DNA from: Gemmatimonadota bacterium
GTDB taxonomy: Bacteria > Gemmatimonadota > Gemmatimonadetes > Gemmatimonadales > GWC2-71-9
Direction of reading: 5' to 3'
DNA: 64,000 nucleotides
Assembly (NCBI GenBank): GCA_039588295.1
Contig: JBDHAB010000006.1
Span: 1-64,000 of the forward strand
Shown here: positions 1-64,000 of the stretch, one piece after another
How positions within the stretch are numbered: position 1 is the first letter of the stretch
Layout: the number at the start of each line of letters is the position of its first letter
Program-made: the position numbers and the translations under genes
The notes under the pieces: model-generated
The model's database searches: none
Seen by the model: only the letters and a program-made list of their open reading frames with translations
Told to the model about the DNA's origin: nothing

Positions 1-22
1 CCGGTGCCGCTAAGTTTCGCCG

Positions 23-2218
23 ATGGATGAGAGACGGATCTCGATTCTGATCAGTGCGACGCAGGCGCGGCTGGCGCGTTGGGTCGCGTGGCTCCGTGCC
101 TCGCGGGGCACGCGGATCGCACTGCTCGTCTCGGGTGCCATCGGTGCCCTCGGCCTGGGGCTAGCCTATGGATCCTGGACCCGGGCGTGCGCCGGTGGTG
201 CGTGCCCGTCCATCGCCGTGCTCGAATCGTATCGGCCCCACCAGGCCCTCAAGATCTACGCCGCGGACGGACGGTTGATCCAGGAGATCGGTGAACAGCG
301 GCGCACCGTTCTCAGCCTCCAGGAGATCGCACCGGCGATCCCCGCCGCGTTCCTCGCCGTCGAGGACAAGCGATTCTACGCCCATGCCGGCATCGACTTC
401 CGCCGCATCGCCGGAAGCCTGAAGGCCAACATTCTGGCGGGCCGGTATGCCGAAGGATTCTCCACGATCACCATGCAGCTCTCCCGCAATGTGTGGAGTG
501 ACCAGCTGCCGAGCACGAAGTCGTTGCAGCGCAAGATTCGCGAGATGCGGGTGGCGCTGGAGTTGGAGAAGACCTACAGCAAAGACCGCATTCTGGAGCT
601 GTACCTCAATCAGATCTTCCTGGGTGGGAGTGCCTACGGCGTCGACGCCGGCGCACACAGATATTTTGGCAAGTCCGCGCGGGAGCTCAATCCCGCTGAA
701 GCGGCGCTGCTCGCGGGGATTCTCCCCGCCCCCAATGGCTACGACCCCAGACGCCACCCGGATCGGGCGATCCGCCGACGTAACATGGTGCTCAACCTGA
801 TGCGGGATCAGGGGTACCTGACCGCCGACGAGGCGGAGCAGTGGAAAGCCTACCCTGTCCTGGTGAGTTCGAGGGAGGACTTCGGGGACGTAGCGCCGTA
901 TTTCGTGGAGTGGGTTCGCCAGCAGCTCTATGCTCGGTTCGGCGGGTCGATCTACGAGCGGGGTTATCGCGTTTATACCACGCTGGATCTCGATATGCAG
1001 CTGGTCGCCGAGCGCACGATGGCGCAGCAGCTCGAGCGCGTCGAGGCGGGTGAATTCGGGTCCTATAACCACGGGAGCTATCAGCAGTATCTCGAGAGTG
1101 AGCCCGACCGGAGCGAGAAACTCACCCTCACTCCGTACCTGCAAGGAGCGCTGATCACACTGGATGCGGACTCCGGGTACGTTCGGGCGATGGTCGGCGG
1201 ACGCGACTTTGAGCATTCCGAGTGGAACCGGGCAACCCAAGCGGAGCGCCAAGCCGGTTCGACCTTCAAGCCGTTCGTGTTCTCTGCGGCCATCCGCTCC
1301 GGGAAGCCTGCGAGCCACATGATCGATGATTCACCGATCAGCCTGATGCAAAACGATACCATGCCGTGGGAGCCGCAGAACTTCGATGATCGGTTCTATG
1401 GGCCCATGACCATGCGCCGTGGACTGCAGCTCTCCCGGAACCTCGTGGCGATTCGGCTCGGGCTGGAGCTCGGGGTGCCTGCGGTCGTCGGCGAAGCGGC
1501 TCGATACGGGATATCGACGCGGCTCCCGCGGTTCCCATCGGTGTTCATTGGATCGGCGTCGGTCATCCCGCTCGAGATGGCGTCTGCCTACACGGCGTTT
1601 GCCACCCTGGGTACCCAGGTAGCACCGATCGGGATCTTACGCGTCGAGGACGTTGACGGTACGATCGTGTGGGAGCCCCAGGTGCGGCGGACCCGGATTA
1701 TGGAACCCGAACGCATGTGGCTGGTCACGAACATGCTCCAGGGTGTTGTAGACGGAGGCACGGCTGTCGGTGCGGTGCGCGTGCGAGGTGAATTCTCCTT
1801 GCCGGCAGGCGGGAAGACGGGCACCACCAACGATGGGACCGACGTGTGGTTCATCGGGTTCACCCCAGAGCTCGTCACGGCGGTGTGGATCGGATTCGAT
1901 CAGCCGACCAAGATCAAGGCCAACGCACAGGGAGGCCTGCTCGCGGCTCCGGCATGGGCGGCGTTCATGCGCGAGGTCTACGACCGGCGCAGTGCCCCGG
2001 CGAATTGGGGCCGGCCCGAAGGTCTCGTCCTGGCGAAGATCGACAACACCACGGGTTACCGGGCGACAGACTTCTGTCCGAGGCAGGCCGTGTACTTCGA
2101 ATGGTTCATCCCCGGAACCGAACCCACAGAGTTCTGCCCGTACCACAACCCGCTGAGCCGGATCTTCTCGAGCGTGCAGAGCGGCGTCGCACCCGTTGCC
2201 ACACCCCACCGTGACTGA
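23..2218 (+). CDS. Penicillin-binding protein 1A family (transglycosylase/transpeptidase)
   Basis: N-terminal TM; GT51 motifs EDKRFYAH, GFSTITMQL, RKIREM, LELYLN; transpeptidase motifs STFK, SRN, KTGT. Confidence 0.95.
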   Translation: MDERRISILISATQARLARWVAWLRASRGTRIALLVSGAIGALGLGLAYGSWTRACAGGACPSIAVLESYRPHQALKIYAADGRLIQEIGEQRRTVLSLQEIAPAIPAAFLAVEDKRFYAHAGIDFRRIAGSLKANILAGRYAEGFSTITMQLSRNVWSDQLPSTKSLQRKIREMRVALELEKTYSKDRILELYLNQIFLGGSAYGVDAGAHRYFGKSARELNPAEAALLAGILPAPNGYDPRRHPDRAIRRRNMVLNLMRDQGYLTADEAEQWKAYPVLVSSREDFGDVAPYFVEWVRQQLYARFGGSIYERGYRVYTTLDLDMQLVAERTMAQQLERVEAGEFGSYNHGSYQQYLESEPDRSEKLTLTPYLQGALITLDADSGYVRAMVGGRDFEHSEWNRATQAERQAGSTFKPFVFSAAIRSGKPASHMIDDSPISLMQNDTMPWEPQNFDDRFYGPMTMRRGLQLSRNLVAIRLGLELGVPAVVGEAARYGISTRLPRFPSVFIGSASVIPLEMASAYTAFATLGTQVAPIGILRVEDVDGTIVWEPQVRRTRIMEPERMWLVTNMLQGVVDGGTAVGAVRVRGEFSLPAGGKTGTTNDGTDVWFIGFTPELVTAVWIGFDQPTKIKANAQGGLLAAPAWAAFMREVYDRRSAPANWGRPEGLVLAKIDNTTGYRATDFCPRQAVYFEWFIPGTEPTEFCPYHNPLSRIFSSVQSGVAPVATPHRD

Positions 2219-2559
2219 AGTCCGCAAGCCTCTCAGCGGGACCCACCGCTTGCCGACGTGCGGGCGGGGAGCAACCTATGAGGGTCGACTCCCCGCTCGG
2301 CCTGCCGACTGCGACGCGCTAACCCGGGCTTGCGTGGTCCCGCCCGCCCCCTCCAGGCGAGCAATCTTGCCGGGCGGCAAGATGGCCAGCACGTCGCAGC
2401 CTGTTGTTTCTCTCTACGTCGTTGCGGGCGAGTGGTTTCAGCCGCCCGCCCTCACGTGAAGGATGTTCGAGGGGCCGGATTGGTCGCGCTGGCGTCATTG
2501 AATCCGGAAGCGTTCCCAGTGGCGCTCGGTCACGGCGTACCGACCGGCGGACAGCGGGT

Positions 2560-2601
2560 GTAACACACCCCATTGCAATGTGTTACGCCAGGGAGTACAA
2601 T
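2560..2601 (+). promoter_or_regulatory. Sigma70-type promoter (TTGCAA-N17-TACAAT) with an inverted repeat flanking the -35 box
   Basis: TTGCAA 2573-2578 and TACAAT 2596-2601, 17-nt spacer; GTAACACA (2560-2567) and TGTGTTAC (2579-2586) form a perfect inverted repeat. Confidence 0.65.
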
Positions 2602-2674
2602 TACCGAAAGCATGATCCCCCGCCCGTTCCGGATCGAGCGAGGCGGGATTGTTGTAGATGGATTGGAGCGATAC

Positions 2675-3226
2675 GTGCGCTGCTTGACGCTCAACGCTTC
2701 GTTTGAGCCCCTCACCATGGTGCCGGTTCGCCGAGCGCTCCGCCTCGTCATTGACGGCAAAGCGGAGATTGTTGAGGCGGATGGTGGGCGCCTCGTGCGC
2801 AGCGCGCGCCTGAGTTTTCCTCACCCGGCGGTGATCCGGCTGGTGAAGTTTGTCCATGTGCCGCGGAAGTTCCGCCGCCAGGTGACCAACACCTTCCTCT
2901 TCGCCCGCGACAACTACACCTGCCAGTTCTGCAGTCGCGCGGAACTCGAACTCGGTTTCCGCGAGTGTCTGACCCGTGACCACATCGTTCCGCTCTCACG
3001 TGGGGGTACGAACGATTGGACGAACGTGGTTACGGCCTGCTCCACCTGCAACACGAAGAAGGGCAACCGGCTTCCGGAGGAGTGCGGCTTCCACCTCCGA
3101 TCGATTCCTGCCGAGCCACACTTCGTCTACCTGACCTGGGCGGTTCGAAGGCTCACGGCCGCGCAAGAGAAGTACATCCGACTGTTCTACGGGAAGGCAG
3201 CACTCACGCAGCTCAAGGTGATGTAA
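2675..3226 (+). CDS. HNH endonuclease (McrA-like, LNASxEPL family), 183 aa
   Basis: GTG at 2675 with GGAG RBS at 2665-2668; motifs [35 protein letters not shown]. Confidence 0.92.
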
Positions 3227-3351
3227 CCGTAGGCGCGGTCTTCGACGGGAGTCAGCGGCCTGGACGGTCTCGGTCACACTGCACGCCACAATGCGAGTTG
3301 TCCGCACGGCGACGAGGCGCCCTGTCAATTGAACGGGAGCGATCCACGACT

Positions 3352-3771
3352 ATGAAAGCGCATACGGAGTATCTCTGGTTCACTACGAAGAAACGTCAGC
3401 AGATCATCGACATCACGGACGAGGTGGCGGAGCAGGTGATGGAGAGTCAGGTCCGCGAGGGCTTCGTGCTGGTTTCGGCGATGCACATTACTGCCTCGGT
3501 GTTCGTGAACGATCACGAGCCGGGGTTGTGGCAGGACATTCTGCGGTGGCTCGAGGAGACCGTGGCACCCTGGGATCCCGATCGGTATCGGCACAATGAG
3601 ACCGGCGAGGACAACGCGGCGGCTCACCTGCGCAGCCTCACGATCGGCCATGAGGTCATTGTCCCCATCACGCAAGGCGCGCTCGACGTCGGCCCGTGGC
3701 AGCGGATCTTTTACGGCGAATGGGACGGGCGTCGAAAGAAGCGAGTCATCATCAAGGTGATGGGCGACTAA
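3352..3771 (+). CDS. yjbQ: YjbQ/UPF0047 family protein (secondary thiamine-phosphate synthase)
   Basis: [32 protein letters not shown] motifs; ATG at 3352. Confidence 0.9.
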
Positions 3772-3890
3772 GATGCTGCGAGCGCGAGCACCCCGCTGGT
3801 CGCTCCGCCGGCGGAGACGCAGGCCAATTCTGCTTGTAGGCCTTTTGAGGGGCAGTTAGCTTGAATAGTTCTGGGCGTGTAGGAGGGGGA

Positions 3891-5462
3891 GTGGATACGG
3901 ATCATCTGGCGGTGCTCGTCGACGAGCAGGCCCGCCAGCACCCCAGCCGCGAATGTCTGGTCTTGGGCAACCGGCGCTTGACCTACGAGCAGGTCAATAC
4001 CGAGGCGACCGCCCTCGCCGCGGGGCTGCGGGGACTGGGGATCGAGGTCGGCGACCGGTTGGCCGTCGATCTCCCCAATTGGCCAGAATGGATCATCACG
4101 TTCCTGGCGACGGCGCGTCTGGGAGCGGTGTTCGTCCCGCTGTACCCCTCACTCGGCTATCACGAGCTCAAGTACCTCTTGCGAAACACGGAAGCGAGTC
4201 TCGCCGTGGCAGCCGAGTCGCTGGGGGAGGTCGACTATCTCGAGCTGTTCGAAGATCTGATCGGCGAACTGCCGGACCTCCAATACCTGGTCACCGTGGG
4301 TCATGAGGAGTTCTGGTATGACGATCGGGTGTTCCAGTTCACCAACCTGGTAACGCGCGGCAAGCGGCACGCTGGGGAGATTGCCGCGGTCGACCCGGCT
4401 GACACCCCCCTCACGACGGTCTTCACGTCTGGCACCATGGGCAAGCCGAAGGGAGCGGTGCTCACTCATCGGAATCTCGTGTACGCGTCGAGAGCTGCCG
4501 CGCAGACGCTGCGGCAGGAAGGTGCCGATCGAGTGCTGGTCGCCGTACCGCTGTTCACCGTCTTTGGGATGCAGGTTGCCGTCTCGACGCTGATCACGGG
4601 AGGCACGTTAGTGCTGCAAAGCCGATTCGAACCGGCCGAGTCTCTCGATTTGATCGAGCGCGAGCAGGTCACTCTGGTCTCCGGCGTGCCCACCATGTTC
4701 CAACTCCTGATGGCGGATCCGTCCTTCGGGGGTCGGAACCTCTCCACTGTTCGGACCGGCATCGTGGCCGGAAGCCCGGTATCCGTGGACCTGGTGCGAC
4801 GGATCCGAACATGGAGTGACGCCCAGATCGCCTATGGGCTCACGGAAACGGGGCCGACGGTGTCCATCACCTGCTTCGAGGACTCGACCGAGCAGCGGGA
4901 GCAAACCGTCGGGCGGCCGATCGACGGCGTGGAGGTGCGGGTCGTGGATTTTTCGAGCGGCGCCCTTCATGGTCCGGAGGCAGTCGGCGAGCTGGCTGTG
5001 CGCGGTCCTAACGTCATGTCAGGGTACTACCGCATGCCGTCGGCGACCAAGCAGGTGTTCACCGCGGACGGGTTCTTTCTCACCGGCGACCTTGCGGCCG
5101 TCGACGAGGACGGATTCGTGAGCATCGTGGGCCGTCGGAAGGCGATGATCATTCGCGGCGGCTACAACGTGTTTCCGCGAGAGTTGGAAGACGTCCTCAG
5201 GACCCACCCAGCAGTCGATGACGCGTGCGTGGTAGGAGTGCCCAACGAGGTACTCGGCGAGATGATCTGCGCATGCGTAATGGCCGTCGAGGGTGCGATC
5301 GTCACGGGGGACGAACTCATCGATTACTGTCGAGAACAAGTTGCTGACTACAAAGTCCCGGACTGTGTTCGCTTCTTCGACACTTTCCCGCTCACCGGGA
5401 GCGGAAAAGTGAAGCGACAGGAGCTGGCGCAGATCGTGGGACTGGAATTGAGTGCTACGTGA
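3891..5462 (+). CDS. Class I adenylate-forming enzyme (long-chain acyl-CoA ligase-like)
   Basis: [28 protein letters not shown] motifs; AGGAGG RBS before GTG 3891. Confidence 0.9.
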
Positions 5463-7279
5463 AGGACCTGAACGCGCGACACCTCGTGAGAGGTGTCCAC
5501 AAGGACCCGCCGAGCCATGCGCCCAACGCGGCTCTGATGATCGATTTTGACAATGTGACAATGGGGATCCGATCGGATCTTCAAAACCAGCTGAGGAAGC
5601 TGCTCAACTCGGAGATCATCAAAGGAAACGTTGCGGTCCAGCGAGCGTACGCGGACTGGCGCCGCTATCCACAGTACATCGTGCCACTGTCCGAAGCGTC
5701 GATCGACCTGATCTTCGCTCCTGCATTCGGCTCGAACAAGAAGAACGCCACCGACATCCGGCTAGCCATCGATGCACTGGAACTGGTGTTCACGAGGCCC
5801 GAAATCGGCACGTTCATACTCCTGTCGGGTGACTCGGACTTCTCGAGCCTGGTTCTGAAGCTGAAAGAGTACGGGAAGTACATCATCGGCGTCGGGCTTC
5901 GGGAATCGTCCAGTGATCTCCTCATCCAGAACTGTGACGAGTACTACGGCTACACCGAGCTGACCGGACTCACCAGAGAAGGAGAGGTACAGGCGGTCCG
6001 CCGCGATCCTTGGGAGCTCGTGGTCGAGGCGGTGACGACGATGAAGAGAGACGATGACGTCATGCGGTCGGATCGGCTTAAGCAGGTAATGCAGACCCTG
6101 GATCCGAACTTCAACGAAAAGGACGCGGGGTTCAGTCGGTTCAGTCGATTCGTCGTCGAGGCCTCGCAGCGCGGGCTGTTGCGGCTGGAGAAGATGGAGA
6201 ATGGCCAGTACGCCGTCGACCTCGGTGACAATGCGAATGTCCCGCCAGAGGAAGAAGCGGAAATCCGCCGCCGAGATACCGCTCAGAAGGAGGGCACGCC
6301 AAAGAGCCGCCGGAAGCGGACGAGCCGTCGACGCGAAGGCACGGAACAGCCCCGCCAGCTGACATTGGCGGAAGCGTTCGATCTGCTCAACCAGTCGCTG
6401 CTGGTACTCGGTGCGGCGGGCGACGCTTCGACGACCCCCGACGAGGCACGCGACAAGATGATCGACCTGCTGGGTGACGAGACCGACTCCATCTTTCAAC
6501 GTCCGCGGTTCCATCGCCTGCTGCGGCAAGCGCACGATGCGGATCTCATTGAGCTGGCAAAGGCTGGGGGAGACGCCTACGAGTTGAAACTCAGGCCACA
6601 GGCTGTGGTGGAGAAGGAGACGGAGGCAACTTCGGCGGCAACGAAGGCGCACCCAGCGGCGCAGATGGAGGACGAAGCACCCGCCGCCGAAAAGCAGCCG
6701 CGCTCGCGCAAGTCGACGACGAAGAAGACGAGCAAGTCACGCAGCCGAACCGCGAAGCGCCGGACGGCATCTGCCGAGCAGCCGGCCGCTGAGGCATCGT
6801 CCGGGCCATCCGAGGTAGGCCCTAAGCCGAGCGATGAGAAGAGCAAGTCTGAGGCGCAAACAGCGCCCAAGCGCCATCCCCGGTTTCGCCGGGGCTCGCG
6901 TGGCGCGCCGTCGGCGCCCGGTCGGTCTGCCGCGGACAAAGCGTCGGATGAGGCGACCGCGACTGCTGAATCGTCCGGACGGGATGCGGAGAAGGGCTCC
7001 AAGCCCGCCGCGCGGTCGGTCCGCCCGCGCGGCGGTGGTCGCCGCGCTCGCGGGGCCCCGCGGTCGGACGGGGATGCACCATCGAAGGACAAGGCGGCCG
7101 AGGCGTCGCCGGATCAACTGGCGGATACGAACCGTGGTGCTGGCGCGGCAACGCCTCCTGCAGACGATGTTCCCCTAGCTAGGGGGTCCCTTCGAGGAGC
7201 CGACTCCGGAGAAGGGGACGTTCCTGCGCAAGATGACGGAGGCGATACAGAAGGTGGTGCGGGGACCAGGGACCTCTGA
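5459..7279 (+). CDS. NYN domain protein with LOTUS/OST-HTH domain(s) and long disordered C-terminal tail
   Basis: [25 protein letters not shown] motifs; [23 protein letters not shown] motif; Ala/Ser/Arg/Lys-rich tail. Confidence 0.85.
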
Positions 7280-7293
7280 GGATCAATGAGCGG

Positions 7294-7887
7294 GTGAGCG
7301 TCGCGCTCGGCCGGCAGCTCCCAGTATCGTTCTTCGCGCGCGACACGGTACGTGTCGCGCGCGATTTGTTGGGATGTCTCTTGGAGTCTCGGGTCGGCCG
7401 CCAGCGCACAGTCGGGCGGATTGTCGAGGTCGAGGCCTACGTCGGTCCGGACGACCCGGCAGATCACGGGTTTCGCAACCGGCAGAGCCCCCGCAACGCC
7501 GCCCTGTTCGGTCCGCCGGGCACCGCGTATGTCTTTCGTGCCTACGGGGTGCACTGGTGTTTCAACGCGGTCACCGAGCGCGAGGGGTTCCCGTCCGCGG
7601 TTCTGGTGCGGGCGCTCCAGCCTATGGTCGGACAGCAGGTCATGGCTCGACGACGCGGTACCGTCGAACCCCGCCTGCTCTGTTCCGGGCCGGGCCGTCT
7701 CTGCCAGGCGCTTGGCATCACCGGCGCACAGAATGGGATACTCCTCGGAGGAAAAGCCATTCGCCTTCGTCGACCCACCCCCAACCGCCGTGGTCGAATC
7801 GTTCGTGGCCCGCGAATCGGCATCTCGCGGGCCACGGACTGGCCATTGAGGTTCTACATCGAGCAGTCGCCCTGGCGCTCCCGGTGA
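7294..7887 (+). CDS. mpg: DNA-3-methyladenine glycosylase (MPG/AAG family)
   Basis: GRIVEVEAY, YGVHWCFN, SAVLVRALQP, GPGRLCQALGI, PRIGIS. Confidence 0.92.
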   Translation: MSVALGRQLPVSFFARDTVRVARDLLGCLLESRVGRQRTVGRIVEVEAYVGPDDPADHGFRNRQSPRNAALFGPPGTAYVFRAYGVHWCFNAVTEREGFPSAVLVRALQPMVGQQVMARRRGTVEPRLLCSGPGRLCQALGITGAQNGILLGGKAIRLRRPTPNRRGRIVRGPRIGISRATDWPLRFYIEQSPWRSR

Positions 7888-7915
7888 CCGATCCGCGCCT
7901 CCGTCTCCACGACGG

Positions 7916-10519
7916 TCATCGAGCGACCGGCGTGCTCAGCAGCGCGGCATTGAACAGCAGCTTGAAGGTCCCCCACGGCTGACCCCGGTGTTGTGGCCGG
8001 AAGCCGAATAGAATGACGCGACCGTCCCCGACCGGCACATCGACCAGCGCCGCCCTACCCGCAAGACGCTGCTGATTGAGGGCATATCCCGACCGCAGTG
8101 GTTCGTCGACGTACCGGCCCAGGACGCGGGCCGGCGACTCGGCGTCAAACGCTACGCTCCGCGCGAAGTACACGTAGGTTGGGTTCCGCACCCCGGACGT
8201 GAGCGCATCGCCTGTCTCGAACGATGCCTCGAACACGGAGCCGGGAGCGTAGAACTCCTCGCCCGTCGAAGCACCACGACCCTGGGGAATCGTGTTGGCA
8301 ACCGGCAGGTCGAGCCACGCAATGGCGAACTCACTCGATCCGTCGAGCGAGACGAGAACGCCGCCCGCATGCACGAAATCCTTGATGTTGTCGGCTCCGG
8401 CGGTCCCGATGCCCCCGGCGAACTGCGCGGGTATCTGTGACGCCGGGTGCCCCTCCAGGATGTCGTCGGTGGTGAGATCTGGGAGCAGCAGCACGTCGAA
8501 CCGCTGCCCCAGCTCACCACGGCGGATGTCAATGTCACTCACCGACTGGTACGGAATCCCATGCCGTTCGAATACCCAGCGAGTCCAACCCTCATCCATG
8601 CTGGCGGTCCACGGCTTGTAGAGCGCGATCCGTGGGAGCCGCTTGGTGACCAGACGTGGCGGCGGTGCCGCATCCACGGCCCACGCGTCGTACCCAAACT
8701 GCTGCACGTGCCGGGCGATCAGCTGCGACAGGCGATCGGGGCGGTCACGGTTCTCGAGCACCACGGAACCGGCGGGGTGGGTGGTGCCGCCGGTCACCAT
8801 CGGCTCGGAGGTCACCCACACCTGCGCTCCGCTGCGCAGCGCCTCGGCGACGGTGCGGCTTTCCGCCACCGAACGGTTACGCAGGACCCACAAAGGGCCG
8901 GTGCCGTGTCTCGCGCCGGCTGGTACCTCGACGTCTTCTACGCGCACACTCGGAACGGCAACCGGTTTGTCCACGCGGCGCACCGTCACGCCCATCTGCA
9001 ACTGGAGGGTCCAGCCGGCGACGTCGTAGGGTGGAATGGGCGGACCGTCGGGATACTCACGGCGGTCCGGGTAGCGCTGCCGCTCCAGTAAGTCCTTGGC
9101 ATGCGCGCGGAACGGCTGCGCCATCGGTACGATCAGCGCGCCAGCGCCGTAGTGTTCTGCCCCGGCGTCGAACCCGGCGGTTGCACGCCGGATCTCGACT
9201 CCAGCACGCAGCAATGTGTTGGCGAGCTCTGCCGCGGCGCCAGGATCATCCTGTTCAGTCGGAATGACATAGGCATACGGATCGCCGAGGGCTCCGGCCG
9301 CCACGGCCCGCCGCCCAAGCGTGACAAACCGCCGCACAAATGACTCACGCTCGGAAGCGACGAGCCGAAGTAAGCCGTCGGCAGCCAGCAGCTCATACTC
9401 GATGATATCTCGCAACCGCCACCAGCCCCCGGACCACCGGCTCGGGTAGTTGACGCCTGCCTCCCCGTGACGCAGGGAATCGGGGTCCTGATAGATGGGA
9501 GAGGCGAGTCGGGCACTCGCCGCTTCGGAGAGAACGCCGATCATGTTATGGCGCGCCGGAACGGTGCGGAATCCGCCGTGCCACCAGAGATCGAACCGGG
9601 ACTGGTGTTGAATCCCCGTCTTGCCCCCGTCGATCACGCTGGCAGCCATCGCCGAGCCCACGAGATTGGTGCCCGCGATGATCATTGGGTCGATGTTCGG
9701 ATTCACGGGATCGCTGAACGGGGGAACGAACAGTCGGGCGCCGCGGTTGCCCATCTGGTGCACGTCCCACACGACTTGCGGAAACCACTCCCGGTAGAGC
9801 ACACGTGCGAGCGTTTGGCTCTCCACCTGCGTGAGCATGAACCAGTCTCGGTTGTTGTCGTGTCCCACATAGGGGTGGTACAGCCACGGAAGCGGTCCGG
9901 CCTCGTATGGCGTGCCTTTGTGCCGCCGGTACCACGCGACGACCGTGTCGAGCCCGTCGGGATTCGCCGATGGGGTCATGAGGATGATGAGGTTCTCGAG
10001 GATGGCACGGTAGCGCGGGTCGGTTGCGAGACGATGCGCTAGAATCATTGAGAACTGACTCGAGGCGATCTCCGTCGAGTGGATGTTGTTGTTGATGAAC
10101 ACGACGGCCGGCGCGTGGCGCACCAGCGAATCCTCCACTGTGGGCGACAACCGGCGGGGGTCTGCGAGCAGTGCCTGGCCGTCACGGATCTCCGATAACC
10201 GGCGGTGGTGGTCTGGTGCGGTGATCGTGACGAGCAGCATGGGCTTGCCCGTGGTCGAGCGCCCGACCGTATCGAGACGTACCTGGTCGGAGGCGTGGGC
10301 AAGGGCGGACAGGTAGCGCCCGATCTGGGACCAGTCAGCGAGAACCGAGTCCGCACCCACGTGAATCTCGAGGAATTCGGAAGGGTCTGGTACATGCTGC
10401 TGTTGTGCGTCGGCACGGGTGTTCGCGCCGATCGCCAGGGCCGCGAGGAGCGCCACGAACGGGGTTCGCGTCCGGACGGGTCCGACCGCGCCTCGCGACG
10501 AGTGTCGAGTCTGTTCCAT
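7916..10519 (-). CDS. Secreted M14 zinc carboxypeptidase with C-terminal glutamine-amidotransferase-like domain
   Basis: Signal peptide; IHSTE, NPDG, DNNRD, DVHQM motifs; SMDEGWTRW in the C-terminal part. Confidence 0.88.
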   Translation of the reverse strand: MEQTRHSSRGAVGPVRTRTPFVALLAALAIGANTRADAQQQHVPDPSEFLEIHVGADSVLADWSQIGRYLSALAHASDQVRLDTVGRSTTGKPMLLVTITAPDHHRRLSEIRDGQALLADPRRLSPTVEDSLVRHAPAVVFINNNIHSTEIASSQFSMILAHRLATDPRYRAILENLIILMTPSANPDGLDTVVAWYRRHKGTPYEAGPLPWLYHPYVGHDNNRDWFMLTQVESQTLARVLYREWFPQVVWDVHQMGNRGARLFVPPFSDPVNPNIDPMIIAGTNLVGSAMAASVIDGGKTGIQHQSRFDLWWHGGFRTVPARHNMIGVLSEAASARLASPIYQDPDSLRHGEAGVNYPSRWSGGWWRLRDIIEYELLAADGLLRLVASERESFVRRFVTLGRRAVAAGALGDPYAYVIPTEQDDPGAAAELANTLLRAGVEIRRATAGFDAGAEHYGAGALIVPMAQPFRAHAKDLLERQRYPDRREYPDGPPIPPYDVAGWTLQLQMGVTVRRVDKPVAVPSVRVEDVEVPAGARHGTGPLWVLRNRSVAESRTVAEALRSGAQVWVTSEPMVTGGTTHPAGSVVLENRDRPDRLSQLIARHVQQFGYDAWAVDAAPPPRLVTKRLPRIALYKPWTASMDEGWTRWVFERHGIPYQSVSDIDIRRGELGQRFDVLLLPDLTTDDILEGHPASQIPAQFAGGIGTAGADNIKDFVHAGGVLVSLDGSSEFAIAWLDLPVANTIPQGRGASTGEEFYAPGSVFEASFETGDALTSGVRNPTYVYFARSVAFDAESPARVLGRYVDEPLRSGYALNQQRLAGRAALVDVPVGDGRVILFGFRPQHRGQPWGTFKLLFNAALLSTPVAR

Positions 10520-10537
10520 GGTCGCCCCTTCCACTCG

Positions 10538-11326
10538 TTAGAGAATGCTCCGCACGAATCCGCCGTCGATCTGTAGGGCAACACCGGTAATGTAGCTGGC
10601 GCGCTCCGAGGCCAAGAACGCTACCGCGGCGGCGAGCTCCCGAGGGTCGCCCATGCGGCCCATCGGGATATCGCGCACGAGCGTGCGGGCAACCTTCTCC
10701 GGTGGCTGCTCGGCGGTCGCCATCTCTTTCAGGAGCTCCTGGACGCGTTCGGTGTGCATGTAGCCGGGGCACACGGCGTTCACGGTGACACCATCGGCCG
10801 CGATCTCGTCGGCCAAGGCTTTGGCAAACCCCAGTACACCGGCGCGCGCGGTGGTCGAGAGAATGAGACTACCCAGCGGCTGCTTGGCCGCGACGCTGGC
10901 GAGGCAGATGATCCGCCCCCACTGACGATCTCGCATACCGGGTACGACGGCTGTGCACAGGTTGATCGTCGAGAGCAGGTTGAGTTCGAGTGCCTCCTGC
11001 CAGCTCCCGTCCGGTGCCATCCGAAACGTCGTTGGGGCCGGACCGCCCGCGTTGCACACGAGGATGTCGATCCGGCCAAACCGGCGGATGGTGCGGTCCA
11101 CGAGTTCCGCAGCAGCTGCCGGCCTGCTGACATCCGCCCGGAACCCGTCCACATCGGCACCCGTTTCTGTCTCGATCTGGGCGACCGCGCGGCTCAACTG
11201 GTCGGGGTCGCGCGCGTTGAGGGCCACCGCGCAGCCCTCGCGTGCAAGTGCGTCAGCGATGGCGAATCCCAGCCCGCGAGAGGAACCGCCCACGAGTGCC
11301 ACGCGGTTCGAGAGTTCGAGATCCAT
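10538..11326 (-). CDS. SDR family oxidoreductase
   Basis: GGSSRGLG, LVCNAGG, VTVNAVCPG, ASYITG..IDGG. Confidence 0.9.
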   Translation of the reverse strand: MDLELSNRVALVGGSSRGLGFAIADALAREGCAVALNARDPDQLSRAVAQIETETGADVDGFRADVSRPAAAAELVDRTIRRFGRIDILVCNAGGPAPTTFRMAPDGSWQEALELNLLSTINLCTAVVPGMRDRQWGRIICLASVAAKQPLGSLILSTTARAGVLGFAKALADEIAADGVTVNAVCPGYMHTERVQELLKEMATAEQPPEKVARTLVRDIPMGRMGDPRELAAAVAFLASERASYITGVALQIDGGFVRSIL

Positions 11327-11489
11327 AGCCGGTACGTTGGTTAGCGGTGGAACAAATTCGGTGTGGGGTGGTATCCTGCGACGGAATCTGACGAGTCGAC
11401 GAGGGTGCAGCAAGATCCGCGCGTTGCATCACGGTTTGTGCCCGGTGATATTCGCAAGCGGGCCTCGATTTCCATTGTAAGGATTGGCT

Positions 11490-13070
11490 ATGGCGTATAC
11501 CCGACGTGATTTCCTGGCGCAGTCGTCGCTGGCAGCGGCCTCCCTGATAGTCGTGCCGCGGGGAACCAACGGAGCGCAGCGTGGAGGCGCGCAACAACGT
11601 GACGTTGCCGCCATGCAGCTCTGTATGTTCGCCCTCGACGCTGCGAGGTCAGCGGGTGCAACGTACGCCGATGCGCGCATCGTTCGCCGCCGCCTGCAGA
11701 CGGTCAGCGTGCGCGAGGAGCGTGTCGGGGCCGTGCAGGACGACGAAACCGTCGGGATCGGCGTGCGGGTATTGGCTGGGGCGGCGTGGGGATTCGCCGC
11801 GAGCGAGCGCCTCACGCGCAGTGAATGTGTCCGGTTGGCGCAAGCGGCGGTCGAGCAGGCACGGGCTACCACCGCCGACGTGGTACTCGCACCGGTCTTG
11901 GCGTATCCCGATGGGGTGTGGAAGAGCCCGGTCGACATCGATCCATTCGACGTTGCCGTCGAAGACAAGAGGGACCTGCTGCTCGCGGCAAGCGCTGAGG
12001 CGCTGAGGGTCGAACGGGTACGATCCGTGACCGCCGCGATCGAGTGCGTCCGCTCCGAAACGACCTTCGCGTCGACGGCCGGCAGTGTCATCGTCCAGAC
12101 CGCGTACCGCACCTACCCGTGGATTACAGTGACGGCGGTCGGAGTCGATGGATCGAGCCAGCAGACGCGATCGTCGACCGAGGTTCCACCGATGGGCCTG
12201 GGGTTTGAGCACGTCGAGGCTGCGGATTTGCCGGGTCGTGCCGGTGCGTGGGCAGAGGAGGCGGCGGCGCTGCTCTCGGCGAAGACCGCGGAGCCTGGGA
12301 CGTACGATCTGGTGTTGGCACCCAGCAACCTCGTACTTCCGATCCACGAGACACTGGGGCGAGCCACCGAGCTCGATCGAGCGTTGGGATCCGGGTCGCC
12401 GGAAGCCGGAACGTCGTATCTGACGCCGCCGGAGCAGATGCTGGGACGGTTTCGGTTCGGGCCCGAGTTCATGAACGTCCAGGCGGATCGAACGCAACGC
12501 GGGGCCTTGGCAACGGTCGGCTGGGATGACGAGGGCGTGGCGGCCGAGAGTTGGTCGATCGTCAAGGACGGGGTGTTGGCCGACTATCAGACGACGCGTG
12601 AGCTGGCCCCTCGCATCGCCGATCTGACGGGGAACCCACATTCGCACGGCTGCGCCCGGGCGGATTCATGGGAGCGTGCGCCCATGCAACGCATGCCGAA
12701 CGTTTCGCTGCTTCCCGGTGCAGACGACTATTTGCTTGACGATCTGATTGCGGCAACTGATCGAGGCATTCTCGTCCAGGGGACCGGTCCGCACAGCGTC
12801 GATCGCGAAGGCTTCCGCTTTCGAATCGGGGGGGAGGTTTGTTACGAAATCCGAGACGGCAAGCTTGGCGCCATGCTTCGGGACGTGGCGTATGAGGCCA
12901 CCGCGCCGGAACTGTGGAACTCCCTCGAGCAGCTCGGAGGACCGCGCAGCTATGAGCTCGTCGGGAAGACCGATGACGTGAAGGGGTCGCCGCCGCAGTC
13001 GAACGCTATGAGTCACGGATGTCCGCCTGCCCTATTCCGCGGCGTCCAAGTCGTGACTGCAGCGGGCTGA
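11490..13070 (+). CDS. Tat-exported TldD/PmbA family protein (metal motif degenerate)
   Basis: TRRDFL Tat motif; YADARI, GIGVRVL, WDDEGV, QRMPNVSL, SHGCP; HETLGR replaces HExxGH. Confidence 0.85.
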   Translation: MAYTRRDFLAQSSLAAASLIVVPRGTNGAQRGGAQQRDVAAMQLCMFALDAARSAGATYADARIVRRRLQTVSVREERVGAVQDDETVGIGVRVLAGAAWGFAASERLTRSECVRLAQAAVEQARATTADVVLAPVLAYPDGVWKSPVDIDPFDVAVEDKRDLLLAASAEALRVERVRSVTAAIECVRSETTFASTAGSVIVQTAYRTYPWITVTAVGVDGSSQQTRSSTEVPPMGLGFEHVEAADLPGRAGAWAEEAAALLSAKTAEPGTYDLVLAPSNLVLPIHETLGRATELDRALGSGSPEAGTSYLTPPEQMLGRFRFGPEFMNVQADRTQRGALATVGWDDEGVAAESWSIVKDGVLADYQTTRELAPRIADLTGNPHSHGCARADSWERAPMQRMPNVSLLPGADDYLLDDLIAATDRGILVQGTGPHSVDREGFRFRIGGEVCYEIRDGKLGAMLRDVAYEATAPELWNSLEQLGGPRSYELVGKTDDVKGSPPQSNAMSHGCPPALFRGVQVVTAAG

Positions 13071-13072
13071 TC

Positions 13073-13879
13073 CTAGGGCTTGATCGCGACGAAACTCCGT
13101 CTTGCTCCTGACCTGAGACGCTCGATCTGCCACCCTCCGTAGTGCGCTTTCACGGCCTCGGGCGCGAGCGCTATGACGTCACTTGTCTGTTCGAGATCCC
13201 AGAGATGGTGTGCTCCCCCGGAAACGGTGCGCTCCTTCAGCGTTTCGATGAACCGCTCCCGATCGTCAGCGTCGACCCGAGCCAAGGTTCGCGGATCGAG
13301 GACGGTCAGGGCCGGATGCACGTCGGGGAACCAACTCCCCAGTCCGACGACGTAGGCCTGGAACCGAAACGCGAGCGCCTCGGCAGCGGCCCGTGTCTCG
13401 ATGGCTTCGACCCGTGACACCTCGGAATCAATGAACACTACGGACCAGTCGTTGGCCGCGAGATAGAAAGCGGAGGGGGCGGCGCCGGCACCGACCACGA
13501 GCGCATCGCCCTCCAAATCATTGTTGCGTGCGAGATCCACCAACCGGGAGTGGGCGTCGAGTCCCCAGTGGGTCGGCTCACGCTGCGCGCGCCGCAGCTT
13601 GAGGTGGCGTTCCCGCCAGCGGCGGTAGGACGGCAGGTTGAGACGTCGCGTGATGAGCCGATCTACGTGCTCCAGCACGAGGACCTCGGTCAGCACCAGC
13701 TGTTCCTGGGAACCAGCGTCCAATTCGCGGACGGCCTCATCCGCAATACTCAGGAGCTTCTCACGGGAGATCTGCTGCTTGAACTCCTCGATGCGCTCGA
13801 GGATGAACTCGCTGTACTCCTGCCGAAGCGAGCGCGGCTGCCGTCTTCGGCCGCGGCGGGGGCTCGGCGACGTCAGCAC
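13073..13879 (-). CDS. Hypothetical protein: helical N-terminus plus degenerate SAM-methyltransferase-like C-terminal domain
   Basis: 268-aa ORF overlapping the CDF gene end; ALVVGAG...AFYLAANDWSVVFID resembles Rossmann MTase motifs I-II. Confidence 0.6.
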   Translation of the reverse strand: MLTSPSPRRGRRRQPRSLRQEYSEFILERIEEFKQQISREKLLSIADEAVRELDAGSQEQLVLTEVLVLEHVDRLITRRLNLPSYRRWRERHLKLRRAQREPTHWGLDAHSRLVDLARNNDLEGDALVVGAGAAPSAFYLAANDWSVVFIDSEVSRVEAIETRAAAEALAFRFQAYVVGLGSWFPDVHPALTVLDPRTLARVDADDRERFIETLKERTVSGGAHHLWDLEQTSDVIALAPEAVKAHYGGWQIERLRSGARRSFVAIKP

Positions 13880-14775
13880 GGCTCGATATGAACGACGACT
13901 TCGTGGAATCCCAGCTTGCCACGGAGGCGCGACTCGACAGCGTCGGCCACCTGGTGGGCCGTCGTGACCGTCGACGAGCCGTCGACTGCGATCGTGAGTT
14001 CAGCAAAGCGTCGCTCCTGCCCACCGCGTGATCGAATGGCATACGCGCTGGTCACGCCCTTCACTTGCTCCGCCACCCGCTGAATGTCCGTGGCTGGCGC
14101 GGCGAGTTGATCCACTAGCACCGGCACGGAGCGCGCCACGATGCTGTAGGCCAGTACCACGATGATGCCAGCGACGATCAGGGCCACGAGTGGGTCGACA
14201 AACCAGTAGCCGGCACGAGCGGCCACCACCCCGACAAGCACGCCGGCCGTGATGAACACATCTGCCCGAGTGTGCGCGGCGTCGGCGAGGAGGATCTGAC
14301 TGTTCAATTGGCGTCCTCTCGTGGCCTCGTACGTGGCGACGAACGCGTTGATCACGAGGGTGGCGCCGAGGATCGCCAGTTCGATCGGCCCGATCTCGAG
14401 GGGCTCCGTGCCTCGTGCCAATCGGGTCAGTGCCCCCTTCACAAGCTCGAAACACGTGATGGAAAGAAACGCCACGATCGCGAGTGCGCCGAGCGTCTCG
14501 AACTTCTCATGTCCGTACGGATGATCCTCGTCCGGTTCGCGCGCTGCCACCCAAATCACCGCCAGTGCCAGCACATTGTTCATCGCGTCCACCGACGAGT
14601 GCACGCCATCTCCCAGGACGCCGAGCGATCGCGTTCGCAGTCCGATGACGATCTTGGCCCCCACCACCGCCACGTTGGCGATGAGGAGGCCGAGAAGGAC
14701 GCGCTTCACCTGCGCGTTGCGATCGCGCGGCGCCACGCGGGCGGGTGCCATGCGGTTCAAGCTCGCTCCGGCCAT
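13873..14775 (-). CDS. Cation diffusion facilitator family transporter
   Basis: DGVHSSVD, PDEDHPYGHEKFE, ADAAHTRAD, C-terminal VVHIEP. Confidence 0.93.
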   Translation of the reverse strand: MAGASLNRMAPARVAPRDRNAQVKRVLLGLLIANVAVVGAKIVIGLRTRSLGVLGDGVHSSVDAMNNVLALAVIWVAAREPDEDHPYGHEKFETLGALAIVAFLSITCFELVKGALTRLARGTEPLEIGPIELAILGATLVINAFVATYEATRGRQLNSQILLADAAHTRADVFITAGVLVGVVAARAGYWFVDPLVALIVAGIIVVLAYSIVARSVPVLVDQLAAPATDIQRVAEQVKGVTSAYAIRSRGGQERRFAELTIAVDGSSTVTTAHQVADAVESRLRGKLGFHEVVVHIEPC

Positions 14776-14842
14776 CCGGAGTTGTCAACGGCGTCATTGC
14801 ATCGACAAGACGAACGCCCTCGGCAGCCCGCATCGATCGTGC

Positions 14843-16051
14843 CTAGTCGAGTGCCTGTACCAGCGCACCCTTGAGATATCCGGTCTCTGGCACGGTCAGG
14901 AGTGTGGGGTGATCAGCACTTTGTCCCAATGAGCGCACGAGCGCGACGCGCCGACCACTGTCGCGCGCCGCTGCGGCCAGCATTTCGAAGAACCGTGGTC
15001 CATCCACATGATAGGAACAGGAAAACGTACCCAGCGTGCCACCGCGTGCCAGCAGCCGCAGAGCCCGCAAGTTGATCTCCTTGTATCCGGCCAATGCACG
15101 CTCCAGCGACTCGCGCCGCTTTGCAAATGCAGGAGGATCCAGAACGATCGTATCGAACCGCTCTTTCGCCGTTGCGAGCGCGCGCAAGTAGTCGAAGGCG
15201 TTGGCCTCGATCCACTCCACGTTTGCGATGCCATTCAGCTGCGCATTGCTCTTCGCAACCGCCAAGGCAGTGGCGCTCGAGTCGACTGCCCGTACCTGCT
15301 CGGCGCTACGCGCCATGTGCAGGGCAAACAGTCCTTGGTAAGTGAACACGTCGAGTGTGCGCCCGCGCGCCAGGCGCCCCAAGAGCGCGCGGTTTTCGCG
15401 CTGATCGAGGAACGCGCCCGTCTTCTGACCGGTGTGTGGAAGGACGTAGAAACGAACATCTGCCTCAGATACCTCGAGCCGCTCTGGCACGGTACCGGCA
15501 GCCTCGGTGACCTCCAGTGCGAGCCCCTCGTGTCGCCGCACCGTCGCGTCGTTCCGCAGCAAGATGCCGGCGGGCGCGAGCACCTCGCGAAGCGCGTAGA
15601 TCACATCGTCACGCAGCTGCTCCAGGCCGGCCGAGAGGAGTTGCGCGACGACGTAGTCCCCGTAGCAGTCGACGATGAGTGACGGTAGGCCATCGGCCTC
15701 GCCGTGGACCACGCGGTAGGCTGTCGTGTCCGAAATCGCCGAATCGCGGTACGAGCGAGCCCGCTCGATCTGCTGGCACCACCACTCGCGGTTGATTTCC
15801 ACCGCCCCAGTGGTCAGCATGCGGAGTCGGATCTCCGATGCCGGGCTCCAGAGCGCTCGACCGATCGGCCGAGCGCGTTCGTCGACGACCGAGACCACGC
15901 CCGGCGGGTGATCGCTCTGGTCTACATCGGAGCGGTAGATCCATGGGTGTCCCGCACGCGCCCGCTGGGCCCCGCGGCGCGATACCTTCACCGTGGCGGG
16001 CTCCGGGGGTTCTCGCGTCGAGATGTCGGAGTGGGTGCGGTCGGGCTTCAT
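14843..16051 (-). CDS. RlmI/RlmK-like SAM-dependent rRNA methyltransferase
   Basis: GHPWIY PUA domain, HGEADGLP, GQKTGAFLDQRENR, LDPPAF, FSCS. Confidence 0.9.
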   Translation of the reverse strand: MKPDRTHSDISTREPPEPATVKVSRRGAQRARAGHPWIYRSDVDQSDHPPGVVSVVDERARPIGRALWSPASEIRLRMLTTGAVEINREWWCQQIERARSYRDSAISDTTAYRVVHGEADGLPSLIVDCYGDYVVAQLLSAGLEQLRDDVIYALREVLAPAGILLRNDATVRRHEGLALEVTEAAGTVPERLEVSEADVRFYVLPHTGQKTGAFLDQRENRALLGRLARGRTLDVFTYQGLFALHMARSAEQVRAVDSSATALAVAKSNAQLNGIANVEWIEANAFDYLRALATAKERFDTIVLDPPAFAKRRESLERALAGYKEINLRALRLLARGGTLGTFSCSYHVDGPRFFEMLAAAARDSGRRVALVRSLGQSADHPTLLTVPETGYLKGALVQALD

Positions 16052-16113
16052 GGCGTGGCGTATCCTTCCGGCTCGGTCATTGGCTGAGTCGAGCGGGTCT
16101 CTGTGCAAGGGAG

Positions 16114-16755
16114 ATGATCGTGAATCTGCCGGAGCTTCGTCTGCTCGCGATCGCCGGTCCGCCCGTGCTCCAGCTCGATACGGTGGTCGCTGCGTGTCGG
16201 GCGGCGGTCGATGGAGGTGTGACCGGTGTGCAGCTGCGTGTGAAGTCGTTGGCGGCGGGTCCACTGACGGAACTCACCAGAGCCTTGTGCGCCGCGCTCC
16301 CGGTACCCGTGTATGTCAACGACCGAGCCGATGTCGCATTGGCCGCCGGGGCGGCCGGGGTCCATGTCGGAACGGACGACCTTCCACCCGCTGCCGTGCG
16401 CCAGGTCGCGGGCGACGCGCTACGCATTGGCGTCTCGATTGGCACGGACGCCGAAGCTGACGCGGCGCTGCGTTCCGACGTGGACTACTGGAGCATCGGA
16501 TGCATCTACCACACGGGCACCAAACCGGATGCCGGTATGCCGATTGGGGTCACGGGATTCCGTTCCCTGAGGGAGCGCGCGCCAGCCGGGCTTCCCGTGA
16601 TCGCCATTGGAGGCATTGGGGTAGATAACGCCGCAGAGGTGCTCAACGCCGGTGCGCAAGGAGTAGCCGTGAGTCATGCCGTGTTCGGTGTTCGGGACGT
16701 GCGCCGCGCCGCGGCCGAGCTCCGGGACGCCATTGACGCGGCTCTCTCACACTAA
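16114..16755 (+). CDS. thiE: Thiamine phosphate synthase
   Basis: VQLRVK, VNDRADVA, GVHVG, TGTKPDA, AIGGI; start is ATG 16114 or GTG 16120. Confidence 0.9.
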   Translation: MIVNLPELRLLAIAGPPVLQLDTVVAACRAAVDGGVTGVQLRVKSLAAGPLTELTRALCAALPVPVYVNDRADVALAAGAAGVHVGTDDLPPAAVRQVAGDALRIGVSIGTDAEADAALRSDVDYWSIGCIYHTGTKPDAGMPIGVTGFRSLRERAPAGLPVIAIGGIGVDNAAEVLNAGAQGVAVSHAVFGVRDVRRAAAELRDAIDAALSH

Positions 16756-16759
16756 CGCG

Positions 16760-17743
16760 TCATCCGGACGGTCCGCCGCGGTCCGGGCCACGGATCGCTC
16801 CAATCGCGCGTAGGTGTTCGCGGTATGTGCGGGAAAACACGTGCTGCCCATCCGGTCGGGCGACGAAGTAGAGAAACTGGGTTCGGGCGGGGTAGAGCGC
16901 CGCTTCCAGGCTCGCCTCCGAAGGGCCGCCGATTGGGCCAGGGGGGAGGCCATCGACCACATAGGTGTTGTAGGGTGACGGCGTCTGGTAATCTTTCTCG
17001 AACAACCGACGCCGGCGGCCGATGGCGTACGCGACGGTCGGGTCAGCCTGCAGTCGCATGCCGCTACGCAGTCGGTTGTGGTAAACGGACGCGACGTACA
17101 CCCGATCTGGGCCGTAGCGGACCTCTCCCTCGATAATGCTGGCCAGCGTGACGATCTCGTAGCGGCTCATCCCGAGGCTGTCGAGCTGCGCAGTCCACTC
17201 GGGGCGCCAACGCCGCTCGAACTCCGCGACCATCTGTCTGATGACGTCTGTTGCACCCGCATCCGTCGGCACGAGGTAGGTACTGGGGTACAGATAGCCC
17301 TCGAGTGTCGCTGCGGGAGTCTCGAGTCGTGCACGGAGTGTGCTGTCGCGTGCGGCTTCGAGAATGCTGTCGGCGGGGATGGCAAGTTGGCGCTCGATTG
17401 CCGCAGCTACCTCCTGCAAGGTCAGACCTTCCGGAACCACGAGGCGGCTCTCCGCTGGCCTTCCCGACACCAGAATACGCAGCGCCTCTCGCACGGTTGA
17501 GGATGCCGGGAAATCGTAGGTCCCCGCCTGGATGGTACGTTCCCGACCCGTCATGGTGGCGTAGAACCGGAACAGCGTAGCGGATTCGATCACACCGTGA
17601 ACGTCCAGTGACTCGGCGGCTGCGACGAGTGTGGCCCCCCTGGGGATCGTGACCTGCACGCTTCGGTTCGGGCTATCGGATCGGGATGGGGCGCAGCCGA
17701 CCGTCACGACCGTAACGAGCGCAGCGAGCCAGCGTCGCGTCAT
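16760..17743 (-). CDS. mltG: Endolytic transglycosylase MltG
   Basis: LEGYLYPSTY, TLASIIEGE, NRL..GMRLQADPT, SPYNTY..GLPPGPI. Confidence 0.95.
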   Translation of the reverse strand: MTRRWLAALVTVVTVGCAPSRSDSPNRSVQVTIPRGATLVAAAESLDVHGVIESATLFRFYATMTGRERTIQAGTYDFPASSTVREALRILVSGRPAESRLVVPEGLTLQEVAAAIERQLAIPADSILEAARDSTLRARLETPAATLEGYLYPSTYLVPTDAGATDVIRQMVAEFERRWRPEWTAQLDSLGMSRYEIVTLASIIEGEVRYGPDRVYVASVYHNRLRSGMRLQADPTVAYAIGRRRRLFEKDYQTPSPYNTYVVDGLPPGPIGGPSEASLEAALYPARTQFLYFVARPDGQHVFSRTYREHLRAIGAIRGPDRGGPSG

Positions 17744-18237
17744 GAGCGGCGACTGTCCAGAAAGGTCTGTAACAGGGTTGTTGCCGCCAGTTGGTCGATC
17801 TCGCCCTTGCGACCGCGTGTCTTGCCGCCGAGATCCCGTACCGCACGAAGGGCGCGCGCCGTGGTCATTCGCTCGTCACAGAGATCGACCGGCAGCCCAC
17901 TCTTGTCCGCAATCGAGAGCGCGATCGTTCGGGCCTCGACGGCGCGCTCGGCTTCTGATCCGTCGGCACAGAGGGGAAGACCCACCAGCACGCCAGCTGG
18001 ACGATGGCGATCGAGGAAGACGCGAAGCTGCTTCAGCGGGAAGCGCTTGCCGGTCCGTCGGGTCAGTGTTGCGAGTGGTTGGGCGATGGTCTGCGTCGGG
18101 TCGGACAGCGCGAGGCCGATCCGTTTGTCACCGATATCGATGGCAAGAAGCCGCCCGATCCTGGGGAGTTCGGGCCGGCCAGCGTGGCGCGGCTCACCAG
18201 ACATGCTCTGCGCCGTCTTTCGCCGCCCAGCCGTCAT
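17740..18237 (-). CDS. ruvX: RuvX/YqgF pre-16S rRNA nuclease
   Basis: [39 protein letters not shown] overlap with rho stop (alternative start 18204). Confidence 0.93.
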
Positions 18238-19487
18238 CCCTCCTGCATGGTGTCAAAGAATTCCTTGTTCGTCTTTGTGCGCTTCATTCGCTCCAACAGG
18301 AACTCGGTGGCTTCCACCGTCGGCATGTCTGCCAGGAAATTGCGGAGGAGGTAGATCTTGTTCAATTCAGTGGAATCGAGCAGCAGTTCCTCCTTCCGCG
18401 TGGAGCTACGCTGGACGTCGATCGCGGGGTACACCCGGCGGTCGGCAATGTGGCGATCCAGGATGAGCTCCATGTTGCCGGTTCCCTTGAATTCCTCGAA
18501 GATGACCTCGTCCATGCGACTTCCCGTTTCGATCAGAGCGGTCGCGATGATGGTGAGCGAGCCGCCACTGTCGATATTCCGCGCCGCGCCGAAGAATCGT
18601 TTGGGCTTCTGGAGTGCGTTCGCGTCTACGCCGCCCGAGAGGATCTTACCCGAGTGGGGGATCACGACGTTGTGTGCCCGGGCCAGGCGGGTGATCGAGT
18701 CGAGCAGGATGATGACGTCGCGGCCATGCTCCACCATACGACGCGCTTTCTCGATCACCATATCGGCGACCTGGACGTGCCGGTCCGCCGGTTCGTCGAA
18801 GGTGGAGGCGATCACCTCGGCTCCCTTGACGTTCTCCTCCATGTCGGTGACCTCTTCGGGGCGCTCGTCGATGAGGAGCACGATGAGTACCGCCTCGGGG
18901 TGATTCTCGGACATGGAGTTGGCGACCTTCTGGAGCAGGATCGTCTTCCCGGCCTTCGGTGGTGACACGAGCAGTCCGCGCTGGCCGAAGCCCACCGGGG
19001 TTAGCACGTCCATCACGCGCATGGACAAGTCCTCGTCGGTGCGTTCGAGCCGAATTCGCCGGTTGGCGTACCGTGGCTTCAGATTGTCGAACGCGATGCG
19101 ATGCTTGGCCTTCTCCGGGTCTTCGAAGTTGACCTTCTCGACCTTGAGGAGCGCGAGATATCGTTCGCCCTCCTTGGGTGGGCGAACCTGTCCGAGAATC
19201 GTATCGCCCGTGCGCAGGTCGAACCGCTTGATTTGACTCGGACTGACGTAGATGTCGTCCGGGCCGTACAGGTAGTTCCAGTCTTGGCTTCGAAGGAATC
19301 CGTAGCCTTCCGGTAGGATCTCCAGGACCCCCTCGCCGCGCAGAACGGTGTCAGAGTCGAGGAGCGACTGTTCGATGCGGAAGATCAGGTCTTGCTTGCG
19401 GAGGCCAGAGTAGTTGGTGATGTTGAGTTCTTCGGCCAGGGCATGCAGCTCGGCGACTGATTTCCGCTTTAGTTCCGCGATGTCCAC
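18234..19487 (-). CDS. rho: Transcription termination factor Rho
   Basis: [56 protein letters not shown]. Confidence 0.99.
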
Positions 19488-19620
19488 GGTCTAAAGGATC
19501 TCCGTCCGAGGACGCGACAGAAGGGTAGCGCGTTCGGCCCGTATGCCGGGCGCATTCGTATCGCGTCGATGAGATTGAGCGTTTAGGGGATATCGTTGGG
19601 CGTGCAGGTGCCGTAATCAT

Positions 19621-20802
19621 ATGACCGCTATGAAGGAGCGTCAAGGGCCATTGTCGACCATCGTCACCTACCTCTCCTGGTGGCGCACGATCGCGGCGGG
19701 AGACCGGGAGGTGATCGATGCCGTCGTCCATCCGGCGCACCGTGGCCCGTCCCCGGACCTCGAGCACGCGCTCGCGAACTGGCCGGGCCCGTACTACTGG
19801 TCGCGCGGCGACGGTGAGGGCCGTCTCGTCCTGATTCGGTTGCTGCGGCCGCCGGGGCGTGAACGGTGGTGGCTCCACGCACTGCTCTTCGGTGCCACGT
19901 TCATCACCGTGTGGATGGGGGGAGCGCTCCTCGCCGGATCGCGCCTCCCACTGGCCTTTCCCTTCAGCATCGACTTTTCCCACGTGCCGCAGCTGCTCGG
20001 TGATCTCGTGTCTCAGCTGCTCACCTCACGGCCGGGACTCGACTTCGCGATGGCCCTGATGGCGATTCTGCTCGCCCATGAGTCCGGGCACTATCTCACA
20101 GCCCGCCGGTACGGGATCAACGCGTCACCGCCGTACTTCATTCCGGCGCCGCCGATCGTGAACTTCATCGGCACGTTCGGCGCGTTCATCCGTCTGCGCA
20201 GTCCGGTTGTGGATCGTCGACAGCTCATGGACGTTGGTGCGGCCGGTCCCTGGGCCGGATTCCTCGTCGCCCTGATCGCATTGGTGGTGGGGTTGTCGCG
20301 GTCCCAGTTGGTGTCGGGAGTGGGCCCGTCGGAGCAATTGGTGATCCTCGCGGATTTCCAGCTCTATCTGGGCGACTCACCCATCATGTATGCACTGCGC
20401 CGTGCGATGGTTGGCGAGGGTACGGTGCTCCTGCATCCGCTGGCGTTCGCCGGTTGGATTGGACTCTTTGTGACGATGCTGAACCTGCTGCCGATGGGAC
20501 AGCTGGACGGTGGTCACGTCTTGTACGCGTTGATCGGTCGACGCCAGGCCATGGTGAGCAGCGCCGCGTGGTTCGGGATCGTGGCGCTCGGCTTCATCGT
20601 CGGGAGGGAGACGTCACCGTGGATCGCATGGTTCTGGTGGATCTGGGCGATCGTGATCCTGCTGCTCAGTCGCGGTCGTCTCCATCATCCCAACGTTATG
20701 GATCGTCACCGTCCGTTGCCCACTGGACGCAAGATGCTCGGGGTCGCAACGCTGCTGCTGTTCGTCGGCACCTTCAGCCCTATCCCCGTTTACTACATCT
20801 AA
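19621..20802 (+). CDS. Site-2 protease (M50) family membrane metalloprotease
   Basis: HESGH, GTFGAFI, AAGP, NLLPMGQLDGGH; multiple TM segments. Confidence 0.92.
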   Translation: MTAMKERQGPLSTIVTYLSWWRTIAAGDREVIDAVVHPAHRGPSPDLEHALANWPGPYYWSRGDGEGRLVLIRLLRPPGRERWWLHALLFGATFITVWMGGALLAGSRLPLAFPFSIDFSHVPQLLGDLVSQLLTSRPGLDFAMALMAILLAHESGHYLTARRYGINASPPYFIPAPPIVNFIGTFGAFIRLRSPVVDRRQLMDVGAAGPWAGFLVALIALVVGLSRSQLVSGVGPSEQLVILADFQLYLGDSPIMYALRRAMVGEGTVLLHPLAFAGWIGLFVTMLNLLPMGQLDGGHVLYALIGRRQAMVSSAAWFGIVALGFIVGRETSPWIAWFWWIWAIVILLLSRGRLHHPNVMDRHRPLPTGRKMLGVATLLLFVGTFSPIPVYYI

Positions 20803-20949
20803 CGCGGTCCGGCATGCGCCCGGCCGCACCGGCGTCGGCGCAGTCGTGCGCATGCTCGCGTCCAAGGTGTTGGACTCCCGCACCACCGGCTGTGGGAGGC
20901 CTGCCGCGCGTCCCGTGCGCGGCATCCGGTGGTATTGCGTAAGTCCTAG

Positions 20950-21276
20950 ATGCGTTTATATTTGCGCAAACCAACAGGGCAACCGTCGATGCCGGGGACC
21001 CCGGTCCGCTACAGCGCTCCAGATCCAAGCGAACCCGCGATTCACGACCTCCCGCCGCTCAAGTATGAGGCGGGGCCCGTGGCGGTTCGCCTCGAGATGC
21101 GCCGCGCGGAAGACGGTACGTGGCGGGGGAGGCTGCTGTTTGGCCCCACGGAATCCGGGTCAGCGCCCGCCACGGCGGAGATCTTTTGCGCGGTGACCGA
21201 GAGCGATCTCTGGGAGTGCGTGCACGATCTTCGGGAGCACCACCTGCGGGACCTCTTTCGCTCGGTCACCGAGTAG
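20950..21276 (+). CDS. Small hypothetical protein
   Basis: ORF with globular-looking sequence (DGTWRGRLLF, TAEIF, HLRDLFRS); alternative ATG at 20989. Confidence 0.65.
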   Translation: MRLYLRKPTGQPSMPGTPVRYSAPDPSEPAIHDLPPLKYEAGPVAVRLEMRRAEDGTWRGRLLFGPTESGSAPATAEIFCAVTESDLWECVHDLREHHLRDLFRSVTE

Positions 21277-21524
21277 CTTCCTTTCTCTCAACTGCCGGTT
21301 TGACAACGCCGTAGCCCTGCTCGGACGCGGTTTCGCGCCAGCACGGCCACCACCGTGTGCGGCGGCGCGCTCTTTGCTGGAAAACTGTGCAGCCGATGTC
21401 GGTGTGCGGGACTGCGGAAGCGTTCCGCGACCTGCTTGACGGGGCTTGCACCCAGGCGCAAGTTGGCCTTTCCAACCGATCGCGCCTTGCCTCGCGCGCC
21501 GCAGTTGCCAGGCTGGAGTTGCCT

Positions 21525-22880
21525 ATGCTAGACGCCTACCCAGGGAGTCGCTCGTCGCGTCGACCCCTCCGCACTGTCGTGTCGGTCAGTTTCGCACTTG
21601 CCCTGTCGGGGTGTGCCGGGGCTCGTCCGGTCGCGGTCTCGCCAAACGAGATTCCCACGTTGGAACAACAGTTGGTGGGTGAGCCGCAGAACGCCGGCGT
21701 ACTGCTCCGGTACGCAGCGGCGTTATTTGCGTCCGGCCAATGCGACAGCGCGATGAGTGTTGCGCGCAGTGGAGCGAACCTCGCACCGCACGACGCGTTG
21801 GCGCCGCTCGTTATCGGGCAGTGTCTCGAACGTGACCGTGAGTGGGAACAGGCGCTCGATACCTATCGTGCGTTCCTCGCCGCCCATGCCGATCGACGTG
21901 GTGCGCCTACTGTGCGTGCCCGACAAGTGCTCGTGCAGCGTGCGCGTGCGAATGAACGAGCACAGGTTGCGCTGGCTCATGAGACCGAGCTCGCGCAGCA
22001 GGCCGCGGACCCGCAAACAGTGGCCGTCCTCCCGCTGGACATCGTCGGTGACTCGACGTATCAGCCGCTGTCCCGCGGTCTCGCACAGATTCTGACGTCT
22101 GACCTCGCACTGCTCCAGCGGTTCCGCCTGGTCGAGCGACTGCAAGTCGGTGCGCTCATTGACGAGATGGCGCTCGCCGAGACTGGAGCGGTCGATCGCG
22201 CGACTGCGGCCCGTGTGGGGCGCTTGCTGCAGGCCGGTCGCATGGTACAAGGACTCGCGGCGATCCCGCCCGAGGGAGAAGCCCGACTCGAGGCGAGCGT
22301 CGTGGTCACGACCGGAGAAGTGTCTACGCCGTCGGTACAGCGGGGACGCGTGCGCGACCTTCTCCGAATGGAGAAGCAGCTCGTCGTCGATCTCGCCCAG
22401 CGGATGGGATACCTCCTCTCTGAGGCAGAACTTCGTGTCGTGCTGGAGAACGGCACCCAGAACCTCGCGGCCTTCCTGGCGTATTCGCGCGGCTTGGTGG
22501 CGGAGGATCGTGGGGATTACCGGGCGGCAGCAGCGTACTTTGCGGAAGCGGTCCGGCAAGATCCGGGCTTCGAAGCCGCGCGGACCGAGCTCCAATCGTC
22601 GACTGTGACACCCGAAGTCATGCAAGCTGCGCCGACGGACATTACGACTCTCGCAACAGAGACCGTGAGCCAACCTGCGCTCATCGTCGAGCCGCCGCTC
22701 GGCAGCGTGGTCGCCTCGACCATCGGCGACATCGCGGCCACGCAGTCGGAACAGGTGAGCACGTTGCCGACCCAACCCGTGAGCGGGACCCAGACCACCA
22801 CATCGCAGCCGCCACCGACGCCGACGGTGGTCGGTACGACGTTGATGGGGACCGTCCGCATCTTCTTCCGACTGCCATGA
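21525..22880 (+). CDS. Lipoprotein with TPR repeats and CsgG/HfaB-like domain
   Basis: GGAG RBS, ATG 21525; lipobox LSGC; TVAVLPL..GLAQILTSDL..FRLVER..TAARVGRLL CsgG-like segment; TPR AYSRGL..AVRQDPGF; Thr/Pro linker and terminal strand VRIFFRLP. Confidence 0.8.
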   Translation: MLDAYPGSRSSRRPLRTVVSVSFALALSGCAGARPVAVSPNEIPTLEQQLVGEPQNAGVLLRYAAALFASGQCDSAMSVARSGANLAPHDALAPLVIGQCLERDREWEQALDTYRAFLAAHADRRGAPTVRARQVLVQRARANERAQVALAHETELAQQAADPQTVAVLPLDIVGDSTYQPLSRGLAQILTSDLALLQRFRLVERLQVGALIDEMALAETGAVDRATAARVGRLLQAGRMVQGLAAIPPEGEARLEASVVVTTGEVSTPSVQRGRVRDLLRMEKQLVVDLAQRMGYLLSEAELRVVLENGTQNLAAFLAYSRGLVAEDRGDYRAAAAYFAEAVRQDPGFEAARTELQSSTVTPEVMQAAPTDITTLATETVSQPALIVEPPLGSVVASTIGDIAATQSEQVSTLPTQPVSGTQTTTSQPPPTPTVVGTTLMGTVRIFFRLP

Positions 22881-24010
22881 GTATCCGTCGACTCGTACCT
22901 GCCGTCGCCGTCGCGCTTGGTTTCGCCGGGGCTGCGAAGGCGCAGGTCCCGATTCGGACATCGGTGGCGTTCTTCTCGGAGACCTACAACTTTGATGCCG
23001 GTTTGCCCTACAAGCGCGTCAACGAATACTCCGTGCCGATCGGGATCACGGTCCCCTTCGGACGGTACGGTGATCTCACGCTGTCTACCGGTTACGCGCA
23101 CATCGTGCTGCGTTCGGCCGATCGAGCGTTGTTCCAGGATCAGCGGCTCTCGGGAGTGGTCGACACCGAGCTACGGGCGTCGTGGAATGCGATTCCCGGT
23201 CGCCTCGTCACGTTCGTCACGGCCGCGCTCCCCACGGGAATCGAAACGGTCGAGGGAGAGGAGCTGCAGATTCTCGGCGCGCTGGCGAGCGATGTCATCG
23301 GCTTCACAGCGCCGACCGTCGGCAGTGGAGGCAGTATCGGCGCCGGTTTTGGCGGAGCGGTGCCGCTCACAGCGTCGTGGTCCGTTGGGGTGGGCGGCAC
23401 GTTTCGCAAACCCCTGTCCTATGTGCCCGTCCTCGGCAACCCGCGGGAGCTCCAACCCGGGGCGGAATTCCGGGCGCGCGTCGGGGTCGAGGGACCGCTC
23501 GCTCGCAAGACTTATGTGCGGGTCGCCGCAGTGTTCGCGCATCGAGCCAGGGATGCGTTGGCGGACACCACGGTAAACGGAGTGGGCAACCGCATCATTG
23601 GCTATGTCTCACTGAGCCAGGGAATCGGCAACGCATCGCTGATCTTGTATGGCTATGACGTGTTTCGTGGCAGTCCCCAGATCGAACAGACCGCGTTTGG
23701 GGCCGCTGTGCTCCAGCGCGGCAACCTCATTGGTGGCGGCGCTCGGGTGGATATCCCCGTAACGCCACGACTCACGGTCGTACCGCGGGGGGAATTCCGT
23801 TTGGCCACCGAGGGGCGGCCCGCGAGCCAGTTCAAGCTGCTGAAAGTCGGTCAGTCGCTTCGCGGTGGCGTCGCCGCCCGGTATCAGGTCACCCGTCAGT
23901 TCGCGGTCGTGCTGCAGGGAAGCGGTACCACGGGATTCGTGGTGCAGGACTTTGAGCACATCGACTTCCGTGGCGTCCGTGGCTCCGTCCACGCCGAGTG
24001 GAGGCCGTGA
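22877..24010 (+). CDS. Predicted outer-membrane beta-barrel protein
   Basis: Signal peptide ending AKA-Q; alternating amphipathic strands; C-terminal VHAEWRP; ATGA overlap with the upstream gene. Confidence 0.7.
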   Translation: MSIRRLVPAVAVALGFAGAAKAQVPIRTSVAFFSETYNFDAGLPYKRVNEYSVPIGITVPFGRYGDLTLSTGYAHIVLRSADRALFQDQRLSGVVDTELRASWNAIPGRLVTFVTAALPTGIETVEGEELQILGALASDVIGFTAPTVGSGGSIGAGFGGAVPLTASWSVGVGGTFRKPLSYVPVLGNPRELQPGAEFRARVGVEGPLARKTYVRVAAVFAHRARDALADTTVNGVGNRIIGYVSLSQGIGNASLILYGYDVFRGSPQIEQTAFGAAVLQRGNLIGGGARVDIPVTPRLTVVPRGEFRLATEGRPASQFKLLKVGQSLRGGVAARYQVTRQFAVVLQGSGTTGFVVQDFEHIDFRGVRGSVHAEWRP

Positions 24011-25362
24011 GAGAATCAGTCACGGCAGCGCTGATGTGCGCGGCCGTGGCCGCCTGCGGAGAGTTTGCAGCTCCTTCCAATCCCAATGTATCGTTCGCAG
24101 TTGTCCCGGTCTTCGGGAGCAACGCGGCGTTCGCGAGTGACGCGAACCGGCTCCGCATCATCCTGCTTCGTGAAGTCGCGGGTGAGTTCACCGAGGTAGC
24201 CCGCGTCGTGGTCGACATCGACCCGGTCACAGGCACGGCGGATACGACGCTGCAGGTGTCACTGACCGCAAGCCCGACGCTCTTCCGCATCGTGCTCGAG
24301 GCTGTGCGAAGTGCGGATGGCATGGTGCTGTTCACGGGCTCGAGCGACGTGCTGGTCGAGGCCGGTACGAGTGGTGGGGCAACCCCGGTCGAGATTCCGG
24401 TGACGTACGCGGGCCCGACGGCGGCCACGGTCATCCTCGCGCCGAGGGACACTGCCGTCGACGTCGGTGGCACGTTCCGGTTTCGAGCTACGGCATTTGA
24501 CGGTCAGGGCTCGGCCGTCGACGTGCCGCTCCGTTTCTTCCTTGTGAATGCGGCCGATGCCACCAGGCTGACGGTCGATCGGCTGTCGGGCGACGCGGAA
24601 GCCCTGAGCGCTGGGGGTCAGGTGAGTGTGTTCGTTCGAACCGCCGACACTGCGGCAGCGGACACCACGCGAGTCTTCCTCGGCGTGCAGCCCGGAGCGA
24701 TCCAAGTGACGCCCGGGTACGCGAACGTCGGAGTGGAGAGCAGCGTGCGGCTCGACGCGATCCTCTTGGATGCGAACGGGAATCCCGCCGGAACGGCGAC
24801 GGCGACATGGACCTCGCGCGACGCAGGCGTGGCCATGGTCGATGGCAGCGGACTCGTAACGGGAGTCGCCCCAGGCACAGCAGTCATCGTAGCTGTCGCA
24901 TCGGGGTTCACCGATTCGGCGCTGGTAACTGTACCACCTGCCGGTGACGTGGTCGTCTCCACCACCTCGAATGACCGGGCGTTCCGTGTAACCACGGTCG
25001 GGGACACGGTGGTTGTGGACGTCATCGCGGACATGACCTTCACACCGAGTGAGCTCTTGGGGAGTTACAACGCGGTGCTGACGTGGGATCCGTCGGTGCT
25101 GTCCTTCCTGGATGTGCAACCGGGTGACTTCCCGGTGCCACAGGTAAACAGCGCCAACGCCGCCGTTGGAGAGTTGCGCTTTGCTCAGGCGGAGGCAAAC
25201 GGGGCCGCCGGTACGGTTGTGGTTGCGCGAGTTCGGCTTGTCACGCTCGCCGCGGGCTCCACGGTGCCGGCGGTGGCAATAACGGAGATGTCGGCGGCAC
25301 AAACCTTCACCGATCTGCTGGCCCGGGTCACCGTGACGAGCGGGACCGTCACGGTGCAGTAA
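24007..25362 (+). CDS. Lipoprotein with Ig-like (Big_2) domains and C-terminal cohesin domain
   Basis: Lipobox VAAC; WTSRDAGVAMVDGSGLVTGVAPG Big_2 motif; cohesin-like LGSYNAVLTWDPSVL...GELRF at about 24985-25360; GTGA overlap (alternative start 23998). Confidence 0.75.
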   Translation: MRESVTAALMCAAVAACGEFAAPSNPNVSFAVVPVFGSNAAFASDANRLRIILLREVAGEFTEVARVVVDIDPVTGTADTTLQVSLTASPTLFRIVLEAVRSADGMVLFTGSSDVLVEAGTSGGATPVEIPVTYAGPTAATVILAPRDTAVDVGGTFRFRATAFDGQGSAVDVPLRFFLVNAADATRLTVDRLSGDAEALSAGGQVSVFVRTADTAAADTTRVFLGVQPGAIQVTPGYANVGVESSVRLDAILLDANGNPAGTATATWTSRDAGVAMVDGSGLVTGVAPGTAVIVAVASGFTDSALVTVPPAGDVVVSTTSNDRAFRVTTVGDTVVVDVIADMTFTPSELLGSYNAVLTWDPSVLSFLDVQPGDFPVPQVNSANAAVGELRFAQAEANGAAGTVVVARVRLVTLAAGSTVPAVAITEMSAAQTFTDLLARVTVTSGTVTVQ

Positions 25363-25375
25363 GAGGAGGCATTCG

Positions 25376-25903
25376 ATGATGCGACCGGTTCGATTCTTGA
25401 CGCTTGCCGCGTTGTTGGCATTGGTGGGGTGCGATGAAGAACCGCTCAATCCTCGCGGTCCGGGGGAACCCCCACCCCCTGTCGAGGGCATACAAGCGTT
25501 CCTCCAGGTGGACGACGACCGAGCGCAACCCGGCGAGCAGGTAAACGTGTACGTCAAAGTGCAGTTCGGGACGGAGACGGATGCCAAGCTGGGCAGCTAC
25601 ACCGGCCGACTGCGGTTCGATGCGAAGACGCTCGACCTGGCCAGCACAGTCGAGATCAACGACGGCATGCGGGTTGTGAACCCGAACAACGCCGGAGCCG
25701 GTGAGATCAGGTTTGCGGGTGCGGCACCCCGTGGCTTTGAGAACCTGACCGTCTATCATGGCCTGTTCGAAGTGAAGGACACGGGGTACATGGATGCCCT
25801 GCGGCTCGAGATGGAGGAACTCTCCGCCGCGATGACGCTCACGGATCTCGAACCGCAGTTACAGGTCGCACCGCAGATCTTTTTGCGGCAAGGCGGGAAC
25901 TAG
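25376..25903 (+). CDS. Small lipoprotein with a single cohesin-like domain
   Basis: GAGGAGG RBS; lipobox LVGC; LGSYTGRLRFDAKTL...AGEIRFAG...EELSAAMTLTDL matches the neighbouring cohesin repeats. Confidence 0.72.
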   Translation: MMRPVRFLTLAALLALVGCDEEPLNPRGPGEPPPPVEGIQAFLQVDDDRAQPGEQVNVYVKVQFGTETDAKLGSYTGRLRFDAKTLDLASTVEINDGMRVVNPNNAGAGEIRFAGAAPRGFENLTVYHGLFEVKDTGYMDALRLEMEELSAAMTLTDLEPQLQVAPQIFLRQGGN

Positions 25904-25916
25904 CGCCGAGTAGCGT

Positions 25917-28900
25917 ATGAACGTGCGACGCGCTGTGACGACTACCGCGATGAGCGGAATCCGGCTCCTGCTGGCCGGCGCTCTGGTGTTGGGTGGACTG
26001 TCGGGCCGGGCGCGGGCGCAGGCCATTCCGGTGACCGTGGGGGCGGGCGCGTCATCCATCATCGGCAAGGACTTTGACCTCCCGCTTGTCGTCGATATGT
26101 CGGCCCGATCGGATAAGCTCGGGAGCTTCTCCGTCAGCCTGCGGTGGGATCCTGCGGTGCTCCAACTCATTACCGGCCAGGACGGCACGTTCGGGCCGGT
26201 GGAGACCAACGAGGACTCTGTTGCCAACGGGTTGTTGCTGATTGCCGGTGCCAATCCCGCAGGAGTCGGTGGATTGGTCACCTTAGGCGTCGGTCGCTTT
26301 CGACCGCTGGCGTCGGACACGACCACGTTTCAAATCACTGTGCACGAGCTGTACGCCGCGGGGACGTTCGCGGATCTCACGCCGGACGTCGTTGTGGTCA
26401 CCAATCAGTATTGCCCCGGTCGCGGTCGCTACGGTGATGTCGACCCCGACGGAGTCGTAGACAGTCGAGATGGCTTGATCGCGCTCATGGAGTCCGTCGG
26501 GCTCGACGTCTCAGCGTACGATATCGATCTGGCAGACGTCGACGCCGACGGGAATGTCGATCCCCGGGATGCGTTGGTGATTCTGTCTTACGGGATCGGC
26601 CTCGACGTGAGCGGCTTTCGCGTATTCACGATCGCCCCTGGTGGGATCTGCGCCCCTGCCGGTGGCCTGACGTACACGATGACGCCCGGCGACGTCAGCG
26701 TACTCGTCGACCAGGGTGTCCAGTACGTCCCGACTGCCGTGGACTCCGCGGGTTCCCCGGTTGCCATCGTGGGTCTGTCCTGGACTACAACGGACGCGGC
26801 TGTAGCCACGGTGGACTCGGTAGGGCTGGTGACGGCGCTCGCTCCCGGCTCAACCGTCATCGCGGCACTGCAAGACAGCTCGGTCGTGGGAACGGTGACG
26901 GTGACGGTGGTGGCGAGCCGAGGCACACACTGGGTGGACGCGCTCGCGGCCGGCGCGCTCAACCGGATCGGATCCCGGGTGCTGCCATTTGATGATGTTG
27001 CCTCGGCGCTCGCCGTCGCCGGAGCCAGCGACACGATCCGGATCTTACCGGGTCGCTATGAGGAGAACATCACCATCACCCAGCCGCAGGTGGTGTTGGG
27101 AGACACCGTCGGTGGAGGCGTGGCACCGCTGATCGCCGCCACGGGACCGTTCACGACGGGAATCGATATCACGGCCCCGGGACGGGTCGAACTTCGAAAC
27201 CTGCGACTCGACACGCTTTGGATCGGCGTGCAGGTGTTCTCGGCTGATACCGTCCTGGTCAAAGATGTGGAGTTCCGCGCAGTCGGCAGCAACTCTTTCG
27301 CGTCGATCCACGTTGACACGGTCACGGCACTGATCGTCGAAGGGTCCCGATTCTTCGGCGACGCAACGCCATTCGGGAACAACGCGATCAACGTGCTCGG
27401 GGGCGCGGGGCTCGTGCGGGTGGATTCGTCATTGATCGCCGATTTTGGAGACTACGGCATCGAGCTGTTCAACGTGGACAGTCTGTCCATGCGTGGCAAC
27501 GTGGTGCGGGACAACTACGGGTACGGTGTCTACACATGGTCCTCGGACAGCACGCGTGCAATCGCGGCGAGCCTCGTCGGCAATCGGTTCGAGCGTAACG
27601 GGTTCGGCCAGCTCTATCTCGGCATGGTACGCTCGGCGGCGTTCGACCACAACGTGCTCCTGACGTCGTCGGGCGGGAGCCAGGGGCTATTCGTCGGTGG
27701 GTTTACCCAGACCGTAGCGAGTCTTCTCGGAGATTCGATCGTAGCCCGCCAGGCCGATTGGCTATGGATGGACGCGTTCGACAGCCTTCACGTCGATTCG
27801 GTCTCGGTGCAGCAGCAGGAGTACGGCGGTGGGTACCTGTACCAAGGCCGAGCGGTCGTCGTCCGGAACTCGACGTTTACAGGGTTCCCGAACTTCGAAG
27901 CGGCAATCGACTTCGGCGCATCGGTGGTGTCGGGCGCGACTATGACCCTGCGGAACCTGAGCTTCTCGGGGCCCGACTCGTCCGTGTGCAACCGTTGCGC
28001 GTATGGGGCGTTGTGGACCAACGTCTCCGTCGACGCCGATAGCATCACGGGTGTGAATCTCTACACATTGCTGCGCCAACTCAGCGGAAGCCTGGTGGCA
28101 CGGAACCTCGACATCACGGATGCGTCGGCCGGGATCCGATCGCGGTTCTGCGGGGGTCCCGTGCGGGTCTCCAACATGACCGGGCTGGATGTGGAGACCG
28201 GCATTCATGCGGAAGCGTGTACCGGTCAGGATTCACTGGTCGTGGATTCGGTCGATTTCGCTCGCGGGACGTACGGCGTATACAGCTCCGCCATCCCGGT
28301 AGTGGTAACGAACTCGTCTTTTACCGACTACCAATACGGGATCTATCACTTTGACAGCACCCTGGTGGCCACGGACAATCACATCGTCCGGCCGAGGAAC
28401 TACGGCATTTACGCCGATTTCAACGGCAGTGGCGGGTCGATTTCGGCGCTGCGGAATGCCGTCACCTGCGATGCGTTCGGGGCGGTGACAGCGCTTGGGA
28501 TCGAGGTGTTTGACGGTCCCTCGCAAATCGTCCAGGACACGATCACCGGCTGCCAGGTAGGGATCGAAGCCGGGGACTTCGCGACGGGGGTCCCGGTCAG
28601 CTCGGAGATCCGAGACAACGTTGTGGCCACCCCGGGGAGCGCCAACGCCTGGGGTATTCGAAACTGGGGGTATTACGACGCATCACAGGTCGTGGGCAAC
28701 ACGGTGACCGGGCTCGCGGCTCGGGGGGCGATCGTCGTGGCCTCCAGTTGGCTGGGGGCGCCAGCTCCGCGGGCGGATGTGGACTCCAATACCGTCGACG
28801 GTGCGCTTTGCATCGGGATACAAACGTTCTACGCAGATACGCTGATGATCCGCGACAATGCCGTGCGCAACGTCCAGGCCTCGACGTGCAACGTCAGTGG

Positions 28901-29777
28901 CGCCAGCGGCGGTGGTGCAGCCATCGTGCTCTCACACAGCACGCCGACCGACGACGTCGCGGAGATTCGTCGCAACCGAATCACCGATGTGAAGACGCAC
29001 GGGATTGTGCTGGCTCGCGACTTCAACGATTCGGTCGTCGTGATCGTCGACAGCAACACAGTGAAGCGTGCCGACAGTGTCGGCATCTGGATCGCCGACT
29101 ACAGCAGCGCGTTGATCCGCTATAACGCGATCGACAGCGCCATGCACGACGCGGTGCAGACGTCCCGCTTCAACTCGACTGGAACGACCGGCAGCGTCAT
29201 TCTCAACCAGAACAATTTCACCAACTCTGGGCGTTACGGCGTCAGGAACACGGTGACCTGGGAGTGGATTGACGCCACCAACAACTGGTGGAACGACCCA
29301 AACGGACCCAGCGGCTTCTACGGTGATTCGTCCCGTACCTCCATCGGAGATTCCGTCTCGAACTTCGTGATCTGGTCGCCAGTGCTGACATCCCCCGCCA
29401 ACACGCCGGCACCGGCAGCACCGCTCGGCGCGCCGAGGCTGATGGCGACGGCAGGCAACGCCGCTCGCGCGGCGGCACCACCCGACGTCCCAGCGCCAGG
29501 TGCCGGGGCTCAGGTCCCAATACTTCCAAGGGATCTGGCACCGAGAGTACCGCAGATGCCGTCCGTGCTGGAGCGACAGCCGCGAGTGCTCCTCGGAGCC
29601 CCGGCACCGTGGCTCGAGCGCCTCCTCGAGCGCGATCGCCAACTGGACGACCGTCTTGGGGCTTTGCGTGAGCGGCGACGGGCGCGCCTCCTCGAGCGAG
29701 CGAAGTCCATCGAGGCGTTCGAACGGCAGCGGCCTCCCACGGGAGGTCCAGGCCGCCCCGAGGGGGGCGCCCGATGA
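25917..29777 (+). CDS. Secreted cohesin-dockerin-Big_2-parallel beta-helix protein (1286 aa)
   Basis: Signal ARA-Q; cohesin about 26025-26400; dockerin GDVDPDGVVDSRD/ADVDADGNVDPRD about 26430-26600; Big_2; DTIRILPGRYEE beta-helix cap; PbH1-like repeats; NNWWNDPNGP. Confidence 0.8.
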   Translation: MNVRRAVTTTAMSGIRLLLAGALVLGGLSGRARAQAIPVTVGAGASSIIGKDFDLPLVVDMSARSDKLGSFSVSLRWDPAVLQLITGQDGTFGPVETNEDSVANGLLLIAGANPAGVGGLVTLGVGRFRPLASDTTTFQITVHELYAAGTFADLTPDVVVVTNQYCPGRGRYGDVDPDGVVDSRDGLIALMESVGLDVSAYDIDLADVDADGNVDPRDALVILSYGIGLDVSGFRVFTIAPGGICAPAGGLTYTMTPGDVSVLVDQGVQYVPTAVDSAGSPVAIVGLSWTTTDAAVATVDSVGLVTALAPGSTVIAALQDSSVVGTVTVTVVASRGTHWVDALAAGALNRIGSRVLPFDDVASALAVAGASDTIRILPGRYEENITITQPQVVLGDTVGGGVAPLIAATGPFTTGIDITAPGRVELRNLRLDTLWIGVQVFSADTVLVKDVEFRAVGSNSFASIHVDTVTALIVEGSRFFGDATPFGNNAINVLGGAGLVRVDSSLIADFGDYGIELFNVDSLSMRGNVVRDNYGYGVYTWSSDSTRAIAASLVGNRFERNGFGQLYLGMVRSAAFDHNVLLTSSGGSQGLFVGGFTQTVASLLGDSIVARQADWLWMDAFDSLHVDSVSVQQQEYGGGYLYQGRAVVVRNSTFTGFPNFEAAIDFGASVVSGATMTLRNLSFSGPDSSVCNRCAYGALWTNVSVDADSITGVNLYTLLRQLSGSLVARNLDITDASAGIRSRFCGGPVRVSNMTGLDVETGIHAEACTGQDSLVVDSVDFARGTYGVYSSAIPVVVTNSSFTDYQYGIYHFDSTLVATDNHIVRPRNYGIYADFNGSGGSISALRNAVTCDAFGAVTALGIEVFDGPSQIVQDTITGCQVGIEAGDFATGVPVSSEIRDNVVATPGSANAWGIRNWGYYDASQVVGNTVTGLAARGAIVVASSWLGAPAPRADVDSNTVDGALCIGIQTFYADTLMIRDNAVRNVQASTCNVSGASGGGAAIVLSHSTPTDDVAEIRRNRITDVKTHGIVLARDFNDSVVVIVDSNTVKRADSVGIWIADYSSALIRYNAIDSAMHDAVQTSRFNSTGTTGSVILNQNNFTNSGRYGVRNTVTWEWIDATNNWWNDPNGPSGFYGDSSRTSIGDSVSNFVIWSPVLTSPANTPAPAAPLGAPRLMATAGNAARAAAPPDVPAPGAGAQVPILPRDLAPRVPQMPSVLERQPRVLLGAPAPWLERLLERDRQLDDRLGALRERRRARLLERAKSIEAFERQRPPTGGPGRPEGGAR

Positions 29778-31594
29778 GGTATCTGCGACTGATCTGTCTC
29801 GTGGGTCTCATCGGCGCGGTCAGTAGGCCGGTTCGGGCGCAGACGGTGGATCTGTACGTCGGCGGGTTAGACTCGCTCGTCGTCCTCACCGGGGATACGG
29901 CGAGCGCCGAGCTGTGGGTGAGCAACATCCCGTTCAGCGTCGGTGTCTCGCAGTATTCCATTGACCTGCTGCTCGACAGCAGCAGGGTCCGGGTGGTCTC
30001 GGTTGATTCACTCCCCGGTGAGAACTTGCCCATCCCGACCGTCACATGGCTGTCGTCCCAGCGCGTGCGCCTCTCGGGGAGCGGCACGGGCACGGCGGTG
30101 ACCAATGTCAGACTTGGCGTCGTGACGTTCGAGATCGACCCGCTCGCGCAGGAAGGCTCGTTGGTGAGTTTCGCGGTTAACTCACTGCTGGACCAGGCCG
30201 GCGCGAGTCTCCTGCCAAGCCACCGAACGGATCTACTCGACGTGTGTCAGGCGAATCGGCTGTACGGAGACGTGGATGTGAATCGGGTGGTGAACAGCCG
30301 CGATGCGCTGATCACGCTCACGTCGGCCGTTGGGATCGCTGTGGGAGCTCCCTTCGAGGTACAGTGGGGTGATGTTGATCTCGACCTCCAGGTGACCTCG
30401 CGTGACGCGCTGTTCATCTTGAGCGCCGGTGTAGGTCTCTCGGTTCCGTTCGGTGTCGTGGTGACCGAGCCGATACCCAATCGCTGCGCACCCCTGGAAC
30501 CAGCCTCGGCGGACCTGGCGTTCTACCGCGGCAGCGAACTGCACGTGATCGATCAGGGTGACTCGACTCCCCGACCCGTAAGTATGGACCCGTTGGCCCA
30601 GAGCTCCTACCGGGTCAGCTGGGCGCCCGACGGTACGCGAGTCGCCTATACCGGGTGGACCACGGCTGGGTTCGACTATGAGATCATCGCCGCCGATCGC
30701 GACGGGTCGAACCCGGACACGCTCACACGGAGTGCCAGCCGTGATTTCTCACCCGCGTGGTCCCCGGACGGCACCCAGATTGCGTTTCGCTCGATTTTCC
30801 GCAGTCCCAGTGGGATCTACGTCATGGACGCGGACGGGGGCAACCAAGTGCACATTGCCGGCACCGACACGCTGACCGTCGGCAACGATATCGCGTGGAG
30901 CCCCGACGGTGCCATGATCGCGTTTGTGGCCTATGGTTCGGCTACTCCCGGTGGCCCGTTCCACCCCTGGACGGCTGACCTCGCGGGTCAGACGCTGCAG
31001 CCGGTCCCGGCGACGACGATCCAGCACGCCGAGAGTCCGTCCTGGTCGTCGGCCAGCGACTCGCTCGTGTTCTATAGCTCGTTGGACGCTGGCCGCTTGT
31101 ACGTGATGGCCGTTCCGGATACTGCGGGGGTACCGGCCGCTTCGCTGCTCTTGGTTCAGCATTACCCCTGGTGGGCGCCGAACGGCATCGCGTTCCAATC
31201 CCAGCGCTTGTGGCCGTACCGGCTCTACCTGCGGCGAGCCTCCGATGGTCGCCATTTTCGACTCACGCGCGGGTCGGGCGGCAACGACATCCGTGTGACG
31301 ATGCGAGACCCGAATCTGGTCTATGTCGACGTCGTCTCGGTCGTGCCGGCGAGTGGCACGATACCCGCCGGCGCTCCGCTGCCGCTCACGGCAACAGTGA
31401 CGAACAGCGACCTGACCGTGAATGCCACCGTACCCCTCAGGTGGATCAGCCGCGATCCGACCATTGCCACAGTGGCACCGACGGGGACACGGACGGCCGA
31501 CGTGTCCGGTGTCGGAACATCGGGGCAGAGCACGTGGATCGTCGTGACCGCTGGGGGCTGGCGCAGTGACAGCTCGCAGGTGACGGTGCAATGA
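29774..31594 (+). CDS. Secreted cohesin-dockerin-TolB-like (PD40) beta-propeller-Big_2 protein
   Basis: Signal VRA-Q; divergent cohesin; dockerin GDVDVNRVVNSRD/GDVDLDLQVTSRD about 30265-30435; repeated WSPDG..IAF; WISRDPTIATV. Confidence 0.8.
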   Translation: MRYLRLICLVGLIGAVSRPVRAQTVDLYVGGLDSLVVLTGDTASAELWVSNIPFSVGVSQYSIDLLLDSSRVRVVSVDSLPGENLPIPTVTWLSSQRVRLSGSGTGTAVTNVRLGVVTFEIDPLAQEGSLVSFAVNSLLDQAGASLLPSHRTDLLDVCQANRLYGDVDVNRVVNSRDALITLTSAVGIAVGAPFEVQWGDVDLDLQVTSRDALFILSAGVGLSVPFGVVVTEPIPNRCAPLEPASADLAFYRGSELHVIDQGDSTPRPVSMDPLAQSSYRVSWAPDGTRVAYTGWTTAGFDYEIIAADRDGSNPDTLTRSASRDFSPAWSPDGTQIAFRSIFRSPSGIYVMDADGGNQVHIAGTDTLTVGNDIAWSPDGAMIAFVAYGSATPGGPFHPWTADLAGQTLQPVPATTIQHAESPSWSSASDSLVFYSSLDAGRLYVMAVPDTAGVPAASLLLVQHYPWWAPNGIAFQSQRLWPYRLYLRRASDGRHFRLTRGSGGNDIRVTMRDPNLVYVDVVSVVPASGTIPAGAPLPLTATVTNSDLTVNATVPLRWISRDPTIATVAPTGTRTADVSGVGTSGQSTWIVVTAGGWRSDSSQVTVQ

Positions 31595-34500
31595 AGCGCC
31601 ATCTGATGCACGGTTTGGCGGCGCTGTCGATTGCCGTGCCGCTCCACGCTCAGACGGTCGTCGTGGGTGTCGGCGGCGAGTTGAGCGCCAACCTGTTCGA
31701 GGATGTGAACGTTCCGGTCTTCGCGGATATGCGTGGTATACCCGGCGAGAGGCTTGGGAGCTACACCGTTCGGGTGAGTTGGGATCCGGCTGTTCTCAGC
31801 TACCTCGGGGTGGCCCCTGGGACCTTCGCCGCTCCGGTTGTTCGTACCGACAGCGTGTTCGGCGGGATCGTGTACGTCACCGCCGTATCGGTGGTTGGCC
31901 GGGATTCGGTCGTCGATCTATTCAACCTGGAGCTCTACTTCCACACAACGGGCACGAGTGCCATCGATATCCAGGTCACGGAGCTCTCCGGTATCGGACC
32001 GTCGTTCACCGACTTCGTCGCGGCCGCCGCCGTGTCGACGGTGAGCGGCACGTTCTGTCCGGCCGGCGGCAGGTGGGGCGACCTCGATGCAGACGGATTC
32101 GCCAATAGCCGAGACGCGCTGGCGATTCTCACGAGCGTGGTCCAACTCCCCGTGAGCCCGGCATTCGACCTTGCGCTCGGAGACGTGGATGGCGACGGGA
32201 AGGTCGACACGCGCGACGCGCTCATTCTGTTGTCCTACGCGGTGGGAATTGATATCGCCGGACAGCGGGTACTGCTCGTGGTGCCTGGTGCATGCGGCAC
32301 CGGTAACACACCGTTGATCGTGATTGTCCCGGACACCGCCGACCTCGTCGGGGGCCAGTCCGTGCGCCTGCACGCCTTGATTAGTGACTCTTCGGGTAAC
32401 TCGACGCTCGCCGCAGGCGTGAACTGGCAGGTCGCGGATCCCAGCGTGGCCACGGTCGATACTGCCGGTCTGCTCACCGTCCGCGACAGCGGGACGACCA
32501 CAGTCACCGCCGCCTTGGGACCGGGCATTCGGGCCACGGCGACCGTGATCGGCCGGCTTCGTCGGCCCGTGTGGTATGTGGATGCCACGACCGCGACGCG
32601 GCAGACCGTTCAGATGGGCACGCAACAGTGGCCCTTCTCCACGCCGGAGCTGGTCTTCCCGCACCTGAGCGAGGGCGACACCGTCATGATCGCCCCGGGT
32701 GTCCACGACTACGCTGATACGACGTTCAATTGGATCGACGTTGGCGCCGTGTTCATCGGCGATACCAGCGGCGGGGTCGCGCGGCCCGTCCTTCGGGCTC
32801 GAGAGGCAGACTTCGTGGACGCGTTCCCATGGTCGGGTGGCGTGCGCGGGGAGTTGCGGAATCTCGTGCTCAAGGGCTTCTACTACGGCGTGGACATGAG
32901 CGGGCTCAAGTCCCTGGTGATGGACAACGTCAGGATCGAGGCGCCGCGCACGGGCTGGGGCTACGGACTCTTGGTCGACCAACCCGCCGATACGATCACG
33001 GTCATGCGAAGCGAGCTGGTGGGTGACTCGGCGTTTGGCGGGATCGGCATCTACGTGAGCCAAGGTGCCGAACTCTTCAACCTGCATGACTCACGGGTCA
33101 TCCAGTGGGGTGGTGAGGGACTCTGGGGGTATGACGTGGATTCCCTCGATGTGCTACGGAGCGAGATAAGCCACAACTCCAGTGAGGGCATTTTCCTGTT
33201 GACATCGAGCAGTCCCAGCGTGAGCGCTCGAATCTCGCAGAGTCGCTTCGAGAGCAATTACTCGGAGACGATCTACATCGGTGGCGCGCGCACGGTGGCG
33301 CTGGACCACAACTATCTCTTCGTCGATGACGGTGACGCCATCGACGTCTTTGGCCCCAGCGATCCGCTCGGAAGGGCAGCCGGGGTCAAGTTCTCCTCGC
33401 TCGGTGACTCGCTCGAGTTCCGTGCCGACGACTACGATTGGCTCGATGTGTCCGACATGGATAGCGTGATCATCGATTCCCTGTGGTTCGAGAACCCTGC
33501 GGACACGGCGATCTATCAGTACGGCTGGATCCGGGCCAACTCCGCGGTGATCACGAACTCCGAGCTACTCAATCTGTGGCAAGAAGGAATCGACTTCAAC
33601 GGCCGGTCGTTGGCAGTGGACAATACAACCTTCACGGGGTGTCAGAATCCCACAGATTGCGATTGGCTCGACGTCACCGCGATCGACGCCTGGTCCGGCA
33701 CCGACTCCGGACCGGCTGTCACCATCGCCAACTCGTCGTTTTGGAACGTCTGGTACGCGCTGAGGACAACTTCCTCGAACGACAGCGCGGGGCCCACCAT
33801 CCTTCAGAACAACATGGTCGATAGTGCGTCGTACGCGTTCCAGGTCAACGGCGACAGCGTCGTGATCACAGACAACGATCTGAGTCGGATTCAGTACTAC
33901 GGTGTTTGGGACGACCGGTCTGGTGCTAACAAGCCACCCGAGTTCGCCACAATCGCGCGGAACCGAATCACCTGCGCCATCACGGCGGCGGCCTCGTATG
34001 GAATCGTTCATGCCAACGCGCCAGCGCGGATCGAAGCCAACACGGTCAACGACTGTGATTACGGAATCTGGGTGGACAACTCGACCGTGTATCCGCTCCA
34101 GACGATCGAGATCGTCCAAGACACGATCAACATGGACGTGGGGGGCACAGGCATCTATGGCATCTACCTCACGAATCGGTGGCTTGCGACCGTGTCGCAC
34201 AATCGGATCCGTAACGCCGGCATCTACGGGGTGTACTTGACGCCGAATATTCTCGTTGGTGACGCTGCCGCGATGACTGTGGACAGCAATGCGGTGTCGG
34301 GCTCCGGCTCCATCGGGATCTATCTCACGCCGTCTGATTCGATGGATGTCGTCGGTCGGTGGAACAACATCGCGAACAATGCGGTCGACGGCGTCCAGTC
34401 GGCTGGCACGGGAGTCCGCAGCTTCACACTGGGTCGTTTCGTGGGGAATGGCCGGTACGGGGTGTACAATCTTGGCTTGCAGACCTTCGATGCGACACAG

Positions 34501-34872
34501 AACTGGTGGGGGGATCCGGCCGGCGTCGGCGGTCCGGGAGCGGACACCGTGTTTGGAGCGGTCGATCCCAGCAACCCGCTGGCGTCCGATCCGACTGGGA
34601 CGGTGCCACCGTTGGTGCCCCCTGCAAGCGGACTCGTGGCGAACATCCCGCAAGCGACTGATGCTCTGCGCCCTGCACCGCAGGTAACCCGTGCCGCTCA
34701 CGATGAAGCTGCAGTACGGAAGGCGCAACGCATCGAGCGAATGAAACTGCGTGACGCGCAACGGGCTGCAAAGGAAGCGGAGAAACTCCGCCGACAACAG
34801 GAGCTCGGGCGCGAGAGGCAGGCGATCTCGCAGCGGCGCGTCGTCAAGTCCGGGGAGTCGCCCATGCAGTAA
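31591..34872 (+). CDS. Secreted cohesin-dockerin-Big_2-parallel beta-helix protein (1093 aa), paralog of 25917-29777
   Basis: Signal LHA-Q; LGSYTVRVSWDPAVL cohesin; dockerin GDLDADGFANSRD/GDVDGDGKVDTRD about 32075-32250; GDTVMIAPG; QNWWGDPAG. Confidence 0.8.
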   Translation: MKRHLMHGLAALSIAVPLHAQTVVVGVGGELSANLFEDVNVPVFADMRGIPGERLGSYTVRVSWDPAVLSYLGVAPGTFAAPVVRTDSVFGGIVYVTAVSVVGRDSVVDLFNLELYFHTTGTSAIDIQVTELSGIGPSFTDFVAAAAVSTVSGTFCPAGGRWGDLDADGFANSRDALAILTSVVQLPVSPAFDLALGDVDGDGKVDTRDALILLSYAVGIDIAGQRVLLVVPGACGTGNTPLIVIVPDTADLVGGQSVRLHALISDSSGNSTLAAGVNWQVADPSVATVDTAGLLTVRDSGTTTVTAALGPGIRATATVIGRLRRPVWYVDATTATRQTVQMGTQQWPFSTPELVFPHLSEGDTVMIAPGVHDYADTTFNWIDVGAVFIGDTSGGVARPVLRAREADFVDAFPWSGGVRGELRNLVLKGFYYGVDMSGLKSLVMDNVRIEAPRTGWGYGLLVDQPADTITVMRSELVGDSAFGGIGIYVSQGAELFNLHDSRVIQWGGEGLWGYDVDSLDVLRSEISHNSSEGIFLLTSSSPSVSARISQSRFESNYSETIYIGGARTVALDHNYLFVDDGDAIDVFGPSDPLGRAAGVKFSSLGDSLEFRADDYDWLDVSDMDSVIIDSLWFENPADTAIYQYGWIRANSAVITNSELLNLWQEGIDFNGRSLAVDNTTFTGCQNPTDCDWLDVTAIDAWSGTDSGPAVTIANSSFWNVWYALRTTSSNDSAGPTILQNNMVDSASYAFQVNGDSVVITDNDLSRIQYYGVWDDRSGANKPPEFATIARNRITCAITAAASYGIVHANAPARIEANTVNDCDYGIWVDNSTVYPLQTIEIVQDTINMDVGGTGIYGIYLTNRWLATVSHNRIRNAGIYGVYLTPNILVGDAAAMTVDSNAVSGSGSIGIYLTPSDSMDVVGRWNNIANNAVDGVQSAGTGVRSFTLGRFVGNGRYGVYNLGLQTFDATQNWWGDPAGVGGPGADTVFGAVDPSNPLASDPTGTVPPLVPPASGLVANIPQATDALRPAPQVTRAAHDEAAVRKAQRIERMKLRDAQRAAKEAEKLRRQQELGRERQAISQRRVVKSGESPMQ

Positions 34873-34965
34873 GTGGAGTCATGGGCCAAGAGTACGAACG
34901 GTAGCGCCCGGCGGATTCAGCGTCCGCCGGGCGCCTGCCGTTACAACCGGTTCAGCTTGGGCCGG

Positions 34966-36102
34966 TCAGGCCATTGGAGCCGTCGCTCTCCTCGGGCACG
35001 GCGGCAACGCTGCCTCGGCGGCGACAAAGTCGCTCGGCATGCTCTCCAGACACTCCAGGGGGTCGCAACAGGTGTGACACACCCGCTTGAACCCGCGGAA
35101 ACCCAGAAGCTGCACTTGTGGTGCGAGGAACGCTGGCTTGGCGGGCTCCTGGGCAAGCAGGTCGGTGCTCAAGTACTTCTTGTTGTCATCGCAGAACACG
35201 GTGACGACCACGGCCTCCGATCCCATTTCGTTCTGGACACGGAGGGCGCCGAGAAAGTTCGCCCCGGAGGAAATCCCCACGCCGAGCCCCAGCTCGGTCG
35301 CGAGCTTCTGCGCCATCAGAATCGCGTCGCCATCATCCACGTCGACGACAGCATCGAGGAAATCCAGATCCACAATGGGCGGAATGAACTCATCGGAGAT
35401 CCCCTGGATTCGGTGTCTACCCACGCGGTGGCCTGTTGAAAGCGTCGGGGAGCTGGCGGGTTCCAACGGGTGCAGTTTCACATCGGGGTGGCGAGCGCGG
35501 AGGAACTGACCGACACCCATGATCGTGCCACCCGTACCGACACCCGCGACGAAGGCATCCGGAAACGCGTCGCGAAACCTGAGTTGCCACCAGATTTCCG
35601 GCCCCGTCGCCTGGGCGTGTGCCTCGATGTTGTCACGGTTTGAGAACTGCCGTGGCAGGAACGCGTGGTCCGACTGGGCCGCCAGCTGCTCGGCCCGCTC
35701 GATGCTGCCGAGGAAGCCACCTTCCTCCTTACTCACCAGCTGAATGTCAGCCCCCAGGCTCCGGATCAGATTGATACGTTCGGCGCTCATCCAATCCGGC
35801 ATGAAGATGGTAACCGGGTGGCCCATGGCCCGCCCGATTGCCGCAATGGAAATCCCGGTGTTGCCGCTGGTCGCCTCCACGAGACGATCGCCTGGCTGAA
35901 GCGCACCCGTGGAATAGCCCTGTTGCAGAATGAACAGCGCCATGCGGTCCTTGATGCTCCCGGTCATGTTGATGTGCTCGGCCTTGGCATAGATCACGCG
36001 CGGCTTGCCACGAACGGTGAAGTCAACGGCGAGCAGCGGTGTATTGCCCACCAGACACTTCAATCCACGGATGCGGCGTTCGAGATCCCGACTGGCCTCC
36101 AT
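34966..36102 (-). CDS. PLP-dependent cysteine synthase family protein with Cys-rich C-terminal tail
   Basis: [41 protein letters not shown]. Confidence 0.9.
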
Positions 36103-36265
36103 GGTCCCCTCACACGACGGATCGAATGGTATCCTCCCAAAGCACCCGCGAGTACCGAAGTGGAGTTTACGGGTCCAGGCTGCAGTCGGCAATCGGACCC
36201 GACGGGAGCCGGTTGTCGACCCCCGCAAGCCGGTTAGCTTCGGGTGTGTGGTAAGAGGATTGCGC

Positions 36266-37552
36266 ATGGAGTTCGTCAGCACAGCCGGGGAGTCAACGCC
36301 AACCGATCTGCGATCGGCACTGATTCGCGGACTGGCGCCGGACGGCGGTCTCTACCTACCCGCTGCGCTCGAGCCCCTTTCCGCCCACAGCGTTGCCGAT
36401 CTGCGGGGGTGTTCGCTGCAAGAAGCCGCGGTCGGGCTGGCGCCCCGGCTCTTCGGAACCGCTGACCCGGCGACACGGCTCGGCCAGAACCTCAGAGACG
36501 CGCTGAGCTTCCCGATTCCTCTGGTACCGTTAGAGGAGCGGATCTTCGTCCTCGAGGTGTTTCATGGCCCGACGCTCGCATTCAAGGACGTCGGTGCGCG
36601 GTGCATGGCGAGGCTCATGGCGACGCTGCACGACCAGACGGAGCCTCTCACGGTTCTCACCGCCACGTCGGGTGACACCGGCGGAGCCGTTGCGCATGCG
36701 TTTCACGGGCTTCCAAACACGCGCGTCGTTGTGCTGTATCCGGAAGGTCGGGTCAGTGCGTTCCAGGAGCGCCAGTTCACGACACTGGGTGGCAACGTCC
36801 GTCCAGTGGCCGTGTCAGGAACGTTCGACGATTGCCAACGGCTCGTGAAGCGCGCGCTCGAGCATGAGCGGTCGCGAGCCGGGCGTCTCCTGACCTCCGC
36901 GAACTCCGTCAACATCGGTCGCCTCCTGCCGCAAGTCTTCTACTACGCCTACGCGTGGGCGCAGCTGCCTGCGTCACACGCGCCGCTCCTGGTGTCCGTG
37001 CCATCCGGCAATTTCGGGAACCTCACGGCCGGACTGATCGCCAAGCGGTTGGGAATTCCGATTGATGTCTTTGTGGCCGCCACGAATGCAAACGATGTTG
37101 TGCCCCAATTCCTGCGCACGGGCGACTTCAACCCGCGGCCGTCGATGCGCACGATCTCCAGTGCCATGGATGTGGGGAACCCTAGCAACGTCGACCGCAT
37201 GTTGGCTTTGTACGAGCATGATCTAACCGCACTGCGCCGCGACGTGGTGGGCCGGTCCTCCAGTGACGCGGAGACCCGCGATTGCATCGCCGAGGTCTTC
37301 GGGCGCACCGGCTACGTACTCGATCCTCACTCGGCAGTGGGCTATCTCGGGCTCGAAGCGGAACTGGCGAGTCGTCGGGATGCCGTGGGGCTCCTGCTCG
37401 CGACGGCGCATCCTTCCAAGTTCGCCGATATCGTGGAGCCATTGATCGAACATCACGTTCCACCGCCGCCGTGGTACACGGTGCCCGCCCGCCCGTCTGG
37501 CGACGTGATCCGCATCGGTCCGTCATTGGAGGCCCTGATCCCACTGCTCTAG
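36266..37552 (+). CDS. thrC: Threonine synthase
   Basis: [56 protein letters not shown]. Confidence 0.95.
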
Positions 37553-37687
37553 GGCCAGCTCGCATACCCGAAACAGACGCTCCCGAACGCGAGAAGACTT
37601 TCAGTTTGACGCTCGTCGTTACTCCCGGAGGGGTTCGGCCGTCTCTCTGTTGAAGCGAACGAGACGGAAACCACGGGAGGGGACATA

Positions 37688-38107
37688 ATGAGGAAGCACA
37701 CCTTGACCCTGGCTGCGCTGGCGCTCGCGTTGCCGGCGCCGATCGCGGCGCAGCAGCAGCAGCAGCAACTTCGCCAACAGCAGGAACAGCAGCTTCAGCA
37801 GCAGGAGCAGCTCCACCGGATGCAGCAGCAGATGGAACGGGTCATGAGCCAAGTGCGGCAGCTCAATCAGCAGATGGTTCAACAGCGGGTGCGCCAGGAG
37901 TTTCGACAGATGGGGCAGCAGATGGAACAGGCGGGCGCCCGTCTCCGCGAGATGGTGCGAAATATCGAACAGCTTCGGCAAGATCCGGCATTTGCCCAAG
38001 TCCAGAATCGCGGCGCGGACTTCGAGCAGCTACGGATCCGGATCCGCAACATGGTACGTGAGATGGATCAGGCACAGCAGGCGTTGAGGAAGCTCGTTGG
38101 TCAATAA
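37688..38107 (+). CDS. Secreted Gln-rich alpha-helical (coiled-coil) protein
   Basis: GGGAGG RBS; signal peptide; poly-Gln and heptad-like Q/M/R-rich body. Confidence 0.7.
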   Translation: MRKHTLTLAALALALPAPIAAQQQQQQLRQQQEQQLQQQEQLHRMQQQMERVMSQVRQLNQQMVQQRVRQEFRQMGQQMEQAGARLREMVRNIEQLRQDPAFAQVQNRGADFEQLRIRIRNMVREMDQAQQALRKLVGQ

Positions 38108-39015
38108 TGCGCCTGAAGTTGGTGGTCCCGCTCGCCGGCGGGCTGGTCGGAAGTCCGCTCGCCGCCCAGTCCCTGACCTACGAGGGAGGACTCTCTCTGG
38201 CGAGCGGGACCTACATCTTCACCGAACGCACCAACAGCGTGGCCCTGTCCTCGGGAATCGCGGTGCGGTTTGGCCCTGTGGCTCTGAGGGCAGCGCTGCC
38301 GCTCTACCTCCAGAACACCACGCTTGTCACTGGCTCCGGCACTGGGCTAGTCCCGACGGGGGGATCGGCGAGCGAAGCGGTTGCGGACTCGTCGGCGGCC
38401 AGACGCGGCCGCACACGAGGATCGCTCGCAGAGGCCAACCCAGTCCCCGCGGTGACGATGTCGCCCACCGGAGCACTTGAGAGATCCGAGGATCTGGTGG
38501 AGGTGCCCTCGTCGTCGGTGACCGGTTATGAGATGGCGATCGGCGATCCTACGATCGGCGTGAATATCCTGTTCGCCACCGGCAACAGAATCAACGCCTC
38601 CGCTGGAGCGGCCGCGAAGATTCCGGTGACTGATACGACGAGTGTCGGTACCGGCGAGTGGGATGTGGGGGCACTGGCCTCGCTCTCGTACCGGGTTGGC
38701 GTGACGACGTTCTTCGCGGCCAACGTTGCCTACTGGCACTACGGAGATCTCCCGACCCTGGAGCTGCGGAGTTCGGTTCTGGGGACACTTGGTGTGTCAT
38801 ATCTGAACCTCAACGGTTGGGGGTTTTCAGCGTCCGTTTATGGTGCTGCCTCGGCAATCGAAGGATTTCGGGACACCTATGCAATTGGGCTCGGCGGCAC
38901 ACGAATCAGCCGACGGGGCAGTATCGGTGTCATCGCCTCTCTCGGTCTGTCGGAAACCGCGCCCGACTTCTCTTTTGGTGTCACCTGGCGTCTCACCCTG
39001 CTCCCGGTCTACTAG
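38107..39015 (+). CDS. Predicted outer-membrane beta-barrel protein
   Basis: Signal peptide; IGDPTIG, KIP..GTGEWD, GLSETAPDFSFGVTW pattern; TAATG coupling to the upstream gene. Confidence 0.65.
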   Translation: MRLKLVVPLAGGLVGSPLAAQSLTYEGGLSLASGTYIFTERTNSVALSSGIAVRFGPVALRAALPLYLQNTTLVTGSGTGLVPTGGSASEAVADSSAARRGRTRGSLAEANPVPAVTMSPTGALERSEDLVEVPSSSVTGYEMAIGDPTIGVNILFATGNRINASAGAAAKIPVTDTTSVGTGEWDVGALASLSYRVGVTTFFAANVAYWHYGDLPTLELRSSVLGTLGVSYLNLNGWGFSASVYGAASAIEGFRDTYAIGLGGTRISRRGSIGVIASLGLSETAPDFSFGVTWRLTLLPVY

Positions 39016-39098
39016 GCCCGCGATCGCGTCCCGGCTTGCCACGCCGGAATTCTCCAGAGAGTATTGAAGGCAAACGAACCGGATGTCGGGGTGCGCTC

Positions 39099-40076
39099 AT
39101 GGCGATCCGAAGGATTGGGGTACTCACCAGTGGGGGCGACGCCCCCGGCATGAACGCCGCCGTACGCGCGGTGGTGCGTACCGGGGTCGCACGAGGTTGG
39201 GAGGTGTACGGCATCCGCCAGGGATTCGCCGGACTCATCACTGGTAAGGTGGGGCAGTTGGGTCCTCGGGATGTCAGTGGCATCATCCAGCTCGGCGGCA
39301 CCATGTTGGGCAGCGCTCGATCGGCCGAGTTCGAGACCGACGTGGGTCGCAGCCATGCAATCCGGGTGCTCCGCCAACATGAGATCGATGCGCTGGTGGT
39401 CATCGGAGGCAATGGGTCACAGCAAGGGTCGAACGCGCTCCGTGAATCCGGATTCCCTGTGGTCGGCATTGCCTCCACGATCGACAACGACTTATACGGC
39501 TCAGAGATCACGATCGGTGTCGACACAGCGCTCAACATTGCCATCGAGGCGATCGATCGACTCAAGACGACCGCTTCATCGCATCAACGAGCCTTCCTCG
39601 TGGAGGTGATGGGTCGCGATAGTGGGTACCTCGCGCTGATGGCGGGGATCGCCGGTGGTGCCGAAGCCGTCGTGATTCCCGAGGTGGAGACGGATCCCGA
39701 CGCGGTCGCGACCGAGCTGCGAGAGGCGTACGAGAGGGGAAAGTCCCATGCCATTGTAGTCGTGGCCGAGGGCGACGAGTACAACGCGGAATCACTGGCC
39801 CGACATTTTGCGGAGCACCGAGATCGCCTCGGCTTTGAGTTTCGCGTCACCACGCTGGGCCATGTCCAACGAGGTGGCACGCCGGGTGCGTTCGACCGGT
39901 TGCTGGCCACGCGGATGGGATCGGCCGCGACGGACTGCATTGGACGGGGTGAGGTCGGTGTCCTCGTAGGCCTCAAGAAGGGCGATCTGGTCAGCACGCC
40001 GCTGTCCCGAGTGGTTGCAAACACGAAGGAGCTCGACCCGGAGCTGTTGGAGCTGGCGCGCCTCCTGGCACGCTGA
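39099..40076 (+). CDS. pfkA: ATP-dependent 6-phosphofructokinase
   Basis: LTSGGDAPGMNAA, IGGNGS, TIDND, VEVMGR, LGHVQRGG. Confidence 0.96.
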   Translation: MAIRRIGVLTSGGDAPGMNAAVRAVVRTGVARGWEVYGIRQGFAGLITGKVGQLGPRDVSGIIQLGGTMLGSARSAEFETDVGRSHAIRVLRQHEIDALVVIGGNGSQQGSNALRESGFPVVGIASTIDNDLYGSEITIGVDTALNIAIEAIDRLKTTASSHQRAFLVEVMGRDSGYLALMAGIAGGAEAVVIPEVETDPDAVATELREAYERGKSHAIVVVAEGDEYNAESLARHFAEHRDRLGFEFRVTTLGHVQRGGTPGAFDRLLATRMGSAATDCIGRGEVGVLVGLKKGDLVSTPLSRVVANTKELDPELLELARLLAR

Positions 40077-40122
40077 ACACGCCCCTCTCGATCGACCTGC
40101 AACGGAATTCGGAGGTTGAAGC

Positions 40123-41460
40123 ATGTCGGCACTCGAACGACGGGACTTCATCAAAGGCGCGGCCGGCGTCGCGGCAGGCTTGGCGGGGATGCCACCCCTG
40201 TTGCTCCGGCGACGGGACGATCGCACGGTGCGACTGGGTATCATTGGAACCGGAGGTCGCGGGCGGAGCCTGCTTGGTCTCGCACTTCGGCGAGGCGACA
40301 CCGAGGTCAACGCGTTGTGTGACATCGACCCCGAGGCGCTCCGCATGGCCCAGGATATGGTGCGCGAGGCCCGAGGGCAGGACGTGGAGGGCTACGGAAA
40401 CGGAGACGAGGACTTCCGCAACCTCGTGTTGCGAGACGATCTCGACGCCGTCATCGTCGCGACACCTTGGCTCTGGCACACGCCCATGGCAGTGGCTGCG
40501 ATGCGAGCCGGGAAGGCTGTAGGGGTTGAAGTACCGGCCGCCGTCACAGCGGAGGAATGCTGGGATCTCGTTGACACGTCGGAGGAGACGCGCATGCCCT
40601 GCATGATTCTGGAGAATGTGTGTTACCGCCGCGACGTGATGACGGTGCTGAACATGGTGCGCCAAGGACTCTTCGGGGAGGTGCTTCACTGCCATTGCGG
40701 CTATCAGCACGACCTCCGGGACATCAAATTCCAACCAGGTGTGCAGTTTGGACCTGGGTCCAAGGGCGAGGCGCGCTGGCGCACGCAACACTCAATCCAC
40801 CGTAACGGCGACATCTACCCGACCCACGGCATCGGCCCAGTCTCGAATTTCCTCAAGATCAACTATGGGAATCGATTTGCGACGCTCACGTCGACCGCAA
40901 CCCGGTCGCGTGGCTTGCATGACTACATCGTCGAGCATGGAGGTGAGGATCATCCCAATGCGAAGATCCGGTTCGCGCTCGGCGACATCGTGACCACCGT
41001 CATTCGGACAGCGAATGGGGAGAGCATCGTCGTCATTCACGACACCAATTTGCCGCGGCCGTACTCGCTCAATTTCCGGGTCCAAGGTGCGAAGGGAATC
41101 TGGATGAGCGACAATCGATCGATCTACCTCGAAGATATGAGTCCCGAACCGCATCGGTGGGAGCCGTTCGAGAGCTATCGAGAGCGCTACGATCACCCGC
41201 TCTGGAAGCGCCACGAAGAGGAAGCCACCGGGGCGGGCCATGGCGGGATGGACTTCTTCGTGGTCCACGCGTTCATCGAGTCCGTCAAGCGGCGTGTGCC
41301 GCCACCACTCGATGTCTACGCCGCGGCGTCCTTCAGTGTTATCAGCGCTCTCTCCGAACAGTCGATCCTTAAGGGTGGCGAGCCGATGGAGTTTCCCGAT
41401 TTCACACGAGGGCGCTGGGTCAGGCGTGAGTTCTCCTTTGGGATGAGTGAGGAGTTCTGA
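40123..41460 (+). CDS. Tat-exported GH109 NAD+-dependent alpha-N-acetylgalactosaminidase (Gfo/Idh/MocA fold)
   Basis: ERRDFIK Tat motif; GTGGRG; ATPWLWH; EVPAA; LENVCY; YPTHG; GHGGMD. Confidence 0.88.
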   Translation: MSALERRDFIKGAAGVAAGLAGMPPLLLRRRDDRTVRLGIIGTGGRGRSLLGLALRRGDTEVNALCDIDPEALRMAQDMVREARGQDVEGYGNGDEDFRNLVLRDDLDAVIVATPWLWHTPMAVAAMRAGKAVGVEVPAAVTAEECWDLVDTSEETRMPCMILENVCYRRDVMTVLNMVRQGLFGEVLHCHCGYQHDLRDIKFQPGVQFGPGSKGEARWRTQHSIHRNGDIYPTHGIGPVSNFLKINYGNRFATLTSTATRSRGLHDYIVEHGGEDHPNAKIRFALGDIVTTVIRTANGESIVVIHDTNLPRPYSLNFRVQGAKGIWMSDNRSIYLEDMSPEPHRWEPFESYRERYDHPLWKRHEEEATGAGHGGMDFFVVHAFIESVKRRVPPPLDVYAAASFSVISALSEQSILKGGEPMEFPDFTRGRWVRREFSFGMSEEF

Positions 41461-41494
41461 TCGACGCGACAGGACCTGTCGAAGGGAGGCCGTG

Positions 41495-42418
41495 ATGAAA
41501 GAGTGGCGTGGAGGCATCTCGCTGCGGCTCGTGCTCATCGCCGCAACCGGCGCCTCGCTGGGTTCGTGTGGTCAGAGCAGAATCGAGAACAAGGTGCTGG
41601 TGATCGGTTTGGATGGGGTGCGGGTCGACGTTCTCGCGGAGGCACAAACGCCGTCGCTCGACTCACTCATCGCCGAGGGGACATTCAGCGCCGCGGCGCT
41701 CACGGGAGAGCCGACGGTCAGCGGCCCGGGATGGTCCAGCATGCTGACCGGTGTGTGGCCGGCGAAGCATGGCGTCCACGGTAACAACTTCACGGGCAAC
41801 GCGTACGATGCCTATCCCGACTTCTTGACCCGCCTGGAGCGCATGGACTCCAGCTACTCCACATTCGCTGTTGTCGACTGGCCGCCGCTTGGCTCCACCG
41901 AATCCGGGGGTCCGCTTCTCAGCCATGCTATCGACACGAAGCACACCTTCAACGGTGACGAGCTAGGGTATGATGTCACGGACTCGCTGTCGGCTGTCGT
42001 TGCGACTCAGTTTCTCGAAAATGAGGCAGTGGACGCAGCGTTCGTGTACTTCGGGGACATTGACGTGGTGGGCCACGAGACCGGATCACTCTCAGATGAG
42101 TACCGCGCGGCGATTGAGGCTGCTGACCGGCAGGTGGGGGCGCTGCTCGAGGCCGTTCGCCGTCGCCCGACCTACGATCGAGAGAACTGGCTGATTCTGG
42201 TGAGCACTGACCACGGTCGCCGCGACGACGGCGGACACGGGGGGCTTTCCGACAAGGAGCGGACCATCTTCTACCTTGCAGCCGGACCCTCGGCGATCAA
42301 GGCGCAGGTGCTGACACCCCCGAGAATCGTTGACGTGGCAACGACGGCGCTGGCACACCTCGGCGTCCGGGTCCAACCCTCGTGGGGGCTCGACGGGCGC
42401 ATCGTCGGATTGCAGTAG
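41495..42418 (+). CDS. Alkaline phosphatase superfamily / nucleotide pyrophosphatase-phosphodiesterase lipoprotein
   Basis: Lipobox LGSC; VIGLDGVR, TVSGPGWSSMLTG, DVVGH, STDHG..GGHG. Confidence 0.85.
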   Translation: MKEWRGGISLRLVLIAATGASLGSCGQSRIENKVLVIGLDGVRVDVLAEAQTPSLDSLIAEGTFSAAALTGEPTVSGPGWSSMLTGVWPAKHGVHGNNFTGNAYDAYPDFLTRLERMDSSYSTFAVVDWPPLGSTESGGPLLSHAIDTKHTFNGDELGYDVTDSLSAVVATQFLENEAVDAAFVYFGDIDVVGHETGSLSDEYRAAIEAADRQVGALLEAVRRRPTYDRENWLILVSTDHGRRDDGGHGGLSDKERTIFYLAAGPSAIKAQVLTPPRIVDVATTALAHLGVRVQPSWGLDGRIVGLQ

Positions 42419-42423
42419 CAGGC

Positions 42424-43620
42424 GTGTCCGACCCCCACGACATCTTCCTTGCGGAGTTCGGTCCGCCTGGCCCGACGCATCGGGTGCGGGTGCCCGGCCG
42501 GGTGAACCTGATCGGTGACCATATCGACTACGCGGGTCTCGCGGTCCTGCCGATCGCCCTGCAGCGGACCATCGTCGCGTATGTGCGGGCGCGGACCGAC
42601 AGGTCAGTGCGGGCAGTCAATGCCGACCGAGGCTTTCTCGACCGCCGGTTCGACGTGCACTCCACAATCCAGCCGTTTGCGGCCGGCGATTGGGGCAACT
42701 ACCTCAAGGCGGCGGTGCAAGGGCTCGAGCGTCGCTACGGCCCCCTGCGCGGTTTCGATGCAGCTCTTGGATCGACCATCCCGGTTGCGTCGGGGCTCAG
42801 CTCTTCGTCGGCGCTGGTCGTGACCACGGGCCTCTGTCTCGCAGCGGTGAGTGGACTGGACGTGGCGCCGGAGCAGTTCGCCGAGGATCTCGCCGACGCA
42901 GAGCGCTACGTCGGAACGCGAGGTGGCGGGATGGACCAGGCCATCTGTCTGAGTGCGGTCGACGGTGCGGCGTCGCGGGTGGAATTCGATCCGCTCCGGC
43001 TGACGTCAATCTCGGTACCTGGCAATTGGCGGTTTGTGGTCTCGTCGAGTCTGGTTCCCGCCCCGAAGTCGGGGGCAGCGCGAGACACCTACAATAGCAG
43101 ACGTCAGGATAGCGAAACGGCACTGCGCACGCTCTCCGCGCATCTTGGCGGTGTCGACGTTCGCTCCTACCGAGAGTTGGTGGGCAGTCGGCCGCTGGCA
43201 GATCTGTTGGGAACGGCCGAAGGCTACCTCGATCGAGTCTTGCTGCAGCGCTTTCGACACGTCGTCACTGAAAGCGATCGCGTTCATCGCGCCGAACAGG
43301 CGATGCGAGGTGCCGACGCCGAAACCTTCGGCCGGCTCATGTCGGAGTCGCACTGCAGCTTGCGAGATGACTACGCGGTCAGCTGTTTGGAGTTGGACGA
43401 GCTTGTCGAGCTCGCCATGTCGGCCGGTGCGTTGGGTGCGCGCCTGACCGGTGCTGGATTTGGAGGCTGCAGCGTCGCGCTTTGCCTTCGAGAAGAGGTC
43501 GACGCCGTTATGGCCGCGCTACGGGATGGTTTCTACGGGCCGCGGGGTGTTCGAGCGGCTACTGAGGAACATCTCTTTGTCGCAACCCCGTCGGCAGGTG
43601 CCGGCGTCGCCCTCCTGTAG
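42424..43620 (+). CDS. galK: Galactokinase family GHMP kinase (possibly GalNAc kinase)
   Basis: GRVNLIGDHIDY, PVASGLSSSSA, GGGMDQ, GARLTGAGFGGC. Confidence 0.88.
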   Translation: MSDPHDIFLAEFGPPGPTHRVRVPGRVNLIGDHIDYAGLAVLPIALQRTIVAYVRARTDRSVRAVNADRGFLDRRFDVHSTIQPFAAGDWGNYLKAAVQGLERRYGPLRGFDAALGSTIPVASGLSSSSALVVTTGLCLAAVSGLDVAPEQFAEDLADAERYVGTRGGGMDQAICLSAVDGAASRVEFDPLRLTSISVPGNWRFVVSSSLVPAPKSGAARDTYNSRRQDSETALRTLSAHLGGVDVRSYRELVGSRPLADLLGTAEGYLDRVLLQRFRHVVTESDRVHRAEQAMRGADAETFGRLMSESHCSLRDDYAVSCLELDELVELAMSAGALGARLTGAGFGGCSVALCLREEVDAVMAALRDGFYGPRGVRAATEEHLFVATPSAGAGVALL

Positions 43621-43644
43621 GCACGGCACGCAGGTCAGTGGTTT

Positions 43645-45411
43645 CTAGCCAAAGCCAACGCGCGGCAACGCCTTGAACAGCCCCGCTGCAGCGACTGCAA
43701 CAATCACGGCGCACGCGATCCCCGGACCGACACTCCCGTACACGATGAATCCGGTTCCGAAGAGCGCCGCGTACACCACCACACACCCAAGGAACCAGCA
43801 GAGGAACGCGGCTGGTAGGCTTTCACCGCCGTCGGTCGGCTCGACGCGTACAACGGCACGCCATCCACGACCGAACGGACGGATACGGTCATAAAACGAT
43901 TGAAGCGTCGTGGCGGCCGCCGCCGGCGTGACGAGGGTAACGGCAATCCAGCCCACCGTCGTGATGGCAACTCCGATGACGAGCTCGACCGAGGCGTGGA
44001 GGGCCGGCCGACCCAACGCTTCGTGTACGAACTGGAAGTACACGGCCACGAGGAACGACAGGATCATGGCGGCGATCTCGCTCCACGCGTTGATCCGCCA
44101 CCAAAACCACCGCAAGAGGAAGATGAGTCCGGTGCCGGCTCCGATCTGCAACAGGATCTGGAACGCTTGCAGCGCGTTCTCCAGCCAAAGAGAAAGCATG
44201 GACGCCAGCATAACCAACACGATGGTTGCGACGCGTCCGACCGCAACGTAATGCCGCTCGGCTCGGTCTCTACTGACAAAACGCCGGTAGACGTCATCGA
44301 CGATGTAGGACGCACCCCAGTTGAGGTGGGTGCTGATGGTCGACATGTACGCCGCGGCGAGTGATGCCACAACCAGACCGAGGAGTCCATGCGGAACGAA
44401 GACGAGCATAGCCGGATAGGCCAAGTCATGCCGCACGATCGACGGGTCGAGGTTGGGGAATCTCGCCGTGATGGATTCGAGGCTCGGGTAGACGAGCAGG
44501 GAGGCCAGAGCAACGATGATCCACGGCCATGGGCGCAGAGCATAGTGGGCGACGTTGAACCACAACGTCGCGAGCATCGACTCTCGTTCGTTCCGTGCCG
44601 CCAGCATGCGCTGCGCGACGTAGCCACCGCCGCCCGGTTCCGCCCCGGGGTACCAGGTGCTCCACCATTGGATGGCGATTGGCACGATCAGCACGATGGC
44701 TACGGTTCGCCAATCGGCGAAGTCCGGTAAGAGCGAGAGCTTGCCGGCGAGATCCGGGCTGGCGACGAGACCCGCGAGGCCTCCCACTTCGGGCTGCTGG
44801 AGCGCGAAATAGGCGGCAGCGATCGAGCCGATCATTGAAATCACGAACAGCAGGAGGTCGGTCACGACCACGCCCCACAGCCCCGAAGTCGCGGAGTACA
44901 GTGCGGTTGCCGAGCCGGCGATGAGGACCGTCGAGTACTTGTCCAGGCCGAGGAGGACGCCGGAGATCTTGATCGCGGCGAGCGTGACACTCGCCATGAT
45001 GACGACGTTGAAGAATACTCCCAGATAGAGGGCCCTGAATCCGCGCAAGAACGCCGCCGGCCGGCCCGAGTAGCGCAGCTCGTAGAAACCGATGTCGGTG
45101 AGTGCGCTGGAACGGCGCCAGAGCTTGGCGTAGAAGAACACCGTGCACATCCCGGTGATCAGGAACGCCCACCACATCCAGTTCTGGCTCACCCCGCCGG
45201 TTCGCACGAGGTCCGTGACGAGGTTGGGGGTATCGGTGGAAAACGTGGTTGCCACCATGGAGGTCCCGAGCAGCCACCATGGGAGCTTGCGACCGGAGAG
45301 AAAGAACTCCTGCGTGCCCTTGCCGGCTCGTCGCGCGAAGAAGAGCCCCACCGCCACCACGACCATTCCGTAGAGGGCGATCACGCTCCAGTCGACGCCA
45401 ATCAGTTGCAT
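43645..45411 (-). CDS. Sodium:solute symporter family protein
   Basis: FFLSGRKLPWW, SMVATTFSTDTP, AQRML, AAYMST; many TM segments. Confidence 0.92.
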   Translation of the reverse strand: MQLIGVDWSVIALYGMVVVAVGLFFARRAGKGTQEFFLSGRKLPWWLLGTSMVATTFSTDTPNLVTDLVRTGGVSQNWMWWAFLITGMCTVFFYAKLWRRSSALTDIGFYELRYSGRPAAFLRGFRALYLGVFFNVVIMASVTLAAIKISGVLLGLDKYSTVLIAGSATALYSATSGLWGVVVTDLLLFVISMIGSIAAAYFALQQPEVGGLAGLVASPDLAGKLSLLPDFADWRTVAIVLIVPIAIQWWSTWYPGAEPGGGGYVAQRMLAARNERESMLATLWFNVAHYALRPWPWIIVALASLLVYPSLESITARFPNLDPSIVRHDLAYPAMLVFVPHGLLGLVVASLAAAYMSTISTHLNWGASYIVDDVYRRFVSRDRAERHYVAVGRVATIVLVMLASMLSLWLENALQAFQILLQIGAGTGLIFLLRWFWWRINAWSEIAAMILSFLVAVYFQFVHEALGRPALHASVELVIGVAITTVGWIAVTLVTPAAAATTLQSFYDRIRPFGRGWRAVVRVEPTDGGESLPAAFLCWFLGCVVVYAALFGTGFIVYGSVGPGIACAVIVAVAAAGLFKALPRVGFG

Positions 45412-45414
45412 GTG

Positions 45415-46323
45415 CTACGACAGCCCCTGCCAGAGGAGCTTGGGATAGTGGCCGGTTGCGGTCAGTTGCACAATCCTATGCGCCACCGCTGGGGTATCCT
45501 GGGCGTAGGTGATGCCGAGCCATTCCTCATGTGTCGTCAAGATTCGGACTTGGAGTCCTTGCCGAAGGACCTCCGCACGGAGGGCATGACTCAACAGGAA
45601 TTCCGCGGTCTGATCGTGTGTCTGTTCATCGAGGAATGCATCGAACTGTCGCTTCAGCATGGCTAAGGCGCGATGTGGCAGACCCCAGAGGTTCATGGAC
45701 GTGATCTCGTCGCCGGTGAGCGTAATTGCCTTGTGGTCTTCGATCACTCCGCGGATCACATCCCCGCTCTTCATCACACCGAGAACCTCGACCAGATCGG
45801 CCAAATGGCCCTCGGTGGTTGGCCGGCAGATGGCTCGAGACACGCCGCCGAACTGGGATAGCGTGGTCCTCAGCGGATAGCCGACGAGTGCGGCCACGTC
45901 GGGCTGATCGCACAGATGCGTGTGTAGCATGGCGTACGCGTCGGGCCCGTAGTAGTCGTCCGCGTTGCAGACCGCGAAGGGTCCATGCAGTAGTGCTCCG
46001 GCCGCCAACAACGCGTGTCCCGTCCCCCATGGTTTTCGTCGACGCTGGTGTGCGGAGGACGGTAGTGAAGCCCCGTCCAGTGTCTGAGTTGCAAACGTGA
46101 CCGGGAGCGTCTCGCGAAACTGCTTGACCACGTGTGTCTTGAACCGTTCTTCCATTCCTGACGGCACTACGAGCACAAAGCGCCCGAACCCGGCTTGCTT
46201 GGCGTCGTAGATCCCGTAATCCATGAGAGCGGCGCCGTGAGGTCCGATGGGCTCGAGCTGCTTGAGGCGTCCAAAGCGACTGGCGGCTCCGGCTGCGAGC
46301 ACGACCAGCGTCAGTTGAGTCAC
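45415..46323 (-). CDS. Sugar-phosphate nucleotidyltransferase
   Basis: LAAGAASRFGRLKQL, KPWGTGHA, NADDYYG; GGAGGA RBS before the GTG start. Confidence 0.85.
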   Translation of the reverse strand: MTQLTLVVLAAGAASRFGRLKQLEPIGPHGAALMDYGIYDAKQAGFGRFVLVVPSGMEERFKTHVVKQFRETLPVTFATQTLDGASLPSSAHQRRRKPWGTGHALLAAGALLHGPFAVCNADDYYGPDAYAMLHTHLCDQPDVAALVGYPLRTTLSQFGGVSRAICRPTTEGHLADLVEVLGVMKSGDVIRGVIEDHKAITLTGDEITSMNLWGLPHRALAMLKRQFDAFLDEQTHDQTAEFLLSHALRAEVLRQGLQVRILTTHEEWLGITYAQDTPAVAHRIVQLTATGHYPKLLWQGLS

Positions 46324-46460
46324 GGGCGGCTCCTCCCAGGCTCTTGCTTGTCCCTCAGCTTCCCGATATGCTAGCGAGCGAAGAGGAGATACCTCTCTCT
46401 CTCGACCCCCGCAAGGTGTAGGGGTCGCCGCGGCTTCCACGCGCACGCCGGACTCACCGC

Positions 46461-46931
46461 ATGAACGCTGATCCCGACGGCGTGAAGCGACTGGTCTCGG
46501 CGCGGCAGGCGGTCACGCTGATGGCGAGCAGTAGCCAGCGCGTACACACAGCTTCCCTCGCAGAGATTCTGGCGGGGTCCGATTGCTCAACGGTGGTGTT
46601 GGAGGCACGGCTTTCGAACGGTGACGAATTGATGGCGCACATCTTGATGGACTTCGTGCAGCCTGCGGAGCTGGAGCTAGCCGTCCCACGTGTCGAGGGC
46701 GAGGTTGAGCGAGTTCCACGTGGATACCGATTGACGTTGACGTCGAACTCGCTGGTGAGGAACGTGGAGCCTTCCCCGGACGTGGCTGCGGCCCAGTTCT
46801 CTGACAATTTCTTCGACTTGCTGCCCCGCGGGCACAAGACCGTGCAGCTCGCGACGACTGAGCGATTGAACGTCACGGAGGTGTTGGAAATCAGAACGAT
46901 GGTAGATTCCTGCAGAGCGCTGCATGCATAA
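46461..46931 (+). CDS. Isolated C-terminal Ig-like domain of a GH2 beta-mannosidase (possible gene remnant)
   Basis: FSDNFFDLLP...LEIRTMVD resembles the beta-mannosidase C-terminus; no catalytic domain upstream. Confidence 0.55.
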   Translation: MNADPDGVKRLVSARQAVTLMASSSQRVHTASLAEILAGSDCSTVVLEARLSNGDELMAHILMDFVQPAELELAVPRVEGEVERVPRGYRLTLTSNSLVRNVEPSPDVAAAQFSDNFFDLLPRGHKTVQLATTERLNVTEVLEIRTMVDSCRALHA

Positions 46932-48156
46932 CGTCGCTTCGACAGATCAGATACGCGCATACTTCCCGGCGCTGCAACGTAGAGAAGCCGGCTACCCCGT
47001 TGCCTATTTCGACGGTCCAGGTGGGACGCAGGTTCCACATCCCGTTGTCGACGCGGCGACAGACTACCTCTATCATCACAACGCCAACACGCATTGGAAC
47101 TACCCGACTTCCAGTGAGACCGATGCATCGCTCGAGCACGCGCGCCGCGTGTTTGCCGGGTTCTTGCATTCGGCTCCAGAGGAAATCGTGTTCGGTGCTA
47201 ACATGACGACCCTCACGTTCCATCTCGCGAGGGCGCTCGGGAGAAGGCTCTCCGCCGGGGACGAGATCATCGTGACGGAGCTGGACCATCACGCCAACAT
47301 CGCCCCCTGGCAGGCGCTCGAGGCGGAACGGGGTGTGCGGGTCCGTTGGGCCCGCATGATTCCTGAGACCGGGCAGCTCGACCGGGAACATCTCGAAGGC
47401 CTTGTCAATGCGCGTACGAAGGTCGTGGCAGTCGGAGCAGCGGCGAACGCGCTGGGAACCGTCAACGATGTTCGCGCGGTTGCGGATTGGGCACACGCGG
47501 TAGGGGCCCTCGTGTTTGTGGACGGCGTCCACTACGCACCACACGCACTGCCAGACATGCAAGCCTTCGATTGCGATTTTTTCGCCTGCTCGCCGTACAA
47601 GTTCTATGGCCCGCATCTCGGAGTGCTGTTTGGACGGCGCGAGCTGCTCGACTCGCTGGAGTTCGCAGAACTCGAGCCGGCGTCCCATGTGGCACCCGAA
47701 CGGGCGGAGACCGGGACCCTGAATCATGAGGGTATCGTCGGTGCCGCCGCGGGTGTCGAATGGCTGGGATCCCTCGCTGAAGGCAGCGCGCTCCGCACGC
47801 GCCTTGCGACCACATACCGAGTGCTCGAGCAGCGCGGCGGCGAGCTCTTCGCCGCGATGTGGGAGGGACTGACCGCAGTGCCTGGCGTTCGGCTGTACGG
47901 CCCGCCACCCAATGCGCCGCGGACGCCGACCCTGGCGCTCACCGTTGACGGCACGCCATCCTCACGCGTGACACGGCAGTTGGCCGAACGGGGTGTCTTC
48001 ACGTCGCACGGGGATTTCTATGCGCTGACCGTGGTCGAACGCCTCGGGCTGCTTCCCGAGGGACTCGTTCGCGCGGGCTGCGCCTGCTACACCACCGCGG
48101 AGGAAGTCGACCGTCTCATAGGGGGGATACGCGCGTTGGCCGACGGTGGCGCGTAG
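46924..48156 (+). CDS. Cysteine desulfurase-like PLP protein (Rv3778c/VC1184 subfamily)
   Basis: YFDGPGGTQVP, GANMT, LDHHANIAPW, DGVHYAPH, CSPYKFYGPH, ETGT. Confidence 0.9.
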   Translation: MHNVASTDQIRAYFPALQRREAGYPVAYFDGPGGTQVPHPVVDAATDYLYHHNANTHWNYPTSSETDASLEHARRVFAGFLHSAPEEIVFGANMTTLTFHLARALGRRLSAGDEIIVTELDHHANIAPWQALEAERGVRVRWARMIPETGQLDREHLEGLVNARTKVVAVGAAANALGTVNDVRAVADWAHAVGALVFVDGVHYAPHALPDMQAFDCDFFACSPYKFYGPHLGVLFGRRELLDSLEFAELEPASHVAPERAETGTLNHEGIVGAAAGVEWLGSLAEGSALRTRLATTYRVLEQRGGELFAAMWEGLTAVPGVRLYGPPPNAPRTPTLALTVDGTPSSRVTRQLAERGVFTSHGDFYALTVVERLGLLPEGLVRAGCACYTTAEEVDRLIGGIRALADGGA

Positions 48157-48210
48157 AGTCGATGTGCGACGGTGACGCCAGTCGCCGAAACCGTGCCCGC
48201 TGTTCCTTCT

Positions 48211-48858
48211 CTAGAATCCGAACGACACGCCGATTGACACGACCGGGTAAAACCGCACCCAGTTGATGTCGTCTTCGAACGCCACTTCCTCCCGCTGCAG
48301 CTCCGTTTGAAACGTCGGATCCGTCGAGATCGGGCCGCTTGCCGCGAGCTGAGCCTCGGGCTTCCCGTGAAACGCTAGCCCAAAGTCGAGAATGAACCCG
48401 AGTCCTCGCTTGGCGATGTTGCCAAATCCGATGCCGAGGTACGGAGCCAGCTCGTTCGTTGCAACCACCGCACTCAGGGTGCCGACGTCCGCCGCTGTGT
48501 AGGTGACGTTCCCGATGTCGACGGAACTGAGAAGCGTTCCTGTTGCCCCGGGGTCTTCCGTGGACAAACGGGCGCCGCCGCTCAGCCGCAGCCCACCCAC
48601 GAGGAAGAGATCCACCATTGCGGTGAGCTGGGGTGAAGGAATGTCAAACTCGTACTTGATATCAGCGAGCGTAATGCTCGGAGTTATGGGGAAAAGGTTC
48701 GCTCCGACCCGCACTCCCACGCGATCGTTGACTGAGATGCCGACATCGGCCCCCAGTCCCATCGTCCCCACGTGAGGGGCGACGCCAATGCTCTGTGCGG
48801 TCACCACCGATGTCCCAACCACGGCCACGACGCTGAGAAGAGAGAGGACGCGCGTCAT
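48211..48858 (-). CDS. Small outer-membrane beta-barrel protein
   Basis: Signal peptide; GTMGLG, APYLGIGFG, terminal YPVVSIGVSFGF. Confidence 0.75.
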   Translation of the reverse strand: MTRVLSLLSVVAVVGTSVVTAQSIGVAPHVGTMGLGADVGISVNDRVGVRVGANLFPITPSITLADIKYEFDIPSPQLTAMVDLFLVGGLRLSGGARLSTEDPGATGTLLSSVDIGNVTYTAADVGTLSAVVATNELAPYLGIGFGNIAKRGLGFILDFGLAFHGKPEAQLAASGPISTDPTFQTELQREEVAFEDDINWVRFYPVVSIGVSFGF

Positions 48859-49056
48859 AGAGAACCCCGAGTGTGAGTCCCGAATACTTTCAGGTCTGTC
48901 GTGTATACCATAAGAGAACGTCTGTGGCACACGGTGGCAACGATGTGAGCAGTGGAGTGGTTGACGTGCGTGGAGCGTTCGTTCGGTCACGCGTGCTTGC
49001 GGAGGCCGTCGGGGCGGAACAGATTCCGACGACTGGAGAGGGATGGATCGGACGTT

Positions 49057-49716
49057 ATGCTGGGCATCTACATTTTCGCCGCGATTGTTGGCGGAGGGCT
49101 ACTCCTTCTCTCCGTGCTGGGCGGTGGGGAACACGACGCCCATGCGGATGCCTCGGGATTCGATGCGGACCACGACATCGGCCACGACCTGGGGCACGAC
49201 ATCAGCCACGACGTGGGACACGACGTCGGGCATGACGCCGATGCGGTTCACCATGTTCATGGTGGTGCCGGTGAAATCGTCCTCGGCCTGTTTCGGCCGC
49301 GCAACGTGACTTTCTTCCTCGCAGGATTCGGGCTGACCGGGACGCTGCTCACGCTTCTCAGCCCGTCGAGCGCCGGAGCCAGCCTGATTCCCTCGGTGGT
49401 CATGGGGTTCGGCGCCATGGTCGTGACGCACGGTGTGTTCACGTGGCTGCGGCGCAGCGAGAGTGCGGTCGATCTCGTGAGCGATGCTGACATGGAGGGG
49501 TGTCTCGGGCGCGTCGTGTTGCCGCTGGCTCCGGGAGAGCGCGGACGCATCGCGTGCAAGGTGGGCGGCCGCGAGGTTTACCTCGTCGCGATACTCGCCG
49601 AGGGGTATGTGGAGGCACTTCCACCGGGACGTGAAGTCGTGGTGCTGCGCGTATCGGAAACCGTTGCGCACGTCATGCCGTTCGAGTCACGCGAGCTTCC
49701 ACCTTCAACTAGCTGA
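49057..49716 (+). CDS. NfeD-like membrane protein with His/Asp-rich loop (flotillin partner)
   Basis: TM segments, FFLAGFGLTG, C-terminal OB-fold GRVVLPL..GERGRI; directly upstream of flotillin. Confidence 0.8.
   Translation: MLGIYIFAAIVGGGLLLLSVLGGGEHDAHADASGFDADHDIGHDLGHDISHDVGHDVGHDADAVHHVHGGAGEIVLGLFRPRNVTFFLAGFGLTGTLLTLLSPSSAGASLIPSVVMGFGAMVVTHGVFTWLRRSESAVDLVSDADMEGCLGRVVLPLAPGERGRIACKVGGREVYLVAILAEGYVEALPPGREVVVLRVSETVAHVMPFESRELPPSTS
49171..49242 (+). repeat. Six imperfect 12-nt tandem repeats encoding (HDxG)n
   Basis: CACGAC/CATGAC recurs at 49171, 49183, 49195, 49207, 49219, 49231. Confidence 0.85.
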
Positions 49717-49723
49717 GGGACGT

Positions 49724-50992
49724 ATGGACCCAACTGCCGGAGTGATCCTTGGAGGGATAGCTCTCGGACTCGTCGGAGCGCTGATCTACGCCGTGCGTTC
49801 CTTGATCGTGATCTGTCTACCCAACGAGATGGTGGTCGTCACTGGCCGGAGTCGTGTCGCGGCGGACGGTCGTCGGATCGGCTACCGCGTTCTCCACGGT
49901 GGGCGCACCTTGCGCATTCCCATCGTGGAGCGGGTTTCGCGCATCGATCTGACCACGATCCCGCTCGATGTGACCGTGCGCAATGCGTACTCCAAGGGTG
50001 GAATTCCGTTGATCGTTCAGGGCATCGCAAACGTGAAGGTCAGTGCCCGCGATCCCACCTCTCACAACGCGGTCGAGCGACTGCTGGACAAGCCGTTCGA
50101 GGAGTTGATGCATATCGCGAAGGACACCTTGGAGGGCAATCTCAGAGGCGTGCTGGCTACACTCACGCCGGAAGAGGCCAACGAGGACCGACTGAAGTTC
50201 GCGCATCGGCTCATCGAGGAGGCGGACGAAGATCTCAAGAAGCTTGGCTTGGAACTCGACACGCTGAAGATCCAAAGTCTCACCGATGAGGTGAACTATC
50301 TGGACTCGATTGGGCGGCAGCAGACGGCGGAGATCCTCAAGAAGGCCCGTGTGGCCGAGGCGCAGCGCGCATCCGAGGCGGAGCAAACGGAAGCGGGTGC
50401 GCGCCAAGCCGCGCAGGTCGCGGCGATCCAAGCCGATCTCGCCATTACCGAAGAAAACAACCGGCTCCGGGTACGTCGGGCCGAACTCGAAGCGGAAGCC
50501 CTTGCCCGCGAGGCCGAGGCAAAGGTCTCCGGCGAGAAGGCCCGCGTCGTGGCGGAGCAGGTTCTCCAGCACGAGCGCATCGCGCTGGAGCAGCGTCGTC
50601 TCGAAGCCGACGTGCTGCTCCCGGCACAGGCCGACCGAGAGGCGGCGGAGCAACGCGCCAAGGGGTCGGCAGCCACGATTGCCGAAGACGGCAAAGCACG
50701 GCTCTTCGTACTGGGGGAGACGATCAAGCTCTATGAATCTGCCGGCAGCGAAGCTGAACGCATCTTCATCTTGAATATGCTGCCGGACATCATCCACGAG
50801 ATTGCACACTCGGTCGAGGGCGTTGATATCGACAAGGTCACGGTGATCGACTCCGGAGGCCGCAGCACCGGCGTTGCCTCGGCTACGGGACAACTCCCCG
50901 AGGCGATCATCAAGCTGACGGAGCAGATCGAGACGGCCACAGGCGTGAATATCCTGAGTCGTCTGGGAGAGAAGTCGGCGAAGAAGTCGTAA
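49724..50992 (+). CDS. Flotillin/SPFH domain protein
   Basis: AYSKGGIPL..GIANVK, TLEGNLRGVLATLTPEE, AEA-rich coiled coil. Confidence 0.93.
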   Translation: MDPTAGVILGGIALGLVGALIYAVRSLIVICLPNEMVVVTGRSRVAADGRRIGYRVLHGGRTLRIPIVERVSRIDLTTIPLDVTVRNAYSKGGIPLIVQGIANVKVSARDPTSHNAVERLLDKPFEELMHIAKDTLEGNLRGVLATLTPEEANEDRLKFAHRLIEEADEDLKKLGLELDTLKIQSLTDEVNYLDSIGRQQTAEILKKARVAEAQRASEAEQTEAGARQAAQVAAIQADLAITEENNRLRVRRAELEAEALAREAEAKVSGEKARVVAEQVLQHERIALEQRRLEADVLLPAQADREAAEQRAKGSAATIAEDGKARLFVLGETIKLYESAGSEAERIFILNMLPDIIHEIAHSVEGVDIDKVTVIDSGGRSTGVASATGQLPEAIIKLTEQIETATGVNILSRLGEKSAKKS

Positions 50993-51023
50993 CCGCGGTT
51001 CCACCGTCCCGCACCGCTGCGAC

Positions 51024-51061
51024 CCACGGCCACCTGCTCGAGTTCGGGATGGTGGCCGTGG
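51024..51061 (+). terminator. Hairpin after flotillin (terminator-like, weak U-tract)
   Basis: CCACGGCCACC / GGTGGCCGTGG 11-bp stem. Confidence 0.45.
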
Positions 51062-51145
51062 CTTCACGAAGGCTTCACGGTCCATTCAATCTGCGCCGGA
51101 TAGGCTCCATGCCTCCCGTGCGCCGACCACCTACAACGAGACGAG

Positions 51146-52192
51146 ATGTACACCACTTGCATCTACTGTAAGCGTCCGCTCGGAGCCAACGAGGTGATCG
51201 AGTGCTTCCCCGTTGGGCGTCGGTTGGCGTTCGACGTGGAGAAGGGGCGGCTGTGGGTGGTGTGCCGACGATGCGAGCGCTGGAACCTGTCACCACTCGA
51301 AGAACGCTGGGAGGCGTTTGAGGAGTGTGAGCGGCTGTTTCGCTCGACTCGTCTTCGGATGTCCACCGATGAGGTAGGACTGGCGAAGGTCAAGGAAGGG
51401 CTCGAGCTCGTGCGGATTGGGAAGCCGCTCCGACCCGAGTTTGCCGCATGGCGGTACGGTGATCAGTTTGGACGGCGTCGGAGGCGGGCGATGATCTGGA
51501 CCGGGGCGGGTATCGTGGCCGTGGGAGCGGTCACCGCAGGCGGCATCGCTCTTGGAATCGGTGCTGGCTTCGCACCGCAGATTCCCAATCTCATCATGAA
51601 TGTCCCGGTCCGAGCGCGCGTGCGCGCCCCTGACGGTCGGGTTCTCAAATTCCGCAACGCGGACATGCATAAGGCTCGGTTCCTGATGGAGCCGGGGTCG
51701 GACGACTGGGTGATCTCGGTCAAGCACAGCAAGGGGAAGGAGACCTTCATGGGCCCCACCGCCATGCATATCGCGAGTCACCTGCTCCCCGCGTTGAACC
51801 GCATGGCTGGTTCGCGACAAGCCGTTCGCACGGCGGTCGACCGTATCGAAGCCGCGGGCGATCCGGAGCGGTACCTCGAGGGCCTCTCGCACGAGATCGA
51901 CCCAAACAAGCCCGAGCCCGGGTATGGTCGCCCCCTGTTCCCCGGTAAGCCCGGCGTCATCCACAAACTTCCGACACCGACCCGGCTCGCGCTCGAGATG
52001 GCGCTTCATGAGGAACAGGAGCGTCGCGCGTTGGCGGGCGAGCTGATCGAACTCGAGCTGGCGTGGAGAGAAGCGGAGGAGATCGCAGGCATTGCGGATG
52101 ACATGTTCGTTCCCAAGGAGTTCGAGGAGTTCGCTGAGCGGCACCGAGTCACGGCTTGCGACGAAGCACCTGATGATGATGATCGAGGCTGA
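51146..52192 (+). CDS. Hypothetical membrane protein with N-terminal zinc-ribbon
   Basis: CIYC...CRRC motifs; central TM segment; acidic helical C-terminus. Confidence 0.75.
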   Translation: MYTTCIYCKRPLGANEVIECFPVGRRLAFDVEKGRLWVVCRRCERWNLSPLEERWEAFEECERLFRSTRLRMSTDEVGLAKVKEGLELVRIGKPLRPEFAAWRYGDQFGRRRRRAMIWTGAGIVAVGAVTAGGIALGIGAGFAPQIPNLIMNVPVRARVRAPDGRVLKFRNADMHKARFLMEPGSDDWVISVKHSKGKETFMGPTAMHIASHLLPALNRMAGSRQAVRTAVDRIEAAGDPERYLEGLSHEIDPNKPEPGYGRPLFPGKPGVIHKLPTPTRLALEMALHEEQERRALAGELIELELAWREAEEIAGIADDMFVPKEFEEFAERHRVTACDEAPDDDDRG

Positions 52193-52323
52193 CCCACGCG
52201 TCGCGACGGCGGACGGGCTGGCGCGCCCAGGACACTCGAGGATCTTCGCGGGCATCCGGGGTAAGAAACGGACAAGGCGCTGCGTCCGTAGTGCATGTAC
52301 GGATCCTACAAGTGGAGTTTTGG

Positions 52324-54495
52324 GTGGTCGTCAGTCTTCGTAACCGAGTTGGACAGGCTCTGTCGAGCCATTACGACCTCGAGCGCGAGCTCGGTCGCGG
52401 AGGAGCGGCCGTCGTTTACCTGGCACACGACCGCAAGCATCGGCGAGACGTGGCGATCAAGGTCATGCACCCCGAACTCGGAGCGTCCATCGGCGCAGAG
52501 CGCTTCTTGCGCGAGATCGAAATCGCCGCCCAGCTCAGCCACCCCCACATTCTGCCGCTCTACGACTCCGGGGAGCTCAACGGATTCCTGTACTACGTCA
52601 TGCCGTACGTCGCCGGTGAGTCCCTGCGCCAGCGGCTCCACCGGGAGGGAAGGGTCTCGCTCGACGAATCGCTCCGTATCGCCCTGGATGTCGCGGATGC
52701 GCTGACGTACGCGCACGGACGGGGCGTCGTGCACCGGGACATCAAGCCGGAGAACATCCTGCTGGAATCGGGCCATGCCTTGGTGACCGACTTCGGGGTC
52801 GCGCGAGCGATCTCTGCAGCCGGCAAAGACCGAGTAACGCTGCCGGGGATGGCCGTCGGCACCCCAACCTACATGAGCCCTGAGCAAGCCGGCGGTGATG
52901 AGCCCGTGGATGAGCGGGCAGACATCTATGCGCTCGGATGCGTGCTGTTCGAGATGTTGGCCGGCGAGCCGCCCCACTCGGGACCGAACCCACAGGTCAT
53001 TCTCGCTCGGAAGGCCGCCCATCCCGTCCCCAACTTCGGCCATATTCGAGACGCAATCACGGTCTCGCTGGAGCGCGTGCTCCGCAGAGCGCTTGCCTGG
53101 GAGCCGCGGGACCGATTCTCCACGTCGGCTGAGTTTGCCGAGGCCCTCTCCGCTCACGCGGCGAACTCTCCGCCAAATGGGCACGTGGCCGTGGCAACGG
53201 CCACGTCGGTAGCCCGCTCGATCGCCGTGCTGCCGTTTGCGAACATGAGCCCCGATCCGGAAAACGAGTACTTCAGCGACGGCATTGCCGAGGAGATCAC
53301 CAATGCCTTGGCCAAGATTCAGTCGCTGCACGTGGTGTCGCGGACCTCGGCGTTTGCGTACAAGGGGAAGGACCAAGACGTGCGGAGGATTGGTGACGCG
53401 CTCGGCGTGGGAACGGTGCTCGAGGGGAGCGTGCGGAGGGCGGGTCGGCGGCTCCGGATCACCGCCCAGTTGGTGAGCGTCACCGACGGTTATCACCTGT
53501 GGTCCGAACGGTATGACCGGGAAGCGGAGGATGTGTTTGCGATTCAAGATGAAATCGCCCGGAGCATTGCTGATGTGCTCGAACTCATGCTGACCGATGA
53601 GGAGAAGCGTGCTCTCGAGAAGCCTCCGACCGTGAACGTGGAAGCGTACGAGTGCTACCTTCGCGGTCGGTACTTTCTGCATCTGTTTCAGAAAAACACG
53701 GTTCGGCATGGCAGGGATATGTTTGCGCGAGCGATCGAGATCGATCCCAACTATGCCTTGGCGTTCGCCGGATTGGCCGACTGTTGCTCGTTTCTCTACA
53801 TGTACTTCGACGGCAGCGCGCCCATTCTCGAAGAGGCGGATGCCGCGAGCCGTCGGGCACTCGACCTGGACCCCGGCCTCGCCGAAGCCCACGCGGCTCG
53901 GGGCCTGGCCGTGGCACTGCGCCAGCGCTATGCGGAAGCGGAAGCCGAGTTCGAAGAGGCAATCCGCCTCAACTCGGCGTTGTTCGAAGCCTTCTACTTC
54001 TATGCGCGGACCTGCTTTCAGCAGGGGAAGCTCGAGTCCGCCGTCGAGTTGTTCGAGAAGGCCTGTGAAGTCCATGACGACTATCAGGCCCGACTGCTCG
54101 CCGCCCTGAGCTACGCCGGTCTCGGGCGGGCCGACGATGCGCGAGCAGCCTACCAGCGGGCGCTCCGCGCCACCGAACGACATCTCGAGCTCTCACCCGG
54201 TGACTGCCGTGCGCTGACACTCGGGGCGGGGTGCCTGGCTCGACTTGGCCGTGAGCGCGAAGCGATCGAGTGGTGTGATCGCGCGCTCGGCATCGATCCG
54301 GATGACCCCGTGGTGGTCTACGCGGTTGCATGTGTAGACGCCGTGCTCGGACGGACCGACGTGGCGCTCGACCGACTGGAGCAGGCCATCCACGGTGGAT
54401 TCGGGAACAAGAAGTGGATCCAGAACGACCCGGATTTTGCCACCGTCCGCGAGCACCCCCGCTTCCAGGAACTCGTGGCCGTAAGCCCGGACTAG
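52324..54495 (+). CDS. Hanks-type Ser/Thr kinase with TolB-like domain and TPR repeats
   Basis: LGRGG, VAIK, HRDIKPEN, DFG, GTPTYMSPE; SIAVLPFANMS..EYFSDG; TPRs. Confidence 0.93.
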   Translation: MVVSLRNRVGQALSSHYDLERELGRGGAAVVYLAHDRKHRRDVAIKVMHPELGASIGAERFLREIEIAAQLSHPHILPLYDSGELNGFLYYVMPYVAGESLRQRLHREGRVSLDESLRIALDVADALTYAHGRGVVHRDIKPENILLESGHALVTDFGVARAISAAGKDRVTLPGMAVGTPTYMSPEQAGGDEPVDERADIYALGCVLFEMLAGEPPHSGPNPQVILARKAAHPVPNFGHIRDAITVSLERVLRRALAWEPRDRFSTSAEFAEALSAHAANSPPNGHVAVATATSVARSIAVLPFANMSPDPENEYFSDGIAEEITNALAKIQSLHVVSRTSAFAYKGKDQDVRRIGDALGVGTVLEGSVRRAGRRLRITAQLVSVTDGYHLWSERYDREAEDVFAIQDEIARSIADVLELMLTDEEKRALEKPPTVNVEAYECYLRGRYFLHLFQKNTVRHGRDMFARAIEIDPNYALAFAGLADCCSFLYMYFDGSAPILEEADAASRRALDLDPGLAEAHAARGLAVALRQRYAEAEAEFEEAIRLNSALFEAFYFYARTCFQQGKLESAVELFEKACEVHDDYQARLLAALSYAGLGRADDARAAYQRALRATERHLELSPGDCRALTLGAGCLARLGREREAIEWCDRALGIDPDDPVVVYAVACVDAVLGRTDVALDRLEQAIHGGFGNKKWIQNDPDFATVREHPRFQELVAVSPD

Positions 54496-54587
54496 CCGCC
54501 GAGCCGCGCACCCCCTATCCTACATATCAGACAGTTCTCGTCACTTTTCCCTGTCCGTTCAGGACCCTTATCGTCGGGAGACAATCG

Positions 54588-55061
54588 ATGACACCACATC
54601 GGTGGAAGATGCTCCTCGGAGGGGCGGCTGTCGTAGCCGTCACCTCGGTCGGGTTGGCGGCGACCCAGTCGTCCCAAGCGAGGGCGGAAGCGACGGTCAC
54701 CGTCTACAAGACTCCCACTTGAGGGTGCTGCAACCAGTGGGTCGTGCACCTGCAAGAGAATGGGTTCGACGTGGAGACCGTGGAAGTGGATGGCCTGGCC
54801 CAGGTCAAGGCCGAACACGGCGTGCCACAGGCGCTGGAGGGATGTCACACTGCCGTGGCCGATGGATACGTGATCGAGGGTCATGTGCCGGCCGACGTGG
54901 TTCGGAAGTTGCTCAAGGAGCGACCCGAAATCGCGGGCGTGGCGGTACCGGGCATGCCGATTGGCTCTCCGGGCATGGAGGTGCCGGGCAGGACGCCTGA
55001 GCGGTACGACGTGGTGGCCTTCGCCAAGGATGGCAAGACAACGGTCTACGCACGCCGATAG
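54588..55061 (+). CDS. CopG/DUF411 family periplasmic copper protein with in-frame TGA (putative selenocysteine at codon 45)
   Basis: RBS GGGAGA, ATG 54588, signal peptide, VYKTPT-TGA(54720-54722)-GCCNQWVVHL continues in frame to GCHTA..IEGHVP..VPGMPIGSPGME. Confidence 0.8.
54723..54751 (+). promoter_or_regulatory. Candidate bacterial SECIS element
   Basis: GGTGC(54724-28)/GCACC(54746-50) lower stem, ACC/GGT upper stem, AGTG apical loop with G in position 2, directly 3' of the TGA. Confidence 0.55.
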
Positions 55062-55161
55062 ACGTACGGACAATCAAAGGTGGAGGACAAGCGGAGCCCC
55101 AACCCGGACCAGCGGGGGGGCTCCGAAGGTTCATGGGCGGGCGTTGAAAGTCGCAGACCCT

Positions 55162-55947
55162 GTGGTGACGGCGGGTCCGCACCGGTGGCTGTTGCCACGC
55201 GAGCACGGCGCGTATGCGGAACTGTTGTTCCCCGTGGTGACGGGCTGGGCGAGTCGTTCACCCGACGTGGCAACCGTGCTCTTCACGGTGGCTGTGGTTG
55301 CGGGCTTCCTTTCCTATGAGCCGCTGATGGTTCTACGAGGAGTCCGGGGACGCCGGCTGCAGGACGCACTCGGTGAGACGGCCCACACGCAGTTGCTCCT
55401 GTTCCTCTCCGTCGGCACGGTGACCGGCGTGCTGGCAGTTGCCCTGACCGGGACCGCCACCCAAGTGGCAGCGCTCGTTCCGGCGGCCTGTGCGGTTGCC
55501 CTGCTTCCGTGGCTGTACCGCCACCGACTGAAGACCCTGGCGGCGGAGATCCTCGTGGTAGCGGCGTTCTCGGCGACGGTCTTGCCGCTGGCGGTCAGGG
55601 AGGCCGCCGATTGGCGGTTCGCCTGGACGGCCGCTGCCGTGTGGTGCGGCAGCTTCACTCTGGGCACGCTGGCGGTCCATGCGATCAAAGTGCGCCACAA
55701 GCAGACGGTAGGCGTGCGATGGTCGCGCCCGGCGGCACCCGCGCTCGCCCTTGTTGCGGTCGGGATCGGAGTCGTGGGACCCGTGCTGGGAGCGATTCCT
55801 GTGACTACGGGCGTGGCGCTGGTCGTGCCGGCCGTACTCGCGGGCCTGTTCAGCGTCCTGCCTGTACATCCACGGCGCTTAAAGAGAGTGGGGTGGTCGT
55901 TGGTTGTGGCGAACGTCATCACGCTGGTACTGCTGCTCCTCAGGTAG
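55162..55947 (+). CDS. YwiC-like membrane protein
   Basis: LPREHGAY N-terminal motif, multiple TMs, C-terminal LKRVGW; start uncertain. Confidence 0.8.
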   Translation: MVTAGPHRWLLPREHGAYAELLFPVVTGWASRSPDVATVLFTVAVVAGFLSYEPLMVLRGVRGRRLQDALGETAHTQLLLFLSVGTVTGVLAVALTGTATQVAALVPAACAVALLPWLYRHRLKTLAAEILVVAAFSATVLPLAVREAADWRFAWTAAAVWCGSFTLGTLAVHAIKVRHKQTVGVRWSRPAAPALALVAVGIGVVGPVLGAIPVTTGVALVVPAVLAGLFSVLPVHPRRLKRVGWSLVVANVITLVLLLLR

Positions 55948-56250
55948 GCCGAGTGCGCCGACTGGGGCTTTCCGTATGGCCGAGATCGTACGCCGATGGA
56001 TCTGACCATTCCCGATGCCGCGCTGTCGGAGTTGGCGGCAGCGTTCTTTCAAGCGACGATCACGCTCGGGTTGGTGCTCCTGTGCGCGTGGGCCGTAGCG
56101 ACGCGTGCGTTACGGATGAATCGCGGTTCGGCTGGGGGGGATCGTGGTATCCCGGTCTGCCATTGCGGGACGGGTGCCCATGACCCACCTTTCGCGGTCG
56201 CGGCGCCCGTGTGGGCGCCGACGCAGCGACTGTATTATGGGAGGATGCTC

Positions 56251-56787
56251 ATGCGGTACCTGTTGACTCTCGCGCTCCTGACCGTGCCCGCGGGTCTCGT
56301 GGCCCAAGAGGCTGGTAAACCGATGCCGCCGCACTATCGCGAAGTGCAGGTGCGGATGCTCGAGCTCCAACGGGACATGCTGTTGGCGATGGCGGACTCG
56401 ATGCCGGAGTCCTTGTATCGCGAAGCCGCAACGCCGGCCCAACGAGACTTTGCCCAGCAGCTCCATCACGCCGCATCGACGATCGTGTTCATCGGCGCGC
56501 GGTTCGCAGGTGCCACGCCGCCGGCCCTGCCGGACACGGCGACCGTGCTCAACGGTCGCGAAGGTATGCGCGGGTATATCAACGCCGTCTATGATTTCGG
56601 CGTCCAGGCGCTCAAGGATCAGTCGGATGAGGCTCGCGCGACCGTTGTGTCGTTCTTTGGGGGTCAGCAAATTCCCAACTGGCAGGTCTGGGATGAGATC
56701 CACCAGCACACGATTTGGACGGCCGGGCAGTGCGTCGCCAACTTCCGCAAGCACGGCATGGCACCGCCAGGATTCGGGTTCTTCTAG
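56251..56787 (+). CDS. Secreted DinB family protein
   Basis: GGGAGG RBS; signal peptide; ADSMPESLY..TPAQRDFAQQLHH, H....GQ, GMAPP. Confidence 0.8.
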   Translation: MRYLLTLALLTVPAGLVAQEAGKPMPPHYREVQVRMLELQRDMLLAMADSMPESLYREAATPAQRDFAQQLHHAASTIVFIGARFAGATPPALPDTATVLNGREGMRGYINAVYDFGVQALKDQSDEARATVVSFFGGQQIPNWQVWDEIHQHTIWTAGQCVANFRKHGMAPPGFGFF

Positions 56788-56853
56788 CGCCCGAAGAGCG
56801 CTTCTCGGTTGTTGGAGGGTCGGAACCGACTGTAACGATTTGGAGGGAGTACG

Positions 56854-57102
56854 ATGGGTGATCCTATCTCACTCGATCACTTTGTGACCAAGATGGAAGG
56901 GCTCAACGATGAGATGCGGGGCGGCCAACTCAAGCACGGGGAGTACGACCAACGCTTGGCGCGCATCATCGGTGAGCTGCGGGACCGGAAGATTGATGCA
57001 GACCGATCGGACATCAACACGGCGATCGACGGCCTTCTGGGCCGCGGTGTGATCACGCCGGCTGTGAAGGAACACCTCCTCAGCCGCCTCGGTCTCGAAT
57101 GA
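56854..57102 (+). CDS. Small hypothetical protein
   Basis: GGAGGGAG RBS; 82-aa helical ORF followed by a strong hairpin. Confidence 0.7.
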   Translation: MGDPISLDHFVTKMEGLNDEMRGGQLKHGEYDQRLARIIGELRDRKIDADRSDINTAIDGLLGRGVITPAVKEHLLSRLGLE

Positions 57103-57105
57103 TCC

Positions 57106-57140
57106 AATGGGCGCCCGGCCGCTTCGGCCGGGTGCCCGTT
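57106..57140. terminator. Hairpin between convergent genes (probable bidirectional terminator)
   Basis: AATGGGCGCCCGGCCG-CTT-CGGCCGGGTGCCCGTT, 16-bp stem with G-U pairs. Confidence 0.65.
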
Positions 57141-57159
57141 ACCCGCGCTGGTCGACCGC

Positions 57160-57978
57160 CTATCGCACCGTGCGAAACCAGGCCCAACCGGCGAGACCGG
57201 GCCCCAAGATCCAGAATCCCAGAGAGAGCATCGCGACGGCAACCGTCCCGATGATCCCGATTCGCTGTACAATACCGGCGCCGATGGGCCCGAGCAGGCT
57301 AAGGTCCGTGTCGAGCGTCGCAATGACACCCACGCGAAATGCTTCCACCGGATTCACGAAGGTCCATGCCACCAGGGAGGCCTCCGGCAAACCCAGGCGA
57401 ATGAATGCCGTGATGATCCCGAGGGAACCGAACGCCACCAGTACGAGCCACAAGACGATGCCCACGGTCGTTGCACGAGCCCGCGTTCGGGCAATCGTGG
57501 AGAGACACATGCCGACTGCGACGAATGCGAGGGCGAGAAGGGCGACAAAGACGAAGAGGGCCATCACCCAATGGGGAGGGACACCGCGCAGCACCGCTAC
57601 CCCACCGGCGGTACCGAAGCCGATCGTGAGCGACAGAAGCACGGCCACGCTCATGCCGGCCCACTTGCCCGCGTAGATCTCGCCAAAGGTCACCGGCTGA
57701 GCGAGGAAGTACTCGAGGGCTCCGGACTCGCGATCCTCGGTGATGGCGGCGGCGGCTGGAAACAAGGCCATGAGCGGTACGAACAGCAGGGCGATGTGGA
57801 TCATTCCCGCGAAGGCTTTGGCGAAGCTGCGGTAGCCGACGATCGCAGTTGTCCCGGCTCCCAGCGTCACCAGCAGCAGTCCGCCGATGAAGAAGATCAC
57901 GGAGTAAGCAAGGAACCAGCGGGCACGGAGTGACCCCGTGAGTTCCCGCCGCACCCAGAGCAAGAGGCGTGGCATCAC
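57160..57978 (-). CDS. nosY: NosY ABC transporter permease
   Basis: EDRESGALEYFLAQPV..GK, NPVEAFR; position after nosF. Confidence 0.88.
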   Translation of the reverse strand: MMPRLLLWVRRELTGSLRARWFLAYSVIFFIGGLLLVTLGAGTTAIVGYRSFAKAFAGMIHIALLFVPLMALFPAAAAITEDRESGALEYFLAQPVTFGEIYAGKWAGMSVAVLLSLTIGFGTAGGVAVLRGVPPHWVMALFVFVALLALAFVAVGMCLSTIARTRARATTVGIVLWLVLVAFGSLGIITAFIRLGLPEASLVAWTFVNPVEAFRVGVIATLDTDLSLLGPIGAGIVQRIGIIGTVAVAMLSLGFWILGPGLAGWAWFRTVR

Positions 57979-58922
57979 GGTTCCGTCAGCCCGTTGGTCA
58001 CCGCGGTACCGTGTGTGCTGCTGTCCTCCCCGAGCACGTGCTCCAGGATCTCGTGCAGGGAAGGGCTGTCTACCCAGAAGTCTTCCACTGGAATCCCAGC
58101 CTCACGGAGCCCCACGAGGATACCTATTCGAGCCGTCTGATCGACTCTGACACCCACGGCCGTTCCGTTTGCGAGGACTGGCGGCAACTGGCGTCGCGAG
58201 TGTAACCACGCCTCGGCGTGTGAACGACGATCCGCCGGCACCTTGATCCAGAGAACCGAAAGAGCGCCTAAGCGTTCGCGCAGGTCGGTCCGATCACCGT
58301 CGAACACGATGCGTCCTTGATGCAGCACCAGCAGGCGATCGGTGACCGCCTCCACGTCTGCCAGACGGTGCGACGCGAGCATGATCGTGGTTTGCGGGTC
58401 GGCGTTCGCGACAACTCGGAGGAACTCGCGCCGGGCTCGTGGGTCGAGGTTCGCCGTCGGCTCGTCCAGGAGTAGCAGCGGGTTTCGCTCTCCAAGCGCG
58501 AGTGCCAGGAGCACCTTCTGGAGCATACCACCCGAGATCGTGTGCAACGCTTTGTGTCCGTGATCGTCCATGGAGAGTCCCAGCGCCGCGAGCTTCTCGT
58601 GCACCATCGCGCTGTCAGCCTGTCGGAGGCGCGTGAGAAACTCGACCACCTCCCCGAGCGTACCGCTGAAGTGGGGTGCTCGTTGGGGCACGTACCCGAT
58701 GAGCGCACGGGCGTCTCGACTGGCGGATCGCACGTTTCGGTCACCAACCCACAACTCGCCGCGGAATGGGACGAGGCCAAGCAGGCAGCGCAGGAGCGTC
58801 GTCTTGCCGGCGCCATTGAGGCCAAGGAGCGCGATCCGCTCGCCCGGTTGCACGGTGAAGTCGAGGTCCTGGAGTACCCAGTGACGGCCGAGCTGCGTCG
58901 CGAGCCCCGTCGCCCGTATCAT
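57975..58922 (-). CDS. nosF: NosF ABC transporter ATP-binding protein
   Basis: GLNGAGKTT, SGGMLQK, LLLDEPTANLD; lies between nosD and nosY. Confidence 0.88.
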   Translation of the reverse strand: MIRATGLATQLGRHWVLQDLDFTVQPGERIALLGLNGAGKTTLLRCLLGLVPFRGELWVGDRNVRSASRDARALIGYVPQRAPHFSGTLGEVVEFLTRLRQADSAMVHEKLAALGLSMDDHGHKALHTISGGMLQKVLLALALGERNPLLLLDEPTANLDPRARREFLRVVANADPQTTIMLASHRLADVEAVTDRLLVLHQGRIVFDGDRTDLRERLGALSVLWIKVPADRRSHAEAWLHSRRQLPPVLANGTAVGVRVDQTARIGILVGLREAGIPVEDFWVDSPSLHEILEHVLGEDSSTHGTAVTNGLTEP

Positions 58923-60262
58923 CGATGACCCGCCGCGGATCGTTTGAGGTACGGGACGATCGCGCTGGCAATCACGGCGGCGGCAAAGAAGCCGGCCGCG
59001 GCGGGCAGCGACGACTTCTGCTCGCTGGGGCCGCCCGACCGGGTCGTGGCCACGAGTCTTGGCAGGGAGTCGACGACCACAGGCTCGGGTGCAAGTAGGG
59101 GAAACACGCGCCCCAGGAGATTAAGGGCGGTGGTGGCTAGAGACAGGTTGTAGAGTCGCAGACCCTGGTGTTTCGCAAACAGGTCGTCGGAGAGCCGCTC
59201 ATACACGAACGGCATGTCGCCATGCCCGTCTCCGTCGGCATCGAACCCCACGTAGTCGCTCCAGTAGTTCTCAAGCCAACGATTGCGGAGTGCGGTGCCG
59301 CCACCTGCCACGGCCACGGGTTGCACGTTGTCAATGAACTGGTTTGCGCGGAAGACGTTTCCGTGCACCGAAGGAAGCATTGCCACCGCGACATCGTTGT
59401 ACGCCACGACGTTGTCTTCGAACTGGTTGCTGGCCCGCTCGGACGACGGGGAGTTGTCCAGCGAGATCCCCACGGCGTTCTTGATCATGAAGTTCCCAAC
59501 CGCTCGGATATCATCGGAGTCCTTGAAGCCGATGCCGCGTCCAGTCGTGCCTTTCGCATGGGCGAACACATTCCCCCGGAAGGTGATGCCCCGCGAGTAC
59601 ATGATGAACGCGCCGACGCGATTGCCGTGAAACGCGTTGTCTTCAAACACATTGTGATCGCTGTACATGTAGTGCAGACCGTAGCGACTGTCCTGCACCT
59701 GGTTGCCCCGGATCAGCGTACTATCCGAAAACCAGATCACCAGGTCGCGGACGCGGTCCAAGCGATTGTCAGTGACCGTGCCGTTGTGGCTGTACCAGAA
59801 GTGGATCCCGTCACCGCGCAGCGGGAGCGCCAGGTTCTTTCCCTCGATGCTGTTTCGGCGGACGATCGCATTGTGGCACTGCTTGAGATAGATCCCGAAC
59901 AGCACATCCTCGAATTGGTTGTCCTCGATGCGCACGGCATCGGCCCCGTCCGCGATGATTCCGGAATCTTCCCGAGATTGATCGCTACCTGACCCACGAA
60001 TCACGAACCCACGGACCGTCGCCGATGCGCGGATCACGATGACGCTGCCTCGCCCATCTCCTTCGATCACGGTCCCGGGCTCGCCCACGAGCACCACGGG
60101 GCGGTCCAGCAGGAGGTGTTCGTGATACGTGCCGGCTGTGACGACGATGGTGTCGCCCGGCGCCGCTGCTTGCAGTGCATCCCGAATGGTGGCGTGGTCG
60201 CCCTGCGGGCCAACCGTGAGTTGTGAGGCCTGAAGTGCCAGGAGAGCAGCGTAGACGATCAC
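58919..60262 (-). CDS. nosD: Nitrous oxide reductase maturation protein NosD
   Basis: RGDGIHFWYS, SRYGLHYMYS, VGAFIMYS, NYWSDYVGFDADGDGHGD. Confidence 0.93.
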   Translation of the reverse strand: MIVYAALLALQASQLTVGPQGDHATIRDALQAAAPGDTIVVTAGTYHEHLLLDRPVVLVGEPGTVIEGDGRGSVIVIRASATVRGFVIRGSGSDQSREDSGIIADGADAVRIEDNQFEDVLFGIYLKQCHNAIVRRNSIEGKNLALPLRGDGIHFWYSHNGTVTDNRLDRVRDLVIWFSDSTLIRGNQVQDSRYGLHYMYSDHNVFEDNAFHGNRVGAFIMYSRGITFRGNVFAHAKGTTGRGIGFKDSDDIRAVGNFMIKNAVGISLDNSPSSERASNQFEDNVVAYNDVAVAMLPSVHGNVFRANQFIDNVQPVAVAGGGTALRNRWLENYWSDYVGFDADGDGHGDMPFVYERLSDDLFAKHQGLRLYNLSLATTALNLLGRVFPLLAPEPVVVDSLPRLVATTRSGGPSEQKSSLPAAAGFFAAAVIASAIVPYLKRSAAGHR

Positions 60263-60263
60263 G

Positions 60264-60875
60264 TTACGCCGTCTTCTTGAACCGCCGCCACTCAAGGAAC
60301 ACGACCACCGGGCCGATCAGTCCGGCGATGCCCATGAGGATCGCTCCCAACGCAGGCCAGCTCGAGACGGAGAACTGCCCGACGGCGGTCGGTCCGATGA
60401 AGTGCGGGGTGAACGGGTCGATCTTGAGCGGGGCCGTGGGAGAGAGGTCGTGGCCGTACTCGTACAGCCAGTGTTGCAGAGTGTACAGCATGACCGCACC
60501 GAACAGGACGAAGTCCATCCAGCCGAGTGCGGCGATCGGCATCCGGCCGATCAGCGCCGTGAGGAGCGCGAACGCGAAGAACCGCAGAATGAAGAATGGG
60601 ATGAAGCGAAACTCCGGAAACTCGTCGGCATCGATCTCCTTCATCCCGATGTAGTGATTGAGCAAGTTCACTTCGGAGACATCGCCCTCGACGGTAGTCG
60701 GGTGAATCATGACCGCGAGCCCATCCGGGTACTGCGGGGCGCGCAACGTGATCCGCCATGTCGGGAGGAATGCAGCGGGGAGAATCGCGAGCGTTGCCGC
60801 GACGATCAACACACGGCTCGTATATGACAGTTGAGTTTGAAAGAACGTCGTGATCTTGTCCATGGATTCCATCAT
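60264..60875 (-). CDS. nosB: NosB-like membrane protein of clade II nos clusters
   Basis: WRITLRAPQYPDGL, NLLNHYIGMK, WLYEYGHDL..AP; GAGGAG RBS. Confidence 0.85.
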   Translation of the reverse strand: MMESMDKITTFFQTQLSYTSRVLIVAATLAILPAAFLPTWRITLRAPQYPDGLAVMIHPTTVEGDVSEVNLLNHYIGMKEIDADEFPEFRFIPFFILRFFAFALLTALIGRMPIAALGWMDFVLFGAVMLYTLQHWLYEYGHDLSPTAPLKIDPFTPHFIGPTAVGQFSVSSWPALGAILMGIAGLIGPVVVFLEWRRFKKTA

Positions 60876-60911
60876 CGAGATTCTCCTCATTGGAGCGGCG
60901 GGGCCCCAGTG

Positions 60912-60955
60912 CCCCTCCACCCACCGTGCGGGAGGGCGGATCGTGGGTGGAGGGG
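60912..60955 (-). promoter_or_regulatory. Intercistronic 13-bp stem-loop between nosZ and nosB
   Basis: CCCCTCCACCCAC (60912-60924) / GTGGGTGGAGGGG (60943-60955). Confidence 0.6.
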
Positions 60956-60977
60956 TGTGTGTCGAGCTACGAGGTCG

Positions 60978-62936
60978 TTATCGTGGCTCGACCAAGAGAT
61001 AGCCCGCCATCTCGAGATGGAGCGCGGAGCAGAACTCCGTGCAGTAATACGGGTAGACGCCCGGCGCGTCGGCAACGAACGCCACCGTCTCCGATTCGCC
61101 CGGTTCCAGGCTCAGGTTGATGTTGTATTTTGCGATTCCAAATCCATGGGTGGCGTCGTGTGCCGTCTCGACACTGGTGATGTGAACGATGACACTGTCG
61201 CCCTCACGCACGCGTACCCGCTCGGGATTGAAGTGCGAGCGTATCGCGGTCATGTAGACGTGTACGGTGTTGCCTCGACGTTGGATTCGCTCTTGTCCAA
61301 GCTGCACCGCGTTGGCGGACGGCCCCATGGTTCCCGGGCTGTATCCGACCTGCGGGTACACCCGAAACGGCTGCAGTTTGTCGGTCTTGATCATCTGCGC
61401 GTAGTGCGGCTCCCCGATGCCGATGGGCATGTCGTAGAGCAGCTGCATCTTGTCGCCCGAGATGTCGATGAGCTGGAAGTTCTGCGGCAGGAGCGGCCCC
61501 ACATCGTTGAAGCGGTCGAGCGACCACTTATCCATCGCGATGAGGTACTTGCCGTCAGGCGACTTGGTGTCGCCCTCCGCCGTGGCAAGGTGGCCGACGT
61601 TGTAGTGCACGCCGATCGTGTCCAGCCACTGGAGCGGATTGAGGCTCCACTTCGTGACTTTGGTGTCGAGGAAGATGGACGTGTAGGCGTTCCCCTTGTC
61701 GTCGAACTGGGTGTGTAACGGTCCCAGGCCTACCTCGAGCTGACCGTCGAGCACCGAGGCGAAGTCGAGGATCGGCACACCGTACGCGTCGTTGCCGCTG
61801 AAGACCTGATTCTCGATTGCCTGCTGGATCTTCTCCCACGAGTAGACGGTGACGTGGGGATCGAGCTTCCCGGATACGACGATGAAGCGGCCGTCTGGCG
61901 TCACGTCGGCACCGTGTGGGCTCTTGGGTTCCGGAATGAAGAAGAGAATCCCCTCGTCGATCGCCGTCTGGAGCGGAATCACCCGCTGGCCGCGTGCCAT
62001 CCGAGTGTTGCCGGCGGTGGCCGCAATCTCTGCCGCCTTCTGCCAGTTGATGACGTGCATGTAGTCCATGTCATTGGCGGACGCACCGGCCTCGAACGCG
62101 GGGTTCCCGCTCTCGATGCCCCCGGTGGCCATTTCGGTATTGAACGAATTGAGGAACGCCCATCCGAAGGACGGTCCCTTGCCGGCATCGGAGAGATCGT
62201 GCCAGTACGGGGGAAGCTCGATCGAGAACGACGCGGCCTCGTCGATTCGCCCGCGGTCGCGGTCGAACTTCCACATCGTGATCAGCCCTCGATAGTCCTG
62301 CTCGTACCGATCGAGTTCGGCATAGTCGACCCACAGCGGCACCGAGTACTGCGCGCCCTCGATCACGTACTCGGTGTTGGGTGTGACGAAGGCTCCACCG
62401 TGGTTGGTGCCCATGTTCGGATTGGTCACGATCTGCTTGGTCTCGAAGTCCCGCAGATCGATGACCGCGATGCGCGGATTGGCCTTGTCGTTGATGAACA
62501 GGAACTGACCGTCGTAGTCCGCGTCGGTCTCGGACAGGGCAGGATGGTGCGTATCACCCCAGGTGATCTCATGGCCAGCCATGCGTCCGCTCGCCATGAG
62601 CTCCTTGTGCTCCTCGGCGCCGTACCCGTATCCCTGCCAAGGCTCCGGTGTGAACGCCGCGATCACCTTGAGCAGGCGCATGGAGGGAACCCCGATGACC
62701 AGGACTTGGCCCGAGTGTCCGCCAGACGAGAACAACATGTACTCGTCCATCTGGCCTGTCGGCTGATAGGTTTTGAGTGCGGCCACCATGTCCGCGTCGG
62801 TCAGGCCTCGATTCCGGGCGATGGAGCCGAGATCGGCGCTGCCTCCCGGCGTGGCGCAGGATCCCATCCCGGCAACGATGACCACAGTGATGGCTACGGT
62901 GAGGGCGAGTCCCCACCCCAATCTCTTGGATTGCAT
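60978..62936 (-). CDS. nosZ: Clade II (Sec-dependent) nitrous oxide reductase
   Basis: No twin-Arg motif; SGGHSGQ, DTHHP, PKSPHG, LGPLHTQFD, EPH CuZ ligands; CuA motif CTEFCSALHLEM. Confidence 0.97.
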   Translation of the reverse strand: MQSKRLGWGLALTVAITVVIVAGMGSCATPGGSADLGSIARNRGLTDADMVAALKTYQPTGQMDEYMLFSSGGHSGQVLVIGVPSMRLLKVIAAFTPEPWQGYGYGAEEHKELMASGRMAGHEITWGDTHHPALSETDADYDGQFLFINDKANPRIAVIDLRDFETKQIVTNPNMGTNHGGAFVTPNTEYVIEGAQYSVPLWVDYAELDRYEQDYRGLITMWKFDRDRGRIDEAASFSIELPPYWHDLSDAGKGPSFGWAFLNSFNTEMATGGIESGNPAFEAGASANDMDYMHVINWQKAAEIAATAGNTRMARGQRVIPLQTAIDEGILFFIPEPKSPHGADVTPDGRFIVVSGKLDPHVTVYSWEKIQQAIENQVFSGNDAYGVPILDFASVLDGQLEVGLGPLHTQFDDKGNAYTSIFLDTKVTKWSLNPLQWLDTIGVHYNVGHLATAEGDTKSPDGKYLIAMDKWSLDRFNDVGPLLPQNFQLIDISGDKMQLLYDMPIGIGEPHYAQMIKTDKLQPFRVYPQVGYSPGTMGPSANAVQLGQERIQRRGNTVHVYMTAIRSHFNPERVRVREGDSVIVHITSVETAHDATHGFGIAKYNINLSLEPGESETVAFVADAPGVYPYYCTEFCSALHLEMAGYLLVEPR

Positions 62937-62979
62937 GCTAAGGAACTCCTGAGTTGGTGACAGCTGAGACTTGCACGGG

Positions 62980-63000
62980 ATGATAATACGATATTATCAT
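62980..63000. promoter_or_regulatory. Perfect 9-3-9 palindrome in the nosZ/rrf2 divergent promoter region
   Basis: ATGATAATA-CGA-TATTATCAT, AT-rich in a GC-rich background. Confidence 0.75.
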
Positions 63001-63063
63001 GTGTATGTCAGAATATAGCGGTGGTCGCTCCGCCTGCAACCCCTAAGTCGAGGCATCACACGG

Positions 63064-63492
63064 ATGCTGTCCGGTACCGCCCAATACGCCCTTCGAGCGG
63101 TAGTCTGCCTGGCCCGGCAGCCTCGGGAGAGTACGGTAACCGCGACAGATCTGGCCAACGCAGTGGATGTTCCCAGGAATTACCTGGGGAAGATCCTGCA
63201 CGAGCTGGTTCGAGCAGGCATCCTCATGTCGTTGCGAGGCAAGCACGGTGGGTTCCAGCTCGCGATGGGGTCGGAGGACCTCCCACTCATCCGCATCGTG
63301 TCGCTGTTCGACGAGATCGGTGAGCAGCGTACGTGCCTCCTCGGGCGGGCAGAGTGCTCCGACCGTGACCCATGTCCCATGCACGGCCGGTGGAAGGCGA
63401 CGGCGGAGGAGATCACCAACTTCTTCGGCCACACCACGATTGCGGATGTGCTTGGCCAACCCGACCCGAGCGGACGCCGGAGTGGCGTATGA
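63064..63492 (+). CDS. Rrf2 family transcriptional regulator (predicted Fe-S binding)
   Basis: YALRA, YLGKILHEL, RGKHGGFQL, C-x5-C-x5-C-x2-H. Confidence 0.93.
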   Translation: MLSGTAQYALRAVVCLARQPRESTVTATDLANAVDVPRNYLGKILHELVRAGILMSLRGKHGGFQLAMGSEDLPLIRIVSLFDEIGEQRTCLLGRAECSDRDPCPMHGRWKATAEEITNFFGHTTIADVLGQPDPSGRRSGV

Positions 63493-63818
63493 AGAGCAGG
63501 GACGGCAGCGCCGGCAGCGTCGTGCGACTCGGCGAGCTCGTTGACTACCAAGCTGGGGCCATCGTCAGCAAGATCCTTCTCAAGACTGCCGCGGGTTCGG
63601 TCACGTGCTTCGCCTTCGACCAGGATCAGGGTCTCAGCGAACACACGGTTCCGCATGACGCGTTGGTCTACATGCTGGACGGAGAGGCAGATGTCACCGT
63701 CTCCGGTGTGGTCCATCATCTCGTGGAGGGCGATGGACTCGTCATGCCGGCCAACCAACCGCACGCCCTGCATGCCGACACACGCTTCAAAATGGTGCTG
63801 ACCATCTTGCACGCTTGA
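63489..63818 (+). CDS. Cupin domain protein
   Basis: IVSK, FAFDQDQGLSEHT, MPANQPHAL; ATGA overlap with the Rrf2 gene. Confidence 0.9.
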   Translation: MKSRDGSAGSVVRLGELVDYQAGAIVSKILLKTAAGSVTCFAFDQDQGLSEHTVPHDALVYMLDGEADVTVSGVVHHLVEGDGLVMPANQPHALHADTRFKMVLTILHA

Positions 63819-63878
63819 TCGCGGGCCGCGGGAACTCCACCCGTGGCTCGGCGGTTCACTGGCGGGAAAGAAGGTCAC

Positions 63879-64000
63879 ATGGTCCGTGGGCAGATCCAGT
63901 TCACCGAGGGGCTGCTGCGGCTGCCCATTCGGATTCAACTCTGGCTGCTGCTCCTCGGCGGCATCAATCTCGTCGTGCCGCTCTTCTTTCTCGATCGCCT
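63879..64000 (+). CDS. Partial membrane protein (runs off the window end)
   Basis: AAGAAGG RBS, ATG 63879, MVRGQIQFTEGLLRLPIRIQLWLLLLGGINLVVPLFFLDR, no stop in window. Confidence 0.55.
   Translation, partial: MVRGQIQFTEGLLRLPIRIQLWLLLLGGINLVVPLFFLDR

Follow-up and report, generated by a model that had tools for sequence, protein, structure and literature searches.

A conserved cohesin-dockerin operon of uncultured Gemmatimonadales as a candidate for surface chain assembly

Cohesins and dockerins have been described in the cellulosomes of C. thermocellum, C. cellulolyticum and A. cellulolyticus, where a known adaptor scaffoldin has one cohesin and one dockerin, usually of different specificity, and also outside cellulosomes, as in Archaeoglobus fulgidus, where both modules are part of the single protein of ORF 2375. 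The A. fulgidus Coh76/Doc75 pair binds (excerpt of PMC9705933). Some ANME archaeal proteins combine a dockerin with cohesins, for a putative non-cellulosomal envelope use, and these dockerin and cohesin sets are described as variable between relatives (excerpt of PMC9012536). In the literature that we searched, with most subscription papers outside the search, we found no chain-type use of the modules, and no gemmatimonad cohesin-dockerin system by title or abstract start.

The operon studied here is common to uncultured Gemmatimonadales bacteria; all positions refer to the stretch of 64,000 nucleotides that was analysed (the window). As the preliminary description held, it consists of seven co-directional, tightly packed genes, all + strand open reading frames separated by overlaps or 13-nt gaps. 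The first, g1 (21525-22880), encodes a lipoprotein (lipobox Cys30) and overlaps by 4 nt with g2 (22877-24010), which encodes a predicted outer-membrane beta-barrel. A 13-nt overlap leads to g3 (23998-25362), given a GTG start at 23998 that agrees with the starts of homologues; it is a lipoprotein (Cys20) whose N-terminal domain (24055-24450) defines its family and is followed by an Ig-like stalk (Big_2) and a C-terminal cohesin (about 24991-25359). Between two 13-nt gaps lies g4 (25376-25903), a small lipoprotein (Cys19) made of a single cohesin (about 25490-25900). The last three genes, joined by 4-nt overlaps, each encode a signal peptide and a cohesin directly N-terminal of its own dockerin: g5 (25917-29777; cohesin 26019-26408, dockerin 26409-26660), g6 (29774-31594; 29843-30235 and 30236-30499) and g7 (31591-34872; 31651-32049 and 32050-32307). 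In g5 and g7 there follow Big_2, a right-handed beta-helix (a long one in g5), a Pro/Ala linker and an unconserved Arg-rich tail; in g6 an eroded cohesin and an intact dockerin precede a TolB-like beta-propeller (PD40 match, 4e-14) and Big_2. The beta-helix and beta-propeller heads claimed earlier are present, and a signal peptide or lipobox can be seen on every gene, the lipobox cysteines and the AxA-Q ends (g2, g5, g6, g7) being a reading by eye. A promoter and terminator scan gave counts at or below chance (2 vs. 1.9 and 3 vs. 7.3). A recent foreign island is ruled out by a window-like GC content (0.63-0.65) and by conserved flanks.

The proteins from g3 to g7 each have a domain of about 130 aa that is related to, and aligns with, the other four, that of g6 being the most divergent. 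These domains had been claimed to be cohesins, and the Pfam search proposed with that claim agrees: among the cut domains, g3 scores 26.2 bits against the Cohesin profile (cut-off 24.1), g4 20.9, g7 14.1 and g5 13.4, and g6 has no match. The g4 family matches the other cohesins at E 5e-20, profile to profile; its profile finds no cohesin among PDB sequences at E up to 1. The fold was modelled for the g5 module only, the cohesins of g3, g4, g6 and g7 being assigned by alignment. The AlphaFold2 model of the g5 cohesin-dockerin unit (pLDDT 93.6, pTM 0.81) has the nine-stranded cohesin beta-sandwich, and its top 20 matches among known structures are all cohesins, the best being that of A. fulgidus (2xdh; Z 16.9, rmsd 1.8, 125 aligned), which is also the best profile match. 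The dockerins are type I-like, as proposed: Dockerin_1 scores 37.1 bits for g7, 25.2 for g5 and 20.9 for g6 (cut-off 22.9), and the g5 model matches the dockerin 8ajy_D (Z 8.7, rmsd 2.5, 66 aligned). Each has two repeats of Ca-loop and helix, in which loop positions 1, 3, 5, 9, and 12 are D/N, and R11, D12, A13, L14, and L17 of repeat 2 are kept in 90-100% of each class. The g5 dockerin is flanked by a near-invariant Cys pair. In searches farther afield, a phage collection gave no match at E 0.01, and a viral fold library yielded nothing beyond weak matches and unnamed ones at cohesin level. Of 128 candidate stretches for the g5 tandem in genome contigs one was confirmed, a weak Planctomycetota match (35%, 91 residues).

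The operon resembles the cellulosome in the cohesin fold, which matches type I cohesins at Z 16-16.5, in a two-repeat Ca-loop dockerin and in the likely use of cell-bound cohesins as anchors, but differs in its diderm host, its lipoprotein anchors and its want of a CBM, a glycoside hydrolase or a scaffoldin with several cohesins: there is one cohesin per protein throughout. The lack of recognisable cellulosomal enzymes had been pointed out before, and we find no glycoside hydrolase or CBM family in any of the seven proteins. A genome search places cohesins and dockerins only in the operon and in one small second locus, and the sole other dockerin bears no recognised glycoside hydrolase or CBM. 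Unlike in cellulosomes with adaptors, each cargo protein here doubles as an adaptor, and recognition residues are common to all classes. The A. fulgidus pair, also non-cellulosomal, is encoded by two small genes and has no large heads, position-specific clades, eroded subunit, or outer-membrane module. The ANME proteins differ in being archaeal, with up to five cohesins per protein and with ABC substrate-binding and S-layer cargo (excerpt of PMC9012536).

Co-conservation of the gene set, a check proposed at the outset, holds: gene order is the same in all 82 related loci having at least two labelled genes. The subunits form four position-specific clades (support 100/99, 100/100, 82/97, and 94/85), under group labels that were taken from an earlier tree and agree with gene order. 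All labelled homologues of g5, g6, g7, and an optional class, gX, have the tandem layout. In some variant loci the dockerins bear S8, M4, M6, and M12 peptidases, and heads change fast between homologues. In relatives the same chromosomal site holds one giant Ig-repeat (Big_1) lipoprotein, or nothing. An apparent natural split of g7 in one genome was rejected as an assembly gap of Ns.

We defined a docking-face motif of four elements (G35-S/A36, N64, E/D110, and F/L/Y117 in g5 numbering), scored as present at at least three of the four. It occurs on the predicted docking face of 68/70 g3, 87/87 g4, 29/30 gX, 36/36 g5, and 20/20 g7 cohesins and of 0/25 from g6, a contrast that is partly circular because face positions were chosen partly after the consensus was seen. 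Whole-domain identities are free of that choice: across 17 matched operons, cohesin identity is 0.27 in g6 vs. 0.42-0.59 in the other classes (0.59 in g4, the most conserved), and dockerin identity is 0.52 in g6 vs. 0.52-0.62 in the others. Core positions are also less conserved in g6 (0.33, vs. 0.41-0.77 for the other cohesins), so selection on its cohesin may be relaxed as a whole, or the cohesin may bind another partner. The motif is not a contact between cohesin and dockerin in cis, because the dockerin-free g3 and g4 keep it and the dockerin-bearing g6 is without it. Strands 6 and 8 of the operon cohesins presumably lie at known contact residues, and the LGS strand aligns with strand VGTCNF of the CipC cohesin (2vn5). 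In C. thermocellum, cohesin residues Asn37 and Asp39 touch the Ser/Thr motif of the dockerin (excerpt of PMC5772552).

Our best explanation, held with confidence at about the halfway mark, is a head-to-tail chain of g5, g6, and g7 that starts from g3 and g4, probably lies at the cell surface, and is probably ended by g6. It builds on the folds, the arrangement in tandem, a gene order that does not vary, the four clades, and a motif retained by five classes of cohesin but missing from g6. The Ca2+-loaded dockerins of the predicted chain subunits g5 and g7 would bind g3 (a predicted tall anchor) or g4 (a predicted short one), and each bound subunit would offer a new cohesin. The dockerins all have the same recognition residues, so subunits of different kinds would mix and the length of the chain would vary; g6, the predicted terminator, would join it yet offer no working socket. 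The heads would project on Ig stalks, most likely binding rather than cutting, and the chain would serve as a modular stand-in for the giant Ig-repeat lipoprotein of relatives.

The preliminary description instead had two lipoproteins anchoring three cargos. Its two lipoprotein cohesins stand as likely anchors, but each cargo has a cohesin of its own, and the picture falls short of the conservation because the g5 and g7 cohesins keep the anchors' docking-face motif. A version of it that we consider unlikely has only g3 and g4 binding dockerins, in one layer, with the tandem cohesin acting as a buttress like the X-module of X-dockerin dyads. This would suit a cohesin that immediately precedes the dockerin in every case, including the variant loci that have the pair at the C-terminus (L044 and L075-L078), as well as the rigid unit suggested by the pTM and the Cys pair of g5, and the face is far more conserved in g4 (0.93) than in g5 (0.68) or g7 (0.57). 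However, a buttress leaves unexplained why the motif persists in g5, g7, and gX and is lost in g6, whose dockerin is intact.

The g1 protein carries, in order, TPRs, a CsgG/PelC-type alpha/beta core, and another TPR; a linker rich in Thr and Pro leads from there to a hydrophobic C-terminal strand, which is conserved. No long hairpin is visible in the homologue alignment. Its earlier label of CsgG-like lipoprotein can be kept in part: Pfam gives TPR_19 and a CsgG match of 26.8 bits, but the latter covers only profile positions 32-96 of 210. The best 60 of 256 matches of its profile to PDB sequences are all TPR proteins, with no CsgG or PelC among those, and neither the seven genes nor the two upstream genes include a curlin, CsgE, or CsgF family. 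The barrel expected in the operon is g2, modelled by AlphaFold2 (pLDDT 86.1, pTM 0.80) as 16 long strands, barrel only, with a helix-bearing loop after strand 5. Its family, of 1581 clusters at 50% identity, is unnamed, with no Pfam or NCBIfam match; assignment to the 12-stranded channels of COG4313 was rejected, as 4rl8 ranks 46th among structural matches. We predict g1 to be the periplasmic partner of g2, and the two would likely service or export g3-type lipoproteins.

The operon is less self-contained than first proposed: the gene set is co-conserved, but g1-g2 occurs in 167/401 genomes of the phylum, more widely than the cohesin-dockerin cassette, which sits on it in about 9/401, and the source genome has a second g1-g2 pair besides the second small cohesin-dockerin locus. 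The g1-g2 module co-occurs with a lipoprotein family having the N-terminal domain of g3. An atlas search with that domain returned unnamed clusters of low recognition value. Slam (type XI), which is one chain of TPRs and a 14-stranded barrel, is alike in that TPRs and a barrel adjoin putative surface lipoproteins; it differs in being a single protein, in strand number, and in phylum, and the TPR_Slam profile scores 24.3, below its cut-off of 35.2. PelBC of Pseudomonas aeruginosa likewise unites a 16-stranded barrel, a CsgG-core lipoprotein, and TPRs in one module (excerpts of PMC12141448 and PMC13631591), but its TPRs are fused to the barrel rather than to the lipoprotein, identity is 8%, and here the operon has no synthase genes and the neighbours of g1-g2 are lipoproteins with Ig stalks.

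The likeness to PelBC opens a second alternative, rather improbable in our view: a polysaccharide enzyme complex, in which the helices would be lyases, hydrolases, or modifiers and g1-g2 a channel for the polymer or its products. The best structural matches of g2 are indeed exporters, PelB (Z 20.5) and BcsC (19.9, tied), together with 4y25, titled a polysaccharide outer membrane secretin (18.3), and PelC has a CsgG core and sits on PelB (excerpts of PMC13631591 and PMC12141448); however, the protein transporter CdiB is close behind at 19.3, and the seven genes include no synthase, glycosyltransferase, or CAZyme family. The near-invariance in g5 of Asp606, Asp622, Asp627, and Trp615 (71 sequences) could likewise speak for catalysis, as could the enzymes on dockerins in variant loci, but each Asp precedes a Ser, as in the other repeated turns, no Lys, Arg, or His is conserved at 85% within residues 400-1120, and the helix finds nothing meaningful and no solved relative among PDB sequences. 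An atlas search with g7 returned generic beta-helix clusters.

Surface exposure of g3 and g4 would depend on an acidic patch after the lipid-bearing cysteine. A search with g4 gives 220 homologues, the best 120 at 49-74% identity. Position +3 is D/E in 93% of 109 g4 sequences, in 97% of 36 of g3 type, and in 0/33 of g1, whose homologues (33/33) have no acidic residue at +2 to +6. The pattern resembles the export signal of Bacteroidota lipoproteins, a different phylum (excerpts of PMC5080379 and PMC6222051). Two or more acidic residues at +2 to +6 occur in 87% of the 109 g4 but 6% of the 36 g3 sequences; with a single acidic residue near its cysteine, g3 appears to carry a weaker signal than that published. 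Least probable of all is a periplasmic scaffold, with lipoproteins facing inward and the cohesin-dockerin proteins assembling beneath the barrel. In its favour are the absence of any known export signal on g5-g7, heads like the periplasmic NosD and TolB, and a sole genomic secretin that adjoins type IV pilus-type genes. Against it stand the acidic +3 residues of g3 and g4 and their absence from g1, the Ig stalks and fast-changing heads, the proteases and giant Ig-repeat proteins that fill equivalent roles in relatives, and the SprA-, PorV-, and PorU-like genes of the genome, which could provide a way out.

Several points also weigh against the chain. The gene of the predicted terminator sits mid-operon rather than last; a barrel of 16 strands seems too narrow to pass cargo that is folded and closed by disulfides; the chain model gives no account of how polymerisation stops before export; and g5-g7 are without a T9SS sorting domain (the genome's four PF18962 matches all lie outside the operon), while 12 of 38 genomes with any tandem-profile match have no g2 match. 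More tentatively still, somewhat doubtful as a whole, the operon may represent a class of surface fibres held by cohesin-dockerin bonds, with g3 and g4 as bases, g5, g7, and optionally gX as extenders, and g6 as a dedicated cap, set on an unnamed two-protein lipoprotein export machine, g1-g2, with PelBC-type parts, in about 40% of sampled Gemmatimonadota.

For the open question of what these modules do outside cellulosomes, the operon supplies five cohesins and three dockerins that can be tested against one another as a closed set, and the prediction is sharp: four sockets work, and that of g6 does not. If the chain model is true, it would add a way of building bacterial surface polymers to strand exchange and isopeptide bonds, and engineers would gain a natural cohesin-dockerin block that extends itself. 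In a widespread, little-studied phylum, g1-g2 is a candidate for the route that takes lipoproteins to the surface.

The seven plus-strand open reading frames of the operon (g1, 21525-22880; g2, 22877-24010; g3, 23998-25362; g4, 25376-25903; g5, 25917-29777; g6, 29774-31594; g7, 31591-34872), with their junctions and motifs, all held on re-reading; g3 starts with GTG at 23998, and the GC content of the operon (0.63-0.65) is that of the remaining window. Pfam searches returned TPR and part of CsgG for the lipoprotein g1, no family for the predicted barrel g2, Big_2 and Cohesin for the lipoprotein g3, and Cohesin for the lipoprotein g4. Dockerin and Big_2 matched all three exported proteins, joined by Beta_helix in g5 and g7 and by PD40 in g6. 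Since several module matches fall below the cut-off, we predicted the structure of the g5 cohesin-dockerin unit (114 sequences; pLDDT 93.6, pTM 0.81). Cohesins fill its best 20 structural matches. Foremost is 2xdh from Archaeoglobus fulgidus (Z 16.9; 125 residues aligned at rmsd 1.8), level with type I cohesins; residues 136-201 match dockerin 8ajy_D (Z 8.7). Pfam and the predicted fold thus agree with the module identities proposed in the preliminary description, and on this modeling the cohesins and dockerins are real. A near-invariant Cys pair closes the dockerins of g5, g6, and g7.

The gene set, expected earlier to be co-conserved, proved so in a synteny survey: The order g1-g2-g3-g4-(gX)-g5-g6-g7 is kept in all 82 loci with at least two labeled genes, where gX is an optional fourth cohesin-dockerin protein missing from the host operon. 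Of 123 metagenome loci, 80 were retained. In those with sufficient flank, the immediate upstream neighbor of g4 is a cohesin gene in 67 of 68 cases and the immediate downstream neighbor in all 54. In a tree of 70 cohesin-dockerin tandems (a subset, taken from 23 loci or units), every position class falls on one side of a branch (supports 100/99, 100/100, 82/97, and 94/85), the class labels coming from a preceding tree and being consistent with gene order. Named g4 and g5 homologs belong to Gemmatimonadales or Gemmatimonadetes. The host and 60 relatives include 14 genomes matched by the dockerin alignment and 15 by the cohesin alignment, and ten relatives, spread over two families, carry the cassette. 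Across an even sample of the phylum, with seven candidates scored per genome, the tandem profile matches 38 of 401 genomes at E 1e-10 and ten beyond 1e-50, nine with an operon of the present type and one (G003) with a variant. A phage collection gave no match at E 0.01. In most relatives, g1 is preceded by an M50 peptidase gene and a 108-aa ORF of no assigned function (19621-21276); in several, cysK/thrC (34966-37552) lies on the downstream side. Between the peptidase and cysK/thrC, close relatives have the same cassette or, in G008, a single giant Big_1 lipoprotein, whereas G004 and G006 have no cargo there. The cassette is exchangeable cargo.

The preliminary description had the cohesins of g3 and g4 anchor three dockerin proteins. 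That role remains likely, but the picture leaves unused the cohesin with which g5, g6, and g7 all start, ahead of the dockerin. From the aligned range to 1ohz, we take the predicted docking-face motif (G35-S/A36, N64, E/D110, and F/L/Y117 in g5 numbering) to correspond to the contact residues of the Clostridium thermocellum cohesin. Those touching the dockerin are Asn37, Asp39, Gly123, and Ala125, according to passages of PMC5772552. The LGS strand of the operon cohesins aligns to VGTCNF of the CipC cohesin. At least three of the four motif elements occur in 68/70 g3, 87/87 g4, 29/30 gX, 36/36 g5, and 20/20 g7 cohesins, and in 0/25 of g6 (two short g6 rows and two misplaced gX rows omitted). 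Because the positions were selected partly after the consensus was seen, whole domains were also compared, across 17 operons each with g5, g6, and g7: Cohesin identity is 0.45 (g3), 0.59 (g4), 0.44 (gX), 0.54 (g5), 0.42 (g7), and 0.27 (g6), and dockerin identity 0.52 (gX), 0.58 (g5), 0.62 (g7), and 0.52 (g6). All dockerin classes have R11-D12-A13-L14 and L17 of repeat 2 in common, and repeat 1 is similar between classes except gX, 5-27% of the rows for repeat 1 being mis-cut and appearing as gaps. Given the motif kept outside g6 and these shared residues, four operon cohesins look able to bind a single dockerin type. Each extender subunit would then add a fresh cohesin socket, and g6 a dockerin plug without a working one. 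Such a chain with a cap, read from the tandem layout and the socket loss in g6, has in our judgment an even chance of being right; against the cap, the g6 cohesin core is also less conserved (0.33). Simple anchoring by g3 and g4, with the tandem cohesin a mere buttress, is unlikely: A buttress should differ in conserved surface from the dockerin-free g3 and g4, yet the motif in g5, g7, and gX is the same.

A sequence search found no solved relative of the g5 beta-helix. Across 71 sequences, residues at least 85% conserved are mainly Gly, Asn, Cys, Trp, and Asp-Ser turns; no Lys, Arg, or His at 400-1120 reaches that level. The sole candidate Asp-based catalytic site comprises Asp606, 622, and 627 with Trp615. 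A binding or structural role appears more likely for this head than catalysis, and we consider a polysaccharide enzyme complex quite improbable. The motif D-[ST]-[ALVIMT], described in PMC8550257 as an O-glycosylation motif of Bacteroidota, is present 24 times in g5, against 6.6 expected, and 19 times in g7, against 5.7; none of 1000 shuffles gave such counts. The motif is enriched three- to fivefold in heads, Big_2 parts, and g3, 1.4- to 2.7-fold in cohesin-dockerin parts, and not in g1, g2, or g4. Some g5 sites may be structural turns, since eight of the 24 are at least 87% conserved by position.

Asp or Glu stands at +3 in 93% of 109 g4 homologs and 97% of 36 g3-type lipoproteins, g3 itself having only a single acid near the lipidated Cys; none of 33 g1 homologs has an acidic residue at +2 to +6. 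In Bacteroidota, acids close to the Cys direct lipoproteins to the surface (PMC5080379 and PMC6222051), and by analogy we infer that this rule would hold for g3 and g4. A periplasmic scaffold is slightly less probable than the polysaccharide enzyme complex. The g5-g7 proteins are not lipoproteins and revealed no T9SS sorting domain, and the genome encodes one secretin. The last 130 or so codons of g5 and g7 specify a Pro/Ala linker and then an Arg/Ala/Glu-rich tail, unconserved in sequence, with a net charge of +6 to +9 in the final 60 residues. This tail, weaker in gX and absent from g6, is a candidate export or membrane-binding signal. Elsewhere the host genome has type IX-like parts outside Bacteroidota, namely SprA-, PorV-, and PorU-like genes and T9SS-sorting-domain proteins (G000:C42:48174-50291, C151, C18:2494-3102, C15:75225-75632, C68:11882-12196, C28, and C79).

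The predicted g2 fold is a 16-stranded barrel (pLDDT 86.1) closest to PelB (Z 20.5, rmsd 3.5, 277 aligned), with BcsC (19.9) tied and CdiB (19.3) and 4y25 (18.3) following; identities are 5-8%, and barrel likeness alone says nothing on function. PelC and CsgG have an alpha/beta core in common, and PelB bears PelC rings along with its own TPRs (sections of PMC13631591 and PMC12141448). With a barrel, a CsgG/PelC-type core, and TPRs, g1-g2 has the parts list of PelBC, except that the TPRs sit on the lipoprotein instead. Though lacking a Pfam entry, the g2 family comprises 1581 clusters at 50% identity and occurs in 167 of 401 phylum genomes (counting G186, marked unpublished). The N-terminal domain of g3 (24055-24450) recurs in lipoproteins encoded after g2 and marks an unnamed lipoprotein family, most of whose members are large. 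By a profile built from g2-adjacent genes, and with kin not independent, g2 is present in 128 of 132 genomes with this domain, while 39 of the 401 have g2 alone and 230 neither. Some g2 genes have no such lipoprotein gene after them, and 12 of the 38 tandem-positive genomes yield no g2 match. In g1 homologs a conserved hydrophobic end strand follows a low-complexity linker (22840-22880), a candidate segment for insertion in the g2 barrel. A paralogous g1-g2 pair (G000:C19:1-4614; 50% and 42% identity) precedes a lipoprotein with the g3-type domain, cut at the contig end. The same locus also contains a CsgG-core gene of divergent sequence, along with a Ser/Thr kinase that has Big_2-like repeats.

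The host carries a second cohesin-dockerin locus (G000:C9:1706-4550, minus strand), encoding a Big_2-cohesin lipoprotein, a 320-aa exported cohesin-dockerin protein, and a g4-like lipoprotein. The recognition residues of this dockerin are unlike those of the operon, so the pair may be orthogonal. The corresponding G003 gene (1349 aa) has an S8 peptidase and BACON domains before the same C-terminal cohesin-dockerin unit (52% identity); the host copy thus seems to lack the enzyme. At other Gemmatimonadota loci (L075-L089), g3/g4-like cohesin lipoproteins are paired with dockerin-bearing M4, M6, and M12 peptidases, propellers of the Sortilin/BNR or RCC1 kind, and long Big_1 proteins, which suggests a surface protease display system.

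By the features tested, the operon does not qualify as a cellulosome, a curli system, Slam, or a Pel locus. Non-cellulosomal modules exist unexplained (passages of PMC9012536), the A. fulgidus pair binds (part of PMC9705933), and in the review passages of PMC12484212 diderms appear solely as engineered hosts. The literature searched describes neither this system nor a natural cohesin-dockerin polymer, in keeping with the earlier statement that no system with this gene set was known. The operon is a real, conserved system, apparently undescribed so far, and would work most like the anchor-and-adaptor layer of a cellulosome made into a repeating unit.
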